A stretch of DNA of 41,138 bases from the NCBI GenBank assembly GCA_937941765.1, contig CALDGQ010000022.1, forward strand, positions 1 to 41,138. The letters run 5' to 3'. A model generated the notes under the pieces. The model was given only the letters and a program-made list of their open reading frames with translations, did no database searches and was not told where the DNA came from. Shown here piece by piece: positions 1-41,138 of the stretch. How positions within the stretch are numbered: position 1 is the first letter of the stretch; every line of letters begins with the position of its first letter. Origin of the DNA: an uncultured Saprospiraceae bacterium (GTDB taxonomy: Bacteria; Bacteroidota; Bacteroidia; Chitinophagales; Saprospiraceae). The position numbers and the translations under genes are program-made.

Positions 1-24
1 ATCAAGGAAAGATTAAAGCTGTAC

Positions 25-122
25 AAATTTCGACCTTGTGGAGAAATCTATCTCAGCAGATGCTTGTAATTAATAATTTCAGCTCCGATTTGAGTTAGAT
101 TTCTCCACTAAGGTCGAAATTT
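25..122. repeat. Near-perfect 25/26-bp inverted repeat (aaatttcgaccttgtggagaaatct ... agatttctccactaaggtcgaaattt) flanking a ~47-bp spacer; a long stem-loop or the terminal IR of a small element
   Basis: Read directly: arm A 25-49 and arm B 97-122 are reverse complements apart from one extra base in arm B. Confidence 0.5.
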
Positions 123-313
123 AAAACCGGAATACTTGCTTTTGTAACAATATATTGCCTATTTCCATGACATTGCCCCGCGTTTGGCTCGCGTATGGTT
201 CCTTTCATTTTTAAAGCTTTTTTAAAGGGGAATGAAAAATAATTTGCCTTGCAAATTATGAAGGATTGGGTTAATATGAAAGGATTGGGTTGAAAATTCA
301 AGACTTAAAGTCC

Positions 314-3277
314 CTAATTCCAACACCAAACACCCAAACAAGGACAAGGAGGAAAATCAATGCCATCACGTTTACCAACAATAAAAAAACGTCTATAATA
401 AAACATCAAAAGCATTAACATCATCCCAACTCCACCATACCAAATTGAAGCAAAACTTATTTTTGATACCGGCGACATATCTCCATAAGGAACAAAAGCG
501 GCCCAATATTTTGGATGTGCTTCATGTGCGCTATGTTTTTGTAGATACTCTTTTTTTGCCAAACATAGCGCATTGTCTTTAGATACATATGCTTGAGAAA
601 GGTGTTTATAAAATCTATTCATTAAATCAGCAGAAAGTTCGTCATTGATATTCCAAAGCGTTGTAACAATACTCTTGGCACCTGCTTCAATAAAACCTCG
701 AGAAATACTGATAATGCCTTCTCCTTTAAACACTTTTCCAACACCAGATTCACATGCACTTAATACAACCATATCAGCTTTTAGATTGAGATTGCTCAGC
801 TCGTTACTAAACAATTTGAAATCTTCAGAAGAAATCGGTATCGTATCTGCTCCATTGGTAAAAGCGATATAAGAATAGTCTGGGTTTTTATCATCGACTT
901 TTGCATGGGTTGCTAAATGAATGAATCGATAATCGCCTGCAAACTTCATAAAATTTTCCTTATTGGCGACCGTATCAACCAATGCATGACTGTATAACCA
1001 ATTTTTAATAAAGTCGATTTCCTTTTTGTTATAATCCAAATCATTCAACTCACCTCTAACATCTGCAATAGAGCGACCACTTGAAGCGGTATGGGTAAAA
1101 GAGGGCGCAAAAGAAAGGACCTCTGATTTAGGTGTTGCAACATGTTTTTTATTTTCAAGATTATCTAACATGGTACTTGAAAAACAGTAACTGATGTCAT
1201 GATCTTGAATTAAATATGGAAATTCACCAAACTCTTTAGGATTGTCTATTGGACCCGTCAATAATACTTCAAAAGGTAAATAATACAACGGACCATCTGG
1301 GATGATGATTAATTTTTTGGTCAAACCATGTTTTTCTTTTAATGGTTTTAATAAAACGTCATAAAGCCGTTTTGCATCGGAGACGAAATCAGCTGGTTGT
1401 CCATAAGAGATTTTTTCTTTTAAATTTCCGGCAGCTAAGAGATCTTCTTTAGTTAGATTTAATTTTTCAAAGTGGACTTGGTCTTTTTTAATTAGGAAGA
1501 CGAAAGCGTTTTCTTTCCCTATGAAGTATTCTAGGATGGCCTCTTTACTTGTGAGTAACTTTGATTGTATTTTTGCAAGTGCTATGTTATTATCGTTGCT
1601 TTGTTTTGGCAAAAGAAGATTAATCTTTGTTTCCAACACTACGAGTTCTTCTTGCATTTTAAAAAGTTTATTTCGTAAGGTAGCAAGCTCGATTTTATTT
1701 GTGTTTTGTTCAGAAATGCGGGTATGAATTAATTTTTCTAAAGTTACAATTTGATGTTTGAGTAGATAGTATTCGTTCGAAATATCTGGAGGTATTTCAG
1801 CAAAGTTTAAATCATTTTTGTGTTTAAATAATTTCAATAAAGAAGCGGATTTACTGGATTCCAAAATCCCAAAAATATTATCGTTAGCATCCATCCCCAA
1901 ATCAAATCCAATTGACAATACTTCTTCAAACAATCCATAGTTTCGATTAACTATGCCAATTACATCTTTTTCATTACGGGTTTGCTCGGCCATAGCTTTT
2001 TTCATCAACTGTATGCATTTTCTGCCCGTTTCAAATGCGATATATTTTAATTCTGAGGAATTTTGTTCAGTTGCAATTTGATTTAACGCCGTGGTTTTAA
2101 GACGAAGTGTTTTAATTAAATCTTCATCAACGAATAGATCTGCAGCATCAGGACTTGCAACAAAATCCGATTTATCAAATGATAAAACATGTTGCTGTAA
2201 AGCTAATTGGAAGTTTTTTAAAGCGATTTCGGTTTTATTTTTATTTAAATAGAATTCGCCAATTGTCGCATATGTTTTTGCAATTTGAAGATGTTTTGAT
2301 TTATAAAGTGCGTGTAATTTTTGTAATGAACTTTTGAAGTAAGTAGCCGCTTTTTCGTCTAGGTTATTTTTTCCGTAAGCAAGTCCTAAAGATAATTCTG
2401 AATTAGCAATAATATTTTTTTGTGCTTTCGAAAATAGCAATGATTTATTTAACAATATAATTGCACTATCTAAATTATTCAATTCCAAATAGCATTTGCC
2501 GCGTAGTTCGTAAAATTGACAAAGTAGATTTTCTGCCCGTTCTGGAAACGCTTTATCAGCGCTAAATTTATTCATTAAATCTGGTATGCAATTTTCAAAA
2601 TTAGCCATTGCAGCTTCACATAAATGAATTCTAGTTTGAAAAGCAGCTAAATTGCAAATACTTTCTTTTACACTTTGATGATTTTCATTTCCATATTGTT
2701 GAATAACAGTTAGAATCTCATTCTGAATATACCTCAGCGCTTTATCATGATTTCCTTTTCTTTCTGCATCAGTATAAAGATATTGGTAGGTGTTTATCAG
2801 ATTTGCGGTATCAGATTGAGTCCAAACTTTTTTATTTTGAAACAATTTGATATTTTCTTCAAAGTATTTATTTGCGTGATTGAAATCTCCTATTTTGTAT
2901 AAATAACTTCCAATGGAGTGATTATTAGATATTTTTAATGAGTCATTCTTGTAAAATATGGATGCAGTATTAAGAAGTCTCTCCGCCTTCTTTAGATTAA
3001 AGTAAATGCTGTCAACTTGATTATAATAAAGCGCACAATTTCCTTTTAATTCTAACGCCTTATAGATAGATATGGTATCTTTTTCAAATGAAGCTTTAGA
3101 AATAATAGCGTTTAGATAATAGTTTGTAAGCTTTAGGTCAGGACTAAAATTCAACTTCGCAAGTTTAAATAAACTGTCCGTTGAAATCTCCTGAGATTTC
3201 AACGGACAGATAGAAAACATAAAAACAATCGAACATTGAATTAATTTAAAAACTAATATTTTTAATTTTTTCCTCAA
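314..3277 (-). CDS. TPR-repeat protein with a C-terminal CHAT (caspase-like) protease domain and a C-terminal transmembrane anchor; the N-terminus looks like a signal peptide
   Basis: 987-aa ORF. The N-terminal hydrophobic leader and the long central region are rich in TPR-like helical repeats (recurring LGxAY/KAxxYF-type motifs). The C-terminal ~300 aa has the CHAT signature, with a conserved His (…FIHLATHAKVD…) and Cys (…MVVLSACESGVG…) dyad. A hydrophobic segment WYGGVGMMLMLLMFYY and a Cys-rich tail follow. Confidence 0.8.
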   Translation of the reverse strand: MRKKLKILVFKLIQCSIVFMFSICPLKSQEISTDSLFKLAKLNFSPDLKLTNYYLNAIISKASFEKDTISIYKALELKGNCALYYNQVDSIYFNLKKAERLLNTASIFYKNDSLKISNNHSIGSYLYKIGDFNHANKYFEENIKLFQNKKVWTQSDTANLINTYQYLYTDAERKGNHDKALRYIQNEILTVIQQYGNENHQSVKESICNLAAFQTRIHLCEAAMANFENCIPDLMNKFSADKAFPERAENLLCQFYELRGKCYLELNNLDSAIILLNKSLLFSKAQKNIIANSELSLGLAYGKNNLDEKAATYFKSSLQKLHALYKSKHLQIAKTYATIGEFYLNKNKTEIALKNFQLALQQHVLSFDKSDFVASPDAADLFVDEDLIKTLRLKTTALNQIATEQNSSELKYIAFETGRKCIQLMKKAMAEQTRNEKDVIGIVNRNYGLFEEVLSIGFDLGMDANDNIFGILESSKSASLLKLFKHKNDLNFAEIPPDISNEYYLLKHQIVTLEKLIHTRISEQNTNKIELATLRNKLFKMQEELVVLETKINLLLPKQSNDNNIALAKIQSKLLTSKEAILEYFIGKENAFVFLIKKDQVHFEKLNLTKEDLLAAGNLKEKISYGQPADFVSDAKRLYDVLLKPLKEKHGLTKKLIIIPDGPLYYLPFEVLLTGPIDNPKEFGEFPYLIQDHDISYCFSSTMLDNLENKKHVATPKSEVLSFAPSFTHTASSGRSIADVRGELNDLDYNKKEIDFIKNWLYSHALVDTVANKENFMKFAGDYRFIHLATHAKVDDKNPDYSYIAFTNGADTIPISSEDFKLFSNELSNLNLKADMVVLSACESGVGKVFKGEGIISISRGFIEAGAKSIVTTLWNINDELSADLMNRFYKHLSQAYVSKDNALCLAKKEYLQKHSAHEAHPKYWAAFVPYGDMSPVSKISFASIWYGGVGMMLMLLMFYYRRFFIVGKRDGIDFPPCPCLGVWCWN

Positions 3278-3291
3278 ATCTACTTCTGAAA

Positions 3292-3825
3292 TTATGGTAT
3301 TGGTTTTTCTTCAATTTTAATGTAAATATGAACGGTTGCATTTACTGGCATCATCACTTCTGAGTTTTGGTCTAAAGTAAGGATTTTATAGCCAGATGCA
3401 GTATCCTCAACGGTCTTTCCACTATTCAATTTAAAATAAACTGCTGGTGATATTGATGAAGAAATTTGTATATCAATTATATTATATTTTGTACAATCTT
3501 GAAAAATATAAAATGGTATACCAGTACTTTTCCAAATTACGCCCATTGGACATACTGGCGGCGGCCATGGTCCTTTATATCCAGATGTATCTGGTTCAGG
3601 GACTTTTTTTGCAATCCATTTAATTGAATCATTGTAGATGGAATTGATTTCAGAACTTACTGGTGTATCGCCAATGACCGTCATAATAACAGGTACATTA
3701 TTAGGAAAAAAAAATTCAGCAAGATACTCAGATATGAAATGTCCCCAAAAAGGACTTTTACCCATATTATTTTCCATGTGTGTGAATTTCTTCAATTTGT
3801 CTTCAAATGGTGCTCCCATAATCAA
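3292..3825 (-). CDS. Hypothetical protein of 177 aa, with no recognisable motif; its stop is 14 bp before the start of the CHAT gene on the same strand
   Basis: Intact ORF on the same strand as the CHAT gene and tightly linked to it. No signal peptide and no known catalytic motif seen. Confidence 0.45.
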   Translation of the reverse strand: MIMGAPFEDKLKKFTHMENNMGKSPFWGHFISEYLAEFFFPNNVPVIMTVIGDTPVSSEINSIYNDSIKWIAKKVPEPDTSGYKGPWPPPVCPMGVIWKSTGIPFYIFQDCTKYNIIDIQISSSISPAVYFKLNSGKTVEDTASGYKILTLDQNSEVMMPVNATVHIYIKIEEKPIP

Positions 3826-4138
3826 TTTGTTTTAATGAATTAAAAAATTTAATTGTTATATACGAATTTAGATGGCCACCAAATTAATGATAGCGAATAG
3901 TTATTCAAGGAAAGGTGAATTCAAAAAGTAGAGTTGAAAAAGTATTGTTGCTAAGGTTGTTGAAAGATAGCAAAAAGAATCACAATAACAATAATATAAC
4001 GGAATAATATTATTGTAAACAAGTTGACTAATCATACTTTGTCAGTTCCCCAAATATAAGTGTCTAAAGTTGATAAATTGTTACCATACAAATAGAAGAA
4101 ACTTTAAAAAAGTGACGTTTGGGAATTGATTGTGATAA

Positions 4139-5059
4139 TTAGGCATCCTTTTTATCATAGATCAAAAACTGATAGGTTTCCTGAAAAGCATAAAACACCT
4201 CAGCAAATGATTTCGCTTCTTTATAAAATGGGCAAGGATCATTTCCAAGTTGGTGCATAGATAAAAAGTCAACTAATTTATCCAAAGCATATTTCCGCAC
4301 ATCATTGATCGCTCGGTCTTTCTCAAAACGAAGGATGTTGTAAAACTCAGACATCGCATTTTCTATCAAAACCGCATTTCTTTCCCAAATCCACATAAAT
4401 TGAATATTGTTGCGGTCATAAGCTTTATTCCTCTTTTCAATTGGATCTTTTAAATGAATCGCATCCGTCATTACATTTTTACGTCGTTGATTGATTAATC
4501 CTGAAACGAAATACGGGAAATGATTGTTATATAATGTTTGATTTGATAACTTTGAAATAGTGTCTGGATAATCAAACCCATTAAAAACAGAAACTTTTTC
4601 TTGTAAAAATCGATCTGCCCAAATTTCATCTTTAAAAGATTGAGGACGTAACTCAGGTAAAATAAAATAGATCAATACTTCAGAATAAATGGAAGCTTCA
4701 ATCTCATTGTTCTTCATTTTTTCCATCCATGAGAAAAAATCGAAATCGCCCAAATGAAAAGGGAAGTATTTCAAGGTATTGCGATGATACAGCTCGTGAA
4801 AATAATATAAATCAGACTGCACCGGATTGTCATAATGTCGATAAGGAATGGCATTAAACCACGCCGAAAAATGCGGCCGTTCTATTTTGTAATCAGTATA
4901 CTGGAAAAAGATAATAGGGTAGTCACTTACTTTTTGACAAAATTTATAGATAAAAGAATAGCTATCTTTCATCGCATTTTTAAATGGTTCTGATTTCCAT
5001 AATTTATGCAAATGATCCATTACTTTTTTCCTTTCAACTATCAATTCTAGTTGCTCCAT
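4139..5059 (-). CDS. Hypothetical protein of 306 aa containing an HExxH-like motif (FHELYH); possible metal-dependent enzyme
   Basis: ORF overlaps the upstream gene by 13 nt, which suggests translational coupling. The HELYH motif was read from the translation. No other domain recognised. Confidence 0.5.
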   Translation of the reverse strand: MEQLELIVERKKVMDHLHKLWKSEPFKNAMKDSYSFIYKFCQKVSDYPIIFFQYTDYKIERPHFSAWFNAIPYRHYDNPVQSDLYYFHELYHRNTLKYFPFHLGDFDFFSWMEKMKNNEIEASIYSEVLIYFILPELRPQSFKDEIWADRFLQEKVSVFNGFDYPDTISKLSNQTLYNNHFPYFVSGLINQRRKNVMTDAIHLKDPIEKRNKAYDRNNIQFMWIWERNAVLIENAMSEFYNILRFEKDRAINDVRKYALDKLVDFLSMHQLGNDPCPFYKEAKSFAEVFYAFQETYQFLIYDKKDA

Positions 5060-6120
5060 CGCTCCATCAAATTTTCATAGTGAGAAAATAAATCAGCATC
5101 ACTTTTATTGTTGACAATTTTATCAATTTGTGGACTCATTACAAAACGATTAACACCTGCTCTTTCCAAATCATTGAATTCACTATCTATATGTTTTCGA
5201 TATCCTAATAAGAATACATCACTTGGGACTACCTTATGATTGGCTTCAGCATTTATTTCCTTATTTAATAATGCTAATGATTGTTCTTGTGCTTCTTGAT
5301 AAACTAAGCGTTTCTCCGATTCTGGAAAAGCATCCAACAATAAATTTGCTAATTGAAAAGAAGGCGCATTTTTAAACCACATTAAATTTCCAATTAATCC
5401 GGGTAATTCCATTTTTGAAAGGATACCACCAATTCTATCATAAAAACAGCCACCAAAACTTTTGCTAAAACTAAAAAAGATTCCTTTTACAGAAGTATGA
5501 TTAAGGTTTACTTGTTGAACTTTATAAGTGGTTCCATGATATGCGAAGTCCAACCAAACTTGGAGTTTTTTCTCATCAGCAAAATTCAAAAATACTTCTA
5601 AATCTTTCCAATAATTCCCATCAATTGCCGAAGGTTCGCTGATGATGACCAACTGTTTTTCCATTACGTCCTTTAAGTCTTCTTCAAAATGATTTCGATC
5701 AAATGCAGTCACTGGAATTTTTGCATCTGCAGCATAATGGTAATATCCTTCATACTCACCTTTCATCAAACACATGCCGCTTCCTTTTGAAATTAGGTCC
5801 CTACAATTATTTCCAAAATGCTGAATTACATATCGAAATCCTTCACTGGATCCAGATGTCGGATACACATTTGAATACTGATCTAAATGAGAAACACCGG
5901 ATGATAACCAAGCTCTTATTTTTTCAAAGAATGAAATATGACTGAGATCTTGTGCTTTAAGGTAACTGTGACGACCAATTTGAATAGCAGCTTCTGAATT
6001 GGTATAAAACTGAGTTTTTATTTTTTCGACGGGTTGCCATTGCGGGACATAGACACCTTTGCAGAGACCTAATTTAAGTAATTCGATGTCTCTTTCACTA
6101 AGGGTTTTTGTGTAATTCAT
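5047..6120 (-). CDS. PLP-dependent aminotransferase class I/II fold protein (divergent)
   Basis: SFSKSFGGCFYDRIGG matches the SxSKxxGxxGxRxG Schiff-base lysine motif of class I aminotransferases. ISEPSAIDG resembles the PxNPxG motif, and LDFAYHG is a D/E-AY-like motif. Confidence 0.6.
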   Translation of the reverse strand: MNYTKTLSERDIELLKLGLCKGVYVPQWQPVEKIKTQFYTNSEAAIQIGRHSYLKAQDLSHISFFEKIRAWLSSGVSHLDQYSNVYPTSGSSEGFRYVIQHFGNNCRDLISKGSGMCLMKGEYEGYYHYAADAKIPVTAFDRNHFEEDLKDVMEKQLVIISEPSAIDGNYWKDLEVFLNFADEKKLQVWLDFAYHGTTYKVQQVNLNHTSVKGIFFSFSKSFGGCFYDRIGGILSKMELPGLIGNLMWFKNAPSFQLANLLLDAFPESEKRLVYQEAQEQSLALLNKEINAEANHKVVPSDVFLLGYRKHIDSEFNDLERAGVNRFVMSPQIDKIVNNKSDADLFSHYENLMERWSN

Positions 6121-6382
6121 ATGGTGGAAAATTGTAGTGTAATTTATGATTTAATTGGTTGGTAGGCAAGTGATGAGATGCACGCTTGTTTCGTTGGATC
6201 CATTTGATTATCCGCCGATGCCAGATAGTTCCTTCCTTGGCAGGAAGGACAATGCGTGAACTCGCCAGACTGTGCAAATATGCTTTCGGAAACTGAACCG
6301 CAGAATATCCAACCGTAGAATATCGAATGTCGAAGTAGAGTACGTGGACAAATAAGCATGAAATTCGTTAATATACGCTGCA

Positions 6383-6410
6383 CCCTTCCTTTTCAAAGAA
6401 GGGCCTTTTT
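6383..6410 (+). terminator. Candidate intrinsic terminator or attenuator hairpin (cccttc-N9-gaaggg followed by ccTTTTTgcTTTgc) in the leader upstream of the sensor kinase
   Basis: 6-bp GC-rich stem followed by a T-run on the + strand only. No + strand CDS lies upstream of it, so it may end a small RNA or act as a leader attenuator. Confidence 0.35.
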
Positions 6411-6547
6411 GCTTTGCATATTAGAGGATGGATCAACCCACCCGAACAAACCAAATATCCAACCGATAGTCCGATGACATTTGCCAAACTATAATCTTTT
6501 TGGTATCATTACATAGGATCATTTTTTTACAGCTTGAAGATGCTAGG

Positions 6548-9500
6548 ATGTTAAGAGGAAAAAATCTATGCTCGATCTGTTTTGCACTCTTTCTGACCAT
6601 TTCTCTGGTCGCACAGCAAAATCAAAACGACCTCATCGTTCATAAAACACCATTGTTTGAATCGGATAACAATTGGGGATTGTCGACTCGCTTTATCAAA
6701 GATTTATTTACGGACAAAGATGGGATTATTTGGATAGCCTCTTCTAAAGGGTTGATTAAATATGATGGAACCAATGCTACTGTTTTTGATAGTAGTGTCA
6801 ACAATCCATATCGCATCCATTCTGATGATATCAGAAAAGCATTTGAAATGAAAAATGGGGATTTGATTTTATATTCATTTCGATCTGGTTTGCAATTGGA
6901 GTTATTGAAAAAGGGAGCGATGCAATCTTCTAAAATTGAATTGTCGGCTAATGACAAAAAGATTGACGGCTTTTTAGCAGATGTGAGCATTTCAAAAGAT
7001 GGCGTTATCTATGCTGCTTTCAATACTGGAAAATCCATTTTGATTTATAAGCTGATTGAACATCAGTTAGAATTTTTTAGAGCTTTTAATTTTGACGCCT
7101 CCATTTTAGGAAAGAAAATAAGTATCGCACCTTATGATCGTTCGGTATGGATAGCAGTTGAGGGATTAGGCGTTTTTGAGCACTTTAATCGACAAATTAA
7201 AGTGTTAGATTTTACAACTCTTAGTGAAAGTAAATCGATTTTTCCGAATTCATTTTTTGAAGATAATCTTGGTAATTTTTGGCTTTGTTTGGAAGAATTA
7301 CAGGATAATGTTTTCAAATGGGATGGAAAAGCTTTTGAAAAATTTGAGACCCCAATTAAAGAAGAAGTTGCGCAAATTATAGAGTCAGCAAGTGGACAAT
7401 TACTTTTTGTAGCTGGTAAATATCCGGATGCTATAACCAGTACATTTGCTTTGATTGATGGAGAATGGATTGATTATACGAGTTATTTAGAAACAGGTTA
7501 TGTTAGTTTATTTCCTTCCAATGATTTGAGTAAATCATTTTTTGTTCGCACTAAAAATAATGTACTTAACATTAGTTTTACAAATAATAAAATTACCAAC
7601 TATTTGAATCAGTCATTGACCAATAATCAATGGGGTAACATTATTATGGGGGTTAACGAGGATCTTTATGGAAATATTTATTTTATTGCGGAAAGTGATA
7701 ATTTTTACAAACTTGAAAAGGAAAGTAAAGAACTAACAAGAATTCCAATCATTGAATCAAATGGGGAAGAGCTTCAATTTGGTTGCGGAATGGCGATTCA
7801 CAGAGATAGCAAAGGGCAATTGTGGTTTGTCGCCTGTGATCGGGAACGTCGTGGTATCTTGATTAATTACAATCCTGGATCTAATAAGTTTAATTTCGTT
7901 TTTCATAAACATTTGATTAGAGGGATTCACATTGATGAAAATGATGTAATCTGGACGGTCCATAATAATGAACAAGTAGAAGTAGGTGTATTGACTTCTT
8001 ACAATATCGCTACCAAAGAAATTACCGACATTCCATTATCAGCTGCTTTTGTAGAGCCGCGTTTTTGCTATTCCAACAATATAGATTCTACCTTGTGGAT
8101 TGGGACGATGAAAGGACTCATTTCAGTCAATAAAACGACTTATGAAATGAAAACCTATAATGTAGAAAATAGTTTTTTGAAAAGTGATCGGATTATTTCA
8201 ATGTTAGATCATGACGGCAATAAATTGTTGACAGGTACATTTGGAGATGGATTACAAATTATTGATTTTGAAAACAAAAATGCAACCTTAATTGGGAAAG
8301 AAGCAGGGTTGTCAAATAATTTTGTTTGCGGAATCATTCCAATTGACAAAAGTAATTATTGGTTGAGTACTTTTAATGGATTGAGTTTTTGCAATATTGA
8401 AGATAAGACGGTTATCGAATATGGAGAAGCAAATGGGTTTGCACATTATGAATTTAATCGCCATGCCTATTTTCAAGCTAGTGATAGTACGAATTATTTA
8501 GGATCTGTCAATGGAGCAAGTTCTTTTTTAACAAAAGACTTACTACCTGAAAAATCGAATGCTTCAATTGGAATTTCTTCTATTAAAAAATATTATGGTA
8601 AAAAAGATACGATAGAAGTACTGAAAGGAAGTCATGAAAATTTCGATCAAATCGTATTATCTCCAGATGTTACTTATCTAGAAATAGATTTTTTTCAAAC
8701 AAATTTTAATGGTTCTCAACAACCTAAATTGTATACTCGGCTGACACCTTATGATGATAATTGGGAATATGCTGGAGAACATAAAAGGGTACGATATCGA
8801 TTGCTTCCACCAGGTACATACGATCTTGAAGTTAAGAATCAATTTAGCACTCAAATAAAAAAACTTAAGATTATTTCTGAAACACCGTTTTACAAACAAA
8901 TCTGGTTTCCAATCGCTGTAGTTTTAGGAAGTGCATTGTTTTTTTATGGTTTATATAGAAATAGAATTAAGAAAGTAAAGGCAGAAGACAAGGCGAATCA
9001 GGAGATTAATAAAAAATTTGCTGCACTCGAATTACAAGCATTACAATCTCAATTGAACCCTCATTTTATTTTCAATGCATTAGGTGCTATCCAATATGCG
9101 ATTCGTGAAAATGATAATCAACGTGCAGAACATTTCTTGACCAGTTTTGCTTCTTTGATGCGTTTGTTTTTAGAGTCTTCTAAAAAGAAACATATTTCTG
9201 TTGCGGAAGAGATTGAACTGATAAGTAAATATGTAGAGTTAGAGCAACTACGTTTCAATAATCGGTTTGATTTTGAATTTAATATCGATGAAAAAATAGA
9301 TATTTACAACACAGAGATTCCGTCTTTACTTTTTCAGCCGTTTGTAGAAAATGCAATAAATCATGGGTTATTTCACAAAAAAAATCAAGGTCTTTTGCAA
9401 ATTAATATTCAGATTGAAGATGACAAGTCCTTACATTGTATCATCGAAGATAATGGGATTGGACGTGTTAAATCTGCTGAAATAAAGAAAAGATCTATCA

Positions 9501-9646
9501 ATAATCATGTATCCAGGTCGACTCAAATTGTAAACGAAAGAATTGAAATTTTACAAAAAGTAGAAGACTTAGATTTGAATATTGAAATTCAAGATTTACT
9601 AGAAGGTACAAGAGTTGTGTTGGATATACCAATACAGTCTGATTAA
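6548..9646 (+). CDS. Sensor histidine kinase, LytS/YehU-type (His_kinase + HATPase_c), with a large periplasmic two-component-regulator beta-propeller (Y_Y_Y-like) sensor region
   Basis: The start was chosen at the in-frame ATG at 6548 (MLRGKNLCSICFALFLTISLVAQQ, a signal-peptide-like sequence) rather than the ORF-track start at 6500. The propeller region is ~780 aa, rich in W/G/Y, and followed by a TM helix (IWFPIAVVLGSALFFYGLY). It is followed by the LytS-family H-box QLNPHFIFNALGAIQ and a GHKL ATPase region (ENAINHG…DNGIG). Confidence 0.85.
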   Translation: MLRGKNLCSICFALFLTISLVAQQNQNDLIVHKTPLFESDNNWGLSTRFIKDLFTDKDGIIWIASSKGLIKYDGTNATVFDSSVNNPYRIHSDDIRKAFEMKNGDLILYSFRSGLQLELLKKGAMQSSKIELSANDKKIDGFLADVSISKDGVIYAAFNTGKSILIYKLIEHQLEFFRAFNFDASILGKKISIAPYDRSVWIAVEGLGVFEHFNRQIKVLDFTTLSESKSIFPNSFFEDNLGNFWLCLEELQDNVFKWDGKAFEKFETPIKEEVAQIIESASGQLLFVAGKYPDAITSTFALIDGEWIDYTSYLETGYVSLFPSNDLSKSFFVRTKNNVLNISFTNNKITNYLNQSLTNNQWGNIIMGVNEDLYGNIYFIAESDNFYKLEKESKELTRIPIIESNGEELQFGCGMAIHRDSKGQLWFVACDRERRGILINYNPGSNKFNFVFHKHLIRGIHIDENDVIWTVHNNEQVEVGVLTSYNIATKEITDIPLSAAFVEPRFCYSNNIDSTLWIGTMKGLISVNKTTYEMKTYNVENSFLKSDRIISMLDHDGNKLLTGTFGDGLQIIDFENKNATLIGKEAGLSNNFVCGIIPIDKSNYWLSTFNGLSFCNIEDKTVIEYGEANGFAHYEFNRHAYFQASDSTNYLGSVNGASSFLTKDLLPEKSNASIGISSIKKYYGKKDTIEVLKGSHENFDQIVLSPDVTYLEIDFFQTNFNGSQQPKLYTRLTPYDDNWEYAGEHKRVRYRLLPPGTYDLEVKNQFSTQIKKLKIISETPFYKQIWFPIAVVLGSALFFYGLYRNRIKKVKAEDKANQEINKKFAALELQALQSQLNPHFIFNALGAIQYAIRENDNQRAEHFLTSFASLMRLFLESSKKKHISVAEEIELISKYVELEQLRFNNRFDFEFNIDEKIDIYNTEIPSLLFQPFVENAINHGLFHKKNQGLLQINIQIEDDKSLHCIIEDNGIGRVKSAEIKKRSINNHVSRSTQIVNERIEILQKVEDLDLNIEIQDLLEGTRVVLDIPIQSD

Positions 9647-9667
9647 ATTTTGATGTATAATGTTAAG

Positions 9668-9862
9668 ATGTATGATTTATGATATGACCGTTGTTGCGTC
9701 AGGCTGTGCGAAAATTCCCAAGAGCAAAGAGGTTAGAAACCTTTTGCTCGAATACCGTGTGTGTTACGAGATGAAGGTTTCTAACCTCTCATCTCCTACG
9801 AGTATTTTCGCACAGTCTGGCGTGTGCATACAAATCGGCTGTCATATCATACATCATACATT
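9668..9862. repeat. About 195 bp of extended imperfect palindrome with three nested inverted repeats, occupying the kinase-regulator intergenic space
   Basis: Outer arms: atgtatgatttatgatatgaccg (9668-9690) against cggctgtcatatcatacatcatacat (9837-9862). Middle arms: ggctgtgcgaaaat (9702-9715) against attttcgcacagtc (9804-9817). Inner arms: gaggttagaaacctt (9729-9743) against aaggtttctaacctc (9774-9788), a perfect 15-mer. The 69-aa ORF 9660-9869 lies inside this structure and is probably spurious. Confidence 0.55.
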
Positions 9863-9926
9863 CAAATGAACGAAGTGATTTAGAAAAAAATCATACACCC
9901 ATTACTTAACTACAGAAAACAATAAA

Positions 9927-10670
9927 ATGATCAAAACATTATTGGTCGATGATGAATTACTTTCGATTGAAAACTTGAAGGAAAGTATAATATCTAATTT
10001 TCCGAATTTAGAAATCGTAGGGACTGCTCAAAATGCAGATGAGGCGTTTGATTTAATAAATACCTTAAAACCGGAATTGGTTTTTCTGGATATTGCCATG
10101 CCTGGAGCAAGCGGATTTGATTTGTTACGAAAATTACCTGAATTAGAATTTGAGGTAATATTCGTTACCGCATTTGACCAATATGCAATGGATGCCATCA
10201 AATTTTGTGCAATCGGTTATGTACTGAAGCCTATCAATAAGGAAGAGCTTTTACATGCCGTTCATCGAGCTGTTAAATCTATTGGCCAAAAAAACGAGTT
10301 TAATAGAAACGTACAATTATTGGAGAATTTGGTCAATCCTGGCAATCAAAACAATCGTATTGGTATTCCAAGTCCTGATGGATTAGAGTTTGTGTCTATT
10401 CACGAAATTATCCGGTGTGAAGGAGTGCAACGATACACCAAAGTGTTATTTAAAGATCGAAAGGAACTTCTAAGTTCTTATAATTTAGGAGAGTTTCGTC
10501 GGTTGCTTGAAAACTATGGGTTTTATTCCGTTCACAAATCCCACCTTGTTAATTTGAATCATGTCAAACGTTATGATAAGGAAGGATTTGTGCAAATGAC
10601 TGATAATTTTAATGTTCCAGTTGCACGCAGAAAGCGACAAGATTTTATGCAATTTTTGACAAGGATTTAG
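9927..10670 (+). CDS. LytTR-family response regulator (CheY-like receiver plus LytTR DNA-binding domain)
   Basis: Receiver motifs (LLVDDE…, phospho-acceptor region LVFLDIAMPG, …KP) and a C-terminal LytTR domain (IRCEGVQRYTKV…YSVHKSHLVNLNHV). It sits immediately downstream of the LytS-type kinase. Confidence 0.9.
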   Translation: MIKTLLVDDELLSIENLKESIISNFPNLEIVGTAQNADEAFDLINTLKPELVFLDIAMPGASGFDLLRKLPELEFEVIFVTAFDQYAMDAIKFCAIGYVLKPINKEELLHAVHRAVKSIGQKNEFNRNVQLLENLVNPGNQNNRIGIPSPDGLEFVSIHEIIRCEGVQRYTKVLFKDRKELLSSYNLGEFRRLLENYGFYSVHKSHLVNLNHVKRYDKEGFVQMTDNFNVPVARRKRQDFMQFLTRI

Positions 10671-10865
10671 TGAACTTTCGCTCTTATTCCGATGGGTGAA
10701 TCAGATTGACCGTAGGTAGGACAACATTTTGAAATCCTTCATAATTGGAATATCATTACATTGTATTTAGAAGAACGGAATTATAACTAACATACAACTC
10801 ATTAATACTATGAAACAATATCAAATTTTTTGTCCCGTGATTCTTAACCCCAAAAAATGAGCACA

Positions 10866-10900
10866 AAAGACTTTTATCGCCTGCGATATAAAGTCTTTTA
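10866..10900. terminator. AT-rich near-perfect hairpin (aaagacttttatcgc-ctg-gcgatataaagtcttt) between convergent genes; candidate bidirectional terminator, with the better T-run on the minus strand
   Basis: Stem of ~14 bp with a 3-nt loop. On the minus strand it is followed by cTTTTgtgctcaTTTTTT. Confidence 0.35.
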
Positions 10901-11039
10901 GTGTACCAATGAAAAATAACTATACTAGTTTATAAGATATAATTAAGGTGTGATTTTATAGTAGTGTGGCGAAATTGAACTGTCAATTTCCCGCACTATT
11001 TTTTTTGCCTGAATCATTCAGAAGTGAATTCTGATTACC

Positions 11040-12056
11040 TCAACTTAGTGTACCCAAATAATCTTCCATTAAACTTTTTGATATTTTATAGGCATCCGTA
11101 ATCTGCAATTGGAATACCTGATCCAGCTGAAGATCGTTGTCTGTCAGCTCAATATTATTTTTTAATTTATAAAGTGTGTTTAAACTTTTCGAAAAATGAT
11201 GACCTCTCAAATATTTGAAATATAAATAATTACCACGCTCATTGATTAAGGCATGATATGGTGCATTTTCCATCTGATTCAAATCTATATCTTGAACCTC
11301 ATTAATTTTAACAATTGAATTTCGTTTGCCTTCTATTAATTGGTCACAATTTTCAGTAAGACTAAAAACAACTTCGGGTGTTGGTTTGATCTTGAAGTGG
11401 ATGCTGTTAGATTCCTTTTGATTAATTTTTAATACAGCAAAAGAAACTTCGTGAGAATCATTATCCAATGCCACGAAAATAGTTTTTCGATGAGCACACA
11501 ATTTGCGATCATAATGACCCGTAAAAATATACCGTGTGGGAATATCAAATAATCTAATTCTTCTTTTCAGTTGTGCATGAGCCAAAACAATATCGTACGG
11601 TTCCTGATTTGCTTCAATCAACGTTTTTAGTTTCTTCTTGAATTTGGAACAACTGTAAGGAATACCTAAAATGCTTAAACCACCAATCTCGACTTTTTTA
11701 TTATTAATATCTTGCGAATACTGTAAGCTTTCCGAAAATGCAACAACTTGATTGTAATACTTCGGATCGTCATGATTTCCACTTATAAACAGCGACGGAA
11801 TTTTCTTTCTTTCCAAAAAGGTGAGTAGTAAATTGAAGGCATGATGAAAACCATGACCACATGAACCATCACCAGTGATATCACCTGCAAATAAAACTAG
11901 GTCTGCTCGTTCATCTTCTACAATTTGGAGATACCGATAAATTCTTTGATAACGAGGAATGGAAATACGGGAAGGATCAAAAGAAAGCACTTCACTTTCG
12001 GTCATCGACCTTAGGTGAGATTCCCAATTTAAATCGCTCAATACAAGAATATTCAT
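11040..12056 (-). CDS. Calcineurin-like metallophosphoesterase with a ~120-aa C-terminal extension of unknown function
   Basis: Metallophosphoesterase motifs in order: ILVLSDLNWESH (D/H), LVLFAGDITGDG (GDxxD), FISGNHDD (GNH[DE]), VLAHAQL, FTGHYDRK (GH). Confidence 0.8.
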   Translation of the reverse strand: MNILVLSDLNWESHLRSMTESEVLSFDPSRISIPRYQRIYRYLQIVEDERADLVLFAGDITGDGSCGHGFHHAFNLLLTFLERKKIPSLFISGNHDDPKYYNQVVAFSESLQYSQDINNKKVEIGGLSILGIPYSCSKFKKKLKTLIEANQEPYDIVLAHAQLKRRIRLFDIPTRYIFTGHYDRKLCAHRKTIFVALDNDSHEVSFAVLKINQKESNSIHFKIKPTPEVVFSLTENCDQLIEGKRNSIVKINEVQDIDLNQMENAPYHALINERGNYLYFKYLRGHHFSKSLNTLYKLKNNIELTDNDLQLDQVFQLQITDAYKISKSLMEDYLGTLS

Positions 12057-12114
12057 TGTTAAATATTATCGTATTGAGCGATTAAATGGGTAAATGTTTT
12101 TGAGAAAATAATCA

Positions 12115-12216
12115 CTAAGATTTGTTCTTCTTTGCACGCTTTTCAGCTCTTTTTTCTTTAAGTGTTTTAGTTGCTTCTTTTTTTACATTTTTTTGTGAGT
12201 CTTTTCCTTTAGCCAT
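12115..12216 (-). CDS. Possible 33-aa highly basic micro-protein (MAKGKDSQKNVKKEATKTLKEKRAEKRAKKNKS)
   Basis: Hand translation of the minus strand: ATG at 12216 and TAG at 12115-12117, on the same strand as and between the AOS-fusion gene and the phosphoesterase gene. It is below the ORF-track length threshold. There is no homology evidence. Confidence 0.25.
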   Translation of the reverse strand: MAKGKDSQKNVKKEATKTLKEKRAEKRAKKNKS

Positions 12217-12329
12217 GTCTTAATATTTTAAAATTATAAATGTGTTTAGAATCAAATATACGTTTGATGATTGAAGTTTGCAAATCACACGATAAATAAA
12301 TGGTTATTGCCATTTTCACTGCCATTGCA

Positions 12330-14753
12330 TCAAACCTTGGTCGAAGTCATCGAAGCAATAACTTCCATATTGAAATGATCCTTTATCTGTACATAAGCAA
12401 CTCGACTTTCTTGCGTGGCACCAAACTTTCGTTTTGTTTCTTCGGCAGTAAATCCCCAATAGATTTTTTCAAAATTCAACTCCATACCTCGAATCATTAA
12501 TCGATATAGCATTTGTTTATAAATCTCATGCGATTCATTGTATTTATAATCCATGCCGGCTAGCATTGGACAATAATTTTTGGCAGATTTATAACAACAA
12601 GCCACTGCAATAGGAGTTGATTCGTCTTTTTTGTCAAAGATATACATGAATTCCCAGTTGGGATTTTCTGACATAGTATCTAAATAACTGATTGGATAGT
12701 CGAATAAATTTACAGCTAAATTGTTCTTTTTAACATTTTGAAATAATTTGTAAACTTGTTGTTTCAAACTAGCAGTGATTTTGTCGACGAATTGAACCGA
12801 CAGCTCATCTTTATAAGCAAGTACTTCATTTTTTAGTTTCCTTCTTCGTTTTGCTGAAACCGTACTAAGATATTCTTCGAAATTTGCCCAAGACAAATGT
12901 ACAATGTTGGTATCTGGAAGATTTATTTTCAAAAATCCTTCTTCTAAAAGGTAAGTATGAAATGCTTCATCACTTGCATTCAAGTCTCTGAACATAACGC
13001 CATTCACATTTAAGGTGTCAGCAAGGTTTTCTATTTCATTAAAAAATACTCTTAAAACTTGTTTCCAATCAGAACGATTTTTGTCCAAAAACAAATGATC
13101 TCCTTCAGTTAAAAAAGAGCCCATCATCAATTTATAGGAAGTTAAATAATAGGGTTCTTTTTCTCTTCTTTGTTCTATTTGAAATGAAATGCTTTCTGGT
13201 TCAAACATATCGTCTTTATGTATACCGTGTGTTAGAAAAGTACACAATATCGGAGCTCTTGATGTTTTATCACGGATAAGGATGTAATGGAAAGAAAAGT
13301 TATTTTCCTTTTTGTCATTTCCAGAAAAAATGGTTTGTTGAGTGATCATGCCATTGTAATCAAAGCAACCTCTATCAGCCAATAATTGATCCCATTCTTC
13401 CTTTTTTACATCCGCAATGTCTGTGTAATATTCCAGAACATAATTTCCAATTACTTTTACAGTTGCTGATAATTTTGATTTTACCGTTTCTTTTTCAATT
13501 AATTTAAAAGCTTTACGAATCTCTTTATTTGTTCTATTTTCAGATTCCAAAACTTTAGGAAAATGATGAACGAGGGTCTCGACGAATGCTTTGATATCAT
13601 CTTTAGATTGGTGTCGTGTAATCGTAAATCTTAATCCAGTATTTTTAATTGGCACCGCTGGGAAAACGCCTATTGATGAATAGAATCCACTAGCCATTAC
13701 TCGACGGACCATTTCATAACCGGTTTTAGGTTGTCCCATTCCCAGAAAATAAATAGGTGTAATAGGATCTGAAATAATAGGCAAGTCAGTTTTTTCTAAC
13801 AACTTGTTTGTATAATCTAATTTTTCTTGTAATTCATTTTGTAAAGTATAAATTTCTTCAGATAAACAAATTTCTGTCATTGCTAGTGCAGCCCCAATTG
13901 TTGCTGGAGGTAGCGGATGAGAATAGGTGAGTGGTCCACCAAAAGAACGTACCTTCTTGTAAATTTTTTCGTTTGGAAAAACCAATACACCACCGACAGC
14001 ACCAAATCCTTTTGCTAAAGTAGTACTTAAAATAATCCGCTCATTAATTCCAAAAACGTCGAATGCATACCCCGTTCCATTTTTTCCATACCACGCCATC
14101 CCATGTGCATCATCAATATAGATATGAAGTCGAGGATATTTTTGCATCATCATTTTGATGTCATCAAACGGAGCGACGTCTCCATACATAGAATAAACCC
14201 CATCGACGAGGTACCATACTTTGTCGTATTTTTCACCGCACTTTTTTAAAGTATGCTCAAGCATATCCATGTTATTGTGGCGGATCATGGTGATTTCTGC
14301 ACCTTTTTGACGCGCAACTTGAGCACCTGTTTGTACACTCATATGCACTTGCTGGTCCAAGATGATCATATCTTTGTAAGAAACCAAAGTAGGAATTGCA
14401 GATATATGTGAAATGGATGTACTTGACTGGACGATGGCAGGATGACCAAACATCGCCCCAATTTGTTCTTCCAATTGACCATTGATTTGACTGGTCATGT
14501 AAGTACGTGAAATGGAAAACTGAGTCCCATATTTTCGAGTAAACTCAATTGATTTTTCGATTAATTTCGGATGAAACTCAATACCGAGATAACCGCAAGT
14601 GCCAAAATTAATTAAGTTTTGACCTTTGACTAGAAGTTCGTTTCCTGAGTAGCCTTCTTTGTCTGTTTCTAAAAAAGTAAGTCCTCTGTTTTTGGCATCT
14701 GTTGTAATATCTGAGATAAGGTCAAGGTGATTGTTGTGGTTGATTTTAGCCAT
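12330..14753 (-). CDS. Fusion protein: N-terminal alpha-oxoamine synthase family PLP enzyme (BioF/KBL/serine-palmitoyltransferase-like) plus a C-terminal BioF2/FemAB-like GNAT acyltransferase domain
   Basis: AOS motifs: FGTCGYLG, IDDAHGMAWYG (DxxH), and the PLP lysine in STTLAKGFGAVGG. The C-terminal ~400 aa is non-PLP and resembles the 'BioF2-like' Acetyltransf_6 family that is often fused or adjacent to BioF homologues. Length is 807 aa. Confidence 0.85.
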   Translation of the reverse strand: MAKINHNNHLDLISDITTDAKNRGLTFLETDKEGYSGNELLVKGQNLINFGTCGYLGIEFHPKLIEKSIEFTRKYGTQFSISRTYMTSQINGQLEEQIGAMFGHPAIVQSSTSISHISAIPTLVSYKDMIILDQQVHMSVQTGAQVARQKGAEITMIRHNNMDMLEHTLKKCGEKYDKVWYLVDGVYSMYGDVAPFDDIKMMMQKYPRLHIYIDDAHGMAWYGKNGTGYAFDVFGINERIILSTTLAKGFGAVGGVLVFPNEKIYKKVRSFGGPLTYSHPLPPATIGAALAMTEICLSEEIYTLQNELQEKLDYTNKLLEKTDLPIISDPITPIYFLGMGQPKTGYEMVRRVMASGFYSSIGVFPAVPIKNTGLRFTITRHQSKDDIKAFVETLVHHFPKVLESENRTNKEIRKAFKLIEKETVKSKLSATVKVIGNYVLEYYTDIADVKKEEWDQLLADRGCFDYNGMITQQTIFSGNDKKENNFSFHYILIRDKTSRAPILCTFLTHGIHKDDMFEPESISFQIEQRREKEPYYLTSYKLMMGSFLTEGDHLFLDKNRSDWKQVLRVFFNEIENLADTLNVNGVMFRDLNASDEAFHTYLLEEGFLKINLPDTNIVHLSWANFEEYLSTVSAKRRRKLKNEVLAYKDELSVQFVDKITASLKQQVYKLFQNVKKNNLAVNLFDYPISYLDTMSENPNWEFMYIFDKKDESTPIAVACCYKSAKNYCPMLAGMDYKYNESHEIYKQMLYRLMIRGMELNFEKIYWGFTAEETKRKFGATQESRVAYVQIKDHFNMEVIASMTSTKV

Positions 14754-15184
14754 ACCAGTTAGTTTTGGAACATTAATAATTAAGGTGTCTATCTTTCAAT
14801 AAACAAAAGAGTGGTGTCTTATAACCTCCGTTAAATCCGACTTAAATAAATAGATGGCTTTGTACAACCGTGTCAGATTGTACTTTAATGTGCAAGTGTT
14901 ATAAAACGGGGTCGGTTTTATATTGTTAGGTGAAAAGTAGTTCGCCTTCTTCTACTATTTTCTCAAATGTTTATTGTTCTATTCTAGAATAAATATAGAC
15001 AAAAATATTTTTGCTACTTCATTTTCGTCCAAAATATTTTTAGTAAATTTTATCCCTTGAAAGAATTATATCTTGAAGTTGTATCTATCTTGCTTATTGA
15101 ATTTGGAATAATTTTAAAATTCGACCAGCAGGATTGTAACTTCTTGATTAATTGATTCGTCCTTTTAAAAAATGATCAACCAAG

Positions 15185-17308
15185 ATGGAAATACCTAAAT
15201 TTAAGCTCAATCATATCATAATTGCTGTATTATTATTGTGCTCATATGTAGCTGATGCCCAGAGCTATATCCGAGTTACTGGTCGGGTAATCGATTCCCA
15301 AAATGAAAATGCAATTGGTTTTGCTCATGTTGGAATACCTGAATTGGGTATTGGGACAACAAGCGGAAATGATGGTGTCTTTTCGCTTAAAATTCCAGCA
15401 AAAGGAAAAAATAGCAAGATGACAATTTCTTTTTTAGGTTATCAAACTTATCAGATTAATGTCATGGATATTAATGACCATTTAAAAGTTAAGTTGCAAA
15501 GAAGCGCTACGGACCTAACTGAAATTGTAGTGACAGATAAAAACCAACCAATAGACATCGTTCGAAAAGCAATAAAAAATATTTCTAACAATTATCCTAC
15601 AAAATCAATGACCCATCTTGGTTTTTATAGAGAGAGTCGTACTGATGATTCTTTGAGACATAAATATCTGGCTGAAGGTGTTTTGAAAATTTATACCAAA
15701 AGTTATAAAAAGAAGAAAAATGGTGGACTTATAGGATTGGTTCAAGGACGGTTGATGAATTTTAAGAATCCATTAGATACGGTAAGTAATGCAGGATTGA
15801 CTTCTGGACACATGGCAGCGCATCGGTTTGATTTTGTGAAAAATAGAGAAGATTTTATTGATAAAAAGTTATTAGATCTCTATCAATATGAATTGGAGGA
15901 AATCACTACTTATCAAGACCGACCAGTCTATATTATTAGTTTTGGTCCTGATTTGAGTAAGGTAAAGCCGCAAGAAAAAAATGAAAATAAAACTAATTTT
16001 CTTCAGGCAATTGCGGCGGCAATTATGAAAAAGAAAGTACCCGAAACACATGCAAGGTTGAAAGGTAGAATGTTTATCGATGCAGACTCCTATGCATTTA
16101 TTCGAGCAGAATTTGAGGTGACAAAATCAGGTCTGAAAAAGAAGAACGACTATCCACTTTATGCAGGTACTTGGAGATACAATAAGTATGTTGTTAATTA
16201 TCGTAAGCATAACGAAAAGTGGTATTTCAGTGATGCCTTGCGCGAAGGTGGATATCGAGGTGAAGGTGTTTACACCAATGAAATAAAAATCACTCAAATA
16301 GATACGGGTGATCAAGGTCCTATTCCTTATGAAGAAAGAATTTCAAGAGGAGATGAGTTTGCGCAAGAAACTGGGAGTTACGAAGACTCTTTTTGGAAGT
16401 CCTTTAATACCACACCTTTAAAAGCTGCATTGGCAGAAAGTGTCCAACAATTCAAAAACATCAAAAAATCAAGTGAAGTTTTTAGTCCTAAGAGAATGGC
16501 TGCATTAAAAGCATTGCGAGATTCTGTCGATTTAGCAAATAGGACCGTTGTCTCTATTGATGAAGATGGAAATGAGCAGGAAATAATTCTAGAGCCTGGA
16601 TTGAGCAACGAGAAGGAAAATAATTACAAAGTTCGAACCATGATTGGAATCGGCACACATTTAATCTCGACATCTCCTAACAATTTGTTTGTAAAATACG
16701 ATGATGACAATGGTGCCGAAATTTTATCGCTTAATAATGGTTTTAAAGGACGTGATTTCGAAATTATTTCCAGTTTTGATATGGATTTCCCAATCAATAA
16801 AAATCTCTTTATAAGAGGTGGTTATACTTTCGAATTTGCTAATAGCATCTATAAAGAACTTTCTGTGGGACTTGGATATCAACTGAAACTTACCAAGGAA
16901 GGCCGTCCTTTTTATTTAAGAGGAGTTACTGGAGTTGATCGATTGCGTTATGCTCGTAAAATCGGTCAAGCAAAAAATGAGTATGGAAAATTTAAAGTGG
17001 GAAAAAAGAAATTCAAGGCAGAAAATATAAATCTATATTATGGGAGCCGTACTTTCAATTTAAAATTATCTGGAGAGTTGGCGATGGAATTTGATGGAAG
17101 TCCGCAGATGTATTTAAGAGGAACTTATTATTTACCATTCAGTCAAAGACAAGATCTTTGGTTTTTTGAGCGAAAGAAAATTGGTAGAAAGAAGCGTTAT
17201 GTGCCTGTGGATGATGAGCGCGTTTCAGTTTTAAGAAATGATATTTCTTTTAATGAATCGATTATTTCAGAAGGAAGCTTTTCGATTTTGTTTGGTATTT
17301 CTTTCTAA
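15185..17308 (+). CDS. Outer-membrane protein with an N-terminal carboxypeptidase-regulatory-like (CarboxypepD_reg) domain and a C-terminal beta-barrel-like region (possibly a DUF5686-type family)
   Basis: Signal peptide (…LLLCSYVADAQS), then the CarboxypepD_reg-like motif RVTGRVIDSQNENAIGFAHVGIPELGIGTTSGNDGVFSL. A C-terminal aromatic residue (…GISF) is typical of OM barrels. No TonB plug motif recognised. Confidence 0.65.
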   Translation: MEIPKFKLNHIIIAVLLLCSYVADAQSYIRVTGRVIDSQNENAIGFAHVGIPELGIGTTSGNDGVFSLKIPAKGKNSKMTISFLGYQTYQINVMDINDHLKVKLQRSATDLTEIVVTDKNQPIDIVRKAIKNISNNYPTKSMTHLGFYRESRTDDSLRHKYLAEGVLKIYTKSYKKKKNGGLIGLVQGRLMNFKNPLDTVSNAGLTSGHMAAHRFDFVKNREDFIDKKLLDLYQYELEEITTYQDRPVYIISFGPDLSKVKPQEKNENKTNFLQAIAAAIMKKKVPETHARLKGRMFIDADSYAFIRAEFEVTKSGLKKKNDYPLYAGTWRYNKYVVNYRKHNEKWYFSDALREGGYRGEGVYTNEIKITQIDTGDQGPIPYEERISRGDEFAQETGSYEDSFWKSFNTTPLKAALAESVQQFKNIKKSSEVFSPKRMAALKALRDSVDLANRTVVSIDEDGNEQEIILEPGLSNEKENNYKVRTMIGIGTHLISTSPNNLFVKYDDDNGAEILSLNNGFKGRDFEIISSFDMDFPINKNLFIRGGYTFEFANSIYKELSVGLGYQLKLTKEGRPFYLRGVTGVDRLRYARKIGQAKNEYGKFKVGKKKFKAENINLYYGSRTFNLKLSGELAMEFDGSPQMYLRGTYYLPFSQRQDLWFFERKKIGRKKRYVPVDDERVSVLRNDISFNESIISEGSFSILFGISF

Positions 17309-17316
17309 CAATATGA

Positions 17317-17973
17317 TTAGCAACTACACATACCAATCATAATGATAAATTCTTTGTAAAGTCTGGAAAAAAACTCGTCAAAAGAACCCCTGTTTTTTTT
17401 GAGGGCTTTAAATTCAGCTTTCAATTTGCTGATATCGGTTGGGTCCAAGTTTCCTTTGATGGCATAAAAATCCATTTCACAGAGTTCTCCATCATCGGCA
17501 CTAAAGATCTTTATCATATCATAAGATTCCAGCCAAGAATTGTCTTCTGTTTTTAATTCTTTGGTACAAATTCTTCCATACACATTTCCTCTAATTACTG
17601 AGGTGATTACAATTGGATTTTGAATAGTTATTTTGGTAAAGTCAATAGGGTCTGTAAAGTTGTAGAATCGATCAGGTTGATTTGTATCTGTATTGTTGAG
17701 GTGTTTCATTTCAATAACAGACAATGATCTAAAAGCAAATAATCTTGCTGTCTTCAAAGTCTCATTATTGATGATTTCTGAAAAGTCTTTTACATAATTC
17801 CAATCATAATCATATAAGCAAAGGTCATTGTTTTTTAATTTTCCTTTGCTCTCCAATTGTACAAAATATTCTTTACCATCCGCTTCAAATGTGATAATAT
17901 CAAAGGTAGGTATATCCGCAATTGCAGCAACGATACTGATCAACGAAAAGTAAATGATTAGTAATTGTTTCAC
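17317..17973 (-). CDS. Hypothetical secreted protein or lipoprotein (218 aa)
   Basis: N-terminal signal peptide MKQLLIIYFSLISIVAAIA. No other motif recognised. Confidence 0.5.
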   Translation of the reverse strand: MKQLLIIYFSLISIVAAIADIPTFDIITFEADGKEYFVQLESKGKLKNNDLCLYDYDWNYVKDFSEIINNETLKTARLFAFRSLSVIEMKHLNNTDTNQPDRFYNFTDPIDFTKITIQNPIVITSVIRGNVYGRICTKELKTEDNSWLESYDMIKIFSADDGELCEMDFYAIKGNLDPTDISKLKAEFKALKKNRGSFDEFFSRLYKEFIIMIGMCSC

Positions 17974-18003
17974 GAAAAGTCATATTAATTAATAACAAAA
18001 ATA

Positions 18004-18270
18004 CTACTTATTTTTTTGCTTGATCATGGCTAATATTTTCATAGTCAATAAAATCCCAGACAAAACAATCATCACTAAATTAGCAATAATGATCGGCAAT
18101 TCATTCAAAATGAATCCATAAATCACCCATAAAATTACACCAACAAATAGCATTGAAAAAGTAACTAAAGAAAGATCTTCAGTCGACTTGGTTTGCATTA
18201 CTTTATAAACTTGTGGAAGGAATGCCGCAGTAGTGAGAAAGGCGGCAAGGTACCCGATGATTTCAATCAT
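18004..18270 (-). CDS. SemiSWEET / PQ-loop family small sugar transporter (3 TM)
   Basis: An ~88-aa product from the internal Met (MIEIIGYLAAFLTTAAFLPQ…) carries the PQ motif in TM1, plus two further hydrophobic helices. The ORF-track start at 18336 adds 22 residues that look non-native. Confidence 0.65.
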   Translation of the reverse strand: MIEIIGYLAAFLTTAAFLPQVYKVMQTKSTEDLSLVTFSMLFVGVILWVIYGFILNELPIIIANLVMIVLSGILLTMKILAMIKQKNK

Positions 18271-18366
18271 AGATGGTGATGCTTTTTTTGATAAGCTGAT
18301 TTTGAAATTTTTTGAACCGCAGAAACTGCTGTTCAATTTCCGATCGTTTGTTATTTAGACAGGAGT

Positions 18367-19500
18367 TTAACTAACCGCTCCGAGCGGATCAGGTGCTGCC
18401 AAGATCTTAATATCCTCGTTTTTGATATTCTTTTTATACGCTTCTAACAATTCTTTTGTATATTCATAATTTTCATCTTCCTCCGTCATGTCCGCCATTT
18501 TTAAGTGCATCTCTTTTGCCTTTTTTAAGAAACGGAAATCGTTATACAGCATCAATGCCTCTTCAATTTCTTCATTTACTTGACCTTCTTTGTCCATAGC
18601 ACCATAGAATTTTTGAAGGATGGCAGCTGTTGCGAATTTAGGAGTAAAACTTTCTAATTCCGGTTTTTCAGCACCATCCACATTGATGATAATATAAGCA
18701 GCATCTCCATCGTATTCTACTCCTGTTTCTTTGTGGACCATTGCATAATCTTGCGCAGTTCCTTTTACTTTCCCAGGTTTATAATCATTGAATTTTACTT
18801 GATCTTTATTATTGCACATCAAGATCATATGAGCAAAAGAATTGGTCAGTCCACCTTTCCCAAAAGTGAATGATTCAGAATCTTCTAAAAATGGTTGACT
18901 TTCTACAACTGCACCAATTTTGTCAACAATTCCTGTGACCAAAGAACTTCCTAACAATAAACTTGCTTTTGAAGCAAAAACAGGTAAGTTTCCGGCAAAT
19001 GAAAATAGTTTTTTAATTCCATCTGCTGTTTTATTATTGAAAGTATCTGCAATCATTTGAAAAGTACAGATCGTTTCACTAGTGTCTAAGGCAGGTGCAT
19101 AGTAGACAACTTTGCAAGACTCTGTGATTGCTCCAAATTGCATGCGTTGACGTTCCTTGATCTTGCACATCAGGTTTATAGCTTTCAAAGAAGCACCAAA
19201 AGTAGAGTAGCATTTAACTGCAGAAACCACCAATAGCTCCGTTCTTTTTTTCCATTTGCTATTTTCAGGATCGCCTGTATACACACTTAAAATCTCGATA
19301 CTCAACGGTTTACCGATACCAATAGGCGTATAGGCATTGACTAAATCAGTCCCATCACTATCTGAATCACCTCTGGTGACAATACCTGCTGTCTTTTTTG
19401 TACTGTTAGCAACAATGGTTTTTAATTCTCCAGAATCTGATTTCTGTTTTAATTCATCTGGTGTCAAAGCGATATCGCCAAAGAAATGTAGGGTCGCCAT
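18367..19500 (-). CDS. Hypothetical cytoplasmic protein (377 aa) with an acidic C-terminal helical region
   Basis: Intact ORF with no signal peptide, TM segment or recognisable catalytic motif. It is the first gene of a three-gene unit on this strand, with the SemiSWEET and the secreted protein. Confidence 0.55.
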   Translation of the reverse strand: MATLHFFGDIALTPDELKQKSDSGELKTIVANSTKKTAGIVTRGDSDSDGTDLVNAYTPIGIGKPLSIEILSVYTGDPENSKWKKRTELLVVSAVKCYSTFGASLKAINLMCKIKERQRMQFGAITESCKVVYYAPALDTSETICTFQMIADTFNNKTADGIKKLFSFAGNLPVFASKASLLLGSSLVTGIVDKIGAVVESQPFLEDSESFTFGKGGLTNSFAHMILMCNNKDQVKFNDYKPGKVKGTAQDYAMVHKETGVEYDGDAAYIIINVDGAEKPELESFTPKFATAAILQKFYGAMDKEGQVNEEIEEALMLYNDFRFLKKAKEMHLKMADMTEEDENYEYTKELLEAYKKNIKNEDIKILAAPDPLGAVS

Positions 19501-19627
19501 AATTGGTTGTTTTTAGATTTAAATTTAGAAATAAAAGTGAAGGTGAGATTTATTCATATAATTGTATATAATAATACGAATAAATCTATTATTTCTTAGA
19601 AAAAACAAAGAAAAAAACAAAACGTCA

Positions 19628-20611
19628 CTACATTTTTATAAATCGTGTCGTATATAAATCGGTATCATTTTCAAGTATAATCGTATAGGTTCCAGATGGA
19701 AAAATTGAGACAGAAATTTCTTGTTGTATTTTGGAAGTGATTTGTTGAGTTACTAATAATTGACCGATTTGATTATAAATTCTAATAGTACCAGCTTCGG
19801 CTGCATTCGTATTTTCCAATCGCAAAACATCTTCAACCGGATTCGGATACATTTTAAAGCCCGACTCATTAAAATCAAGAATTGCAGTCGCATCTAAATC
19901 TAAAACGCTGAAATCATCGAAAAAATAATAAGCTCCGTAAGTTCCTGGTTCTCCTGAAGCATTTGGATTGGCAAAAAGATTGGTATTATTATCTGTATTA
20001 AAATTCCCGATCGTCATGAATTCGTAATTATCATCAGCAGTAAAATTTGCAGTAACCAAAACCCAATCATCGAAATTTCCTAAATCAATATCAGAAACGA
20101 TTTGTGGACTCACACTAAGTGGTGCCGATCCATTCCCTGAAAGTTGATTGGTAGAAAAATGAATCCCGATTTCTTCAATTTGAAATTCTGTAAAGTCAGC
20201 TAATGATACATAATAATTGATCTCATATGCATGCCCGATGACCATAGGTTCAGACAATTGAGTTTGGACATATTCTCTTTGATTCAAACCATCTATTGAA
20301 AAAAGTCCAGCTCCAAGCATTGCGGTTCCAGAGTTGGGTGTTTGATTTCCTTTGAGTCCGATTGGACCATCATATTGGCTGAAAGGCTGAAAATTATAAC
20401 AACTCGTAGCCACATTCGTAAAATAGACATCAGGTGTTCCATCCGTTGGAGAATTCCAATCCATTATTGTTGTTGTAAAATCACTTGTGTTCATGATACC
20501 GCAAAATGTCTCAGTTACATTTTCAAAACTAGGATTAGGTATTAAATTTTGAGCAGATAATTGAGCCGTGAATATCAATGCAATTAAAAAAGTGGGGATA
20601 GATTTAAGCAT
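19628..20611 (-). CDS. Secreted protein with a type-A T9SS (Por) C-terminal sorting domain
   Basis: N-terminal signal peptide (…AQLSAQN). The C-terminal ~75 aa (FKMYPNPVEDVLRLEN…GTYTIILENDTDLYTTRFIKM) matches the T9SS CTD pattern (YPNP…, conserved G/T/Y and terminal K/R-rich beta strands). Confidence 0.75.
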   Translation of the reverse strand: MLKSIPTFLIALIFTAQLSAQNLIPNPSFENVTETFCGIMNTSDFTTTIMDWNSPTDGTPDVYFTNVATSCYNFQPFSQYDGPIGLKGNQTPNSGTAMLGAGLFSIDGLNQREYVQTQLSEPMVIGHAYEINYYVSLADFTEFQIEEIGIHFSTNQLSGNGSAPLSVSPQIVSDIDLGNFDDWVLVTANFTADDNYEFMTIGNFNTDNNTNLFANPNASGEPGTYGAYYFFDDFSVLDLDATAILDFNESGFKMYPNPVEDVLRLENTNAAEAGTIRIYNQIGQLLVTQQITSKIQQEISVSIFPSGTYTIILENDTDLYTTRFIKM

Positions 20612-20689
20612 AGAAGGGTAGACTGGTTTATGAAATAAATTGGAATCACAACAAGATAACGAATCTCATCATACAATTGTTGAATAATA

Positions 20690-20726
20690 GAAATAAAAAA
20701 AGACCTGTCAAATGAATGACAGGTCT
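20690..20726 (-). terminator. Intrinsic terminator downstream of the flotillin operon (agacctgtca-aatgaa-tgacaggtct followed by TTTTTTATTT on the minus strand)
   Basis: Perfect 10-bp stem with a 6-nt loop and a T-run on the minus strand immediately after the stem. There is also a T-run on the + strand 6 nt downstream. Confidence 0.6.
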
Positions 20727-20753
20727 GATGATTTTTTTTAGAACAATGTATTA

Positions 20754-22178
20754 CTAATCGGTAGTTTTAGTTGGTTTGATGGCTGGTGTACTTCCATTTT
20801 CATTGGTATCCTCTTTTGATTTATTAACCAATGCTTCTGGTAAACTCATTCCACTTTGCTCAAGGAAATCATTCAATTGTGGGACCATGCCGTAAAGACC
20901 TTTTACGAAATTTCCAACACCTTGTCCGTTTCCACTATCGTAAACAACCACCTTGTCGATTTCCATATCTCGAATTGCTGAAGTTTGAATTTGAGCTAAC
21001 TCCGTCAACTTATCAATCATCAAATATCCGATTGCACTTTGAGGATCTCCTCCCGCCGCTTGTACCAATTTAGCAAAACCTTCCGCCTGTTTAGTCAACA
21101 AAGCTTCTTGACCTTGTGCCTGCGCCATGTATTTTGCTAACAATGCATCTGCTTCTCCTTTTGCAGTTTCTCTCTGACGCTCTGCTTCCGCTTCTGCAGC
21201 GATGACTGCCTTTTGCTTTTCAATGGAAGCATCAACAACTTCATCTGCTTGTTTCTTTGCCAACTCCATTTTTGCACGTGCATCTTCCGCTTCTCTTTCT
21301 GCGACATAAGACTCTTCCAATGCTTTTGCGCTTGCTACTTTTTTCGCAGCTGTTGCTTTACGTTCTGCCTCTGCGATTTCGATATCTCTTAGTGCATCAG
21401 AGTTTGCGATTTTAATACTCGCTTCGTTTTTACCAGCAGCAGCCTTTGCCAATGCAGTTGCTTCACCGACTTCTGCTCGTGAGTTGGCATCAGAAACTTG
21501 CGTTCTTTGATCTTGCTGCGCTTCCGCCTGACCAATTGCACCCGTTCTTTCCTCATTTGCTACTTTAATTCTTGCATCGTTGATTGCTTTTGCCGCCGCT
21601 TCCTTACCTAATGCTTGGATATATCCAGACTCATCTTGGATGTCGGTAACGTTTACGTTGATCAGTGCAAGACCGATTTTGTTCAATTCTTTACCAACAT
21701 TTAGGTAAACGGAATCTACAAATTTATCTCTATCTGTATTCAATTCCTCAATGTCCATATTTGCAATTACCAATCGCATTTGACCCATAATAATATCGTG
21801 TGCCAATGAGCGAATCGATGGTTGATCTAAACCTAACAATCTTTCTGCAGCAGCCAACATTAAGTCTGGCTGATTACTGACACCTACTGTAAATTGTGCA
21901 GGTACAGAAACACGAATGTTTTGTTTAGAAAGTGCATCTTGCAAATTGACATCAATACTTATTGGCGTCAAATCTAGATACCGATAATCTTGAATCACAG
22001 GCCATACAAAAGTGGCTCCACCAGCATAGCATTTTGCAGATTCTCCTCCACCAGTAGCACCATAAACGACAAGGATTTTGTCGGAAGGACATCTACGATA
22101 TCTGCTAATAATGAAAACTGTGATTAAGACAATTAGGATAACAATGAATCCTACTAACATAATAATTTCACTACCCAT
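20754..22178 (-). CDS. Flotillin-like SPFH/band-7 domain protein (YqiK/FloT-like)
   Basis: N-terminal TM helix, an SPFH domain, then a long Ala/Glu/Lys-rich coiled-coil region (EA repeats) typical of flotillins. It follows an NfeD-like gene. Confidence 0.85.
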   Translation of the reverse strand: MGSEIIMLVGFIVILIVLITVFIISRYRRCPSDKILVVYGATGGGESAKCYAGGATFVWPVIQDYRYLDLTPISIDVNLQDALSKQNIRVSVPAQFTVGVSNQPDLMLAAAERLLGLDQPSIRSLAHDIIMGQMRLVIANMDIEELNTDRDKFVDSVYLNVGKELNKIGLALINVNVTDIQDESGYIQALGKEAAAKAINDARIKVANEERTGAIGQAEAQQDQRTQVSDANSRAEVGEATALAKAAAGKNEASIKIANSDALRDIEIAEAERKATAAKKVASAKALEESYVAEREAEDARAKMELAKKQADEVVDASIEKQKAVIAAEAEAERQRETAKGEADALLAKYMAQAQGQEALLTKQAEGFAKLVQAAGGDPQSAIGYLMIDKLTELAQIQTSAIRDMEIDKVVVYDSGNGQGVGNFVKGLYGMVPQLNDFLEQSGMSLPEALVNKSKEDTNENGSTPAIKPTKTTD

Positions 22179-22198
22179 AATTTATAAAGTTTTGTTTG

Positions 22199-22732
22199 TT
22201 ATTCTTTTTCTTCCTGAACCACGATCACATAATTTTCATCCACTTCAACTATTTTCACAGGTGATCCAGTAATTATTTCTTTATTATCAAAAGATTTTGC
22301 TTTTAATTCTCGATTGGTTCCTTTAATTTTTACATGAACAATTCCTTCTCCTTTTGATGCAGGAATTTTTAAATAAACTTCTCCTTTTTGAAAAAGCGCG
22401 TCTTCCATATCCCAGTTCACATTTTCAGCACTTTTCAACAATAGTTTTACAATGCTACTTAGTAATAAAAAGGCAAGTAATCCACAGATAACTCCGATTG
22501 CAACTGCAATACCAGGATGTTTTCCACCTACAAGAATTATTTTCATAACCCAAGTACTTACGGAGATAAAGGTTAAAGCTCCTTTTATGAGTCCCAATCC
22601 TCCAGCATCCACATCTACATCGCCACCACCAATATCTAATTCCAAGTCCAGACCACCGATTAATGATAATAAAAGCATTAGGATTAAAAGTCCTCCAGTG
22701 ACTAGTGATACGTATGTTAGTATTTCAATCAT
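22199..22732 (-). CDS. NfeD-like membrane protein (YqiJ-like) partnered with flotillin
   Basis: N-terminal TM helices, a Gly/Asp-rich linker, a second membrane segment and a C-terminal OB-fold-like soluble domain. Gene order NfeD then flotillin. Confidence 0.7.
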   Translation of the reverse strand: MIEILTYVSLVTGGLLILMLLLSLIGGLDLELDIGGGDVDVDAGGLGLIKGALTFISVSTWVMKIILVGGKHPGIAVAIGVICGLLAFLLLSSIVKLLLKSAENVNWDMEDALFQKGEVYLKIPASKGEGIVHVKIKGTNRELKAKSFDNKEIITGSPVKIVEVDENYVIVVQEEKE

Positions 22733-23289
22733 TTTACTTAAATTTAATTGCTTAAAATTTAACTTATAGGCTAGGATTTAACACCCTGCTTACAAGCTAG
22801 TGTTTATCTTGCTTAACATAAAAATAGTATTCGACTATTTTTCAACAAGTTAATCAATGTCTGTATCAAATTAACATAATATTAAGACTTCTTAGTTCAT
22901 TCTTACCCTTCAATTAGTCTAATGTTTCACGATGTTGGTCGAACTAGCACGAAAAATCGGAATTATTTGTCTTTGTAAATGAACTTACTTTATTTTGATG
23001 AGATGAAAAAGATACTAGACGATAAAGAAGAACGGGTTGTCAATATATTTGATAAGTAAATTTATGGCTGCACCATTTGGTCGTTTAATGCAAATTTGGT
23101 CGAAGAAAAGAAACATGCTGAATTTTACAACAAATTGTGCACAAAGTAATTGTAAAACTAACGCTCGGAGAGTTGACCAAATATTAAAATAAGCATATTA
23201 AAGTAAAAAATCAGTTGCAAATTTGATAATGTTGTATAACGCTCAGAGCGTTTTAGATAAAGAAATTATTAGAAAAAAGGAACTTTATT

Positions 23290-23892
23290 TTGATACAAGC
23301 AAATTATAAAGACAAAGCATTAGTAGTTGATATATTGACTTCGGCATTTGAAAATTATACAGACGCCAATCAGATCAATTTGGTAGTTGGATATGGAGCA
23401 GATCGAGTTCAAAAAATGCAAGTTTTAATGGCCTATTTATTCGAAAATGCCATGTTATTTGGAAAAGTTTATTTGTCAGATGATAAAAAAGGAGTGCTAT
23501 TATTGAAATTTTCAGAAAAAGAGAAAACGACTTTAAAAACCATCTTATTAGATATAGAATTAGCGTTTAAATGCATCGGTCTAACCAATGTGCCGAAGGT
23601 ATTGAAGCGACAACGACTGGTCAAAAAAAATCATCCAAAAGAAGATCATGTTTCTCCTATGATTTTTGGTGTCAAACCTGAAGTGAAAGGAAAATTAACC
23701 GCTGCTAGATTAATCCAACAAGTAATGCGCAAACACGCAGACAATAAATTACCCATCATCATTGACACCGTGTCGGCATATAATTTAAAACTATATCAGA
23801 AGTTCGGATTTAAAATTGTGCGAAAGGAAATGAGCTTGGACTTCCCGGTATATTTTTTAATGAAAACGGTTGACGGTGAACGGCAGGACTGA
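23290..23892 (+). CDS. Putative GNAT-fold acetyltransferase-like protein (TTG start per ORF track)
   Basis: The C-terminal YQKFGFKIV resembles GNAT motif B. No clear motif A. Size is appropriate at 200 aa. Confidence 0.4.
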   Translation: MIQANYKDKALVVDILTSAFENYTDANQINLVVGYGADRVQKMQVLMAYLFENAMLFGKVYLSDDKKGVLLLKFSEKEKTTLKTILLDIELAFKCIGLTNVPKVLKRQRLVKKNHPKEDHVSPMIFGVKPEVKGKLTAARLIQQVMRKHADNKLPIIIDTVSAYNLKLYQKFGFKIVRKEMSLDFPVYFLMKTVDGERQD

Positions 23893-23909
23893 TAACGAGA
23901 AATACGTGA

Positions 23910-23955
23910 GGAGTACGTATGCACACATAATTCACACATAATGCACACGTACTCC
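23910..23955. terminator. Hairpin (ggagtacgt … acgtactcc) with a 28-nt loop carrying cacacataat-like direct repeats, between convergent genes; possible bidirectional terminator
   Basis: 9-bp perfect inverted repeat read directly. It lies between the GNAT-like gene stop (23892) and the thioredoxin stop (23973). Confidence 0.35.
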
Positions 23956-23972
23956 CCGTTAACCGTTCCTCG

Positions 23973-24332
23973 TCATCCGTCCACCGTATTTACATACTCA
24001 TCAATTATCTCCTGCAAATTCGGCTTAGGAATCAATCCAGCGTATCGCTCGGTCATTTCACCCTTATTAAAAAAGATTAGGGTAGGAATCGACTTAACTT
24101 TAAAATGTGCACTTAATTCTGGATTCGCTTCTGTATTGACTTTGGCGACCAGCGCTGTTCCTTCGTTTTCTTCCGCCAATTCATCGATAATAGGACCGAG
24201 TACTTTGCAAGGACCACACCAATCTGCATAAAAATCTAACAATACAGGCACTTCAGACTTGAGTACGAGTTCTTCAAAATTATCTTTTGTGATTTGAGTT
24301 GTTTGGTATTTAGGCTTCTTCTTCCAGAACAT
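23973..24332 (-). CDS. trxA: Thioredoxin
   Basis: Canonical WCGPCK active site and a conserved thioredoxin fold length for the core domain (~105 aa), plus a short N-terminal extension. Confidence 0.9.
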   Translation of the reverse strand: MFWKKKPKYQTTQITKDNFEELVLKSEVPVLLDFYADWCGPCKVLGPIIDELAEENEGTALVAKVNTEANPELSAHFKVKSIPTLIFFNKGEMTERYAGLIPKPNLQEIIDEYVNTVDG

Positions 24333-24434
24333 ATTATTACAGAATTTGTGTCCTAGTTTAACACCAATAAAAGGAAATTGTTGCTCCAGTAGAATCGAAG
24401 TGAATTCATTGTCAAGGCTCGGACAAAAAAATGC

Positions 24435-24653
24435 TTAATTGATATTAGTATCTTTTGTTTTGAGGCTGTCCTGATTATTAGGATCCGTGATGGACTTTTC
24501 CAAATGATTAGATTTCGCTAATTGTTCTGAAAATATTGATTTTGAAATGTTATTGTTGGAATAAATTTCCCATTGGAAAAAATCAGTAAGCAATGCGATG
24601 TTTAGACAAGCCAACACCATAATTGGTACGAGATATTTGAAATTGATTTTCAT
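24435..24653 (-). CDS. Small hypothetical secreted protein (72 aa)
   Basis: ORF with an N-terminal hydrophobic segment (LVPIMVLACLNIALL). No other support. Confidence 0.3.
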   Translation of the reverse strand: MKINFKYLVPIMVLACLNIALLTDFFQWEIYSNNNISKSIFSEQLAKSNHLEKSITDPNNQDSLKTKDTNIN

Positions 24654-25315
24654 ATGATGGAAGGTTTATGAGGTTTCTCTATTGCAAATCTAATACAATA
24701 CAAGGTACTATGCAATACATAGTAGTGATTTGTTTGTGTTTTAACATTTGCAGAAATACACCATTATGTTGTAACTCACTGATAAATAATAACTAACGCT
24801 TAAATAAGATAGAAAGTGTAAATAAGTATTATTTTTTCGATTCTGAACTTAATTGCCTTTTAAGCCTAACAAATCTTCAAAATTTGAAACATGAACCAAT
24901 CAAAACGTAAATCATTTAGAGCGCGTTATTAAGGCAATTTAATCAATCATATATTCAGCTATGTCGTATAATAACTATTTGAACGAGGGATTTCTAAGCG
25001 ATGATCGTCATAAGACTTTATTTTTGGAGTTCATTTAGAAATAAAAGAATGGACAGATTGGTTTCTATTGATAGAGATTATAAAAAATGAGACGAATTTA
25101 CTTTTTTGTGTTTCAGTAAATTAATTGACAAAGCATCAAATATAAACAGTACAATTTACTATGAATTAGCTTTAAAGTTTGAAGTCCAACATTACCTATT
25201 AACTTTGCGGAGGTTAAAGTGAAAAAAAAGAATCGATAGATCTAAATACGACTGACTATTTGTAGATTTCACCAACTAAATGACAAGGGACTTTTTGAAA
25301 ATAAAATAAAACCAA

Positions 25316-26065
25316 ATGTTCGATATAGATTTAATGAACTTTAATCCAGAAGCGCCCAACTTCTTGGTCATGCTTATAACTGCGTTGTTCGCTTTTTTCC
25401 TTTCTTCTGTTATTGCAGTTACTTATGAGTTCACCACTAAAAGTATTTATCGAAGAAATCATTTTTTACAATCTTTGGCACTCATTGGTGTGGTAGCTGC
25501 TACGATTTTGCAAGCCATTGGAGAAAGTGTTGCGATTGGGTTAGGTATTATTGGAGCTTTATCTATCATCCGTTTTAGAACTTCATTGAATGACCCACGA
25601 AACATGACTTTTATGTTTGCTTCTTTGGGGTCTGGAATTGCTTGCGGTGTCATGGGATTTGGTATCGCCACAACAGGAACTTTGGTTTTTTGTTTAGGAG
25701 CTGTTATATTAAGACTATCTCCGCTGAATGATAATAATGAACTGATCGGCGAAATAAAATTACGGGTACCAAAAGAGGAGCGATATCAAAAAATAATAGA
25801 AAAAGAATTGAAAACCTTTTGCAGAAGTTTTGAATTGAACCAACTTCGGTTTTTGAAAGCAAGAAAGTTGAAGCCACTGGAAGAAGGTGAAACGCCACCC
25901 ATCGATACGATTGAAAAAGTTGATAGAGAAAAATTACAAGAATTTATTTATTTAATTCGATTGAAAAAATCCGCAACAGTAACAGCAATAGAAACAAAGA
26001 TGAGCAACATTGATGGCTTAGAAGATATTCGAATAAGTTTCCAAAAACAAACTACTAAACTGTAA
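25316..26065 (+). CDS. Integral membrane protein, DUF4956-like (4 TM N-terminal region plus a charged C-terminal domain)
   Basis: Hydrophobic helices and the motif LSIIRFRTSLNDPRNMTF, which is reminiscent of DUF4956-family proteins. It is the first gene of the operon with HlyD and TolC-like genes. Confidence 0.55.
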   Translation: MFDIDLMNFNPEAPNFLVMLITALFAFFLSSVIAVTYEFTTKSIYRRNHFLQSLALIGVVAATILQAIGESVAIGLGIIGALSIIRFRTSLNDPRNMTFMFASLGSGIACGVMGFGIATTGTLVFCLGAVILRLSPLNDNNELIGEIKLRVPKEERYQKIIEKELKTFCRSFELNQLRFLKARKLKPLEEGETPPIDTIEKVDREKLQEFIYLIRLKKSATVTAIETKMSNIDGLEDIRISFQKQTTKL

Positions 26066-26070
26066 TTGAT

Positions 26071-27087
26071 ATGCGATTTTTCAACTTGTTTTATATAGCA
26101 ATAATTGCTACGGGCTTTGCTCTTTTTTCTTTGCTTCGACCTGATTTTCATCAAGAATTATCATTTTACGGATTTGCGGAAAGTAGAGCTACAGAGATTA
26201 ATTATAATTACCCAATAGTTGTCGAACAAATATTGGTTAAACCAGGACAGGCGGTCAAAGCAGGTGACGTTCTCATGCATCTGTCAAGAAGAAAATCAAA
26301 AGAAACATTAGAGGATCAGAGTTTTCGAATCGCAGAATTGAAAGCCGAGGAAGCTTTGTGGAGACAAAAGCAAGAAAATCAAATCGGAGCATTAGAAATG
26401 GATCAGCAAACTAAGCTGTCTGAAATTGATGCAAAAATAAAAAGCACGCAAAGTGAACTCGCCTATAAAAAATCATTAGTCGAAGGCCTTAGTTCTATTG
26501 AACCAGTAGAGACTTCTTATAAACCGCTGGAAGATGCAATCAAAAGATTCGAACAGGAGAAAACTGATTTGATTCAATTTTATGCATTCAAAATCAAAAG
26601 TATCAATGAAGAAGTTTCATTAGGACAAAATCCATATCGTGAACAAATTAAAAGATTGATCGCGGAACAAAAGTTTGATGAATCCCAAAAAGTTCAGCCC
26701 ATTGTTGTAACGGCACCTAGTGATGGCTTAGTCGGAAATATTTCTTGTAAAGAGGCAGAACATATCGCTTCTTATTCTACCTTATTGATTTTTTACGAAC
26801 CGCATTCCCGTATCATCAAAGGTTTTGTACACGAAGATTTGACTTTGGAAGTTGAAATAGGCCAAGAATTTACCATTTCTAGCTTGAAAGATGAAACGAT
26901 TAGTTATCCAGGAAAAGTGATTGGACTTGGTTCACGAATCGTTGAGATTCCTGCACGTGTCAGAAAAGTAGAAATGGTCAAAGCTTATGGGCGTGAAGTA
27001 CTAATTGAGATTTCAAAGGATAACTCTTTTCTGCAAAAAGAAAAGGTTAGTATAAAAATTACTTCTAAAGATCCATCTAAATTTTAG
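26071..27087 (+). CDS. HlyD-family membrane fusion (periplasmic adaptor) protein
   Basis: N-terminal TM anchor, a biotin-lipoyl-like hairpin (VKPGQAVKAGDVLMHL), a long coiled-coil and a C-terminal beta-barrel-like region. The start is 5 bp after the upstream gene's stop. Confidence 0.8.
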   Translation: MRFFNLFYIAIIATGFALFSLLRPDFHQELSFYGFAESRATEINYNYPIVVEQILVKPGQAVKAGDVLMHLSRRKSKETLEDQSFRIAELKAEEALWRQKQENQIGALEMDQQTKLSEIDAKIKSTQSELAYKKSLVEGLSSIEPVETSYKPLEDAIKRFEQEKTDLIQFYAFKIKSINEEVSLGQNPYREQIKRLIAEQKFDESQKVQPIVVTAPSDGLVGNISCKEAEHIASYSTLLIFYEPHSRIIKGFVHEDLTLEVEIGQEFTISSLKDETISYPGKVIGLGSRIVEIPARVRKVEMVKAYGREVLIEISKDNSFLQKEKVSIKITSKDPSKF

Positions 27088-27090
27088 AAA

Positions 27091-28287
27091 ATGCGTTTAA
27101 TAATTTTTTGCCTTTTCCTTCCATGTATTTGCTTTTCACAACAAACCATTAACGCGACGCAGTTTTTTGATAACGGATTAGCTGGTTTTGTGCAAGCTGA
27201 AAAAACGACGGGGAAAAAAGTAAATTTCCCTTGGATCGACCAATATGAACTCCGAACAGAAACCCGAGATTTTGATTTAGGCAAACAGGAATATACTTTA
27301 CGAGTATCACCGAGTTCTGGAAAAATACGAAAGGCACAAAAAGCATTTTACGAAGAATTGATAAATGCTCCAGATTTTGATGCGCAGGAAATCTTTTGTG
27401 ATTTAGCGTTGGTGCTGCAGGATGACTGGCTTTCACTTTTTATTCTGAATGAAAACCAAAGTGTCATGGACGAATTGGTTGTAATATTAAAGGACAAACA
27501 AACCATCTATGAAAGGATGATGGGAACTTACGAGTTCAATCCACAAAAATTGTTGAGACTACAAACTGAAAAAAGTGATCTTGAAATCACACTTAATGAG
27601 ATTAAACTAGAAAAGGATTTTCTTTTGAATAAATATGGAATTGAGGGACAAGAAATAGATTTTGGAGATTTTGCTACAGTTGAATCCATTTCAGAATACT
27701 TGGCGAACAACGTCCTTAGTCAAAACCAATCTACTATAACAGATGTAGAAGTCGAATACAAAAAACAGTTGCTTTTAAAAGAAATGGAACTAGAATCATC
27801 TGAGGAAAAACGATTGATTGATTTTGCACAAATTAAATACACAGGCCCTCATGATGATCTGATTCAAGAAAGAATTTCAATTGGAATGGGTATTCAGTTT
27901 TCCAATTCTGGCAATACAAAATTGAAAATGCAGGAATTAAAATTGCAACAAGAAGAACTTGAGCGAGAATCCGAAAGAGACATTCAAAAGATTCAAACAA
28001 GATCAGTCGCTTTTGAAAACAAACTACAAAGAGATATTCAAACTTATTTTCTGTTTCAAAAAACAATGCAGGAAGAAAAAACGCAATTGGAAGAAATGAG
28101 TAGCAAAATTTCTCAAAAAGAAGGGACCTCTCCACTATTTTTACTAGAAATAAAAGAAAGACATCTTTTTATGAAAGCTAAATCCCTAAATAAAAAAGAA
28201 GACTTATTACGGGACTACCTAAAATATTTACATCAGTCCGGCAAAATGTGCGAGTCTGCTACATTTACCAATTATCTGATTCCATAA
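27091..28287 (+). CDS. TolC-like outer-membrane efflux protein (short, 398 aa)
   Basis: Signal peptide (MRLIIFCLFLPCICFSQQ) and extensive coiled-coil heptads with tandem internal repeats, as in OEP/TolC. It follows the HlyD gene with a 3-bp gap. Confidence 0.5.
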   Translation: MRLIIFCLFLPCICFSQQTINATQFFDNGLAGFVQAEKTTGKKVNFPWIDQYELRTETRDFDLGKQEYTLRVSPSSGKIRKAQKAFYEELINAPDFDAQEIFCDLALVLQDDWLSLFILNENQSVMDELVVILKDKQTIYERMMGTYEFNPQKLLRLQTEKSDLEITLNEIKLEKDFLLNKYGIEGQEIDFGDFATVESISEYLANNVLSQNQSTITDVEVEYKKQLLLKEMELESSEEKRLIDFAQIKYTGPHDDLIQERISIGMGIQFSNSGNTKLKMQELKLQQEELERESERDIQKIQTRSVAFENKLQRDIQTYFLFQKTMQEEKTQLEEMSSKISQKEGTSPLFLLEIKERHLFMKAKSLNKKEDLLRDYLKYLHQSGKMCESATFTNYLIP

Positions 28288-28751
28288 AGGAAACAAGAAC
28301 CATTTAATTTGAGAAAGGGAAGATAGAATTTGTTTTGAATACAGTATAATTACAAATTCATTCCTTTTTTTAATAGGGATCTTAGAATTAATCCAAAATA
28401 TTGATAATCAGCAGTTTGGATTATAATATTCTCTTATCATTTTAACAATTTTGCCTAAAAAATTTCAAAACCGGGGTGATAGAATAAATTCAACATCGTA
28501 TTCAAATTGTTATATATTAGCTTTAGAAAGCCATGAGCAGAATTTTGAAGCGGGTGGCGGATTTTAAATGTTTGAGGGACGAGTTTTTAAAATCTAGAAT
28601 TTTGGTTACTTTTTTTCAATTGAAAAAGTAACAAGAATAGACTCCTTGAAAATCAAAAATCGGATTGAAGTGATATTGATTCTTATTCAAATTTAATGAA
28701 ATTCGAATTTTTCGCATTCGAGAATAAAAATTTATTATTCCTGATTACGCC

Positions 28752-29552
28752 TTAATATTTCGACCAAGAATAACCAGCGCCAATTGTAAATCTAATACCA
28801 GAAGCTTCATATGGAAGCGTAGTAATCTTCTCATCATTATACGTAATAAACGGATTATCTTCATCTATATTTAATGAAGACGAACTATCCTCATCACTTC
28901 CTGAAGGCGGCGTAAAAGTTAAAGTAGGTCGATCGTTTTTAGAAGCAATATCATAAGCGATATTCCCAAAAATCTTGAGATGATCCATTAAGATAAAATG
29001 AAAATCTATTGTTGGACCGTAAATAAAAGTTTGAGATTTTAAATGTAGTTCAAGTGAAGAATCGTAGTACTTCTTGTCTCCAATTTGAATATAGACATCA
29101 TTATTTTGCAAGTTTCCAACATCAAACCCGAAATTACCAAAACCAGCATTTATAGCAGGTCTAATGATTAATGGACTAATACCAATTTCCATCGGAAATG
29201 AATATCCAAGAGAATAATAAACCAATCCTCCTTGATGTTTTCCCATAGAAACATCGACATTAACCGAATGAGAAAGCCCTTTAAATTTCCCCCAATTGAA
29301 GGCAAAGTAAAGTCCAATTCGTGTGTAATTATCTTTAACAATTGTAGTTGTAGTAAGATTATCCATAGATGGAGAATCATCGACATAGGAAGTAAGAATC
29401 GTTCCCGGAGTAGTATTCAGGGTACGTGGACCAAAGCCTAAAACAAATGAACGATATTTATTTGGAAATTCAGATGAAGCATCAGATTGAGCGGATCCTA
29501 GTTGGCAAAAAAGGCAGATTGCCAAAAAAGTAAAAAGAAGTGATCTTGACAT
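28752..29552 (-). CDS. Outer-membrane beta-barrel protein (porin / OmpA-barrel-like), 266 aa
   Basis: Signal peptide (…CQLGSAQS), alternating amphipathic beta-strand pattern, Gly/aromatic-rich, and an aromatic C-terminus. Confidence 0.55.
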   Translation of the reverse strand: MSRSLLFTFLAICLFCQLGSAQSDASSEFPNKYRSFVLGFGPRTLNTTPGTILTSYVDDSPSMDNLTTTTIVKDNYTRIGLYFAFNWGKFKGLSHSVNVDVSMGKHQGGLVYYSLGYSFPMEIGISPLIIRPAINAGFGNFGFDVGNLQNNDVYIQIGDKKYYDSSLELHLKSQTFIYGPTIDFHFILMDHLKIFGNIAYDIASKNDRPTLTFTPPSGSDEDSSSSLNIDEDNPFITYNDEKITTLPYEASGIRFTIGAGYSWSKY

Positions 29553-29820
29553 AATGTTTATTTAGTTGGAGTTATTAGTTTTATTTTAATCAAAGTTATA
29601 GAATTCATATTAAATTTAAAAGTAATTAATTAGAGTTAACAAATTGATGCTATGTTTTTTACTTCCAACACTATGTTTACTTAAACAGCAATTTATACTA
29701 AACTGGTTCAAAATCAATGCATTGTAAGATACCGTACAATTTGTTCTAATTAAAAATTATCATTTAAGTCTTAAAGAATTATCTTTGATTTTTTAAAATT
29801 ACGTTTAAATATTCATAAAA

Positions 29821-30885
29821 ATGATCCGACTTTCTCTTTTTACCTGCCTCTTTTTTTTAACCCAATTTTCTCTATTTGCACAATCTTATCAAAGTGCTGA
29901 GAGTGCAGCTTACGATGAAGCCAATAATCGATTCCTTATTTCTAATGGTGCGAATATGCTAGCAAGATCGGCTACGGATGTATTGACCGTTTTTGGAAAT
30001 GGGAGTACTAGCTTCGGCTTAGAAGTTTTAGGAAATACAGTTTTCGGAGTTGAAGGAAGTAGTATTGTCGGATACGATTTGGATACAGAGGACGAAGTGA
30101 TGTCGATCACTATATCGGGTGCTAGTTTTTTAAATGGTTTGACGAATGATGGACAAAACACACTATATGTTTCTGATTTTGGTGCCAATAAAATTCACAA
30201 AATTGATGTTTCTGATTTTGCCAATCCGACCCAAGAAATTTATCTAGATAATTTAGCTGACAAACCAAACGGATTATTATGGGATGACTTCCGGCTATTG
30301 TATGTTACTTGGGGAGTTGGAAAAATCATGGAATTTAATCCCAATACAAATACAATTACCATGTTATTAAATACTGGATTAACAAATATAGATGGAATTG
30401 ATGATGATGCAGCAGGCAATTTCTATGTTTCTTCATGGTCACCTGCTCGTATTACAAAGTATGATTCCAATTTTGAAAATCCTGAAACCATTTCAGTTCC
30501 CGGAATCAGTGCACCAGCTGATATTGGCTATGGACAAGCTGTAAATATACTAGCGGTACCTCAAGGAAGTAAAGTTGATTATGTCGATTTGAACCCAATT
30601 CCAAATGCACAGATTGATATTATTGATCGTAATTTGGGTTTGATGGTTTTTCCGAATCCTGTTTCTGATTCTAGTTATATTCAATTTGAATTAACTGAAA
30701 AAGCAACTATTTCTTTATCATTATTGGATATTAATGGGAAATTAGTGCACGAATTGTTAAACGGAATTGAAAACACTGGTTTACATCAAGTTGTTCTTAG
30801 TGGAATTGACCTGCCAACTGGTATCTACAATTGCATGTTGAAAGCAAATGGAGTAACTGAAATTGCTAAAATAGTCGTTAATTGA
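29821..30885 (+). CDS. Secreted six-bladed beta-propeller (SMP-30/NHL-like) protein with a type-A T9SS C-terminal sorting domain
   Basis: Signal peptide, repeated propeller-blade-like segments, and the C-terminal LMVFPNPVSDSSYIQFEL…GIYNCMLKANGVTEIAKIVVN T9SS CTD signature. Confidence 0.75.
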   Translation: MIRLSLFTCLFFLTQFSLFAQSYQSAESAAYDEANNRFLISNGANMLARSATDVLTVFGNGSTSFGLEVLGNTVFGVEGSSIVGYDLDTEDEVMSITISGASFLNGLTNDGQNTLYVSDFGANKIHKIDVSDFANPTQEIYLDNLADKPNGLLWDDFRLLYVTWGVGKIMEFNPNTNTITMLLNTGLTNIDGIDDDAAGNFYVSSWSPARITKYDSNFENPETISVPGISAPADIGYGQAVNILAVPQGSKVDYVDLNPIPNAQIDIIDRNLGLMVFPNPVSDSSYIQFELTEKATISLSLLDINGKLVHELLNGIENTGLHQVVLSGIDLPTGIYNCMLKANGVTEIAKIVVN

Positions 30886-30918
30886 TTTAATTATTTTAAA
30901 TAAAATTCAACCTATTAA

Positions 30919-31305
30919 ATGAAAGTAGCGCACATAGCAATTTGGACAAATGATTTAGAAGCCATGAAAGCATTCTATCTGCAGTATTTTGAACTAACAG
31001 CAAACGAAAAATATTATAATCCATCCAAAAAATTCAGTTCCTACTTTTTATCATTCAAAAGTGGTGCTCGAATAGAACTGATGCATCGACCGGATATTGC
31101 AACATTTATGGAGGCAGCTGATTCCAAATTGGGACTTGCTCACTTCGCAATTTCTGTAGGAACAAAAGACAAAGTAAATCAACTCACAAAGTTGTTATCT
31201 GAAAACGGGCATCCTATTATTGGAGAGCCTAGAACTACTGGAGATGGATACTATGAAAGCGTTGTTGCTGACATAGAAGGAAATTTGATTGAAATAACTA
31301 GCTAA
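30919..31305 (+). CDS. VOC-family (glyoxalase/bleomycin-resistance fold) protein
   Basis: 128 aa. An N-terminal HIAIWTNDLEAMKAFY beta-alpha-beta-beta-beta module and a second module (LAHFAISV…), typical of glyoxalase-like domains. Confidence 0.7.
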   Translation: MKVAHIAIWTNDLEAMKAFYLQYFELTANEKYYNPSKKFSSYFLSFKSGARIELMHRPDIATFMEAADSKLGLAHFAISVGTKDKVNQLTKLLSENGHPIIGEPRTTGDGYYESVVADIEGNLIEITS

Positions 31306-31449
31306 TTCTATTCAATCCAAAATCAAAAACTAGGTAGATTTCTTTGTAAAACAGCATTCTTTTAGAATAAATGAGGTTTTTTAAGCAGAAAATCATTAAA
31401 TTTAGTATTCCTCAATTTGCGCAATCCCAAGGTCCGGAGCATATGAAAC

Positions 31450-32361
31450 ATGAACAACATTACAACGCAAAAGGCTGTACAGGCGTGTCTATCTTATTTT
31501 GACATATTTCAGCATCCGCTGAAAAAAGAAGAAATCGCCAACTTTTTAAGCATCTCTTGTGAGGCTAGGGAACTGGATACTGCAATTTCAGATTTAAAAG
31601 ATGCTAATTTAATTTTCAATATAAATGATTATTATTCGTTACATAACAATATAAATCTTGTTATAGATCGAATAGCTTTTGAAAAAAGAGCGGATGAAAA
31701 GATGAAAGAGGCATTGCATTATGGACAGTTGATTCAAAAATTTCCTTTTACAAAAGCAGTTTGCATTTCAGGAAGTTTGTCCAAGCATATCATGAAAAAA
31801 GATTCTGATATTGATTTCTTTATCATGGCAAAAGCGAATCGAATATGGATAGCAAAATTGTTGTTGAAAATGTACAAATTTCTGTTTCTTAATAATTCTA
31901 AGGACGTCTTTTGTATCAATTATTTTATTGCTGAAAATAATCTTTCGATTGCAGAACAGAATACTTTTACGGCAACAGAGTTGGTTACATTGATTCCGAT
32001 TGGATGTCAGGTTGAATATGAAAAGATATTGAAGCAAAATAAATGGTACAAGGAATTTCTTCCTAATTATACCAATGTTTCCAAAGAATCTTTTCCAATA
32101 ACAGCTAAAGAAAAACCATATGTTTCCAAATTATTGGAAATGCTATTTTCAGGAAAATGGGGTAATTTTATAGATACTAGAATTATGAAATTGCATGCAA
32201 TGAGAAATAGAAAAAAATACGCGAAGTTAAAAAACAATAAAGACTTTGAATTAATGCTTAGAGCTACCAAGAATCAGATAAAAGTACATCCACCTAATTC
32301 TCAAAACGTAACTTTAGCTAAATACAAAAGTCTTATCAACAATCTCGATAACAGTTACTAG
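31450..32361 (+). CDS. Pol-beta-superfamily nucleotidyltransferase-fold protein (303 aa); first gene of the B12-rSAM operon
   Basis: The motif ISGSLSKHIMKKDSDIDFFIM fits the minimal nucleotidyltransferase signature hG[GS]-x(9-13)-Dh[DE]h. Its stop is 2 bp before the GTG start of the next gene. Confidence 0.55.
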   Translation: MNNITTQKAVQACLSYFDIFQHPLKKEEIANFLSISCEARELDTAISDLKDANLIFNINDYYSLHNNINLVIDRIAFEKRADEKMKEALHYGQLIQKFPFTKAVCISGSLSKHIMKKDSDIDFFIMAKANRIWIAKLLLKMYKFLFLNNSKDVFCINYFIAENNLSIAEQNTFTATELVTLIPIGCQVEYEKILKQNKWYKEFLPNYTNVSKESFPITAKEKPYVSKLLEMLFSGKWGNFIDTRIMKLHAMRNRKKYAKLKNNKDFELMLRATKNQIKVHPPNSQNVTLAKYKSLINNLDNSY

Positions 32362-32363
32362 AA

Positions 32364-33818
32364 GTGAGCTTAAAAATCCTTTGTACCAATTCCTACTTTT
32401 ATCAATACGATGAAAAGCAATGGAAAATGGCCCAGCCATATCCACCGCTTGGTACTTTATATGCTGTGTCAGTTTTACGCCAAAATCAATTCCATACTTC
32501 TTTTTTTGATAACAATTTAGTTTCAAACCATAATGAGATCTATCAGGTCATCGAAAATGAAAAACCTGAAATACTAGTCATTTATGATGATGGGTTTAAT
32601 TATTTGACAAAGATGTGTTTGACAAAAATGCAAAACGCAACTTTTGAAATTCTGAAATTTGCTAAAGAAAGAGGCATTATTACGATTTGTAATAGTTCAG
32701 ATTCAACAGATCATTACCAACAATATCATGAAAACGGAGCGGATTATATTATTCATGGAGAAGGAGAAGATGCACTCGTAGAATTGTGCAGTACCTTATC
32801 TAATAACGAATTTGTAAACAATTTGTTGGGAATAAGTTTTGTTGAAAATGAGAAAATTACTTTAAACGCAAAAAGATCGGTCAAAAAAGACTTAGATAGT
32901 TTGCCAATGCCAGCTTGGGATGTAGTTGATATTGATAAATATAAAAATATCTGGGAGTCTAATCATGGTTATTTCTCTTTAAACCTAGCGACGACGAGAG
33001 GCTGTCCATATAAATGTAATTGGTGCGCAAAACCAATTTATGGAAACCGCTACAACTCTAGATCTCCAGAAAAAGTAATGGATGAAATCGAATATTTAGT
33101 CCAAACTTTTGAGGTACCTTACTTTTGGATGTGTGACGATATTTTCGGGTTGAAACCTGGTTGGGTGCAGAAATTTAACGAAGAAAAAAGAAAAAGAAAC
33201 CTCAAATTTAAATACAAAATTCAATCTCGTGTAGACTTAATGCTGCAAGATGATCATTTGGATGCGCTGGCGGAAAGTGGTGCAGATATGATTTGGGTTG
33301 GAGCAGAAAGTGGTTCTCAGAAAATATTAGATGCCATGGATAAAGGCACCAAAGTAGAACAAATATATGAAGCAACAGAAAAATTAAAATCACGTAATGT
33401 TAATGTTGCATTTTTCTTGCAATTCGGATATTTAGGGGAAACTTGGAAAGATATTCAGCAAACAATCAACATGGTTTTAGATTTAGTGCCAGATGATATC
33501 GGAATTTCTGTATCTTATCCTTTACCTGGAACTAAATTTTATGACAAGGTAAAAGCAGACCTTATTTTGAAGACCAATTGGACAGATTCTGATGATTTGG
33601 ATCTAATGTTTAAAAATAATTTCCCGCCTATCTTTTACAAAACGTTGCATCGTTATGTTCACAACAGATATCGAATTAAAAAAGGAATTTTAAGTTTTAA
33701 AACTCCTTTTTCGTCCATGAAATCGAAAGGATTTGATTTTTTAAGAATGATTTATCATTTGCCACTAGCAATGCTTAATCGCCTATTATTGTTGAAGCAT
33801 ACTTTTCGTCAACCATGA
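32364..33818 (+). CDS. B12-binding domain radical SAM enzyme (class B rSAM, likely methyltransferase)
   Basis: N-terminal Rossmann-like cobalamin-binding region (…ILVIYDDGFN…), rSAM cluster motif TRGCPYKCNWC (CxxxCxxC), and a C-terminal helical region. GTG start. Paralogous in its N-terminus to ORF 34588. Confidence 0.85.
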   Translation: MSLKILCTNSYFYQYDEKQWKMAQPYPPLGTLYAVSVLRQNQFHTSFFDNNLVSNHNEIYQVIENEKPEILVIYDDGFNYLTKMCLTKMQNATFEILKFAKERGIITICNSSDSTDHYQQYHENGADYIIHGEGEDALVELCSTLSNNEFVNNLLGISFVENEKITLNAKRSVKKDLDSLPMPAWDVVDIDKYKNIWESNHGYFSLNLATTRGCPYKCNWCAKPIYGNRYNSRSPEKVMDEIEYLVQTFEVPYFWMCDDIFGLKPGWVQKFNEEKRKRNLKFKYKIQSRVDLMLQDDHLDALAESGADMIWVGAESGSQKILDAMDKGTKVEQIYEATEKLKSRNVNVAFFLQFGYLGETWKDIQQTINMVLDLVPDDIGISVSYPLPGTKFYDKVKADLILKTNWTDSDDLDLMFKNNFPPIFYKTLHRYVHNRYRIKKGILSFKTPFSSMKSKGFDFLRMIYHLPLAMLNRLLLLKHTFRQP

Positions 33819-34588
33819 AAAAAGCAACCTTTGACATAGAAGCAAGTAACTACGATCAGCATTTTACAGATACTAAAATCGGTCGCATCCAAAGAAATCG
33901 GGTATGGAAATACATGCGCAAACTATTGGCTGGTAAAAAGCAACTCAAAATATTGGAATTGAATTGTGGTACCGGCGAAGATGCTGCTTTTTTTGCTGAA
34001 AAAGGACATATGGTTTTAGCAACGGATCTATCTCCCAAAATGCTAGAGGTCGCAAATCGAAAAATTTGGAATAAGGGATTGAAATATAATGTCCAAACAC
34101 AAACGCTTGACCTCAGAAATCCCAAATTGAAAAGAGGTGAAATGTATGATGTGATTTTTTCAAATTTTGGAGGATTAAATTGTATTTCCAAAACAGAATT
34201 GGATCAATTGTCAGATGTGCTTTCTAAACATCTACTTCCTAAAGGGAGTTGTGTTTTTGTTGTTATGCCGAAAAATACTATTGTAGAAAAATGGTTTAGA
34301 AAGTATAAGAACCAATCAGATATTTTTCACAAAAGAAACGCGCAAATTCCGCTTAAAGTCAATGTTAGTGGAGAATTGATTAGCACTTATTTTCATTCTG
34401 ATGATGACCTAAAATCATCATTTTATAAGTTTCAACACATTGTAACAAAGCCAATTGGATTTATTCCTTCTTATTTTGAACATTCTAATCGATATTTTTT
34501 GCTAAATATTTTTGATAAAATAGCAACGATCCTAAAATTTAATGCGAACACAGCTGACCATTATTTGATTCATTTTCAAAAGAAATAA
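33815..34588 (+). CDS. Class I SAM-dependent methyltransferase
   Basis: Motif I ILELNCGTGEDAAFF (GxGxG-like) and motif II/post-I acidic residue (LATDLS). ATGA overlap with the upstream rSAM gene and TAATG overlap with the downstream gene. Confidence 0.8.
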   Translation: MKKATFDIEASNYDQHFTDTKIGRIQRNRVWKYMRKLLAGKKQLKILELNCGTGEDAAFFAEKGHMVLATDLSPKMLEVANRKIWNKGLKYNVQTQTLDLRNPKLKRGEMYDVIFSNFGGLNCISKTELDQLSDVLSKHLLPKGSCVFVVMPKNTIVEKWFRKYKNQSDIFHKRNAQIPLKVNVSGELISTYFHSDDDLKSSFYKFQHIVTKPIGFIPSYFEHSNRYFLLNIFDKIATILKFNANTADHYLIHFQKK

Positions 34589-35976
34589 TGAAAATACTTT
34601 TGACACATGGCTATTTCATCAAGGAAGATGAGAAAGAGCAGAAAATAATGAAGCCTTATCCGCCATTGGGTATTTTGTACATCTCAGCATGGCTGGATAA
34701 CAATGGCATTACAAATGATATATTTGATACGACTTTTTCTAGAAAACAATTGTTGTATAATTATCTCGACAAGGAAAAACCAAATGTAGTTGCTTTTTAT
34801 ACGAATTTAATGACCAAGGTGAATATCATTGAGGCTGTCAAATATATTCGTTCAAATCCAACTTTAAAAGATACAATTGTTGTTTTAGGTGGACCAGATG
34901 TTCGGCACAATAAGAAAGATTATTTGGATACCGGTGCAAACATTGTTGTATTTGGTGAAGGAGAACAAACAATGCTTGAAATAGCAAATGCTGTAAAAGC
35001 TGGAATTATAAATGAATTTGGACATATTGATGGCATCGCTTATTATAGCAATGGCGAGGTAATTGAAACTAAAGAACGTAGCAGAATTCGTCCTGTTGAT
35101 AGCATCCCGTTTCCCAATCGACACAAAATTAATATTCAACAATACTTAGACGTTTGGAAAAAATATCATGGACAAAGCGCGATGACCGTAAGTACTCAGC
35201 GTGGTTGCCCATATACCTGTAAGTGGTGCAGTACCGCCGTTTATGGCCAAAGCTATCGTCGACGAAGTCCTAAAATTGTCGTTGAAGAATTAAAACACAT
35301 CAAAGAAACTTACAATCCTGATACCATTTGGTTTGTGGATGATGTTTTTTCTGTTAGTCACAAATGGATTGAAACCTTTAAAGATGAGTTATTGAAACAA
35401 GATGTACACATTCCTTTTGAGTGTATCACACGAGCGGATCGAATGGATGAGCAAGTGATCAACTGGTTAAAAGAAGCTGGTTGCTTTAGAGTTTGGATTG
35501 GTGCGGAAAGTGGCTCGCAGAAAGTGATTGACTTGATGGATAGGAGAGTAAGTGTAGAACAGGTCCGGGATATGATTCAGTTAACCAGGAAAAAAGGAAT
35601 GCAAGCAGGTACTTTTATTATGCTCGGTTATCCAGGAGAAACGGAAGCCGATATTATCGAAACAGTCAACCATTTGAAAGCATGTGATCCGGATTATTTT
35701 ACAATTACAGTTGCTTATCCAATCAAAGGAACTTCCCTTTATAACGAAATTGAAGCCATTCAAACATCCAATTTGGAATGGGACAAAAGTACGGATAGAG
35801 ATCGTGACTTTGAACGAAAATATTCCCGAAAATATTATGAATACGCCGTAAAATGGGTCGACAATGAAGTCAGATGGTATCAAAGATGGAAAGAAAATAA
35901 TTGGCAAAATAAAGCTGCTTTTAAGTATAAATTGAAGGCTTTGGTGAGTCGGTCAATGATGCGATTTCATATTTGA
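34588..35976 (+). CDS. B12-binding domain radical SAM enzyme (second paralogue)
   Basis: The N-terminus MKILLTHGYFIKEDEKEQKIMKPYPPLGILY parallels ORF 32364 (…KILCTNSYFYQYDEKQWKMAQPYPPLGTLY). Also a B12-binding region and the rSAM motif QRGCPYTCKWC. Confidence 0.85.
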   Translation: MKILLTHGYFIKEDEKEQKIMKPYPPLGILYISAWLDNNGITNDIFDTTFSRKQLLYNYLDKEKPNVVAFYTNLMTKVNIIEAVKYIRSNPTLKDTIVVLGGPDVRHNKKDYLDTGANIVVFGEGEQTMLEIANAVKAGIINEFGHIDGIAYYSNGEVIETKERSRIRPVDSIPFPNRHKINIQQYLDVWKKYHGQSAMTVSTQRGCPYTCKWCSTAVYGQSYRRRSPKIVVEELKHIKETYNPDTIWFVDDVFSVSHKWIETFKDELLKQDVHIPFECITRADRMDEQVINWLKEAGCFRVWIGAESGSQKVIDLMDRRVSVEQVRDMIQLTRKKGMQAGTFIMLGYPGETEADIIETVNHLKACDPDYFTITVAYPIKGTSLYNEIEAIQTSNLEWDKSTDRDRDFERKYSRKYYEYAVKWVDNEVRWYQRWKENNWQNKAAFKYKLKALVSRSMMRFHI

Positions 35977-36037
35977 TTAGATGTTTTTGTTAATCATTTC
36001 TTGGTTTACCTTTATTTCTAGGAAGTTTTTTTTTTGT

Positions 36038-36199
36038 TTTTTACCACTAAGCAGGTTTTACCACTAAGAAGGTAAGGCACTAAGAGGGACTAAGATCAGG
36101 TATAGTTTCTGAGATTTATTTAAGTAATTTTTGGGAAGTCTTTTATGTTTTTTTACCACTAAGAAGGTAAGGCACTAAGAGGGATTCAGATCAGGTATA
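36038..36199. repeat. Direct repeats with a ~96-bp period upstream of the multiheme cytochrome gene
   Basis: Two 48-49 bp copies (36056-36104 and 36151-36199; 44/48 identical, with 34 consecutive identical bases ttttaccactaagaaggtaaggcactaagaggga) plus a partial third copy (36038-36060); the motif cactaag recurs within each copy. Confidence 0.6.
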
Positions 36200-36284
36200 C
36201 TTCCTGCGTTGTTTTGCGCTTTCTGCGTGAGGCATTTTAAGAAACAAGAGCATCGGAATATCAGAAAAAGTCGTAATTTCCCAC

Positions 36285-38219
36285 ATGTCTTATTCCAGAA
36301 AAATCGTCTATTTATTATTGTTAGGAATTGCAATGACACTTGTATTTTGTCAGCGAGATGCTGTTGTCGAAACAAATGCAAATACGTATCAAAATTTACA
36401 AGATTCAGTCGCTTATATGGGTATGCAAACCTGTAGAAGTTGTCATAACAATATCCATCAAACATTTATAGAAACAGGTATGGGGCAATCTTTTGATCAT
36501 GCTACTCAACAAAAAACAGCCGCAACTTATGGAGCTCATGCAGTGGTCTATGATAAGAAATCAAATTTTTATTACCAACCTTTTTTTAGAGATTCGATTT
36601 TATATGTGATGGAATATAGATTGGAAGGAAAAGACACGATTCACAAAAGGATTGAAAAGATTAGCTACATCGTTGGGTCAGGTCACCACACCAATTCCCA
36701 TATTATTGACGAGAACGGATATATTTTTCAGGCACCGATTACTTTTTACACACAAGAAAAGAAGTGGGACATGGCGCCAGGTTTTGAAAAAGATAATTTA
36801 CGTTTCGAACGTTTTCTAACAACGGAATGTATCACTTGTCATAATCATTTCCCAACTTTTGTAGAAGGCTCCCTGAATAAATTTGAGTCCATGCCTTCTG
36901 GTATTGAATGTGAGCGATGTCATGGTCCGGGTGAGATTCATGTACATGAAAAATTGGCAGGAAACAACATCGACACCTCACAGTATATCGACTACTCCAT
37001 CGTTAATCCAACAGATCTTTCACGAGAATTGCAAATGGACTTATGCCAACGTTGTCACTTGCAAGGACTAGCAGTATTGGAAGAAGGGAAAACCTTTTTT
37101 GACTTCAAACCAGGAATGGAATTGTCTAGTATAATGAATGTATTTTTACCTAGATATACGGATTCTCATGAGAAATTTATCATGGCTTCTCAAGCAGATC
37201 GATTGCGATTGAGTAAATGCTATACCCAATCCGAAATGACCTGTTTGACCTGCCATAATCCCCATCATAGTGTTAGGAAGTCAGAAAAAAATGATTTTAA
37301 CAAGCCATGTATGTCTTGTCATACCACCAAAAAAGTAAATGAATGCAGTGTACCTTTGGCTGAACGTGCTCAAAATAATAATAATTGTGTCAGTTGTCAT
37401 ATGCCACCTTCAGGAAGTACGGATATCCCACATATCAATATTACAGATCATTACATAAGCAAAGTGACTTCCGTGAATACTTCAAAAAATACATCTGATA
37501 AAATTAATACAAAAGAGAAAAATTCAATTGCTCGGTTTTTAGGACTGAAAATTTTGACAAAAGAAAAAGCTACTTCATTAGACATGGCTCGTGGATATAT
37601 TGCTATGTATGACAAAAGTGTAGAAGCAGATGCTATTTTGGATTCCGCCCATTATTATTTAATTCAAGCGAATAGTATCAATGATTTGACATTTAAAACG
37701 TGGATTCATTATTATTTCGCAAAAAAAGATTTTAATTCGATCATACAAAAATCAAAAGGGGCTTCCGCTGCATCAATACAGGATGGATGGACTGCTTATC
37801 GAATAGGAGAAGCTTATCTCAAAAATGGAGATTCCAACAAGGCGCTTCCTTATCATAAAAAAGCAACTTCATTGATGCCTTTTAATTTAGATTTTCAAGA
37901 AAAATTGGGAATCACACAAGTTTATTTACAACAGTTGAAAGCAGCACAAGAGACCTTTAATTTTGTGTTGAAAGAAAACTCAAAACGACCGATTGCTCTG
38001 TGTAATTTGGGTTTTACGAAAGCATTAGAAGGTGATTTTAAAATTGCAGAAAAATATTACAATCAAGCCATTCAATTAGACCCAGATTATGAACAAGCTT
38101 TGGTTAATAAAGCAGCATTATTAAGGCACTTGAAAAGAGAAAACGAGAGTAATCAATTGTTTAAGCGCGTATTGAAAATCAATCCTAATAACGAACAAGC
38201 AAGGCAATTTTTAAAATAA
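36285..38219 (+). CDS. Heptaheme c-type cytochrome fused to C-terminal TPR repeats; probable lipoprotein or periplasmic protein
   Basis: Seven CxxCH motifs read in the translation (CRSCH, CITCH, CERCH, CQRCH, CLTCH, CMSCH, CVSCH). N-terminal hydrophobic leader with an LVFC lipobox-like sequence. The C-terminal ~250 aa contains TPR-like repeats (…AYRIGEAYLKNGD…, …NLGFTKALEGDFKIAEKYYNQAIQLDPDY…). Confidence 0.85.
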   Translation: MSYSRKIVYLLLLGIAMTLVFCQRDAVVETNANTYQNLQDSVAYMGMQTCRSCHNNIHQTFIETGMGQSFDHATQQKTAATYGAHAVVYDKKSNFYYQPFFRDSILYVMEYRLEGKDTIHKRIEKISYIVGSGHHTNSHIIDENGYIFQAPITFYTQEKKWDMAPGFEKDNLRFERFLTTECITCHNHFPTFVEGSLNKFESMPSGIECERCHGPGEIHVHEKLAGNNIDTSQYIDYSIVNPTDLSRELQMDLCQRCHLQGLAVLEEGKTFFDFKPGMELSSIMNVFLPRYTDSHEKFIMASQADRLRLSKCYTQSEMTCLTCHNPHHSVRKSEKNDFNKPCMSCHTTKKVNECSVPLAERAQNNNNCVSCHMPPSGSTDIPHINITDHYISKVTSVNTSKNTSDKINTKEKNSIARFLGLKILTKEKATSLDMARGYIAMYDKSVEADAILDSAHYYLIQANSINDLTFKTWIHYYFAKKDFNSIIQKSKGASAASIQDGWTAYRIGEAYLKNGDSNKALPYHKKATSLMPFNLDFQEKLGITQVYLQQLKAAQETFNFVLKENSKRPIALCNLGFTKALEGDFKIAEKYYNQAIQLDPDYEQALVNKAALLRHLKRENESNQLFKRVLKINPNNEQARQFLK

Positions 38220-38347
38220 TTTTATTCAATTTACTTCCTTGATTTAATTGGGTTTTGTATTAAAGTAAATTAATATTTACTCTAAAAACATTGGGATTTA
38301 TCTTATTTTAGTAGCTAATAAAAATCTAGTCTATAAACACCGAAATT

Positions 38348-40759
38348 ATGAAACATTTAATTGCATGCTGTGCAGTTTTTGCCCTTCTTTTCTGGACACA
38401 AAACATTGATGCTCAAGTTGTATTCGAACCAGGTACTCCTATTTCTCTTGACAAATCATTAAAGGACAATGTACCGGTAGAAGTCATGACCGAATTGGAT
38501 TATGATAAGCTGGCACTTGAAGACAATGATATATTAAACGAAGGTCAGCCTTTTCGTTTTGGTTATATTCACGATGTAAATTTCAATTTGAATAATTCTG
38601 GTGTCTGGGAAACATTACCTAGTGGTGATAGAGTTTGGCGATTGACCATCGTTGCACCGAAAGCGTTGACCATTAATTTAAATTATAGCACCTATAACTT
38701 AGCTCCTTATGGTAAACTTTATGTCTACGGTGAAGAAACGGCAGCTTATTTAGGACCTTTTACAAAAGCTAATGAAAAATCAGATGGAAATTTTGCAACT
38801 GGTTTTACTTATGGAAATAGATGTACCATCGAGTATATAGAACCTGCAAAAATGGCAGGGCAAGGTCAATTGGAAATTTCTGGAGTAGTACATGGTTATA
38901 ATTCAATTAATCACGAAGTAGAAAATGTATACAAAGCATTCCAAGGCTCAGGTTCTTGTAATTATGATGTTGGATGTACTATTTCTGCTGGTTGGGAAGA
39001 TCAAATAAAGTCAGTTGGATTGCTTTTGACAAGTAACAATTCCCGTTTTTGTACTGGAGCATTGATAAATAATACTGGAAATGATTGTAAAGCGTATTTC
39101 TTATCCGCTAATCACTGTTTTGCCTCAGATAATGTCGGTGATGTATTGACTGATATTGTAATGTTCAATTATAATAGTCCAACGCCTGCATGTCCTGGAA
39201 CACCCACTTCAGATGGTATCACCAATCAAACCGTTCAAGGAGCAACGGTAGTGGCTAAAGCTAGTAGTTCAGATTTCTGTTTATTAGAACTCACAAATAA
39301 TCCAATTGATTTCTATGATGTCTATTATTCAGGTTGGAGTCGTGCTAACAGTGGATTTACAAATAACGTTGCAATTCATCATCCAAGTGGGGATGTAAAG
39401 AAGTTTTCGACTGATGCGGATGCACCTATTTCTTCAACTTATACGAATACAACTGGTTCTCACTGGCAAGTAGGGGCGTGGGAAGAAGGGACAACAGAAC
39501 CTGGTTCTTCAGGTTCTCCTTTATTCAATCAAAATATGCAAATCATTGGTCAATTACATGGTGGAACTGCTTCTTGCTCTCAACCCGGAGCACCTGATTA
39601 TTATGGAAAGATTTGGTATTCTTGGGATCAGAATGCAGGTGCAACAGCACAATTAAAACCTTGGTTAGATCCCATAAATTCTGGTGCAATTGCGATTGGA
39701 GGATCTAATTGTAGTACTCCTATGCCACCAGTTGCAGCGCTTAGTCCTGCGACTGGAAGCAGTTATGAATTTTGTACTAGCGGAACCATCAATTTCAATG
39801 ATTTATCTACATTTGCACCTACCAATTGGTCATGGTCATTTAGTGGAGCAGGAGTTTCTCCGACATTTTCAACAGCTCAAAATCCATCCGTAACAGTATC
39901 TACTTCAGGTACACTAAATGTTGCATTAATTGTCTCAAATGCACAAGGAACAGATGCTATGACACATACTTACAACATTACAATTACAAATTGTGTAGAA
40001 AATAGTTATTGCAATACAACCTCACTTGATATTCCTGACAATGATCCCAATGGCGTACAATCTTCTTTAGTTGTTCCGGCCAACAATATCATCACAGATT
40101 TGAATGTCGAAGTAGATTTACCGCATACTTGGGTTGGTGATTTGTTCATTTCCTTAGCACATAATGGAACCACTGTCACTTTAATGGATCAACCTGGGGT
40201 TCCAGCTTCGCAGTATGGATGCAATCAAGATAATGTGCTTGCAACCTTTGATGATGAAGCCGTTGTTCCGGTTGAGACAGCTTGTGGTACTTCAGGATCA
40301 GGTGTTGGAGGTTTTGTAATTCCTGAAGCTGCCTTGTCCGTTTTTGATGGGATGGATCAAGCAGGAACTTGGACCCTTTTTATTTCGGATGCAGTTGGTC
40401 AAGATCTAGGAACGTTGGAAAATTGGTGTATTAATGTTACTTCAGATGCTTCTTCAGATTGCTACAGTATGCTAACAAATGGGGCACCTGGTATCGGCTT
40501 GCAAAATACTGAAACGGGTGTTGCAGATTATGAATCGAGCGATTGGATAGAAACTACATCAGGAGTCTCTACCATTATGCAAAGTGGATCTTCAGTTGAT
40601 TATGATGCTGCTCAATATATTCAATTAAACGACGGTTTTGAGGTTCAACTTGGCGCTAATTTTCACGGATTTATTGATGGATGTGACAACGGTGGAGGAG
40701 GTATGAATAGAAATGACGTGGACCCTACTACAATAAAGGAAAGTAATAGTAAAAACTAA
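38348..40759 (+). CDS. Secreted S1-family (trypsin/V8-like) serine protease with a pro-region, Thr/Ser-rich beta-domains and a proprotein-convertase P-domain
   Basis: Signal peptide (…FWTQNIDAQV). His-region FLSANHCF, catalytic Ser region EPGSSGSPLF. P-domain-like segment NVEVDLPHTWVGDLFISLAHNGTTVTLMDQPG…GTWTLFISDAVGQDLGTLENWCINV. Confidence 0.8.
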   Translation: MKHLIACCAVFALLFWTQNIDAQVVFEPGTPISLDKSLKDNVPVEVMTELDYDKLALEDNDILNEGQPFRFGYIHDVNFNLNNSGVWETLPSGDRVWRLTIVAPKALTINLNYSTYNLAPYGKLYVYGEETAAYLGPFTKANEKSDGNFATGFTYGNRCTIEYIEPAKMAGQGQLEISGVVHGYNSINHEVENVYKAFQGSGSCNYDVGCTISAGWEDQIKSVGLLLTSNNSRFCTGALINNTGNDCKAYFLSANHCFASDNVGDVLTDIVMFNYNSPTPACPGTPTSDGITNQTVQGATVVAKASSSDFCLLELTNNPIDFYDVYYSGWSRANSGFTNNVAIHHPSGDVKKFSTDADAPISSTYTNTTGSHWQVGAWEEGTTEPGSSGSPLFNQNMQIIGQLHGGTASCSQPGAPDYYGKIWYSWDQNAGATAQLKPWLDPINSGAIAIGGSNCSTPMPPVAALSPATGSSYEFCTSGTINFNDLSTFAPTNWSWSFSGAGVSPTFSTAQNPSVTVSTSGTLNVALIVSNAQGTDAMTHTYNITITNCVENSYCNTTSLDIPDNDPNGVQSSLVVPANNIITDLNVEVDLPHTWVGDLFISLAHNGTTVTLMDQPGVPASQYGCNQDNVLATFDDEAVVPVETACGTSGSGVGGFVIPEAALSVFDGMDQAGTWTLFISDAVGQDLGTLENWCINVTSDASSDCYSMLTNGAPGIGLQNTETGVADYESSDWIETTSGVSTIMQSGSSVDYDAAQYIQLNDGFEVQLGANFHGFIDGCDNGGGGMNRNDVDPTTIKESNSKN

Positions 40760-40793
40760 TTTTAGCATTTTAAACTATTGTAGTTTTTTTAAA

Positions 40794-40831
40794 ATAGCAC
40801 TCAGGAATTAAGTCTCTGAGTGCTATTTTTA
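40794..40831 (+). terminator. Intrinsic terminator (atagcactcag-N11-ctgagtgctat followed by TTTTT) after the protease gene
   Basis: Perfect 11-bp inverted repeat and a T-run on the + strand, 35 bp after the stop codon. Confidence 0.7.
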
Positions 40832-41138
40832 TATGCAGATATTCAGAAGCAAATTACTTAACTGATTACCAGTTTGTTGTTATGGTAAAATCACGTAATA
40901 ACAATATGGTTTAGTTTATTTTGGTCGAAAAACGGGTAAACAATTATTACATTAATTAAATACGGGCTATCCAACTGTTGATAATTAGGAGTTGGTTAAA
41001 TTTCAGGATTGGCATTATACAGTTTAGTGGAGAAAGTTTTAAAATCCGTTAAGAAATGAAAACTGTTAGATCAAAACGAATATCACACTTGAAACTCGCC
41101 TGTACACAACATAGCAAAGCAATTAAACCTGAAAAAGA

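Follow-up and report, generated by a model that had tools for sequence, protein, structure and literature searches.

A clade-specific 175-aa gene adjoining a TPR-CHAT protease gene of predicted envelope location in Saprospiraceae

The closest described counterparts of the locus reported here are DdvA, Csx29, separase and the gasdermin-CHAT operon of Runella. DdvA is the only characterised TPR-CHAT protein whose protease module is held in the periplasm by a single inner-membrane helix, and its TPRs have been suggested to perceive a protein signal in the periplasm. It is a type II membrane protein, in which a cytoplasmic zinc anti-sigma domain is followed by the TM helix and then by the periplasmic TPR-CHAT part. 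Its partner is an ECF sigma factor, and a CBASS/CRISPR island is under its control. Csx29, the protease of the type III-E Craspase, is built of a TPR solenoid and a CHAT domain. It resides in the cytoplasm in a complex with gRAMP/Cas7-11, becomes active in response to RNA, and acts on a dedicated protein encoded nearby (Csx30). Separase is a large TPR-CHAT protease under the control of a small, rapidly evolving inhibitor/chaperone, securin. Securins are poorly conserved in sequence. In the Bacteroidota genus Runella, an operon codes for a gasdermin followed by a CHAT protease (in such operons sometimes TPR-fused), which activates the gasdermin by cleavage after Leu247 (bioRxiv 10.1101/2021.06.07.447441).

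The window analysed in this work is a stretch of 41,138 nt from an uncultured Saprospiraceae bacterium (contig CALDGQ010000022.1). A preliminary description had singled out in it a membrane-anchored TPR-CHAT protease with a small gene directly upstream, and had pointed to protease-activated effector modules of the gasdermin, Craspase or conflict-system kind. When the sequence was re-read, all the sequence features it had listed were found in place on the minus strand, whereas the functional reading did not hold, as set out below.

The TPR-CHAT protease and its predicted location

The protease gene (314..3277, minus strand) starts with TTG and encodes a protein of 987 aa. In the public gene call this protein begins at M20 and has 968 aa; we favour the longer form because all three orthologues show a signal-peptide-like N-terminus. 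In the 987-aa protein, the Pfam CHAT profile matched residues 635-933 with 201 bits (cut-off 24, E 3.5e-59), and TPR_12 and TPR_2 were matched as well. The helical repeats of the AlphaFold model (pLDDT 83.2, pTM 0.77) and the Pfam TPR matches delimit an alpha-solenoid at residues ~33-555 (1613..3181, minus strand), followed by the caspase-like domain at residues ~567-935 (473..1579, minus strand). The His/Cys dyad, described earlier as intact, is formed by His791 (nt 905-907) and Cys842 (nt 752-754), and both residues are invariant in an alignment of 16 sequences. The best PDB matches of the model in Foldseek were Csx29 (8eey_B, 7e-18), separase (9hn0_B, 7e-15) and DdvA (8rot_A, 9e-13). The protein is presumably an active protease; by analogy with these three, its TPR solenoid may recognise a protein ligand and its CHAT domain may cut a specific envelope target.

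The N-terminal hydrophobic leader that had been reported spans residues 5-26, both by hydropathy and in the AlphaFold model, where a helix (residues 2-23) is followed by a low-confidence break (24-29). It belongs to a predicted Sec signal peptide (residues 1-28; 3194..3277, minus strand), which is probably cleaved before Gln29 (LKS↓QE); L26 and Q29 are invariant across the four orthologues. A Gln at the signal peptidase I cleavage site is described for Bacteroidota as the Q-rule (PMC5837995, PMC10653852). At the other end of the protein, hydropathy and the AlphaFold model confirm a TM segment at residues ~940-966; the TM helix assigned there (residues ~942-968; 374..454, minus strand) is followed by basic residues (RR..GKR), and such a helix with a basic cytoplasmic side is found in all four orthologues. 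Because a Sec signal peptide with the Q-rule Gln is combined with a C-terminal anchor, the catalytic domain is predicted to lie on the periplasmic side. In the reading preferred here, the protein would be exported via Sec and then held at the inner membrane by its C-terminal helix, such that the TPR solenoid and the His/Cys caspase-like domain would be exposed to the periplasm.

The window's protein belongs to a large family of uncharacterised Bacteroidota proteins in which the layout signal peptide-TPR-CHAT-TM is typical. Its members are annotated only as "CHAT domain-containing protein", and searches of the accessible literature found no papers on the family. Among GTDB species representatives, at least 158 relatives (25-35% identity) could be confirmed. 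Of the 65 full-length relatives, 57 carry a C-terminal TM helix followed by a basic tail, so the helix is not the unusual feature it was first taken for; 54 of the 65 have a hydrophobic N-terminus. The Cys-rich tail KRDGIDFPPCPCLGVWCWN that ends the protein (314..373 with the stop codon, minus strand) is present as reported but is not conserved: it is lineage-specific and has a pLDDT below 50, the homologous DNA lies past a TGA stop in one orthologous locus (L001) and past a stop in another (L006), and the third (L008) lacks it. Five codons differ between the tail and the L001 DNA, all five non-synonymously.

The small gene and its association with the protease gene

The small gene occupies 3292..3819 on the minus strand (ATG at 3819, stop codon 3292-3294). 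It had been described as a 177-aa ORF without a recognisable domain, ending 14 nt before the CHAT gene. The longer figure corresponds to the mechanical ORF (3292..3825), which opens with TTG; since the orthologues favour the ATG, we refined the start and assign the product 175 aa. Searches of Pfam, NCBIfam, PHROGs and PADLOC returned no match, although thresholds were relaxed to E<=1 to 10. Judged from its sequence, the ORF is a real gene; its length, frame and GPWPPxxC motif are kept over four diverged lineages (23-57% identity), and its sole difference between two strains is an in-frame 6-nt indel.

Searches of 5.8 billion protein clusters, together with a complete HMMER scan covering 1.84 billion representatives, recovered the small protein from only four lineages in these databases. 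The three homologues, P0018 (44% identity), P0021 (40%) and P0020 (23%), are each encoded directly upstream of an orthologous CHAT gene; the CHAT orthologues are 40-57% identical. The small gene thus immediately precedes the TPR-CHAT gene in all four lineages, with spacers of 14 nt in the window (3278..3291, minus strand; TTTCAGAAGTAGAT) and of 18, 31 and 45 nt in the other loci, and among all the homologues recovered it was never seen apart from it. The short spacer suggests that the two genes are co-transcribed. The cassette lies at a fixed chromosomal site, and the gene next upstream varies: it encodes the HExxH protein in the window, a Metallophos protein in L001, a histidine kinase in L006 and an 807-aa protein in L008. 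We conclude from these results that the TPR-CHAT gene has a true partner in the 175-aa ORF and that the two are specifically linked. The candidate partnership put forward in the preliminary description is borne out by the conservation of the pair in all four orthologous lineages despite the differing upstream genes, and the ORF is neither absent nor non-syntenic among orthologues, since every homologue adjoins an orthologous CHAT gene.

The aminotransferase-like and HExxH genes noted upstream (4139..6120, minus strand) are indeed present, encoding a 357-aa protein with a weak Aminotran_1_2 match (E 2e-7) and a 306-aa protein with an HELYH motif and no family match. They were ruled out as cassette members, being absent in L001 and L008; L006 keeps only fragments of the aminotransferase-like gene.

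The preliminary description had also allowed for a widespread TPR-CHAT family without partner dependence. The family is widespread in Bacteroidota, and its more distant members (<=38% identity) lack the 175-aa gene (0 of 79 GTDB loci, nor was it found in L005), but other subfamilies have recurrent upstream partners of their own: a ~405-aa T9SS-CTD protein in 19 of 80 GTDB loci and a ~202-aa lipoprotein in 7 of 80, the type of partner following the size class of the CHAT protein. The partners in these two subfamilies are exported, unlike the 175-aa protein.

Flanking proteins of the four genomes are 65-93% identical, and in genomes this closely related a conserved adjacency carries less weight than the same finding across phyla. 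Compared with the flanking genes, divergence is much more rapid in the small protein (23-57%) and in the TPR region, the fast-evolving part of the protease (32-46% pairwise among orthologues, compared to 54-86% in the CHAT domain). Moreover, the small-protein tree does not mirror that of CHAT: the small protein of L001 is an outlier at 23-28%, yet the CHAT domains of L001 and L006 share 86% identity. The small gene might be regarded as a lineage-specific neighbour, co-inherited among close relatives and without any functional link to the protease. The incongruent trees, the restriction to four Saprospiraceae-like lineages, the lack of the gene beside more distant TPR-CHAT genes and the different predicted compartments of the two products would all fit this reading. 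We nevertheless consider it improbable, though deserving some weight, since the two genes have stayed adjacent and closely spaced although the DNA just upstream has been rearranged in every lineage, leader, small gene and CHAT gene make up one conserved block, a 14-nt spacer is too short for a separate promoter, and a dedicated upstream gene is habitual in other subfamilies.

Conserved leader, hairpin and possible roles of the small protein

Upstream of the small gene, a non-coding leader/promoter region of ~290 nt (3820..4112, minus strand) aligns in all four loci with a mean column identity of 79-81%, although the genes further upstream differ, and is better conserved than the small-gene coding sequence. 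Its variable columns show no 3-nt periodicity, and stops are abundant in every frame. A consensus RNA structure was not found for the leader (-3.9 kcal/mol), nor any Rfam match at E<=1. A Bacteroidota -7-like box, TATATTTG, occurs at 4051-4058; the motif is not enriched over chance, and no recognisable promoter was found in the conserved leader.

A second element lies within the CHAT ORF. A hairpin with a perfect 16-bp stem and a 4-nt loop, followed by TTTATTTAAA, covers CHAT codons 23-35 (3174..3209, minus strand), with the loop on the Gln29 codon and a folding energy of -25.9 kcal/mol (z -7.0). Hairpins at the equivalent position reach -18.0 in L001 and -23.4 in L006, and only a weak -8.6 in L008. 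The stem covaries, 8 of the 16 pairs being changed on both sides, and 84% of hairpin cells are paired vs. 34-52% in slid controls. The strong hairpin is confined to the four orthologous lineages and is not general in the wider TPR-CHAT family. Together with its U-tract it may attenuate read-through into the CHAT gene, so that the small protein would be made in excess; the lack of the U-tract in L006 and the weak stem in L008 count against this idea.

None of the four homologues of the small protein has a signal peptide, a lipobox or a TM segment (the maximum 19-residue hydropathy of the window's small protein is 1.13), and the protein cannot be extended to gain a signal peptide, because an in-frame stop lies four codons 5′ of the ATG in all four loci. 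Owing to the lack of an export signal, it is most likely cytoplasmic. With pI values of 5.6-6.9 the homologues range from neutral to acidic, and aromatic and hydrophobic residues are abundant in them (aromaticity 0.09-0.13). A beta-rich structure is predicted for the C-terminal third. The protein is probably folded; its AlphaFold model (pLDDT 41.6) is uninformative.

The best explanation in our assessment, although still a tentative one, is that the small gene is a clade-specific accessory or regulatory gene co-expressed with an envelope protease of the separase/craspase type. The leader, the 175-aa gene and the TPR-CHAT gene with its internal hairpin would form a cassette of ~4 kb, vertically inherited and specific to a narrow Saprospiraceae clade, in which the most likely role of the small protein is that of an accessory or regulator dedicated to the protease rather than that of an effector cleaved by it. 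Since the small protein would be cytoplasmic and the catalytic domain periplasmic, any direct regulation must take place before export or else be indirect; the small protein could, for instance, inhibit the precursor or chaperone it before export. The differing compartments, the close relatedness of the genomes, the incongruent trees, the exported nature of the partners in the two other subfamilies and a leader that lacks both predicted structure and a recognisable promoter weigh against this explanation.

The compartment mismatch would also be resolved if the small protein were a cytoplasmic RNA-binding regulator of its own operon mRNA, controlling CHAT translation or termination through the hairpin or the leader. 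The co-occurrence of the covarying hairpin with the small gene solely in the narrow clade and the strong conservation of the leader relative to the small-gene coding sequence speak for such a role. The neutral to acidic pI, the lack of a known nucleic-acid-binding domain, the variation of the hairpin sequence between lineages and the poor stem of L008 make it very unlikely.

Another way out of the mismatch would be for the small protein to reach the periplasm or membrane by a non-classical route and to serve the protease there as substrate, adaptor or ligand. A precedent is offered by the two other subfamilies, whose upstream partners are exported as T9SS cargo or lipoprotein, and the beta-rich C-terminal third is reminiscent of small periplasmic domains. 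In the middle of the flavobacterial lipoprotein lies a P-rich motif with a Cys, RPPCPxP, whose relative position matches that of GPWPPxxC(P) in the small protein, and a weak hhalign profile alignment covers this motif; the similarity is not significant (E 0.0024, probability 12%), and no profile similarity to the 405-aa family was found. As none of the four homologues has an export signal and the N-terminus is not extendable, we hold this route to be rather unlikely.

Finally, the small protein might be a latent effector, gasdermin-like or a pro-toxin, activated via cleavage by the adjacent CHAT protease. Such an arrangement is suggested by the position of a small orphan gene directly in front of the gene for a CHAT protease whose dyad is intact, by the conservation of the pair, by the fast evolution of both genes and by the Runella precedent. 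The results obtained with the small protein point the other way. Neither Pfam (E<=10) nor PADLOC (E<=1) revealed gasdermin or defence similarity, and the PDB, which includes the bacterial gasdermin structures, returned nothing relevant when searched with a profile at E<=10. The structural comparison with known folds that had been proposed gave nothing below E 0.6 in Foldseek, albeit on the poor model. With its 175 aa the small protein falls short of the length of Runella bGSDM. The CHAT protein has no PADLOC model match, the protease is predicted to be exported whereas the small protein is leaderless, and the locus occupies an ordinary chromosomal neighbourhood, with no Cas, ECF-sigma or other defence genes in the window. 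Taken together, these data make the effector module of the preliminary description quite unlikely and leave the accessory or regulatory role as our preferred reading.

Comparison with known systems

The Runella operon resembles the cassette in its phylum and in its order of a small protein and then a CHAT protease. It differs in that bGSDM is cleaved after Leu247, while the window's small protein has 175 aa and no detected gasdermin homology, and in that the window's protease is predicted to be exported and has no defence-island context. Csx29 is the best structural match (also 8d9g_A, 6e-16) at an identity of only 11-12%, and, in contrast to it, the window's protein has a signal peptide and a membrane anchor, no cas genes and no PADLOC match. 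Other Bacteroidota subfamilies have either no obvious partner or the 405-aa and 202-aa ones; the 175-aa gene, the leader and the strong hairpin are peculiar to the four orthologous lineages.

DdvA shares with the window's protein the conserved His/Cys dyad, the structural match and the single-helix attachment of a protease module that in the window's protein is predicted to be periplasmic. In place of the type II topology, the window's protein has a predicted cleavable signal peptide, a C-terminal anchor and a short non-conserved cytoplasmic tail; it lacks the anti-sigma domain and a nearby ECF sigma factor, and its partner is the orphan 175-aa protein. Separase belongs to the same fold class (also 5u1t_A, 8e-11). 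Whereas securin is intrinsically disordered and found in the same compartment as separase, the small protein is probably folded and predicted to reside in a compartment other than that of the catalytic domain. The parallel lies in a small partner that diverges to 23-57% identity where the CHAT domain keeps 54-86%, just as separase is governed by a small and rapidly evolving securin.

Predicted architecture of the CHAT protein

The CHAT gene occupies positions 314..3277 of the minus strand and encodes 987 amino acids from a TTG start. Its product matched the Pfam CHAT model PF12770 with 201 bits (cut-off 24; E 3.5e-59) over residues 635-933 and profile positions 4-289 of 289, and TPR_12 and TPR_2 were matched as well. 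His791 (IHLATHAKVD; codon at nt 905-907, minus strand) and Cys842 (VLSACESG; codon at nt 752-754, minus strand) do not vary in any of three alignments, comprising 7, 4 and 16 sequences. The preliminary description had reported a CHAT domain with an intact His/Cys dyad, and both the profile match and the invariance of the two residues in up to 16 sequences bear this out. Judged by its sequence, the protein is a member of the caspase-like cysteine proteases with the dyad intact; proteolytic activity is predicted.

The public gene call starts at Met20 and gives 968 aa. The longer, TTG-initiated form is plausible, because the CHAT proteins of all three orthologous loci that carry the same cassette (L001, L006 and L008) have an N-terminal segment that is basic and hydrophobic, resembles a signal peptide and closes with an invariant Gln. 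A Bacteroidota -7-like box, TAGATTTG, lies at 3275-3282 on the minus strand and overlaps the TTG start. If it were used, the transcript would start past the TTG, translation would begin at Met20, and the signal peptide would be lost; the motif was not enriched above chance in the window.

The AlphaFold model obtained with 16 sequences (pLDDT 83.2, pTM 0.77) consists of a helix (2-23), a low-confidence break (24-29), an all-helical solenoid (33-555), an alpha/beta domain (567-935), another helix (942-968) and a disordered tail. By hydropathy there are exactly two hydrophobic segments, 5-26 and 940-958; basic residues precede the first (MRKKLK) and follow the second (RR..GKR). According to the Q-rule (PMC5837995, PMC10653852), Gln is the N-terminal residue exposed in most Bacteroidota substrates of signal peptidase I, and the predicted cleavage site LKS/Q29E of the window protein, with Gln29 invariant among the orthologues, is consistent with this rule. 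The signal peptide, Gln29, the C-terminal transmembrane helix and the basic tail point to a predicted topology in which the TPR-CHAT body is periplasmic, the C-terminal anchor is inserted in the inner membrane, and a short tail is cytoplasmic. No match to the type IX secretion CTD (Por_Secre_tail) was found in either the CHAT protein or the small protein.

At least 158 relatives were found among GTDB species representatives; the 80 that were kept are nearly all from Bacteroidota and 25-35% identical to the window protein. A hydrophobic N-terminus is present in 54 of the 65 full-length relatives. The C-terminal helix, earlier described as unusual, turns out to be typical of the family, since 57 of these 65 possess a transmembrane-like helix followed by a basic tail. 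As for the Cys-rich tail, it is indeed present in the window protein (encoded at 314-373), but it is not a conserved feature. The homologous DNA of L001 (about 12896-12940) lies past a TGA stop in the same frame, reading FLPCSFLGAWSWN*, and differs from that of the window in five codons, all non-synonymously; in L006 (about 5495-5530) it also lies past the stop, in a different frame, and L008 lacks it. The L001 copy is an open frame of 13 codons with the same end position as in the window. The window tail, FPPCPCLGVW, resembles the small-protein motif WPPPVCPMGVIW; we rejected a kinship between the two and regard the resemblance as a coincidence, because the two share no DNA similarity and, of the three orthologues, two have the tail as non-coding sequence and one lacks it.

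The small gene and its linkage to the CHAT gene

Directly upstream on the minus strand, the mechanically called small ORF spans 3292..3825 (177 aa, TTG start). Its homologues start at the equivalent of the ATG at 3819, and an in-frame stop is found four codons before this position in all four loci. The tight linkage to the CHAT gene claimed previously was reproduced, with a spacer of 14 nt in the window and a product of 175 aa from ATG rather than 177 aa.

When 5.8 billion protein clusters were queried by a word-indexed search, only the small protein itself was retrieved. HMMER, run in full on 1.84 billion representatives, yielded one true homologue, P0018 (44%, 175 aa), and a profile search added P0021 (40%) and P0020 (23%), all from other lineages. 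P0019, a Cna-B-like protein of 1322 aa, was rejected as a non-specific, weak and repeat-summed match (E 4e-5 over 7 repeats); the match covers small-protein residues 132-165 and could reflect either a small beta-sandwich within the C-terminal third or noise. The small-protein profile found nothing in JGI metagenomes or IMG/VR, and the CHAT profile nothing in JGI metagenomes. At lax thresholds, the small protein had no match in Pfam (E<=10, all four homologues), NCBIfam, PHROG or PADLOC (E<=1), and an enterotoxin B chain (E 1.1) was all that the profile search of the PDB retrieved at E<=10. Hydropathy analysis revealed no hydrophobic segment. The conserved features are a central GPWPPxxC and a beta-rich C-terminal third. 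The AlphaFold model from the four sequences reached a pLDDT of 41.6, with residues 1-109 below 50, perhaps merely because of the four-sequence alignment, and a Foldseek search of the PDB with this model gave only noise, e.g., AcrA/MexA beta-barrel fragments at E>0.6. On these comparisons, the small protein is classed as a new family with four members.

Every homologue of the small protein is encoded directly upstream of an orthologous TPR-CHAT gene, whose product is 963-973 aa long and 40-57% identical to that of the window; the spacers in the three orthologous loci are 31, 18 and 45 nt. When all six-frame ORFs from 88 fetched loci were scanned with the four-protein profile, the matches were confined to the orthologous loci, the gene being absent from the other 79 GTDB TPR-CHAT loci and from L005, a further TPR-CHAT locus. 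The gene pair is therefore conserved in related genomes, as every known small-gene homologue adjoins the orthologous CHAT gene. This synteny supports the conclusion that the small gene is genuine and specifically tied to the CHAT gene as its partner, with a very narrow range, and we consider it rather unlikely that the two neighbours have no functional link at all.

The window and L001 share a Band_7 gene (93%), a gene for an 807-aa aminotransferase/FemAB-like protein (77%) and a Metallophos gene (73%). Between these neighbours and the cassette, the window contains genes for a LytTR response regulator, a Y_Y_Y histidine kinase, a 357-aa aminotransferase-like protein and a 306-aa HExxH protein. 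In L001, the Metallophos gene stands directly before the cassette; in L006, the kinase gene and fragments of the 357-aa gene precede it, and in L008 the 807-aa gene does. The stretch between the 807-aa gene and the cassette (window 4139-12056, L001 7991-9454, L006 1-2049, L008 1-814) is thus an indel hotspot in which the number of genes ranges from 0 to 5 among the lineages, the genes concerned being those for Metallophos, the LytTR response regulator, the Y_Y_Y histidine kinase, the 357-aa protein and the 306-aa protein. Because the neighbours are shared but the intervening stretch differs from lineage to lineage, we conclude that the cassette resides at a fixed chromosomal site beside this hotspot. 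The two genes nearest to it in the window (4139-6120, minus strand, overlapping by 13 nt) encode the 357-aa protein (Aminotran_1_2, E 2e-7) and the 306-aa protein, which bears an HELYH motif and had no match in Pfam, NCBIfam, PADLOC or PDB. Neither gene occurs in L001 or L008, and L006 retains only the 357-aa fragments; since the upstream stretch differs in every lineage, the pair does not belong to the cassette. A mobile or defence island was likewise rejected: the site is fixed and syntenic with L001, there is no tRNA gene, and none of the window ORFs scanned belongs to a recognisable mobility or defence family. Farther along the window, at 32364-38219 on the plus strand, a pair of radical SAM genes, one of them including a B12-binding domain, is followed by a multihaem-cytochrome-like TPR gene, and then, at 38348-40759, by a trypsin-like peptidase with a P-domain; none of these genes is related to the cassette.

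Rates of divergence within the cassette are markedly unequal. Identity among the orthologues is 54-86% for the CHAT domain, 32-46% for the TPR region and 23-57% for the small protein; the flanking proteins of the window and L001 are 65-93% identical. The distances between the small proteins do not follow those between the CHAT proteins, the outlier being the L001 partner. Over 8 kb, L001 and its near-identical counterpart L002 differ in the cassette at a single point, a 6-nt in-frame indel (L001 about 9651) within the PNPNPNP repeat of the small protein; their leaders and CHAT genes are identical. The window allele (L089) and the 44%-identical allele of L006 and L007 were both found in run ERR9287619; therefore, related populations with strongly diverged cassettes coexist.

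Taken together, these results confirm the preliminary description as an observation, in that its features are present in the sequence, and the synteny supports its idea of a partner gene. The proposal that the pair forms an activated-effector module, with the small protein in the role of a gasdermin, did not gain from this. Gasdermin homology was absent in Pfam (E<=10), PADLOC (E<=1) and the PDB profile search (E<=10). A gasdermin module would require protease and partner to share the cytoplasm, where cleavage would set free a toxic pore-former; the predictions contradict a shared compartment, as the protease would be exported and the small protein is leaderless. Because there is neither homology nor a defence context, the predicted compartments differ and the chromosomal location is fixed, the effector model is unsupported, and we regard it as very unlikely. 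The small protein might instead reach the protease as a non-classically exported substrate or adaptor, which we think quite improbable.

A conserved leader and an intragenic hairpin

The non-coding DNA of about 290 nt directly upstream of the small gene (window 3820-4112, minus strand; L001 9170-9454; L006 1763-2049; L008 535-814) shows 79-81% column identity in all four loci, which exceeds the conservation of the small protein itself. Because the leader is conserved in all four loci, we take the conserved unit to comprise this leader together with the small and CHAT genes. A structured RNA or a small ORF was rejected as an explanation, since RNAalifold gave -3.9 kcal/mol and there was no Rfam match and no codon periodicity. 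Scans for sigma-70 promoters and for the Bacteroidota TAnnTTTG motif gave no enrichment above chance. We regard this stretch as a candidate for a long leader or an operator.

A second element lies within the CHAT gene itself. At 3174-3209 on the minus strand, CHAT codons 23-35 contain a perfect 16-bp stem with a 4-nt loop (-25.9 kcal/mol, z -7.0); the hairpin lies at the codons of the predicted signal-peptide cleavage site, with its loop on the Gln29 codon, and the stem is followed by a U-rich tract, TTTATTTAAA. Hairpins at the same site have -18.0 kcal/mol in L001 and -23.4 kcal/mol in L006, and the one in L008 is weak (-8.6). The L001 and L006 hairpins carry compensatory changes; among the four sequences, both sides have changed in 8 of the 16 pairs, and 84% of the cells are paired, as compared with 34-52% when the partner strand is slid. 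No comparable hairpin was found elsewhere in the small and CHAT genes or in the wider TPR-CHAT family. The U-tract is absent in L006. The hairpin may serve as an intra-operon attenuator favouring the upstream small gene. One could also imagine the small protein as an RNA-binding regulator acting on the hairpin or the leader, both of which are conserved with it; the pI values of 5.6-6.9 of the small proteins speak against such a role, which we consider extremely improbable.

Another hairpin is located at 21-126 of the window, about 190 nt downstream of the CHAT stop. It is near-perfect, about 100 nt long (-51 kcal/mol, z -8.7), and matched in Rfam only a plant miRNA-precursor model below the family threshold, which is a generic match for a long hairpin; no further copy was found in the window or in the fetched loci.

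Partner genes in the family and comparison with known TPR-CHAT systems

Upstream partner genes are also found in other TPR-CHAT subfamilies. Of the 80 GTDB loci, 19 have an upstream gene whose product, about 405 aa long, combines a signal peptide with a CarboxypepD_reg/SdrD_B-like domain, a dockerin-like segment and a T9SS CTD (E 5e-10); these are mostly loci of Bacteroidales and Lentimicrobium in which the CHAT protein measures about 1100 aa. In another seven, all of Flavobacteriaceae and with a CHAT protein of some 925 aa, the upstream product is a lipoprotein about 202 aa long that has an RPPCPxP motif near its centre. Maribacter and Arenibacter are among the carriers of this lipoprotein partner. 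Loci with such upstream genes are L021, L027, L033, L035, L038, L044, L051, L054, L057, L067-L069, L076, L079, L084 and L086; L023, L024, L026, L032, L036, L045 and L050. Homology is undetectable among the three partner families, and we do not claim it for the small protein and either the 202-aa lipoproteins (hhalign probability 12%) or the 405-aa proteins (0.2%). Both of the latter are predicted to be exported, unlike the leaderless small protein. Since upstream partners recur across subfamilies, the idea that TPR-CHAT proteases work with a dedicated neighbour is supported.

Our tentative preference, held at slightly less than even odds, is for a clade-specific cassette in which an exported, separase-type protease would face the envelope, and the small protein, co-expressed with it and evolving rapidly, would act in the cytoplasm as an accessory factor or regulator. 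A bolder joint reading, in our opinion an unlikely one, would make the cassette an example of a phylum-wide Bacteroidota class of periplasmic, membrane-tethered separase-like proteases, each subfamily having its own upstream partner (T9SS cargo, lipoprotein or leaderless orphan). The small protein would then be a cognate securin-like inhibitor or chaperone, kept in excess via the covarying attenuator hairpin that lies within 100 nt of the start of the protease ORF, and the system would be a device for envelope surveillance or processing, such as has been proposed for DdvA.

The protease itself belongs to known families and its architecture is widespread. The family-wide picture is of more interest than the single pair; taken alone, the small gene and the CHAT gene are a narrow-clade curiosity. 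Periplasmic and surface proteolysis, as exemplified by T9SS and gingipains, is biologically important in Bacteroidota. Here, a large family of this phylum combines the TPR-CHAT architecture with predicted export and inner-membrane anchoring, and is apparently unstudied, as we found no paper on the signal peptide-TPR-CHAT-TM architecture in the searchable literature. The clade-specific elements of the Saprospiraceae cassette, namely the orphan partner, the highly conserved leader and the covarying hairpin, provide handles for experiments. If the partners prove to be substrates or regulators, they would define a new class of envelope protease systems in Bacteroidota.

TPR-CHAT proteases have been well studied in three settings, i.e., separase, the Craspase protease Csx29 and the anti-sigma factor DdvA, each of which makes a very specific cut controlled by a partner protein or a signal. 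A PDB sequence search with the CHAT profile retrieved only bacterial kinesin-light-chain TPRs. With the predicted structure as the query, Foldseek matched Csx29 (8eey_B, E 7e-18), human separase (9hn0_B, 7e-15) and Myxococcus DdvA (8rot_A, 9e-13) in the PDB, with TM-scores on the query of a modest 0.23-0.43, which is what flexible solenoids would be expected to give. In its modelled fold, the CHAT protein is of the separase/craspase type, with an N-terminal TPR superhelix and a C-terminal CHAT domain.

Securin, the inhibitor of separase, is an intrinsically disordered pseudosubstrate lying along the TPR-CHAT. In the small protein, the pLDDT of residues 1-109 is low, perhaps as an effect of the four-sequence alignment, and the composition is aromatic and hydrophobic, not like that of disordered proteins. 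Csx29 is cytoplasmic and associated with gRAMP/Cas7-11 and Csx30/Csx31, in contrast to the predicted export and anchoring of the CHAT protein; no Cas-related Pfam family was present among the 25 window ORFs scanned, so the type III-E Craspase association is missing here, and the CHAT protein matched no PADLOC defence model at E<=1. DdvA is, according to its authors, the sole characterised periplasmic TPR-CHAT protein (PMC11506125). It differs in having an N-terminal cytoplasmic zinc anti-sigma domain where the CHAT protein has a predicted cleavable signal peptide of 28 residues, and in being accompanied by a cognate ECF sigma gene, which is not found near the cassette; anti-sigma and Sigma70 families were absent from the CHAT protein and the window ORFs scanned. 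What the two would have in common, as far as the prediction for the CHAT protein holds, is a TPR-CHAT body in the periplasm tethered to the inner membrane.

Follow-up and report, generated by a model that had tools for sequence, protein, structure and literature searches.

The spacer between a sensor histidine kinase gene and a LytTR-family response regulator gene of an uncultured Saprospiraceae bacterium harbors a 194-nt imperfect palindrome (positions 9668–9861, hereafter the element), which is probably a lineage-specific, non-autonomous palindromic repeat of the MITE/REP/Correia-ERIC kind, possibly composite, inserted at a recurrent landing site. This assignment, drawn from sequence comparisons, was considered the best reading because the palindrome represents extra sequence relative to homologous loci and because the palindromes found in the relatives of this bacterium are dispersed repeats. 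All positions refer to the window, which means the whole stretch of 41,138 nt that was analysed (GCA_937941765.1 CALDGQ010000022.1:1-41138). The genes of the locus and the spacer between them are the following:

6548–9646, + strand: sensor histidine kinase gene (Reg_prop / Y_Y_Y / His_kinase; Pfam)
9647–9926, + strand: kinase–regulator spacer, 280 nt, with a native part of about 86 nt (9647–9667 plus 9862–9926)
9660–9869, + strand: 69-aa ORF within the palindrome, appearing in the public record as a 65-aa hypothetical protein (P0121)
9927–10670, + strand: LytTR-family response regulator gene, 247 aa (Response_reg + LytTR; Pfam)

The kinase product comprises about 1030–1048 aa with Reg_prop, Y_Y_Y and His_kinase domains (Pfam); its mechanical ORF opens at a TTG at 6500, and the ATG at 6548 (MLRGKNLCSICFALFL...) is likely the true start. 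The sequence-only reading had described a kinase and LytTR regulator pair separated by 280 bp, and both points were confirmed by the end of the kinase ORF at 9646, the regulator ATG at 9927, and the Pfam assignment of His_kinase to the first protein and of Response_reg plus LytTR to the second. Regarding the 69-aa ORF at 9660–9869, it belonged to no Pfam family and a homologue search of 5.8 billion protein clusters returned only its self-match; the hypothetical protein P0121 inside the palindrome is most likely a spurious call. Moreover, no transposase, RAYT or recombinase was encoded in the 41-kb window, in which ORFs of at least 100 aa were checked, and a tRNA search returned none.

The element and its immediate surroundings were resolved into the following parts:

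9647–9683: degenerate 7-nt-period array, about 5.3 copies, consensus ATTTATG (TRF)
9668–9861, strand not applicable: imperfect palindrome (the element), 194 nt (repeat finder, self-alignment, MFE fold)
9668–9676 with 9853–9861 (9 bp) and 9678–9688 with 9841–9851 (11 bp): outer helix (MFE fold)
9668–9688: left outer arm, or terminal inverted repeat, ATGTATGATTTATGATATGAC, pairing with 9841–9861 (20/21 complementary)
9696–9715: left arm of the middle helix, GCGTCAGGCTGTGCGAAAAT, with 20 consecutive pairs to 9804–9823 in the + strand RNA, three of them G.U
9728–9744: left arm of the inner helix, 17 bp, with a perfect 15-mer at 9729–9743, lying within unit A (9723–9750)
9747–9755 with 9761–9770: short apex helix (MFE fold)
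9773–9789: right arm of the inner helix, lying within unit B (9768–9795)
9804–9823: right arm of the middle helix, including GCACAGTCTGGCG (9810–9822), the reverse complement of a 13-mer in the leader upstream of the kinase
9824–9835: asymmetric 12-nt bulge, present in the right arm only, the left side consisting of 2 nt (9694–9695)
9841–9861: right outer arm, including a 7-nt-period array at 9846–9861 (ATCATAC, 2.3 copies; TRF)

The palindrome structure is far beyond chance. Its arms are 72% identical over 207 aligned columns (self-alignment, E = 4e-24), and the MFE of the 280-nt spacer reaches –107.7 kcal/mol on the + strand (z = –12.1), a value equalled by 0/200 shuffles, and –100.3 kcal/mol on the – strand (z = –9.7), where shuffles were never as good either. 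The long nested palindrome proposed from the sequence alone was therefore verified, with a length of 194 nt and with outer, middle and inner helices, and its three pairs of arms were also recovered by the repeat finder; the lengths then attributed to these helices (23, 14 and 15 bp) were roughly right, since 9 + 11, 20 and 17 bp were found, with 15 of the 17 inner pairs constituting a perfect DNA palindrome. Of the two checks suggested with the sequence-only reading, folding gave a stable structure (–107.7 kcal/mol) and the family search gave nothing: Rfam 15 yielded no match for the whole window at the gathering score, nor for 5900–10100 at E <= 10, and the scan of seven related loci was equally negative.

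Units A and B, of 28 nt each, are able to fold alone as 12-bp stem-loops, and they have different stem sequences around a core that is common to both in inverted orientation. The fold in which they form separate hairpins (a three-hairpin tip) reaches –85.4 kcal/mol, compared with –97.5 for one continuous hairpin, a loss of about 12 kcal/mol. The element core has a GC content of about 45%, compared with about 27–31% in the flanks. At the outer edges, the left heptamer array starts at the kinase stop codon and continues unbroken across the palindrome boundary into the left outer arm, and the right array is shorter.

The most informative evidence on the nature of the element came from the same spacer in homologous loci. 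These loci were chosen by regulator homology, taking the five nearest and several more distant ones; the spacers of ten loci, including the window, were compared. The nearest regulator homologues were 75, 72, 70, 68 and 66% identical, and regulator homology assigned the contig to a sparsely sampled Saprospiraceae-like lineage of the Bacteroidota. The gene order was constant across the compared loci, a large Reg_prop/Y_Y_Y kinase being followed by a LytTR regulator of 247–248 aa, and the intervening spacers were the following:

L084: 44 nt, unstructured, AT-rich (z >= –1.1)
L056 (L056-58): 98 nt, unstructured, AT-rich (z >= 0.2)
L055: 101 nt, unstructured, AT-rich (z >= 0.2)
L086: 140 nt, unstructured, AT-rich (z >= –1.1)
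L088: 193 nt, unstructured, AT-rich (z >= –1.1)
L085: 246 nt, unstructured, AT-rich (z >= –1.1)
Window: 280 nt, strongly palindromic (z = –10.6 in the ten-locus comparison)
L062: 318 nt, strongly palindromic, –120 kcal/mol (z = –5.6)
L081: 483 nt, strongly palindromic (z = –5.8)
L059/L060: 497/504 nt, strongly palindromic, –168 kcal/mol (z = –11.3 for L059)

Kinase and regulator overlapped in none of the ten loci and the spacer was never zero, so the earlier statement that such pairs normally overlap or abut is false for this homologue group, whose spacers span 44–497 nt. The lineages fell into two classes, six of the ten having no hairpin in spacers of 44–246 nt and the other four having large palindromes, which were always placed at the kinase end and left at least 65 nt free before the regulator ATG. 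The palindrome was absent from L055, L056-58, L084, L085, L086 and L088, the regulators of which are at most 70% identical to that of the window. When 9668–9861 is excised, the window spacer is reduced to 86 nt, close to the 98–101 nt of the closest loci with complete spacers, L055 and L056, where the MFE is –8 and –12. It follows from this similarity to unstructured spacers that the palindrome is extra sequence in the lineage of the window, and the L055 and L056 spacers look like empty sites. Base-by-base alignment of the excised window spacer to these putative empty sites was prevented by their divergence, and the exact insertion junction therefore cannot be fixed.

The second line of evidence is provided by the palindromes that the relatives carry in this position. 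No sequence similarity was found among the three families represented by the window, L059 and L062/L081. L062 and L081 have palindromes of a single family and regulators with 85% identity, which indicates about three independent acquisitions overall. In L059, the inner palindrome layer (5732–5815) matched a second copy at 8633–8723 (92% over 91 nt, E = 6e-27), located in another intergenic region with unrelated flanks and differing in the copy number of one 10-nt sub-repeat. As this inner layer recurs between unrelated flanks, the nested palindrome of L059 is a composite of independent units, and by analogy the three nested helices of the window element may be layers of different origin. Similarly, L062 1277–1376 matched L062 5176–5288 and L081 1366–1489, and the copy at L062 5176–5288 resembled the spacer copy of L081 more closely than the one in the nearby L062 spacer; a further fragment was represented by L081 1365–1394, which matched L080 18358–18387. 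The L059 family has the sequence TTGTAACTATTCAGCTGTTGGC... and the L062/L081 family the sequence GGGGTTTTAAGGGGCGGCGTCGG..., and these families of the relatives are also present in ordinary intergenic regions. It was additionally observed that in L080 the upstream neighbour of the regulator differs from that in L081-L083, the junction falling in the palindrome.

A ranking by the best 200-nt fold was made for nine loci with 72 intergenic regions in all; ranks 1, 2, 4 and 5 went to the spacers preceding the regulator, and only one other of the 72 regions folded below –80 kcal/mol. This distribution points to the spacer as an insertion hotspot and is not proof of it, given about three independent events in nine loci. 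In L001 (window position 9766), L054, L061 and L063, moreover, the short-read contigs are interrupted at the regulator or shortly upstream of it, a behaviour to be expected of repeats or hairpins. Heptamer or hexamer sub-repeats make up the outer arms in L059 and occur also at the broken end of L054, and plain heptamer arrays are common in related genomes, e.g., L080 8182–8344 and L059 8790–8820. A match to window positions 9651–9683 (88% over 33 nt, E = 5e-4) was found in the last 40 nt of contig L061, which comes from the closest relative and represents another locus; this match consists of low-complexity heptamer sequence.

As to the hallmarks of mobile elements, the palindrome is small and non-coding (194 nt, with the 69-aa ORF described above as its sole ORF, lacking homologue and Pfam family) and it ends in terminal inverted repeats (9668–9688 versus 9841–9861, 20/21). 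No target-site duplication was detected at 9668/9861 or at boundaries shifted by 1–2 nt, the flanks reading ...ATAATGTTAAG on the left and TCAAATGAACG... on the right. Copy searches were likewise negative: no second copy of the element was found in the 41-kb window, a two-arm pattern scan of metagenome contigs recovered no element copy, and nothing was found among viral contigs with middle-arm and outer-arm patterns or among plasmids and phages by blastn. The 5.8 billion protein clusters likewise gave no sign of other copies in the form of spurious ORFs like the one inside the palindrome. The 19-nt degenerate motif CGYCAGRCTGTGCRAAWAT gave at least 52 single matches in the genome collection, spread over many phyla and at chance level; these loci were rejected as copies, since none was homologous beyond the 19-nt pattern, which is too short. 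Fifteen metagenome palindromes sharing CTGTGCAAAAAT arms were also rejected, being unrelated to the element. Of the earlier proposal of a small REP/MITE-like repeat family, the components that held were the extra sequence and the dispersed-repeat relatives, whereas no second copy was found in the window or among the matches listed from the collections.

That proposal had also relied on a sequence shared with the leader upstream of the kinase. The 13-mer CGCCAGACTGTGC does occur at one site per strand, at 9810–9822 (–) and at 6263–6275 (+), the latter replacing the earlier placement at 6266–6278, and it is part of a longer complementary stretch:

6257–6284, + strand: leader stretch of 28 nt, 82% complementary to 9801–9828, with the exact 13-mer at 6263–6275

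The assertion that such a 13-mer is improbable by chance stood against the leader alone and failed window-wide. None of 500 dinucleotide-shuffled spacers matched the 427-nt leader as well, but a match of the same quality elsewhere in the rest of the window was obtained with 113 of the 500 (23%), so that the link is suggestive and becomes notable only with the leader singled out in advance. The 28-nt match may represent part of a related repeat, or chance. The leader had been called structured, a description that its fold did not support, with z = +0.17 (+ strand) and –1.41 (– strand) and thus no advantage over shuffles, and its short ORFs look non-coding. It is GC-rich (46–49% versus a background of about 32%), as is the palindrome core at about 45%. 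A weaker possibility is a hairpin switch, in which the leader 13-mer and the left middle arm would compete for the right middle arm, to which the 13-mer is complementary within one mRNA.

In the context of the operon, 21 nt lie between the kinase stop and the element and 65 nt between the element and the regulator ATG, and the element would be transcribed with the operon on the + strand. In the transcript, helices of 20, 20 and 17 bp are predicted to stack coaxially into a hairpin of about 75 bp (–97.5 kcal/mol), which would more likely behave as a 3′-exonuclease barrier and/or an RNase III substrate than as an intrinsic terminator. Such a barrier or cleavage would separate the fates of the two cistrons, the kinase part being stabilised and the read-through into the regulator being lowered or uncoupled, and the regulator would then likely depend on its own promoter, in or near the spacer. 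The most likely effect of the hairpin on the operon would be uncoupled expression of kinase and regulator; the effect of the element may also be small or neutral. Intrinsic termination is improbable because no U-tract follows the stem, which runs into TCAAATGAACG; with no terminator-like sites detected in 5900–10100, the attenuation suggested from the sequence alone found no support as far as this mechanism is concerned. An intra-operon REP in E. coli was shown to terminate transcription partially, limiting read-through into the downstream gene, and to stabilise the mRNA upstream of it (bioRxiv 10.64898/2026.03.23.713779), and gene-adjacent REPs and MITEs are commonly transcribed and fold in the mRNA, which they stabilise or destabilise (PMC3733652).

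With respect to promoters, a sigma-70 scan returned promoter-like sites at chance level. Clear boxes of the TAnnTTTG type (the Bacteroidota –7 box) were found in the L055, L056, L059 and L062 spacers; the sole full match in the window lies inside the kinase gene at 9570, and a near-match, TAAATTTT, is located at 9644. The sense strand is slightly favoured: within the main helices, each of the six transition differences gives G.U and none gives A.C on the + strand, and the fold of the + (sense) strand is more stable by 7 kcal/mol in the window and by 15 kcal/mol in L059. In L062 and L081, no strand bias in G.U or in stability was detected. As a sign of selection on the RNA, this G.U strand asymmetry is suggestive in the window and L059, and it could also have its source in a transcription-linked mutation bias.

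It is possible, though unlikely, that the palindrome is instead an RNA hairpin selected for cis-regulation, which would serve as an "insulator" between the two cistrons and be kept for its function and not merely tolerated, the benefit coming from differential decay, RNase III processing or translational uncoupling, and each lineage recruiting any available palindromic repeat. The presence of three unrelated palindrome families in the same spacer of four of the ten lineages agrees with selection, as do the ranks 1, 2, 4 and 5 of the regulator-upstream spacers among 72 intergenic regions, the invariable placement of the palindromes at the kinase end with 65 nt or more left before the regulator ATG, and the greater stability of the sense strand (7 kcal/mol in the window, 15 kcal/mol in L059) together with the exclusively G.U transition mismatches in the main helices of the window. 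However, six of the ten lineages, including the closest with complete spacers, manage without a hairpin, L062 and L081 lack the strand bias, and the same repeat families occupy ordinary intergenic regions too. Furthermore, the enrichment is based on about three independent events in nine loci, the window element is represented by a single sequence, hence no conservation or covariation is measurable, and no Rfam family was matched. A bolder version, in which the spacer is a selected docking site where unrelated palindromes were independently recruited so that a stable hairpin sets the kinase:regulator ratio, is improbable.

More doubtful still is an origin by local inverted duplication, in which a replication strand-switch or fold-back would have copied the native spacer, including its heptamer microsatellite, the arms having later diverged to 72% identity. 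The left array that is continuous from the stop codon into the left arm (9647–9683), with its shorter counterpart on the right, crosses the palindrome boundary in a way that is no less compatible with a local origin than with insertion, and the missing target-site duplication, the failure to find a second copy in the window or in the collections, and the abundance of heptamer arrays in related genomes (L080 8182–8344, L059 8790–8820) are also compatible with it. Conversely, with a GC content of about 45%, the core does not look like duplicated native spacer, as both the flanks and the native spacers of homologous loci have about 30%. In addition, the palindromes of the relatives at the same site are dispersed repeats, and the units at 9723–9750 and 9768–9795 keep their own internal pairing with different stems, an arrangement closer to two related stem-loop units than to a simple mirror image.

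A very improbable alternative is an inverton: a recombinase would act on the 21-nt inverted repeats, and regulator expression would be switched on or off by inversion of the intervening 152 nt. The setting invites the comparison, with inverted repeats of 20/21 placed 152 nt apart directly upstream of a regulator in a Bacteroidota genome and with an independent assembly that breaks within the segment. Nevertheless, inversion of a segment that is palindromic throughout would have little effect, and this property and the lack of a nearby recombinase (no such gene in 41 kb) make an inverton unlikely. Also unfavourable to it are the lack of a clear TAnnTTTG promoter box inside the segment, the location of the assembly break at the apex and not at the repeat boundaries, and the nature of the counterparts in relatives, which are dispersed repeats. 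Finally, an assembly artefact or a chance feature is hardly credible: although the contig derives from a metagenome-assembled genome and chimeric fold-back reads can create palindromes, an artefact would be a perfect palindrome, whereas these arms differ by substitutions, indels and the 12-nt bulge, the independent Logan assembly L001, a contig that begins exactly at the palindrome apex, is identical to the window from 9766 onward and thus covers the right half and its flank, and chance is opposed by z = –12 against shuffles.

The reading as a palindromic repeat inserted at a recurrent landing site has consequences at several levels. For annotation, the element explains the breaks of short-read assemblies shortly ahead of the regulator. 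Nested, GC-rich dispersed palindromes whose arms are heptamer arrays appear to be common in Saprospiraceae-like genomes, and no description of such palindromes in this clade was found in the literature. The element itself is unsurprising in kind, since REP, ERIC and Correia repeats are precedents; the recurrence at one two-component operon is mildly interesting and is the only aspect worth following up. If the spacer is a preferred or selected landing site, it would offer a natural system for studying how inserted hairpins may retune the stoichiometry of a two-component system with proteins and promoters unchanged, and if it is truly a selected docking site, mobile palindromes would have been repeatedly domesticated as an intra-operon insulator of such a system.

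Among known systems, the closest in overall plan are the Correia/NEMIS elements of Neisseria and the ERIC/IRU elements of enterobacteria (PMC2229807, PMC10969869). Like the element, they are non-coding units of 100–200 nt, the whole unit being an imperfect palindrome with terminal inverted repeats, they lie between co-directional genes, and they are expected to be co-transcribed and to affect the processing or stability of the mRNA by folding into a long RNA hairpin. The element differs from them in having no sequence similarity to either, no TA or other target-site duplication, a single copy seen in the 41 kb available from its source genome, a Saprospiraceae-like Bacteroidota host, and outer arms made of 7-nt-period sub-repeats.

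REP units have 20–40 nt, with stems of 8–9 bp in the CGTC type, and a conserved terminal tetranucleotide, GTAG or CGTC (PMC3733652). As in REP/BIME systems, the element presents GC-rich inverted palindromic units just downstream of a coding region within an operon, its units at 9723–9750 and 9768–9795 resembling a head-to-head REP heterodimer, and the role proposed for it, as an intra-operon stabiliser or partial terminator, is one that these systems share (PMC3733652; bioRxiv 10.64898/2026.03.23.713779). Unlike REP/BIME, its unit stems have 12 bp and its units are embedded in two further helices; the window, of 41 kb, contains no RAYT gene and a single copy of the element. Units A and B carry no GTAG/CGTC tag, CGTC being found only at 9697–9700 in one arm of the middle helix, where the other arm has CGCC. 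Identity with CGTC-tagged REPs was rejected on unit size and on the tag missing from one arm.

A further parallel is found in cyanobacteria, where palindromic repeat units are about 21–27 nt long. Elhai et al. in 2008 reportedly described small dispersed palindromic repeats of cyanobacteria nested in one another and in heptamer arrays. The Saprospiraceae-like repeats share with them the palindrome-in-palindrome arrangement and the heptamer arrays, and the inner layer of L059 is an independent unit; nesting by serial insertion is demonstrated for L059 only, and for the window element it would be inferred from that case. In contrast, the element belongs to another phylum and has no sequence relationship with the cyanobacterial repeats, the units of which are much shorter. 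The nearest counterparts are the L059 and L062/L081 families, which share with the window element the spacer position, the GC-rich nested hairpin and the clade; they differ from it in their unrelated sequence and in being the only ones with extra copies demonstrated. The element is therefore best filed as a so far single-copy addition to the broad class of palindromic intergenic repeats, ordinary in kind.

Just 3' of the first kinase-regulator pair, two contigs of related bacteria carry a second pair that is paralogous to it:

L054, 3240-5019: second, paralogous kinase-regulator pair
L056, 5538-9417: second, paralogous kinase-regulator pair

In both contigs the kinase and regulator genes of this second pair overlap by 14 nt, which is the 'normal' arrangement, and the spacer is therefore specific to the homologue group of the window's pair, being a property of this group and not of the two-component systems of the clade in general. 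One and the same regulator protein (P0014) is encoded in the related locus L080 (9151-9583) and in the loci L081 (1208-1690) and L083 (343-825), and its neighbourhood was compared between them. The upstream neighbour of the regulator was the kinase in L081 and L083, whereas in L080 it was a gene of opposite orientation and unrelated to the kinase, and the point of sequence divergence lay inside or beside the spacer palindrome. The repeat was thus the site either of a rearrangement or of a mis-join.

The public record places a gene call inside the spacer palindrome of the window:

9660-9869, + strand: P0121, hypothetical protein of 65 aa

P0121 had no homologue anywhere and no domain, and it is very likely a spurious call.

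A non-coding block of 60 nt was found 3' of the regulator gene in five loci of related bacteria:

L062, 2445-2504
L081, 2627-2686
L080, 10520-10579
L063, 910-970
L085, 10941-11000

This block preserved 97% identity across lineages whose regulator proteins had clearly diverged, the similarity between L062 and L081 reaching about 85 nt at 92%, and it was followed downstream by the nqr operon in L081, L080 and L085. It had no Rfam match at the gathering score and was absent from the window; it may represent a conserved regulatory site or a small RNA.

A structured element of about 125 nt was conserved in five metagenome contigs that were chance retrievals of the two-arm pattern scan:

L071, 2781-2905
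L073, 2277-2401
L076, 984-1107
L077, 1559-1683
L079, 7629-7753

It reads GAGTCTGTGCAAAAAT ... AGAGTTCCGAAGGAACGAAAGAATCCTAGCCC.GGGTGAAACCC.GGG ... ATTTTTGCACAGACTC and looks like a conserved RNA or the end of a mobile element, bearing no relation to the window.

Further repeats and palindromes were located in intergenic regions of two related loci and in the window itself:

L080, 8182-8344: long intergenic tandem heptamer array (CAACTAA)n, about 23 copies
L059, 8790-8820: long intergenic tandem heptamer array (AAAATGT)n
Window, 36013-36215: unit of about 95 nt, present as two tandem copies, intergenic, upstream of a TPR/multihaem-cytochrome-like gene (36285-38219)
Window, 12029-12086: AT-rich palindrome; arms of 25 nt with 88% complementarity, loop of 8 nt
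Window, 6296-6325: 15-nt tandem repeat AACCGCAGAATATCC, 1.9 copies, in the kinase leader

Like the heptamer arrays, the outer arms of the spacer palindromes in the window and in L059 consist of sub-repeats with a 7-nt period. The copies of the 95-nt unit shared 88% identity over 65 nt and contained internal sub-repeats of 17 nt and 10 nt (TTTTACCACTAAGAAGG; AGGCACTAAG). The AT-rich palindrome overlapped the Metallophos gene (11040-12056, - strand) at its 5' end. In addition to AACCGCAGAATATCC, the kinase leader presented two occurrences of the 12-mer AATATCCAACCG (one at 6454-6465), 150 nt apart. These leader repeats could constitute a putative autoregulatory operator, since direct repeats are the typical binding targets of LytTR regulators.

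What the first reader, a model, noticed from the sequence alone, without database searches (positions are those of the whole stretch)
11040..14753. BioF-like alpha-oxoamine synthase fused to a BioF2/FemAB-like GNAT acyltransferase, co-oriented with a 33-aa basic micro-ORF and a calcineurin-like phosphoesterase
The 807-aa protein combines a complete AOS-family PLP enzyme (the Claisen-condensing family that makes 8-amino-7-oxononanoate, sphinganine precursors and the capnine/sulfonolipid backbone) with a ~400-aa acyltransferase-like C-terminal domain in a single chain. In Bacteroidota, AOS homologues make sphingolipids and sulfonolipids. A fused N-acyltransferase would allow condensation and N-acylation by one polypeptide, which suggests an unusual amino-lipid or acylated amino-ketone product. 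On the same strand and immediately downstream lie a tiny, highly basic predicted peptide and a metallophosphoesterase with an uncharacterised C-terminal extension. This is consistent with a three-gene lipid or metabolite module, but co-transcription is inferred from orientation only.
Basis: partly seen in the sequence, partly recalled or inferred. Interest (0 to 1): 0.6.

Follow-up and report, generated by a model that had tools for sequence, protein, structure and literature searches.

The report
Fused aminoketone synthase and N-acyltransferase
One 807-residue Bacteroidota protein joins a PLP enzyme that makes amino-ketones to a FemX-like transferase that probably caps the new amine; it belongs to a large, catalogued but untested family that in most genomes lies beside sensor and regulator genes, not beside the two small genes proposed as its partners here.

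Summary
Window 12330-14753(-) encodes an 807-aa protein. Its N-terminal half is a catalytically intact alpha-oxoamine synthase (AOS). Its C-terminal half is a confidently modelled tandem-GNAT domain closest to Fem-type transferases. The 33-aa ORF and the metallophosphoesterase are real genes.

The fusion is not a one-off. More than 1,350 full-length Bacteroidota homologues exist, and NCBI names one of them 'bifunctional aminotransferase.../GNAT'. I found no functional study. It does not reach the curated cut-offs for BioF, Bacteroidota serine palmitoyltransferase (SPT), KBL or CqsA/LqsA.

The three-gene module is not supported. The trio occurs only in four close relatives. The micro-ORF has its own conserved promoter-like block and belongs to a widespread peptide family found elsewhere without the fusion. 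Metallophosphoesterase homologues at 47-52% identity lie elsewhere.

Family-wide, the partners are DUF7793 proteins (STAS-like, 1-8 copies, 29 of 31 genome loci) and one soluble HAMP-like/PAS kinase or AraC regulator (27 of 37 loci). No lipid-pathway family was prominent.

Best reading: a two-step synthase of an N-acylated or N-aminoacylated alpha-aminoketone that more likely serves signalling than bulk lipid synthesis. The window's lineage lacks these partners within 41 kb. Product and acyl donor are unknown.

The parts
12330..14753 (-). Gene for the 807-aa bifunctional protein (alpha-oxoamine synthase plus tandem-GNAT transferase); the stop codon is 12330-12332
   Evidence: ORF. More than 1,350 full-length homologues at 43-81% identity. 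359 clusters at 50% identity match the C-terminal profile at E<=1e-30. Full-length model pLDDT 88.1.
13542..14753 (-). AOS (PLP, fold-type I) domain, residues 1-404. The catalytic set H137, S188, D214, H217, T245 and K248 (PLP lysine in the TLAKGFG motif) and R375 is invariant in the family.
   Evidence: Pfam and NCBIfam hits. Invariant columns. Residue-by-residue alignment to Alb29. Foldseek TM 0.84-0.87 to Alb29, BioF, KBL and SPT.
13464..13541 (-). Inter-domain linker, residues 405-430, low confidence in the models
   Evidence: pLDDT below 50 at residues 422-427 of the full-length model and 18-24 of the domain model. pTM 0.55 means the relative placement of the two domains is not reliable.
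12333..13463 (-). Tandem-GNAT (Fem-like) transferase domain, residues 431-807. Invariant residues include N485, D515, S523, R530, H553, D590, W700, E701, Y745, K774 and K776 (motif KRKxGA).
14900..14998 (-). Conserved blocks in the 431-bp region upstream of the fusion gene: CTATATTTA (14990-14998, a possible -7 box) and the palindrome TATAAAAC-N7-GTTTTATA (14900-14922)
   Evidence: Alignment of W, L035 and L002 upstream regions, in which the rest of the spacer has diverged. Sequence. No function was tested. No Rfam match.
12253..12284 (-). Promoter-like block in front of the micro-ORF: TTTG (12284-12281), a 20-nt spacer, then TATATTTG (12260-12253). It starts 46 nt after the fusion's stop codon.
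   Evidence: Sequence. The block GTGATTTGCAAAC.TCA.TC.TCAAACGTATATTTG is almost invariant in W, L002 and L035, while the DNA just after the fusion's stop codon is not. The match to the Bacteroidota -33/-7 consensus (TTTG / TAnnTTTG) rests on my own knowledge.
12115..12216 (-). 33-aa lysine-rich micro-ORF (MAKGKDSQKNVKKEATKTLKEKRAEKRAKKNKS). It is a real, independently distributed tiny gene, not a specific partner of the fusion.
   Evidence: Conserved in L002, L035 and L086, with synonymous changes outnumbering non-synonymous ones. 43 metagenome loci carry 32-37-aa relatives (two more are cut by a contig end) without a fusion or phosphoesterase homologue in the DNA fetched. Their neighbours vary.
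11040..12056 (-). Metallophosphoesterase (338 aa) with a family-conserved C-terminal extension. It is linked to the fusion only in the window's close clade.
   Evidence: Metallophos E 2.8e-11. 146 homologues, nearly all full-length. It neighbours the fusion in L002, L035 and L086, but not in L037, L038 or L087 and not in the other fusion loci.
6500..10670 (+). Context only: a propeller/Y_Y_Y sensor histidine kinase (6500-9646) and a LytTR response regulator (9927-10670), convergent with the phosphoesterase
   Evidence: Pfam. The pair is syntenic in L035 and L086 but absent from L002. It lacks the HAMP-like module shared by regulators next to the fusion in other lineages. A functional link is not shown.

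Best explanation
The 807-aa protein is a soluble two-step enzyme.

Step 1 is supported by homology, with every catalytic residue present. The N-terminal PLP domain performs the decarboxylative Claisen condensation typical of alpha-oxoamine synthases (AOS): an amino acid plus an acyl-thioester gives an alpha-aminoketone.

Step 2 is inferred from the fold and from the fusion being obligatory across the family. The C-terminal Fem-like tandem-GNAT domain transfers an acyl or aminoacyl group onto the new amine. This yields a stable N-substituted alpha-aminoketone instead of a free aminoketone, which would self-condense. The amino acid, the chain length and the donor (acyl-CoA/ACP or aminoacyl-tRNA) are unknown.

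The role is inferred from gene neighbourhoods in relatives. The product is more likely a signal or a tightly regulated specialised metabolite than a bulk membrane lipid. Across the family the gene is paired with cytoplasmic DUF7793 (STAS/SpoIIAA-like) proteins and with one soluble HAMP-like/PAS regulator whose output varies (histidine kinase or AraC).

The window's lineage has the synthase without those partners nearby. Its adjacency to the 33-aa gene and the phosphoesterase is shared with close relatives only. That adjacency is not a functional module.
For: AOS domain:
- Pfam and NCBIfam hits.
- H137, S188, D214, H217, T245, K248 and R375 are invariant in 36-117 homologues. They align with the Alb29 motifs.
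- Foldseek TM about 0.86 to solved AOS enzymes.

Second domain:
- Sbb17 shows that this fold can aminoacylate a small-molecule amine (entry title).

Fusion conserved as a unit:
- More than 1,350 homologues of about 800 aa. 359 clusters at 50% identity at E<=1e-30, with the match at residues about 405-810. Both halves carry many invariant residues.

Not a member of the named AOS families:
- All NCBIfam scores are far below cut-off.

Context:
- DUF7793 occurs in 29 of 31 genome loci, in 1-8 copies.
- In a census of 150 nearest neighbours, DUF7793 scored 42, Response_reg 11, HTH_18 11, HATPase_c 10, RteC 8 and PAS 6. None of the 25 most frequent families is a lipid-pathway family.
- Operon-like strings DUF7793-fusion-DUF7793-HK-RR are seen in L033 and L034.
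- The neighbouring kinases have no transmembrane segment.
- One regulator with a shared HAMP-like N-terminal module occurs in 27 of 37 loci, on both kinase and AraC outputs.
- Look-ups started from DUF7793 lead back to the fusion in L083 and L085.
- One genome has two paralogous systems (L023 and L027, 55% identity).

Against the trio being a module.
Against: - No product, substrate or activity has been measured for any family member that I could find.
- The signalling role rests only on gene neighbourhoods in relatives.
- The window, L001, L002, L035 and L086 carry neither DUF7793 nor the HAMP-like regulator near the gene, so the inference may not transfer to this lineage.
- Bacteroidota sphingolipid genes are known to be scattered (PMC11334938). 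Absence of lipid genes nearby is therefore weak evidence against a lipid product.
- L001 has a fatty-acid hydroxylase next to the gene.
- Fold similarity cannot decide the donor.
- The inter-domain arrangement is not reliably modelled (pTM 0.55), so substrate channelling is conjecture.
Confidence: 0.45

Rival explanations
1. Spt-bCerS-type fusion for a membrane lipid. The AOS half condenses serine, or cysteate or another amino acid, with a long-chain acyl-ACP/CoA. The GNAT half N-acylates the 3-keto long-chain base. The product is a 3-keto-dihydroceramide-like (or sulfonolipid-like) structural lipid. This follows the order reported for bacterial ceramide synthesis: Spt, then ceramide synthase, then reductase.
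For: - Sphingobacterium SPT is among the best solved sequence matches (116 bits).
- Bacterial ceramide synthase is an N-acyltransferase, and one reported route acylates 3-ketosphinganine before reduction (PMC11324152; PMC10865984).
- A fusion would suit that order.
- L001 has a fatty-acid hydroxylase next to the gene.
- Sphingolipid genes in Bacteroidota need not cluster (PMC11334938).
Against: - The Bacteroidota (CFB-group) SPT model scores 162 bits against a cut-off of 640. Solved cysteate acyltransferases score lower than BioF or SPT.
- No reductase, ACP, acyl-ACP synthetase or glycosyltransferase family is among the 25 most frequent families in 150 neighbours.
- The gene sits with regulators, next to RteC in 8 loci, and in one case among conjugative-transfer, Fic and AbiEii genes.
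- One genome has two divergent paralogues.
- The relation of the C-terminal domain to bCerS could not be tested, because no reference sequence was available.
Confidence: 0.22
2. Aminoacyl-tRNA route to a pyrazinone-type signal. The Fem-like domain uses an aminoacyl-tRNA, as FemX, FemA and Sbb17 do, to aminoacylate the aminoketone. The N-aminoacyl-aminoketone cyclises to a dihydropyrazinone or pyrazinone. DUF7793 and the HAMP-like/PAS regulators then sense that product.
For: - By my reading of the sequence, the second GNAT lobe has no Q/RxxGxG/A pyrophosphate loop and ends in a KRKxGA motif that is invariant in the family.
- The regulatory context is as described for the best explanation.
- That N-aminoacyl-aminoketones cyclise to pyrazinones, and that such compounds act as bacterial signals, rests on my own knowledge.
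Against: - Identity to the Fem proteins is only 8-13%, and there is no sequence-level hit to them.
- The Pfam families involved may also include CoA-dependent members (my own knowledge), so the fold does not fix the donor.
- No tRNA-binding feature was tested.
Confidence: 0.15
3. One reading: the fusion, the 33-aa basic peptide and the phosphoesterase form one co-transcribed three-gene lipid or metabolite module.
For: - The three genes share a strand with short gaps of 113 and 58 bp.
- The trio is kept in W, L035, L086 and L002, although both flanks differ in L002.
- No intrinsic terminator was predicted between the genes.
Against: - All four carriers are close relatives: the three with full-length fusions are 77-81% identical to the window protein and L086 is cut by the contig end. 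At 61% identity (L001) the trio is gone.
- A conserved promoter-like block lies between the fusion and the micro-ORF.
- The micro-ORF family occurs in 43 other contigs without either neighbour.
- Phosphoesterase homologues at 47-52% identity lie elsewhere.
- None of the other fusion loci has the phosphoesterase.
Confidence: 0.06
4. A housekeeping BioF (8-amino-7-oxononanoate synthase) with an accessory domain.
For: JGI names the family 'KAPA synthetase-like'. BioF structures are among the Foldseek hits.
Against: - TIGR00858 scores 177.5 bits against a cut-off of 426.
- No Pfam family typical of biotin synthesis was found in the window ORFs scanned.
- BioF, KBL, SPT and Alb29 all match about equally well.
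- The analogous two-domain M. tuberculosis BioF2 does not complement a bioF mutant (PMC12910592).
Confidence: 0.02

Closest known systems
Bacterial serine palmitoyltransferase plus bacterial ceramide synthase (Spt + bCerS; Caulobacter CC_1162 + CC_1154/CCNA_01212; B. fragilis CerS BF9343_4218)
   Same: An AOS condensation is followed by N-acylation of the amino-ketone or amine (PMC11324152, PMC10865984). This is the same chemical logic as proposed here.
   Different: - There the two activities are separate proteins, clustered in Caulobacter with ACP, acyl-ACP synthetase and reductase genes.
- Here one chain carries both activities. The SPT models are far below cut-off (162 bits against 640) and the neighbours are regulators.
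- Homology of the C-terminal domain to bCerS could not be tested.
CqsA/LqsA alpha-hydroxyketone autoinducer synthases
   Same: They are AOS-family enzymes whose aminoketone-derived products are signals, and they are encoded next to their sensor kinases (my own knowledge). In relatives, the fusion lies in operon-like strings with kinases and response regulators.
   Different: - The model NF005526 scores 93 bits against a cut-off of 428.
- CqsA and LqsA have no fused transferase, and their sensors are membrane kinases (my own knowledge).
- Here the kinases are soluble HAMP-like/PAS proteins, and DUF7793 proteins are extra partners.
- The window itself has none of these partners.
Mycobacterium tuberculosis BioF2 (Rv0032)
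   Same: It has an AOS domain plus an extra domain in one chain. It does not complement a bioF mutant, and its function is unknown (PMC12910592). That its extra domain is the 'BioF2-like' acetyltransferase type (Pfam Acetyltransf_6) rests on my own knowledge.
   Different: - The domain order is reversed: the extra domain is N-terminal.
- It is restricted to the M. tuberculosis complex.
- I made no direct sequence comparison.
Fem-family aminoacyl-tRNA transferases (FemX 6snr and 4ii9, FemA 1lrz, Sbb17 9wqx)
   Different: - Identity is 8-13%, with no sequence-level match.
- Their acceptors are peptidoglycan precursors or streptothrisamine.
- They are stand-alone proteins.
- The donor used here is unknown.
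Alb29 (alpha-oxoamine synthase crystallised with L-glutamate; 8xha, 8xhk, 8i7u)
   Same: It is the closest solved AOS by both sequence (118 bits) and structure (E 1.3e-31, TM 0.86). It shares the SxSRxxMT and LxKGFGAxGG motifs.
   Different: Identity is only 26%, and BioF, KBL, ThAOS and SPT follow within about three orders of magnitude of E-value. The match says nothing firm about substrate. Alb29 has no fused transferase.

Membership tests
Alpha-oxoamine synthase (AOS) superfamily (PLP fold-type I) | PLP-binding lysine, with the stacking His, the Asp/His pair and the C-terminal Arg | tested here: met
   K248 (TLAKGFG), H137, S188, D214/H217 (DDAHG), T245 and R375 are invariant in the family. 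They align to the Alb29 motifs.
Alpha-oxoamine synthase (AOS) superfamily (PLP fold-type I) | AOS fold | tested here: met
   Foldseek TM 0.84-0.87 (normalised to the target) to Alb29, BioF, KBL, ThAOS and SPT, with E 1e-28 to 1e-31.
BioF (8-amino-7-oxononanoate synthase, TIGR00858) | Score at or above the curated equivalog cut-off | tested here: not met
   177.5 bits against a cut-off of 426.45.
BioF (8-amino-7-oxononanoate synthase, TIGR00858) | Biotin-operon context | tested here: not met
   No Pfam family typical of biotin synthesis in the window ORFs scanned. Only 41 kb is visible.
Bacteroidota (CFB-group) serine palmitoyltransferase (NF047600) | Score at or above the curated equivalog cut-off | tested here: not met
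   162 bits against a cut-off of 640. The beta- and alpha-proteobacterial SPT models score 157 against 500 and 117.5 against 670.
KBL / ALAS / CqsA-LqsA | Score at or above the curated cut-offs | tested here: not met
   KBL 149.6 against 460, ALAS 127 against 338.55, and the alpha-hydroxyketone autoinducer synthase model 93.4 against 428.
PRK07505 subfamily (uncharacterised AOS) | Score at or above the curated cut-off | tested here: not met
   This is the best-scoring model, at 261.8 bits, but it is below the cut-off of 342. No paper mentions the model.
Fem-type tandem-GNAT transferases | Two GNAT lobes in the Fem arrangement | tested here: met
Fem-type tandem-GNAT transferases | Pfam FemAB_like (PF04339) or Acetyltransf_6 (PF13480) at the gathering score | tested here: inconclusive
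   The window protein scores 22.7 against 27 and 16.4 against 22. Many homologues carry precomputed PF13480 or PF04339 hits.
Fem-type tandem-GNAT transferases | Aminoacyl-tRNA as donor | not testable with these tools
   This needs an enzyme assay. Fold alone cannot distinguish aminoacyl-tRNA from acyl-CoA or acyl-ACP.
Bacterial ceramide synthase (bCerS) | Sequence or profile homology to CCNA_01212 or BF9343_4218 | not testable with these tools
   No reference sequence could be obtained. The key paper (PMC8891067) is not held and the AFDB library was unavailable. NCBIfam gave no match on the C-terminal half at E<=0.1.
NCBI-named family 'bifunctional aminotransferase class I/II-fold PLP-dependent enzyme/GNAT family N-acetyltransferase' | Full-length collinear homology over both domains | tested here: met
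   47% identity at 100% coverage to P0013 (WP_302209218.1), which carries that name.
DUF7793-linked system seen in most relatives | DUF7793 gene(s) adjacent to the fusion | tested here: not met
   A family HMM finds no copy in the 41-kb window, L001 or L002, against 1-8 copies in the 29 other genome loci. DUF7793 is also absent from the called genes of L035 and L086.
DUF7793-linked system seen in most relatives | One soluble regulator with the shared HAMP-like N-terminal module | tested here: not met
   The HMM finds such a regulator in 27 of 37 loci, but not in W, L001, L002 or L035. The window's kinase is a propeller/Y_Y_Y type.
Anti-phage defence systems (PADLOC) | Match to a defence-protein model | tested here: not met
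   No hit for the fusion or for DUF7793. The phosphoesterase has a weak PDC-S10 match.

The most novel reading that the evidence does not exclude
The fusion is the synthase of an unrecognised Bacteroidota signalling system. It makes an N-acyl or N-aminoacyl alpha-aminoketone, the latter possibly cyclising to a pyrazinone. Cytoplasmic STAS-like DUF7793 proteins, often in arrays of up to eight paralogues, perceive that product. A dedicated soluble HAMP-like/PAS module, grafted onto histidine-kinase or AraC outputs, relays the signal. The system is sometimes carried near mobile-element genes. The window's lineage would then be a producer without the usual partners nearby, or one that uses a different receptor.
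Probability: 0.3. Interest if true: 0.85.

Novelty: new variant of a known kind. Interest (0 to 1): 0.55.

Why it matters
AOS enzymes start the synthesis of sphingolipids and sulfonolipids. They also make the CqsA/LqsA quorum-sensing signals.

A family with 359 clusters at 50% identity (E<=1e-30) ties such an enzyme covalently to a Fem-like transferase across Bacteroidota. That family has no assigned product.

If the product is a lipid, this would be a single-protein route to an N-acylated keto-base. If it is a signal, the DUF7793 and HAMP-like/PAS partners would define a chemical communication or sensing system in a phylum where I know of few such systems.

The chemistry can be tested directly, because culturable carriers exist: Flavobacterium sp. 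ZB4P13 and JP2137, Aureibaculum luteum SM1352 and Paenimyroides baculatum SNL9. The result might also give a lead for the unexplained M. tuberculosis BioF2.

For the window itself the practical outcome is a corrected annotation. It holds one bifunctional enzyme gene plus two unrelated neighbours, not a three-gene module.

Tried and rejected
- **Literature.** Ten full-text searches found no paper on the Bacteroidota fusion, DUF7793 or PRK07505. The key bacterial ceramide synthesis paper (PMC8891067) is not held, so I could not obtain a bCerS reference.
- **AFDB fold search.** The library was unavailable.
- **Stand-alone relatives of the C-terminal domain.** The exhaustive profile search returned only fusions and fragments in the top 150. 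The PDB sequence search with the profile found nothing at E<=10.
- **Defence-system reading.** PADLOC found nothing for the fusion or DUF7793.
- **Riboswitch or known RNA near the genes.** Rfam gave only chance-level hits.
- **DUF7793 arrays as RiPP precursors.** Rejected. The copies are conserved over their full length with no hypervariable tail.
- **A second fusion paralogue in L007.** Rejected. It is a stand-alone 414-aa AOS at 22% identity.
- **Phosphoesterase C-terminal extension as a hidden DUF7793.** Rejected. The DUF7793 HMM finds nothing in the window at E<=1.
- **Micro-ORF homologue search.** A strict DNA pattern found nothing. A codon-degenerate pattern found 43 loci.
- **Sigma-70 promoter and terminator scan.** Counts were at chance level and uninformative for Bacteroidota.
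- **Inter-domain geometry and channelling.** The full-length model has pTM 0.55, so I drew no conclusion.

Full report
**1. What is in the sequence**

For the 807-aa protein, the N-terminal half is well supported:
- Pfam places Aminotran_1_2 on residues 48-378 with E 1.4e-22.
- Eleven NCBIfam models of alpha-oxoamine synthase (AOS) families align over residues about 10-400.

The C-terminal half gives only sub-threshold Pfam hits:
- FemAB_like scores 22.7 bits against a cut-off of 27.
- Acetyltransf_6 scores 16.4 bits against a cut-off of 22.

I therefore modelled residues 405-807 with an alignment of 22 homologues. The model has pLDDT 88.5 and pTM 0.85.

A profile of the domain has no sequence-level match in the PDB even at E<=10.

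**2. The AOS half is intact but belongs to no named subfamily**

The residues that define AOS catalysis are invariant in alignments of 36 and 117 homologues, and they align with the motifs of Alb29. They are H137, S188, D214, H217, T245, the PLP lysine K248 (TLAKGFG) and R375.

Every curated model falls far below its cut-off:

| Model | Score (bits) | Cut-off (bits) |
|---|---|---|
| PRK07505 'hypothetical protein' | 262 | 342 |
| bioF | 177 | 426 |
| Bacteroidota (CFB-group) SPT | 162 | 640 |
| KBL | 150 | 460 |
| ALAS | 127 | 339 |
| Alpha-hydroxyketone autoinducer synthase | 93 | 428 |

By structure, the closest solved enzyme is Alb29, which was crystallised with L-glutamate (26% identity, E 1.3e-31). 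BioF, ThAOS, KBL and SPT follow within about three orders of magnitude. The amino-acid substrate therefore cannot be read off.

The window ORFs scanned show no family typical of biotin or sphingolipid synthesis.

**3. The fusion is a large, conserved, catalogued family**

- The protein search returned 1,353 homologues. The 120 listed are nearly all about 800 aa at 96-100% coverage, and every one that a source assigns to an organism is from Bacteroidota.
- The C-terminal profile finds 359 clusters at 50% identity with E<=1e-30. The match lies at residues about 405-810 of proteins of about 800 aa.
- NCBI names one member 'bifunctional aminotransferase class I/II-fold pyridoxal phosphate-dependent enzyme/GNAT...' (WP_302209218.1).
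- JGI calls the family 'KAPA synthetase-like enzyme/predicted N-acyltransferase'.
- Carriers include Flavobacterium, Aureibaculum, Myroides and Paenimyroides isolates and many MAGs. The nearest relative is a Saprospiraceae MAG at 77%.
- I found no experimental paper in ten searches.
- The best-known analogue is M. tuberculosis BioF2 (Rv0032). It has an AOS domain plus an extra N-terminal domain, does not complement a bioF mutant, and is still of unknown function (PMC12910592).

**4. The proposed three-gene module does not hold**

Distribution of the trio:
- The phosphoesterase follows the fusion only in the window's close clade: L002 (fusion 77% identical), L035 (81%) and L086, which is cut by the contig end.
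- At 61% identity (L001) the downstream gene is a convergent fatty-acid hydroxylase, and there is no micro-ORF.
- None of the other fusion loci has the phosphoesterase.

The phosphoesterase:
- Its family is small, with 146 homologues, nearly all with the C-terminal extension.
- Its members at 47-52% identity sit in unrelated neighbourhoods.

The micro-ORF is a real gene:
- Synonymous codon changes outnumber non-synonymous ones (8:4, 9:4 and 7:2).
- It is preceded by an almost invariant block, GTGATTTGCAAAC.TCA.TC.TCAAACGTATATTTG.
- That block reads TTTG, a 20-nt spacer, then TATATTTG (12284-12253).
- From my own knowledge, this fits the Bacteroidota -33/-7 promoter consensus.
- The DNA just after the fusion's stop codon is not conserved.

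The micro-ORF is also independent of the fusion:
- A codon-degenerate pattern found 43 metagenome contigs with relatives reading MAKGKDxxKNVKKE... Intact copies are 32-37 aa.
- tblastn finds no fusion or phosphoesterase homologue in any of those loci.
- Their neighbours vary.

The trio is thus adjacency shared by close relatives. In its favour, it survives in L002 although both flanks differ there. This is weak evidence.

**5. What travels with the fusion family-wide**

I clustered the neighbours in 30 fusion loci from the genome collection.

DUF7793:
- One family of about 130 aa lies next to the fusion in 29 of 31 genome loci, in 1-8 copies. It is usually immediately upstream and divergent.
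- It is Pfam DUF7793, with a weak SpoIIAA-like (STAS-like) match.
- The copies are globular and conserved over their full length, so they are not precursor peptides.

Census of the 150 nearest neighbours in 27 loci:

| Pfam family | Members |
|---|---|
| DUF7793 | 42 |
| Response_reg | 11 |
| HTH_18 (AraC) | 11 |
| HATPase_c | 10 |
| RteC | 8 |
| MauE | 8 |
| PAS_9 | 6 |

None of the 25 most frequent families is a lipid-pathway family, such as an ACP, an acyl-ACP or acyl-CoA synthetase, a reductase or a glycosyltransferase.

Gene order and regulators:
- In Crocinitomicaceae the order is DUF7793, fusion, DUF7793, HisKA_3 kinase, GerE response regulator. All are on one strand, with overlapping ends.
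- The neighbouring kinases have no transmembrane segment.
- The kinases share an N-terminal module of about 70 aa (..GDF..RL....DE....GINML.EEL..), followed by a PAS domain.
- The same module heads the AraC regulators of the Flavobacteriaceae loci, where it gives a weak HAMP match.
- An HMM of the module finds exactly one such regulator in 27 of 37 loci.

Further checks:
- Look-ups started from DUF7793 lead back to the fusion (L083, L085). In L085 the fusion is split into a 540-aa AOS gene and a 271-aa Acetyltransf_6 gene.
- Paenimyroides tangerinum has two paralogous systems at 55% identity.
- One copy lies among conjugative-transfer, Fic and AbiEii genes.

**6. The window's lineage is the exception**

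- The DUF7793 HMM finds nothing in the 41-kb window, L001 or L002.
- The HAMP-like module is absent from W, L001, L002 and L035.
- The neighbouring two-component pair (6500-10670) is a propeller/Y_Y_Y kinase with a LytTR regulator. It is syntenic only in L035 and L086.
- The fusion itself keeps every invariant residue of both domains, since P0001 is the reference row. It is therefore presumably active.
- The upstream spacer holds two blocks conserved among the three close relatives: CTATATTTA, and the palindrome TATAAAAC-N7-GTTTTATA (14900-14922). Their function is unknown.
- There is no Rfam match in the region.

**7. Mechanism**

- Shown by homology: step 1 is a PLP-dependent decarboxylative Claisen condensation that gives an alpha-aminoketone.
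- Inferred from the fold and from the conserved fusion: the Fem-like domain transfers an acyl or aminoacyl group to that amine.
- From my own knowledge of aminoketone chemistry: free alpha-aminoketones dimerise to dihydropyrazines. This gives a rationale for fusing the capping enzyme to the synthase.
- Not resolved: the donor.
  - The four best structural matches all use aminoacyl-tRNA.
  - By my reading of the sequence, the second lobe lacks the GNAT pyrophosphate loop.
  - The Pfam families involved may also include CoA-dependent members (my own knowledge).
- Not resolved: inter-domain packing (pTM 0.55).
- Inferred from context only: the role is signalling or a regulated specialised metabolite, rather than a bulk lipid.
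- The lipid alternative, an Spt-bCerS-like fusion, stays alive:
  - Bacteroidota sphingolipid genes are scattered (PMC11334938).
  - I could not compare the C-terminal domain with bCerS.

**8. Verdict**

The gene is a member of a catalogued but functionally uncharacterised bifunctional family. The proposed partners are neighbours only in close relatives.

The family-wide link to DUF7793 and to HAMP-like/PAS regulators is what deserves follow-up. I found no description of that link in any paper I could search.

Noticed in passing
L003-L031, L033, L034, L036, L083-L085 (e.g. L012:4597-7849, L003:5459-7910): Tandem arrays of up to eight DUF7793 (STAS/SpoIIAA-like, about 130 aa) paralogues lie next to the fusion gene, mostly divergent from it. 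No paper mentions DUF7793.
   Followed up: yes
L003:10444-11670, L033:12782-13951, L020:10926-12440, L024:6511-7416 and 23 more loci: A shared HAMP-like N-terminal module of about 70 aa (..GDF..RL....DE....GINML.EEL..) heads soluble PAS histidine kinases, a hybrid kinase and AraC regulators next to the fusion. There is exactly one such regulator per locus, in 27 of 37 loci.
   Followed up: partly
window 12115-12216(-); L040-L082: The 33-aa lysine-rich peptide belongs to a widespread and highly conserved family (MAKGKDxxKNVKKE...; intact copies 32-37 aa) found in 43 metagenome contigs with varied neighbours, for example a 399-aa ORF upstream in 8 of them. Its function is unknown.
   Followed up: partly
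window 14900-14998(-): The long 5' region of the fusion gene holds conserved elements shared with L035 and L002: CTATATTTA, and the palindrome TATAAAAC-N7-GTTTTATA. These could be an operator or a leader hairpin.
   Followed up: partly
L085:4505-6964: In one metagenome contig the fusion is called as two genes: a 540-aa gene with Aminotran_1_2 and a 271-aa gene with Acetyltransf_6. This is either a frameshift or a genuine split.
   Followed up: no
L032 (CP120683.1, 7.17-Mb chromosome); L019, L023-L027, L029, L030: Some copies lie near mobile-element genes. L032 has T4SS coupling-protein (TraG-type) domains, DUF5712, HTH_17, Fic and AbiEii genes nearby. Eight Flavobacteriaceae-type loci have an RteC gene immediately downstream, and some also a MauE-domain protein.
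   Followed up: partly
L001:4593-5606(-): In the 61%-identical relative, a fatty-acid hydroxylase gene lies convergent, 50 bp after the fusion. This is the only lipid-type neighbour I saw.
   Followed up: no
window 4139-6120(-): A 357-aa protein with a weak Aminotran_1_2 match (E 2.2e-7) overlaps by 13 bp a 306-aa protein with no Pfam match. This looks like a second, unrelated gene pair containing a PLP-type enzyme.
   Followed up: no
window 31450-35976(+): A tight same-strand string: a 303-aa protein with a weak nucleotidyltransferase (Polbeta) match, a radical-SAM enzyme with a weak B12-binding match, a methyltransferase, and a B12-binding radical-SAM enzyme. It may be a small modification or biosynthetic cluster.
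   Followed up: no
window 314-3825(-): A 987-aa TPR-CHAT protein and a 177-aa protein with no Pfam match are syntenic with L002. There they lie directly after the phosphoesterase, which shows that the 4139-10670 segment differs between W and L002.
   Followed up: partly
window 36285-38219(+): A 644-aa protein combines multihaem cytochrome c motifs (paired CXXCH, cytochrome c7/c554-like) with C-terminal TPR repeats.
   Followed up: no
window 14736-14753(-), residues 1-6: The extreme N-terminus of the fusion (MAKINH..) is at least 90% conserved across the family at M1, A2, K3 and H6. This is unusual for a soluble enzyme, and both models give these residues low confidence.
   Followed up: no

Follow-up and report, generated by a model that had tools for sequence, protein, structure and literature searches.

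We put at about even odds the reading that the four-gene operon analyzed here, which stands on its own in this DNA, is one copy of a widespread, uncharacterized cassette whose enzymes modify, in the cytoplasm, a sugar used to build a surface glycan (LPS, capsule, or exopolysaccharide). In most other genomes the cassette lies within Wzy-type or ABC-type loci for glycan assembly, accompanied by further methyltransferase and radical SAM (rSAM) genes. This embedding elsewhere, along with fusions of its first protein to glycan enzymes, makes a sugar or glycan the likely scaffold, with genes outside the 41-kb contig, rather than a lipid, carotenoid, or tRNA. As the cassette lies mostly inside polysaccharide gene clusters, decoration of a surface glycan is more likely than that of a lipid or pigment. 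For the copy in the window, by which we mean the whole 41,138-nucleotide stretch of DNA analyzed, the proposed glycan link would be guilt by association from other genomes: no glycan genes lie within its 41 kb, and an initiating phosphoglycosyl transferase, glycosyltransferases, a polymerase, a ligase, and an exporter are all absent from it.

The four open reading frames are present on the + strand exactly where an earlier note on this DNA had placed them. The first gene, g1 (31450-32361), encodes a 303-aa winged helix and nucleotidyltransferase (NTase)-fold protein and is followed by g2 (32364-33818; 484 aa, GTG start), a predicted B12-type rSAM enzyme; g3 (33815-34588; 257 aa), a class I SAM-dependent methyltransferase; and g4 (34588-35976; 462 aa), a second predicted B12-type rSAM enzyme and paralogue of g2. 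The three junctions described previously can be read directly in the sequence as a 2-bp gap between g1 and g2 (TAG-aa-GTG), a 4-bp overlap between g2 and g3 (ATGA), and a 1-bp overlap between g3 and g4 (TAATG), and as all three have a median spacing of -4 bp across 36 to 59 related loci, tight junctions are a family trait. None of 83 related loci contains a counterpart of the 43-aa ORF (31371-31502), earlier considered unsupported, and the flanking VOC and multihaem cytochrome genes, considered unrelated, are not conserved beside the unit elsewhere. The GC content of the operon is that of its surroundings, with no mobile or defence genes flanking it in the window and no cobalamin riboswitch detected there. 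rSAM enzymes require a reducing cytoplasm; no N-terminal signal peptide was seen by eye in the translations of g1 to g4, and g1 is a cytoplasmic protein.

The four genes are conserved together as a unit with tight overlaps, and within it g1 and g2 go together almost without exception. At least 570 species-level genomes, drawn from Bacteroidota and Ignavibacteriota, encode a relative of g1, and the family comprises 313 clusters at 50% identity (E<=1e-30). In a census of 83 loci whose genes were called with a crude greedy ORF caller, a g2 orthologue adjoins g1 in 73 (directly after it in 59, convergent in 14), and the four-gene order is identical in 37. The reverse search, starting from g2, recovered the linkage to g1 in 3/3 contexts, so that the NTase-fold gene does travel with an rSAM gene, a point on which the earlier note had made its interpretation depend. 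The unit is syntenic and vertically conserved, and catalytic motifs are retained across orthologues of all four proteins, with the third carboxylate of g1 off its canonical position. The impression that the operon is not a described pathway is borne out by profile searches, in which none of the four proteins reached a curated NCBIfam cut-off (the matches fall two- to seven-fold short and are about equally distant), and by the literature, in which we found no description of the four-gene unit.

The proposal that g2 and g4 are paralogous B12-rSAM enzymes agrees with our analysis. They are 31% identical over 442 residues (E=8e-87), have in common the N-terminal KIL.T..YF...DEK...PYPPLG stretch, and match Radical_SAM (PF04055) at 78.6 and 85.6 bits, respectively, against a gathering score of 29.5. 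The B12-type assignment is putative and made by homology: g4 matches the B12-binding profile (PF02310, threshold 32.1) above threshold at 44.6 bits and g2 below it at 21.8 bits, and many g2 orthologues carry a precomputed PF02310 match. AprD4 and ArsL have the B12-rSAM layout without cobalamin binding (PMC12931638). The cluster motif of g2 reads CPYKCNWC, and CxxxCxxC is kept in 76/76 g2 and 39/39 g4 orthologues. The most conserved cassette protein is g2, with 59-60% identity between Saprospiraceae and Ignavibacteriaceae. Its AF2 model (pLDDT 83) superposes on MgmA, OxsB, TsrM, CysS, TokK, and AprD4 at TM 0.6-0.7, spanning 420-550 columns for the first five, and MiaB is also among its structural neighbours. 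Neither enzyme reaches the NCBIfam cut-offs for BchE, HpnJ, HpnR, PhpK, Sden_1168, MgmA, BzaD, ApyD, KedN5, the ladderane lipid rSAM, or TsrM; the best matches are BchE for g2 (163 vs a cut-off of 481) and PhpK (156 vs 600) and BchE (155 vs 481) for g4. Between them, g3 is indeed a class I methyltransferase, matching Methyltransf_25 at 52.9 bits (threshold 27) and Methyltransf_11 at 36 bits, with the glycine-rich motif I kept in 49/50 orthologues; no specific NCBIfam equivalog was found for it, the best being CpaM at 52.9 bits against a cut-off of 180.

The identification of g1 as a Pol-beta-type NTase-fold protein with a GS...DxD motif is likewise supported, with Pfam scores below threshold. 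An acidic winged-helix module (residues ~1-65) and then a long helix precede a Pol-beta/MNT/KNTase-like nucleotidyltransferase core (~97-185) and a helical, strongly basic C-terminal region. Polbeta and NTP_transf_2 match g1 at 21 and 19 bits, and a weak sub-threshold match to them is also present in 44/46 family members. All 46 homologues keep the G-S...D-x-D residues G108, S111, D120, and D122, and the hG[GS]...D-x-[DE] signature is present in 71/80 orthologues called from the loci. The g1 model (pLDDT 92) resembles MNT and kanamycin nucleotidyltransferases, all NTase-fold matches being weak. No match to LicD was found among the 46 family members at E<=0.1. Of the active-site triad, for which the earlier note had suggested an AlphaFold model, G-S...D-x-D is kept, but the third carboxylate is off the canonical strand position. 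The strand concerned (154-161) has invariant C155, N157, and Y158 without an acidic residue, with N157 at the canonical third-carboxylate position, while the conserved E169 and invariant E177 of the following helix are candidate third carboxylates only.

The invariant N157 and the weakness of every NTase-fold match could be taken to mean that g1 is not an enzyme and acts instead as a DNA-binding regulator of winged-helix type that carries an NTase-like sensor, or as a chaperone or scaffold subunit for the rSAM enzymes. We regard this as improbable. In contrast to DNA-binding winged helices, the module in g1 has a net negative charge (median -2, with a positive value in only 6/46 homologues), and so does the equivalent of its recognition helix; G108, S111, D120, D122, and E177 are invariant; and the fusions of g1 to enzymes, one of them a membrane-bound phosphoglycosyl transferase, would be unusual for a transcription factor.

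The neighbourhoods of the cassette in other genomes point toward glycans. Recurrent glycan-assembly genes (GT2, GT4, GT87, Wzy_C, ABC exporter) are present in 43/51 loci of at least 15 kb, a raw co-occurrence with no matched random-locus control, to be read in the knowledge that glycosyltransferase genes are common in Bacteroidota. Two or more such neighbours occur in 34 of these 51 loci and further methyltransferase or rSAM genes in 42; 8 of the 51 have no recurrent glycan genes. The Pfam-annotated neighbours are GT4, GT2, GT87, Wzy_C (with or without TPR), ABC exporter, NKWYS, and Acyl_transf_3, as well as carbamoyltransferase, sulfotransferase, GT9, and Bac_transf. This association is seen in two phyla, and the wider flanking genes are lineage-specific. 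The closest species-level relative (L005, g1 63% identical) has the arrangement g1-g2-g4-MT-GT4-GT4-GT61, with Wzy_C-TPR on the opposite strand. Domain fusions of g1 comprise Bac_transf-g1 (a phosphoglycosyl transferase), GT4-g1, MT-g1, and g1-Epimerase (an NDP-sugar epimerase-type SDR), three of the four being known from one or two metagenomic contigs each. The g1-Epimerase fusion is a RefSeq protein of the complete Aureispira anguillae genome and lies within a Wzx/Wzy locus, and a g2-type rSAM gene directly follows the GT4-g1 fusion.

These observations bear on the earlier view of the operon as a self-contained module tailoring a free small molecule, membrane lipid, or cofactor, for example by lipid or isoprenoid C-methylation, with nearby glycan genes being coincidental or serving only to add sugars to form a glycolipid. 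As to the absence of a scaffold, the view is accurate for the window, which is free of glycan genes, but elsewhere the unit lies mostly inside polysaccharide-assembly loci. The window copy and the eight long loci without recurrent glycan genes favor such a module, as do best sub-threshold NCBIfam matches that include BchE, HpnJ, HpnR, and the ladderane-lipid rSAM, and glycolipid assembly would be compatible with GT87 and with the other polytopic membrane proteins found among the neighbours in related loci. Those NCBIfam matches are, however, the ones that fall well short of their cut-offs at similar distances; no lipid, polyketide, terpene, or carotenoid scaffold genes recur in the 83 loci; and the partners that do recur (Wzy_C, Bac_transf, GT4, and ABC exporters) are those typically associated with the assembly of polymers. 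Together with the fusions of g1 to a phosphoglycosyl transferase and an NDP-sugar-type SDR, this leads us away from the small-molecule or lipid module, which we consider unlikely.

In its larger versions the cluster also encodes an rSAM-SPASM enzyme and an NPPY methyltransferase of HemK-like type. It could be speculated from these, and from the protein glutamine C-methyltransferase MgmA being the closest solved relative of g2, that the target is a protein or peptide (of RiPP/proteusin type or a surface protein), C-methylated by the rSAM enzymes, N- or O-methylated by the methyltransferases, and recognized by the winged helix of g1. O-oligosaccharyltransferases occur among Wzy_C proteins, and the gene set resembles proteusin clusters. 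We nevertheless hold a peptide target to be quite doubtful. The earlier note had seen no precursor peptide, and the same emerged more widely here: when the 1235 intergenic ORFs of 20-110 aa in the 83 loci were clustered, every shared family was confined to close relatives and none included the window. Moreover, the order of the g1 winged helix (helix-strand-helix-helix-strand-strand) is canonical, from which RRE topology differs; OxsB, TsrM, CysS, and TokK are as close to g2 as is MgmA; and the fusion partners of g1 are sugar enzymes.

Some larger clusters also contain a deaminase-like amidohydrolase, which, with the NPPY methyltransferase and the presence of OxsB and MiaB among the structural neighbours of g2, might suggest a role in modifying nucleic acids or in anti-phage defence, with nucleotides, tRNA, or DNA as the substrates of the NTase and the rSAM enzymes. 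Weak PADLOC matches point the same way, with PDC-M51A matching g2 and g4 at 40-46 bits and mad2 matching g3 at 56 bits. The mad2 match covers the generic methyltransferase domain only, the matches of all three proteins reflect generic domains, and PADLOC gave none for g1. The synteny and vertical conservation of the unit, its unremarkable GC content, its flanks free of mobile and defence genes, and its glycan neighbours also count against defence, which we judge highly improbable.

If a surface-glycan sugar is tailored, a four-step route can be envisaged. First, g1 would add a nucleotide handle to the substrate, or hold a nucleotide-linked sugar or sugar-phosphate, working in the manner of small-molecule nucleotidyltransferases of similar fold. 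Then g2 and g4 would perform radical C-H chemistry on the substrate handled by g1, most likely C-methylation of unactivated carbons and less likely dehydration or rearrangement; g3 would supply a conventional O- or N-methyl group; and (phospho)glycosyl transferases and export machinery encoded elsewhere in the genome would put the product into the glycan. Sugar-1-phosphate nucleotidyltransferases normally have another fold than Pol-beta, and we know of no Pol-beta-fold enzyme that makes a nucleotide sugar. There are also g1 relatives without any rSAM (loci L040 and L089), so the role of g1 is not bound to rSAM chemistry. More tentatively, we put forward the specific possibility of a winged-helix Pol-beta NTase that makes or holds a nucleotide-linked sugar while two rSAM enzymes alkylate or rearrange its unactivated carbons, yielding an undescribed branched or C-alkylated surface-glycan sugar in many Bacteroidota and Ignavibacteriota. 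In that case B12-type rSAM chemistry would be seen for the first time in the making of bacterial cell-surface polysaccharides, and surface-glycan structure would be linked to cobalamin supply. Precedents for the chemistry exist, as sugar carbons are methylated by the B12-rSAM enzymes GenK, GenD1, and MoeK5, and Fom3 and OxsB have nucleotide-linked substrates (PMC12931638 and general knowledge).

B12-type rSAM enzymes form more than 100 sequence groups, the largest of which are still unexplored, and those characterized in the survey belong to antibiotic, cofactor, pigment, lipid, and protein-modification pathways, with none acting on a cell-surface glycan (PMC12931638). The cassette represents a large, strongly conserved group of this type, and its context points to polysaccharides on the surfaces of bacteria that are abundant in the sea, in soil, and in wastewater. 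If our reading is correct, a Pol-beta-fold NTase would be given a role not seen before, and the surface glycans of carriers would contain unusual, probably C-methylated, sugars. Many Bacteroidota scavenge cobalamin of necessity, and glycan structure would then depend on its supply. The four genes offer a compact experimental target in culturable Tenacibaculum, Winogradskyella, Aquimarina, and Mucilaginibacter.

Comparison with known systems places these proposals in context. The best solved-structure match of g2 is MgmA/QCMT (PDB 9CCB), the methyl-coenzyme M reductase glutamine C-methyltransferase (sequence E=2e-21; fold E=1.8e-19, TM 0.60-0.68), but identity is only 20%, TIGR04014 scores 105.7 against a cut-off of 360, and MgmA is an archaeal protein-modifying enzyme, whereas no MCR accompanies the cassette. 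The bza operon for anaerobic dimethylbenzimidazole synthesis (BzaC-BzaD-BzaE) resembles the cassette in combining a class I methyltransferase with two paralogous B12-rSAM enzymes, and its substrate is ribotide-linked. The BzaD model nonetheless gives only 88 and 87 bits with the cassette rSAM enzymes (cut-off 450), and the cassette is without bzaA/B or cobT and has glycan genes, not cobamide genes, as its context. BzaD and BzaE are both listed among B12-rSAM enzymes (PMC12931638).

For g1, the core fold and G-S...D-x-D are common to the MNT/KNTase-type proteins MntA (antitoxins), ANT(4'), LinB, and AadA, and in ANT, LinB, and AadA a helical C-terminal domain follows the NTase core, as in g1; these three nucleotidylate sugar hydroxyls of small molecules. 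The logic we propose for g1 and g2, a B12-type rSAM enzyme acting on a nucleotide-linked substrate, is that of Fom1 (through its cytidylyltransferase domain) and Fom3 in fosfomycin and of OxsA and OxsB in oxetanocin biosynthesis, and among the structural and sequence matches of g2, OxsB ranks second. The cytidylyltransferase domain of Fom1 has a fold other than Pol-beta; the two pathways make phosphonate and nucleoside antibiotics, and their PEP mutase and HD-domain partner do not recur in cassette loci; and the PhpK-family and Sden_1168 models score far under cut-off. The sugar-acting enzymes GenK and GenD1 (gentamicin), Fms7, MoeK5 (moenomycin), and AprD4 (apramycin diol dehydratase) belong to Actinomycetota antibiotic pathways without an NTase-fold partner or Wzy/ABC glycan machinery, and such class B rSAM enzymes are only 15-20% identical to those of the cassette, which match no curated subfamily model. 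They nevertheless have the same layout of an N-terminal B12-like Rossmann domain and then a CxxxCxxC rSAM barrel, AprD4 is the best PDB sequence match of g4, and all five act on carbohydrate carbons (PMC12931638 and general knowledge).

Four forward-strand genes at 31450-35976, here called the cassette, are present as the earlier note gave them, in their coordinates, their overlaps and the paralogy of two of their products. The first, g1 (31450-32361, 303 aa), encodes a putative nucleotidyltransferase (NTase)-fold protein whose Pfam matches to Polbeta/NTP_transf_2 are all sub-threshold. It is followed by g2 (32364-33818, 484 aa, GTG start), g3 (33815-34588, 257 aa), a class I methyltransferase by Pfam, and g4 (34588-35976, 462 aa). 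Both g2 and g4 carry a Pfam Radical_SAM match and a B12-binding match that passes the threshold in g4 and falls short of it in g2; the two are paralogous, 31% identical across 442 residues (E=8e-87), and have in common an N-terminal stretch, KIL.T..YF...DEK...PYPPLG. Read off the sequence, the g1/g2, g2/g3 and g3/g4 junctions are TAG-aa-GTG, ATGA and TAATG. The GC content of the operon (0.31-0.38) is similar to that of the remainder of the window, where searches for Rfam families and tRNAs returned no Rfam match, tRNA gene or cobalamin riboswitch and where the other genes encode a CHAT-TPR protein, aminotransferase-domain proteins, a two-component system, an SPFH protein and T9SS cargo proteins.

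The cassette is widespread and amenable to experiments. When one genome per species was scanned, g1 relatives came up in at least 570 genomes, the best 80 of which belong to two phyla, Bacteroidota and Ignavibacteriota (Ignavibacterium, Melioribacter). The closest relatives among the matches listed are from Saprospiraceae, at 63% identity, and the other Bacteroidota among the best 80 are Aquimarina, Winogradskyella, Tenacibaculum, Kordia, Roseivirga, Cyclobacteriaceae, Chitinophagaceae and Mucilaginibacter. HMMER comparison of g1 with 1.84 billion representatives gave 313 clusters at the E<=1e-30 level, a number that rises to 2206 at E<=1e-10. In a census of 83 non-redundant loci, built with a greedy ORF caller and blastp, a g2 orthologue directly follows g1 in 59 loci, and the two genes are convergent in 14 (the Chitinophagaceae/Mucilaginibacter type); the remainder are seven loci that are truncated or have no g2 call, one that is rearranged and two that have no g1 call, where tblastn finds g1 and the ORF caller had missed it. 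The four-gene order of the window is present in 37 of the 83, and the median spacing at each cassette junction in related loci is -4 bp. Linkage also holds in reverse, with a g1 homologue immediately upstream in all three contexts picked through g2 homologues alone. The conservation of g2 is remarkable, with 59-60% identity between Saprospiraceae and Ignavibacteriaceae, compared with 35-40% for g1. In a relative with 66% identity, the upstream SGL/T9SS gene is kept and the VOC gene has no gene call.

The AlphaFold2 model of g1, based on an alignment of 46 homologues, has high confidence (pLDDT 91.9, pTM 0.89) and begins with an N-terminal winged helix (~1-65), followed by a long helix, then an NTase core (~97-185) and lastly a C-terminal region that is helical. 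Foldseek matches it to MNT antitoxins, ANT(4'), LinB, AadA and DrrA, every one at E>1e-3; a weak NTP_transf_2 match recurs in 44 of 46 family members, and G108, S111, D120, D122 and E177 are invariant across the 46 homologues. The strand expected to bear the third carboxylate has an invariant N157, with E169 and E177 as alternative candidates. From the modelled fold, the weak NTP_transf_2 matches and the invariant residues, g1 is predicted to represent a new and divergent MNT/KNTase-like nucleotidyltransferase branch that carries an extra winged helix. Its C-terminal region has a strong basic charge (median +9) and would suit a phosphate-rich ligand. A role as a DNA-binding regulator is argued against by the winged helix, which is net acidic (median -2), and by fusions of g1 to enzymes; a LicD/fukutin-like phosphotransferase was likewise rejected, a LicD signal being found in none of the 46 members.

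None of the four proteins, nor any of ten accessory proteins from related loci, reaches an equivalog cut-off, and only generic domains are matched in Pfam and NCBIfam; g3 reaches no NCBIfam equivalog and g1 has no NCBIfam match at all. The radical SAM (rSAM) proteins g2 and g4 match about 35 B12-rSAM NCBIfam models, including BchE, HpnJ, PhpK, ladderane, MgmA, ApyD, BzaD and HpnR, at broadly similar distances and with scores two- to seven-fold under the curated cut-offs. BzaD scores far under its cut-off, and a bza-type cobamide module was set aside. The solved relatives nearest by sequence are MgmA (9CCB; PMC11796369, PMC12931638), OxsB, TokK and CysS for g2, and AprD4 and MgmA for g4. The g2 AlphaFold2 model (pLDDT 83) matches MgmA, OxsB, TsrM, CysS, TokK and AprD4 about equally (TM 0.6-0.7, 15-20% identity), and structure searches with g1 and g2 found no close solved relative that would reveal a substrate. 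On these scores and matches, g2 and g4 genuinely have the B12-type rSAM architecture and fall outside every characterised subfamily. Because AprD4 and ArsL have the same domain layout and do not bind cobalamin (PMC12931638), we infer the use of cobalamin by g2 and g4 rather than assert it. Several g2 orthologues (P0171, P0191, P0207, P0209, P0213, P0218 and P0227) are labelled by JGI as anaerobic magnesium-protoporphyrin IX monomethyl ester cyclase (BchE), which is probably an over-annotation, as the BchE model scores 163 bits against a cut-off of 481.

Additional insight is gained from the neighbouring proteins of the 83 loci, which were clustered and annotated through representatives. The recurrent glycan partners are GT4 and GT2 (four clusters each), GT87, Wzy_C, Wzy_C-TPR, a fused ABC exporter and NKWYS; the recurrent tailoring partners are class I methyltransferases (clusters MT-cl3 and MT-cl15), a HemK-like NPPY methyltransferase, a third B12-rSAM clade (cl4), an rSAM-SPASM protein and an amidohydrolase. 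Individual loci add a phosphoglycosyl transferase (Bac_transf), Acyl_transf_3, a carbamoyltransferase with SxtJ and DUF5989, sulfotransferases, GT9 and RgpF. Among the 51 loci of at least 15 kb, recurrent glycan genes are present in 43, with two or more of them in 34, and additional methyltransferase or rSAM genes in 42. The accessory set is common to both phyla and the wider flanks differ by lineage. In L005, the closest species-level relative among the matches listed, the order is g1-g2-g4-MT-GT4-GT4-GT61 (MT, methyltransferase), with Wzy_C-TPR on the opposite strand. No recurrent accessory cluster lies within the 41 kb of the window; its copy is of the minority type in which the four genes stand alone.

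These same loci bear on other functions that could be proposed. A RiPP cluster was rejected and protein modification is disfavoured, since the 1235 intergenic ORFs of the 83 loci include no small ORF that is conserved; the 43-aa ORF overlapping the operon start, which the earlier note had regarded as unsupported, has no counterpart in any of them. A role in defence has no support, the PADLOC matches of the cassette proteins being to generic domains only. Tailoring of a lipid, pigment or cofactor is disfavoured, as scaffold genes for such products do not recur across the 83 loci, although a glycolipid product may be possible. An aminoglycoside-like pathway was rejected because the recurrent annotated neighbour clusters include no aminotransferase or cyclitol-synthase family.

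Several arrangements in related loci can be noted in their own right. B12-type rSAM genes tend to adjoin a class I methyltransferase of their own (g2-g3, g4-MT-cl3, and cl4 with the HemK-like NPPY protein or MT-cl15), for example in L035 (10903-19531), L017, L038 and L088, and larger clusters have up to three pairs plus rSAM-SPASM. Directly after g4 in 12 loci, mostly of Flavobacteriaceae, lies a predicted 371-aa lipoprotein (cluster 11; L015 14498-15613) with a single CXXCH (KCIWCHE) and no Pfam or NCBIfam match, and often beside it is a polytopic membrane protein of 508 aa that likewise matches no family. The Tenacibaculum locus L002 (14693-18170) and the metagenomic locus L090 (13538-16765) have the same gene set after the cassette, encoding a protein of 314-316 aa that matches no family, a carbamoyltransferase, downstream of the latter a small protein that is SxtJ-like in L002 and for which L090 has no recorded Pfam hit, and DUF5989. 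In the Saprospiraceae locus L087 (14783-17440), CHAT-domain and TPR genes split the cassette between its g1-g2 and MT-g4 halves; the window encodes a 987-aa TPR-CHAT protein at 314-3277 (- strand; CHAT E=3.5e-59), and this proximity may be coincidence or a recurrent neighbour of this lineage.

Elsewhere in the window, the 644-aa protein encoded at 36285-38219 (+) has Cytochrome_C7, paired CXXCH motifs, weak decahaem-family matches and C-terminal TPR repeats. This multihaem cytochrome gene is not conserved beside the cassette in other genomes, and kinship with the recurrent CXXCH lipoprotein 'unk371' was rejected, the two having no similarity. In the intergenic DNA downstream of g4, a 65-nt stretch is directly repeated (36056-36120 and 36151-36215; the copies are 88% identical and lie 95 nt apart), flanked by a weaker repeat (36013-36056 and 36125-36168). 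The 36013-36215 region is made of ACTAAGA-like sub-units and matches no Rfam family; the 30-nt core of the 65-nt repeat has only these two copies in the window, against none expected by chance. An 807-aa protein (12330-14753, -) has a class I/II aminotransferase domain at residues 48-378, while about 430 additional residues match nothing in Pfam; a second, weak aminotransferase-like ORF lies at 5047-6120 (-). At 21001-22000, inside the SPFH/Band 7 gene (20754-22178, -), GC peaks locally at 0.42, compared with about 0.33, and both the GC and the AT skew are strongly negative. Neither strand of the ~1 kb at 24333-25315 has an ORF of at least 110 aa, and the interval contains no tRNA gene and matches no Rfam family.

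Fusions of the g1 domain place it in a similar setting to that of the neighbouring genes. Bac_transf-g1 (P0262) and class I MT-g1 (P0299) each occur on one metagenomic contig, GT4-g1 (P0288) in two independent sequences, and g1-NAD-dependent epimerase/dehydratase (P0364) as a RefSeq protein of the complete Aureispira anguillae genome. P0262 has two GT4 genes and Wzy_C to one side and an epimerase gene to the other; upstream of P0288 are Bac_transf, GT4, Wzy_C-TPR, RgpF and Wzy_C, with a g2-type rSAM directly downstream. The locus of P0364 is of textbook Wzx/Wzy type, with a flippase, Wzy_C, two GT4 and then Wzy_C-Bac_transf, and contains no rSAM gene; L040 is a minimal pair of g1 and a methyltransferase. 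The four fusions tie g1 to early cytoplasmic steps of glycan assembly, namely the initiating transferase and sugar-nucleotide modification, and show that coupling to rSAM enzymes is a trait of the subfamily present in the window. A B12-handling function for g1 is unlikely, given its relatives in rSAM-free loci and its fusions to glycan enzymes.

We therefore consider that the cassette has about an even chance of being a glycan-tailoring unit, a proposal based on the observed conservation, linkage, context, fusions and intact catalytic motifs; the copy in the window is connected to glycans only by association, as seen in other genomes. The most likely mechanism combines a nucleotide handle with C-alkylation, a specific scheme that is tentative and less likely than not. 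In it, the building block, a sugar or sugar-phosphate, would receive a nucleotide through g1 or be bound by g1 in an already nucleotide-linked form, and g2 and g4 would then functionalise C-H by radical chemistry, with C-methylation most probable since every functionally characterised group of the B12-type rSAM class includes C-methyltransferases (PMC12931638). A conventional methyl group would be contributed by g3, and transferases and export machinery encoded elsewhere would place the product in a surface glycan.

The superfamilies of the parts are known, and the cassette, the g1 family and the glycan association are new to curated families; a keyword search of the literature found no description of them, which agrees with the earlier note in not recognising a described pathway. 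Precedents, in part from the list in PMC12931638, are Fom1/Fom3 and OxsA/OxsB for a nucleotide handle, and GenK, GenD1 and MoeK5 for sugar C-methylation; as a whole, the cassette is akin to known tailoring cassettes of rSAM enzymes and methyltransferases.
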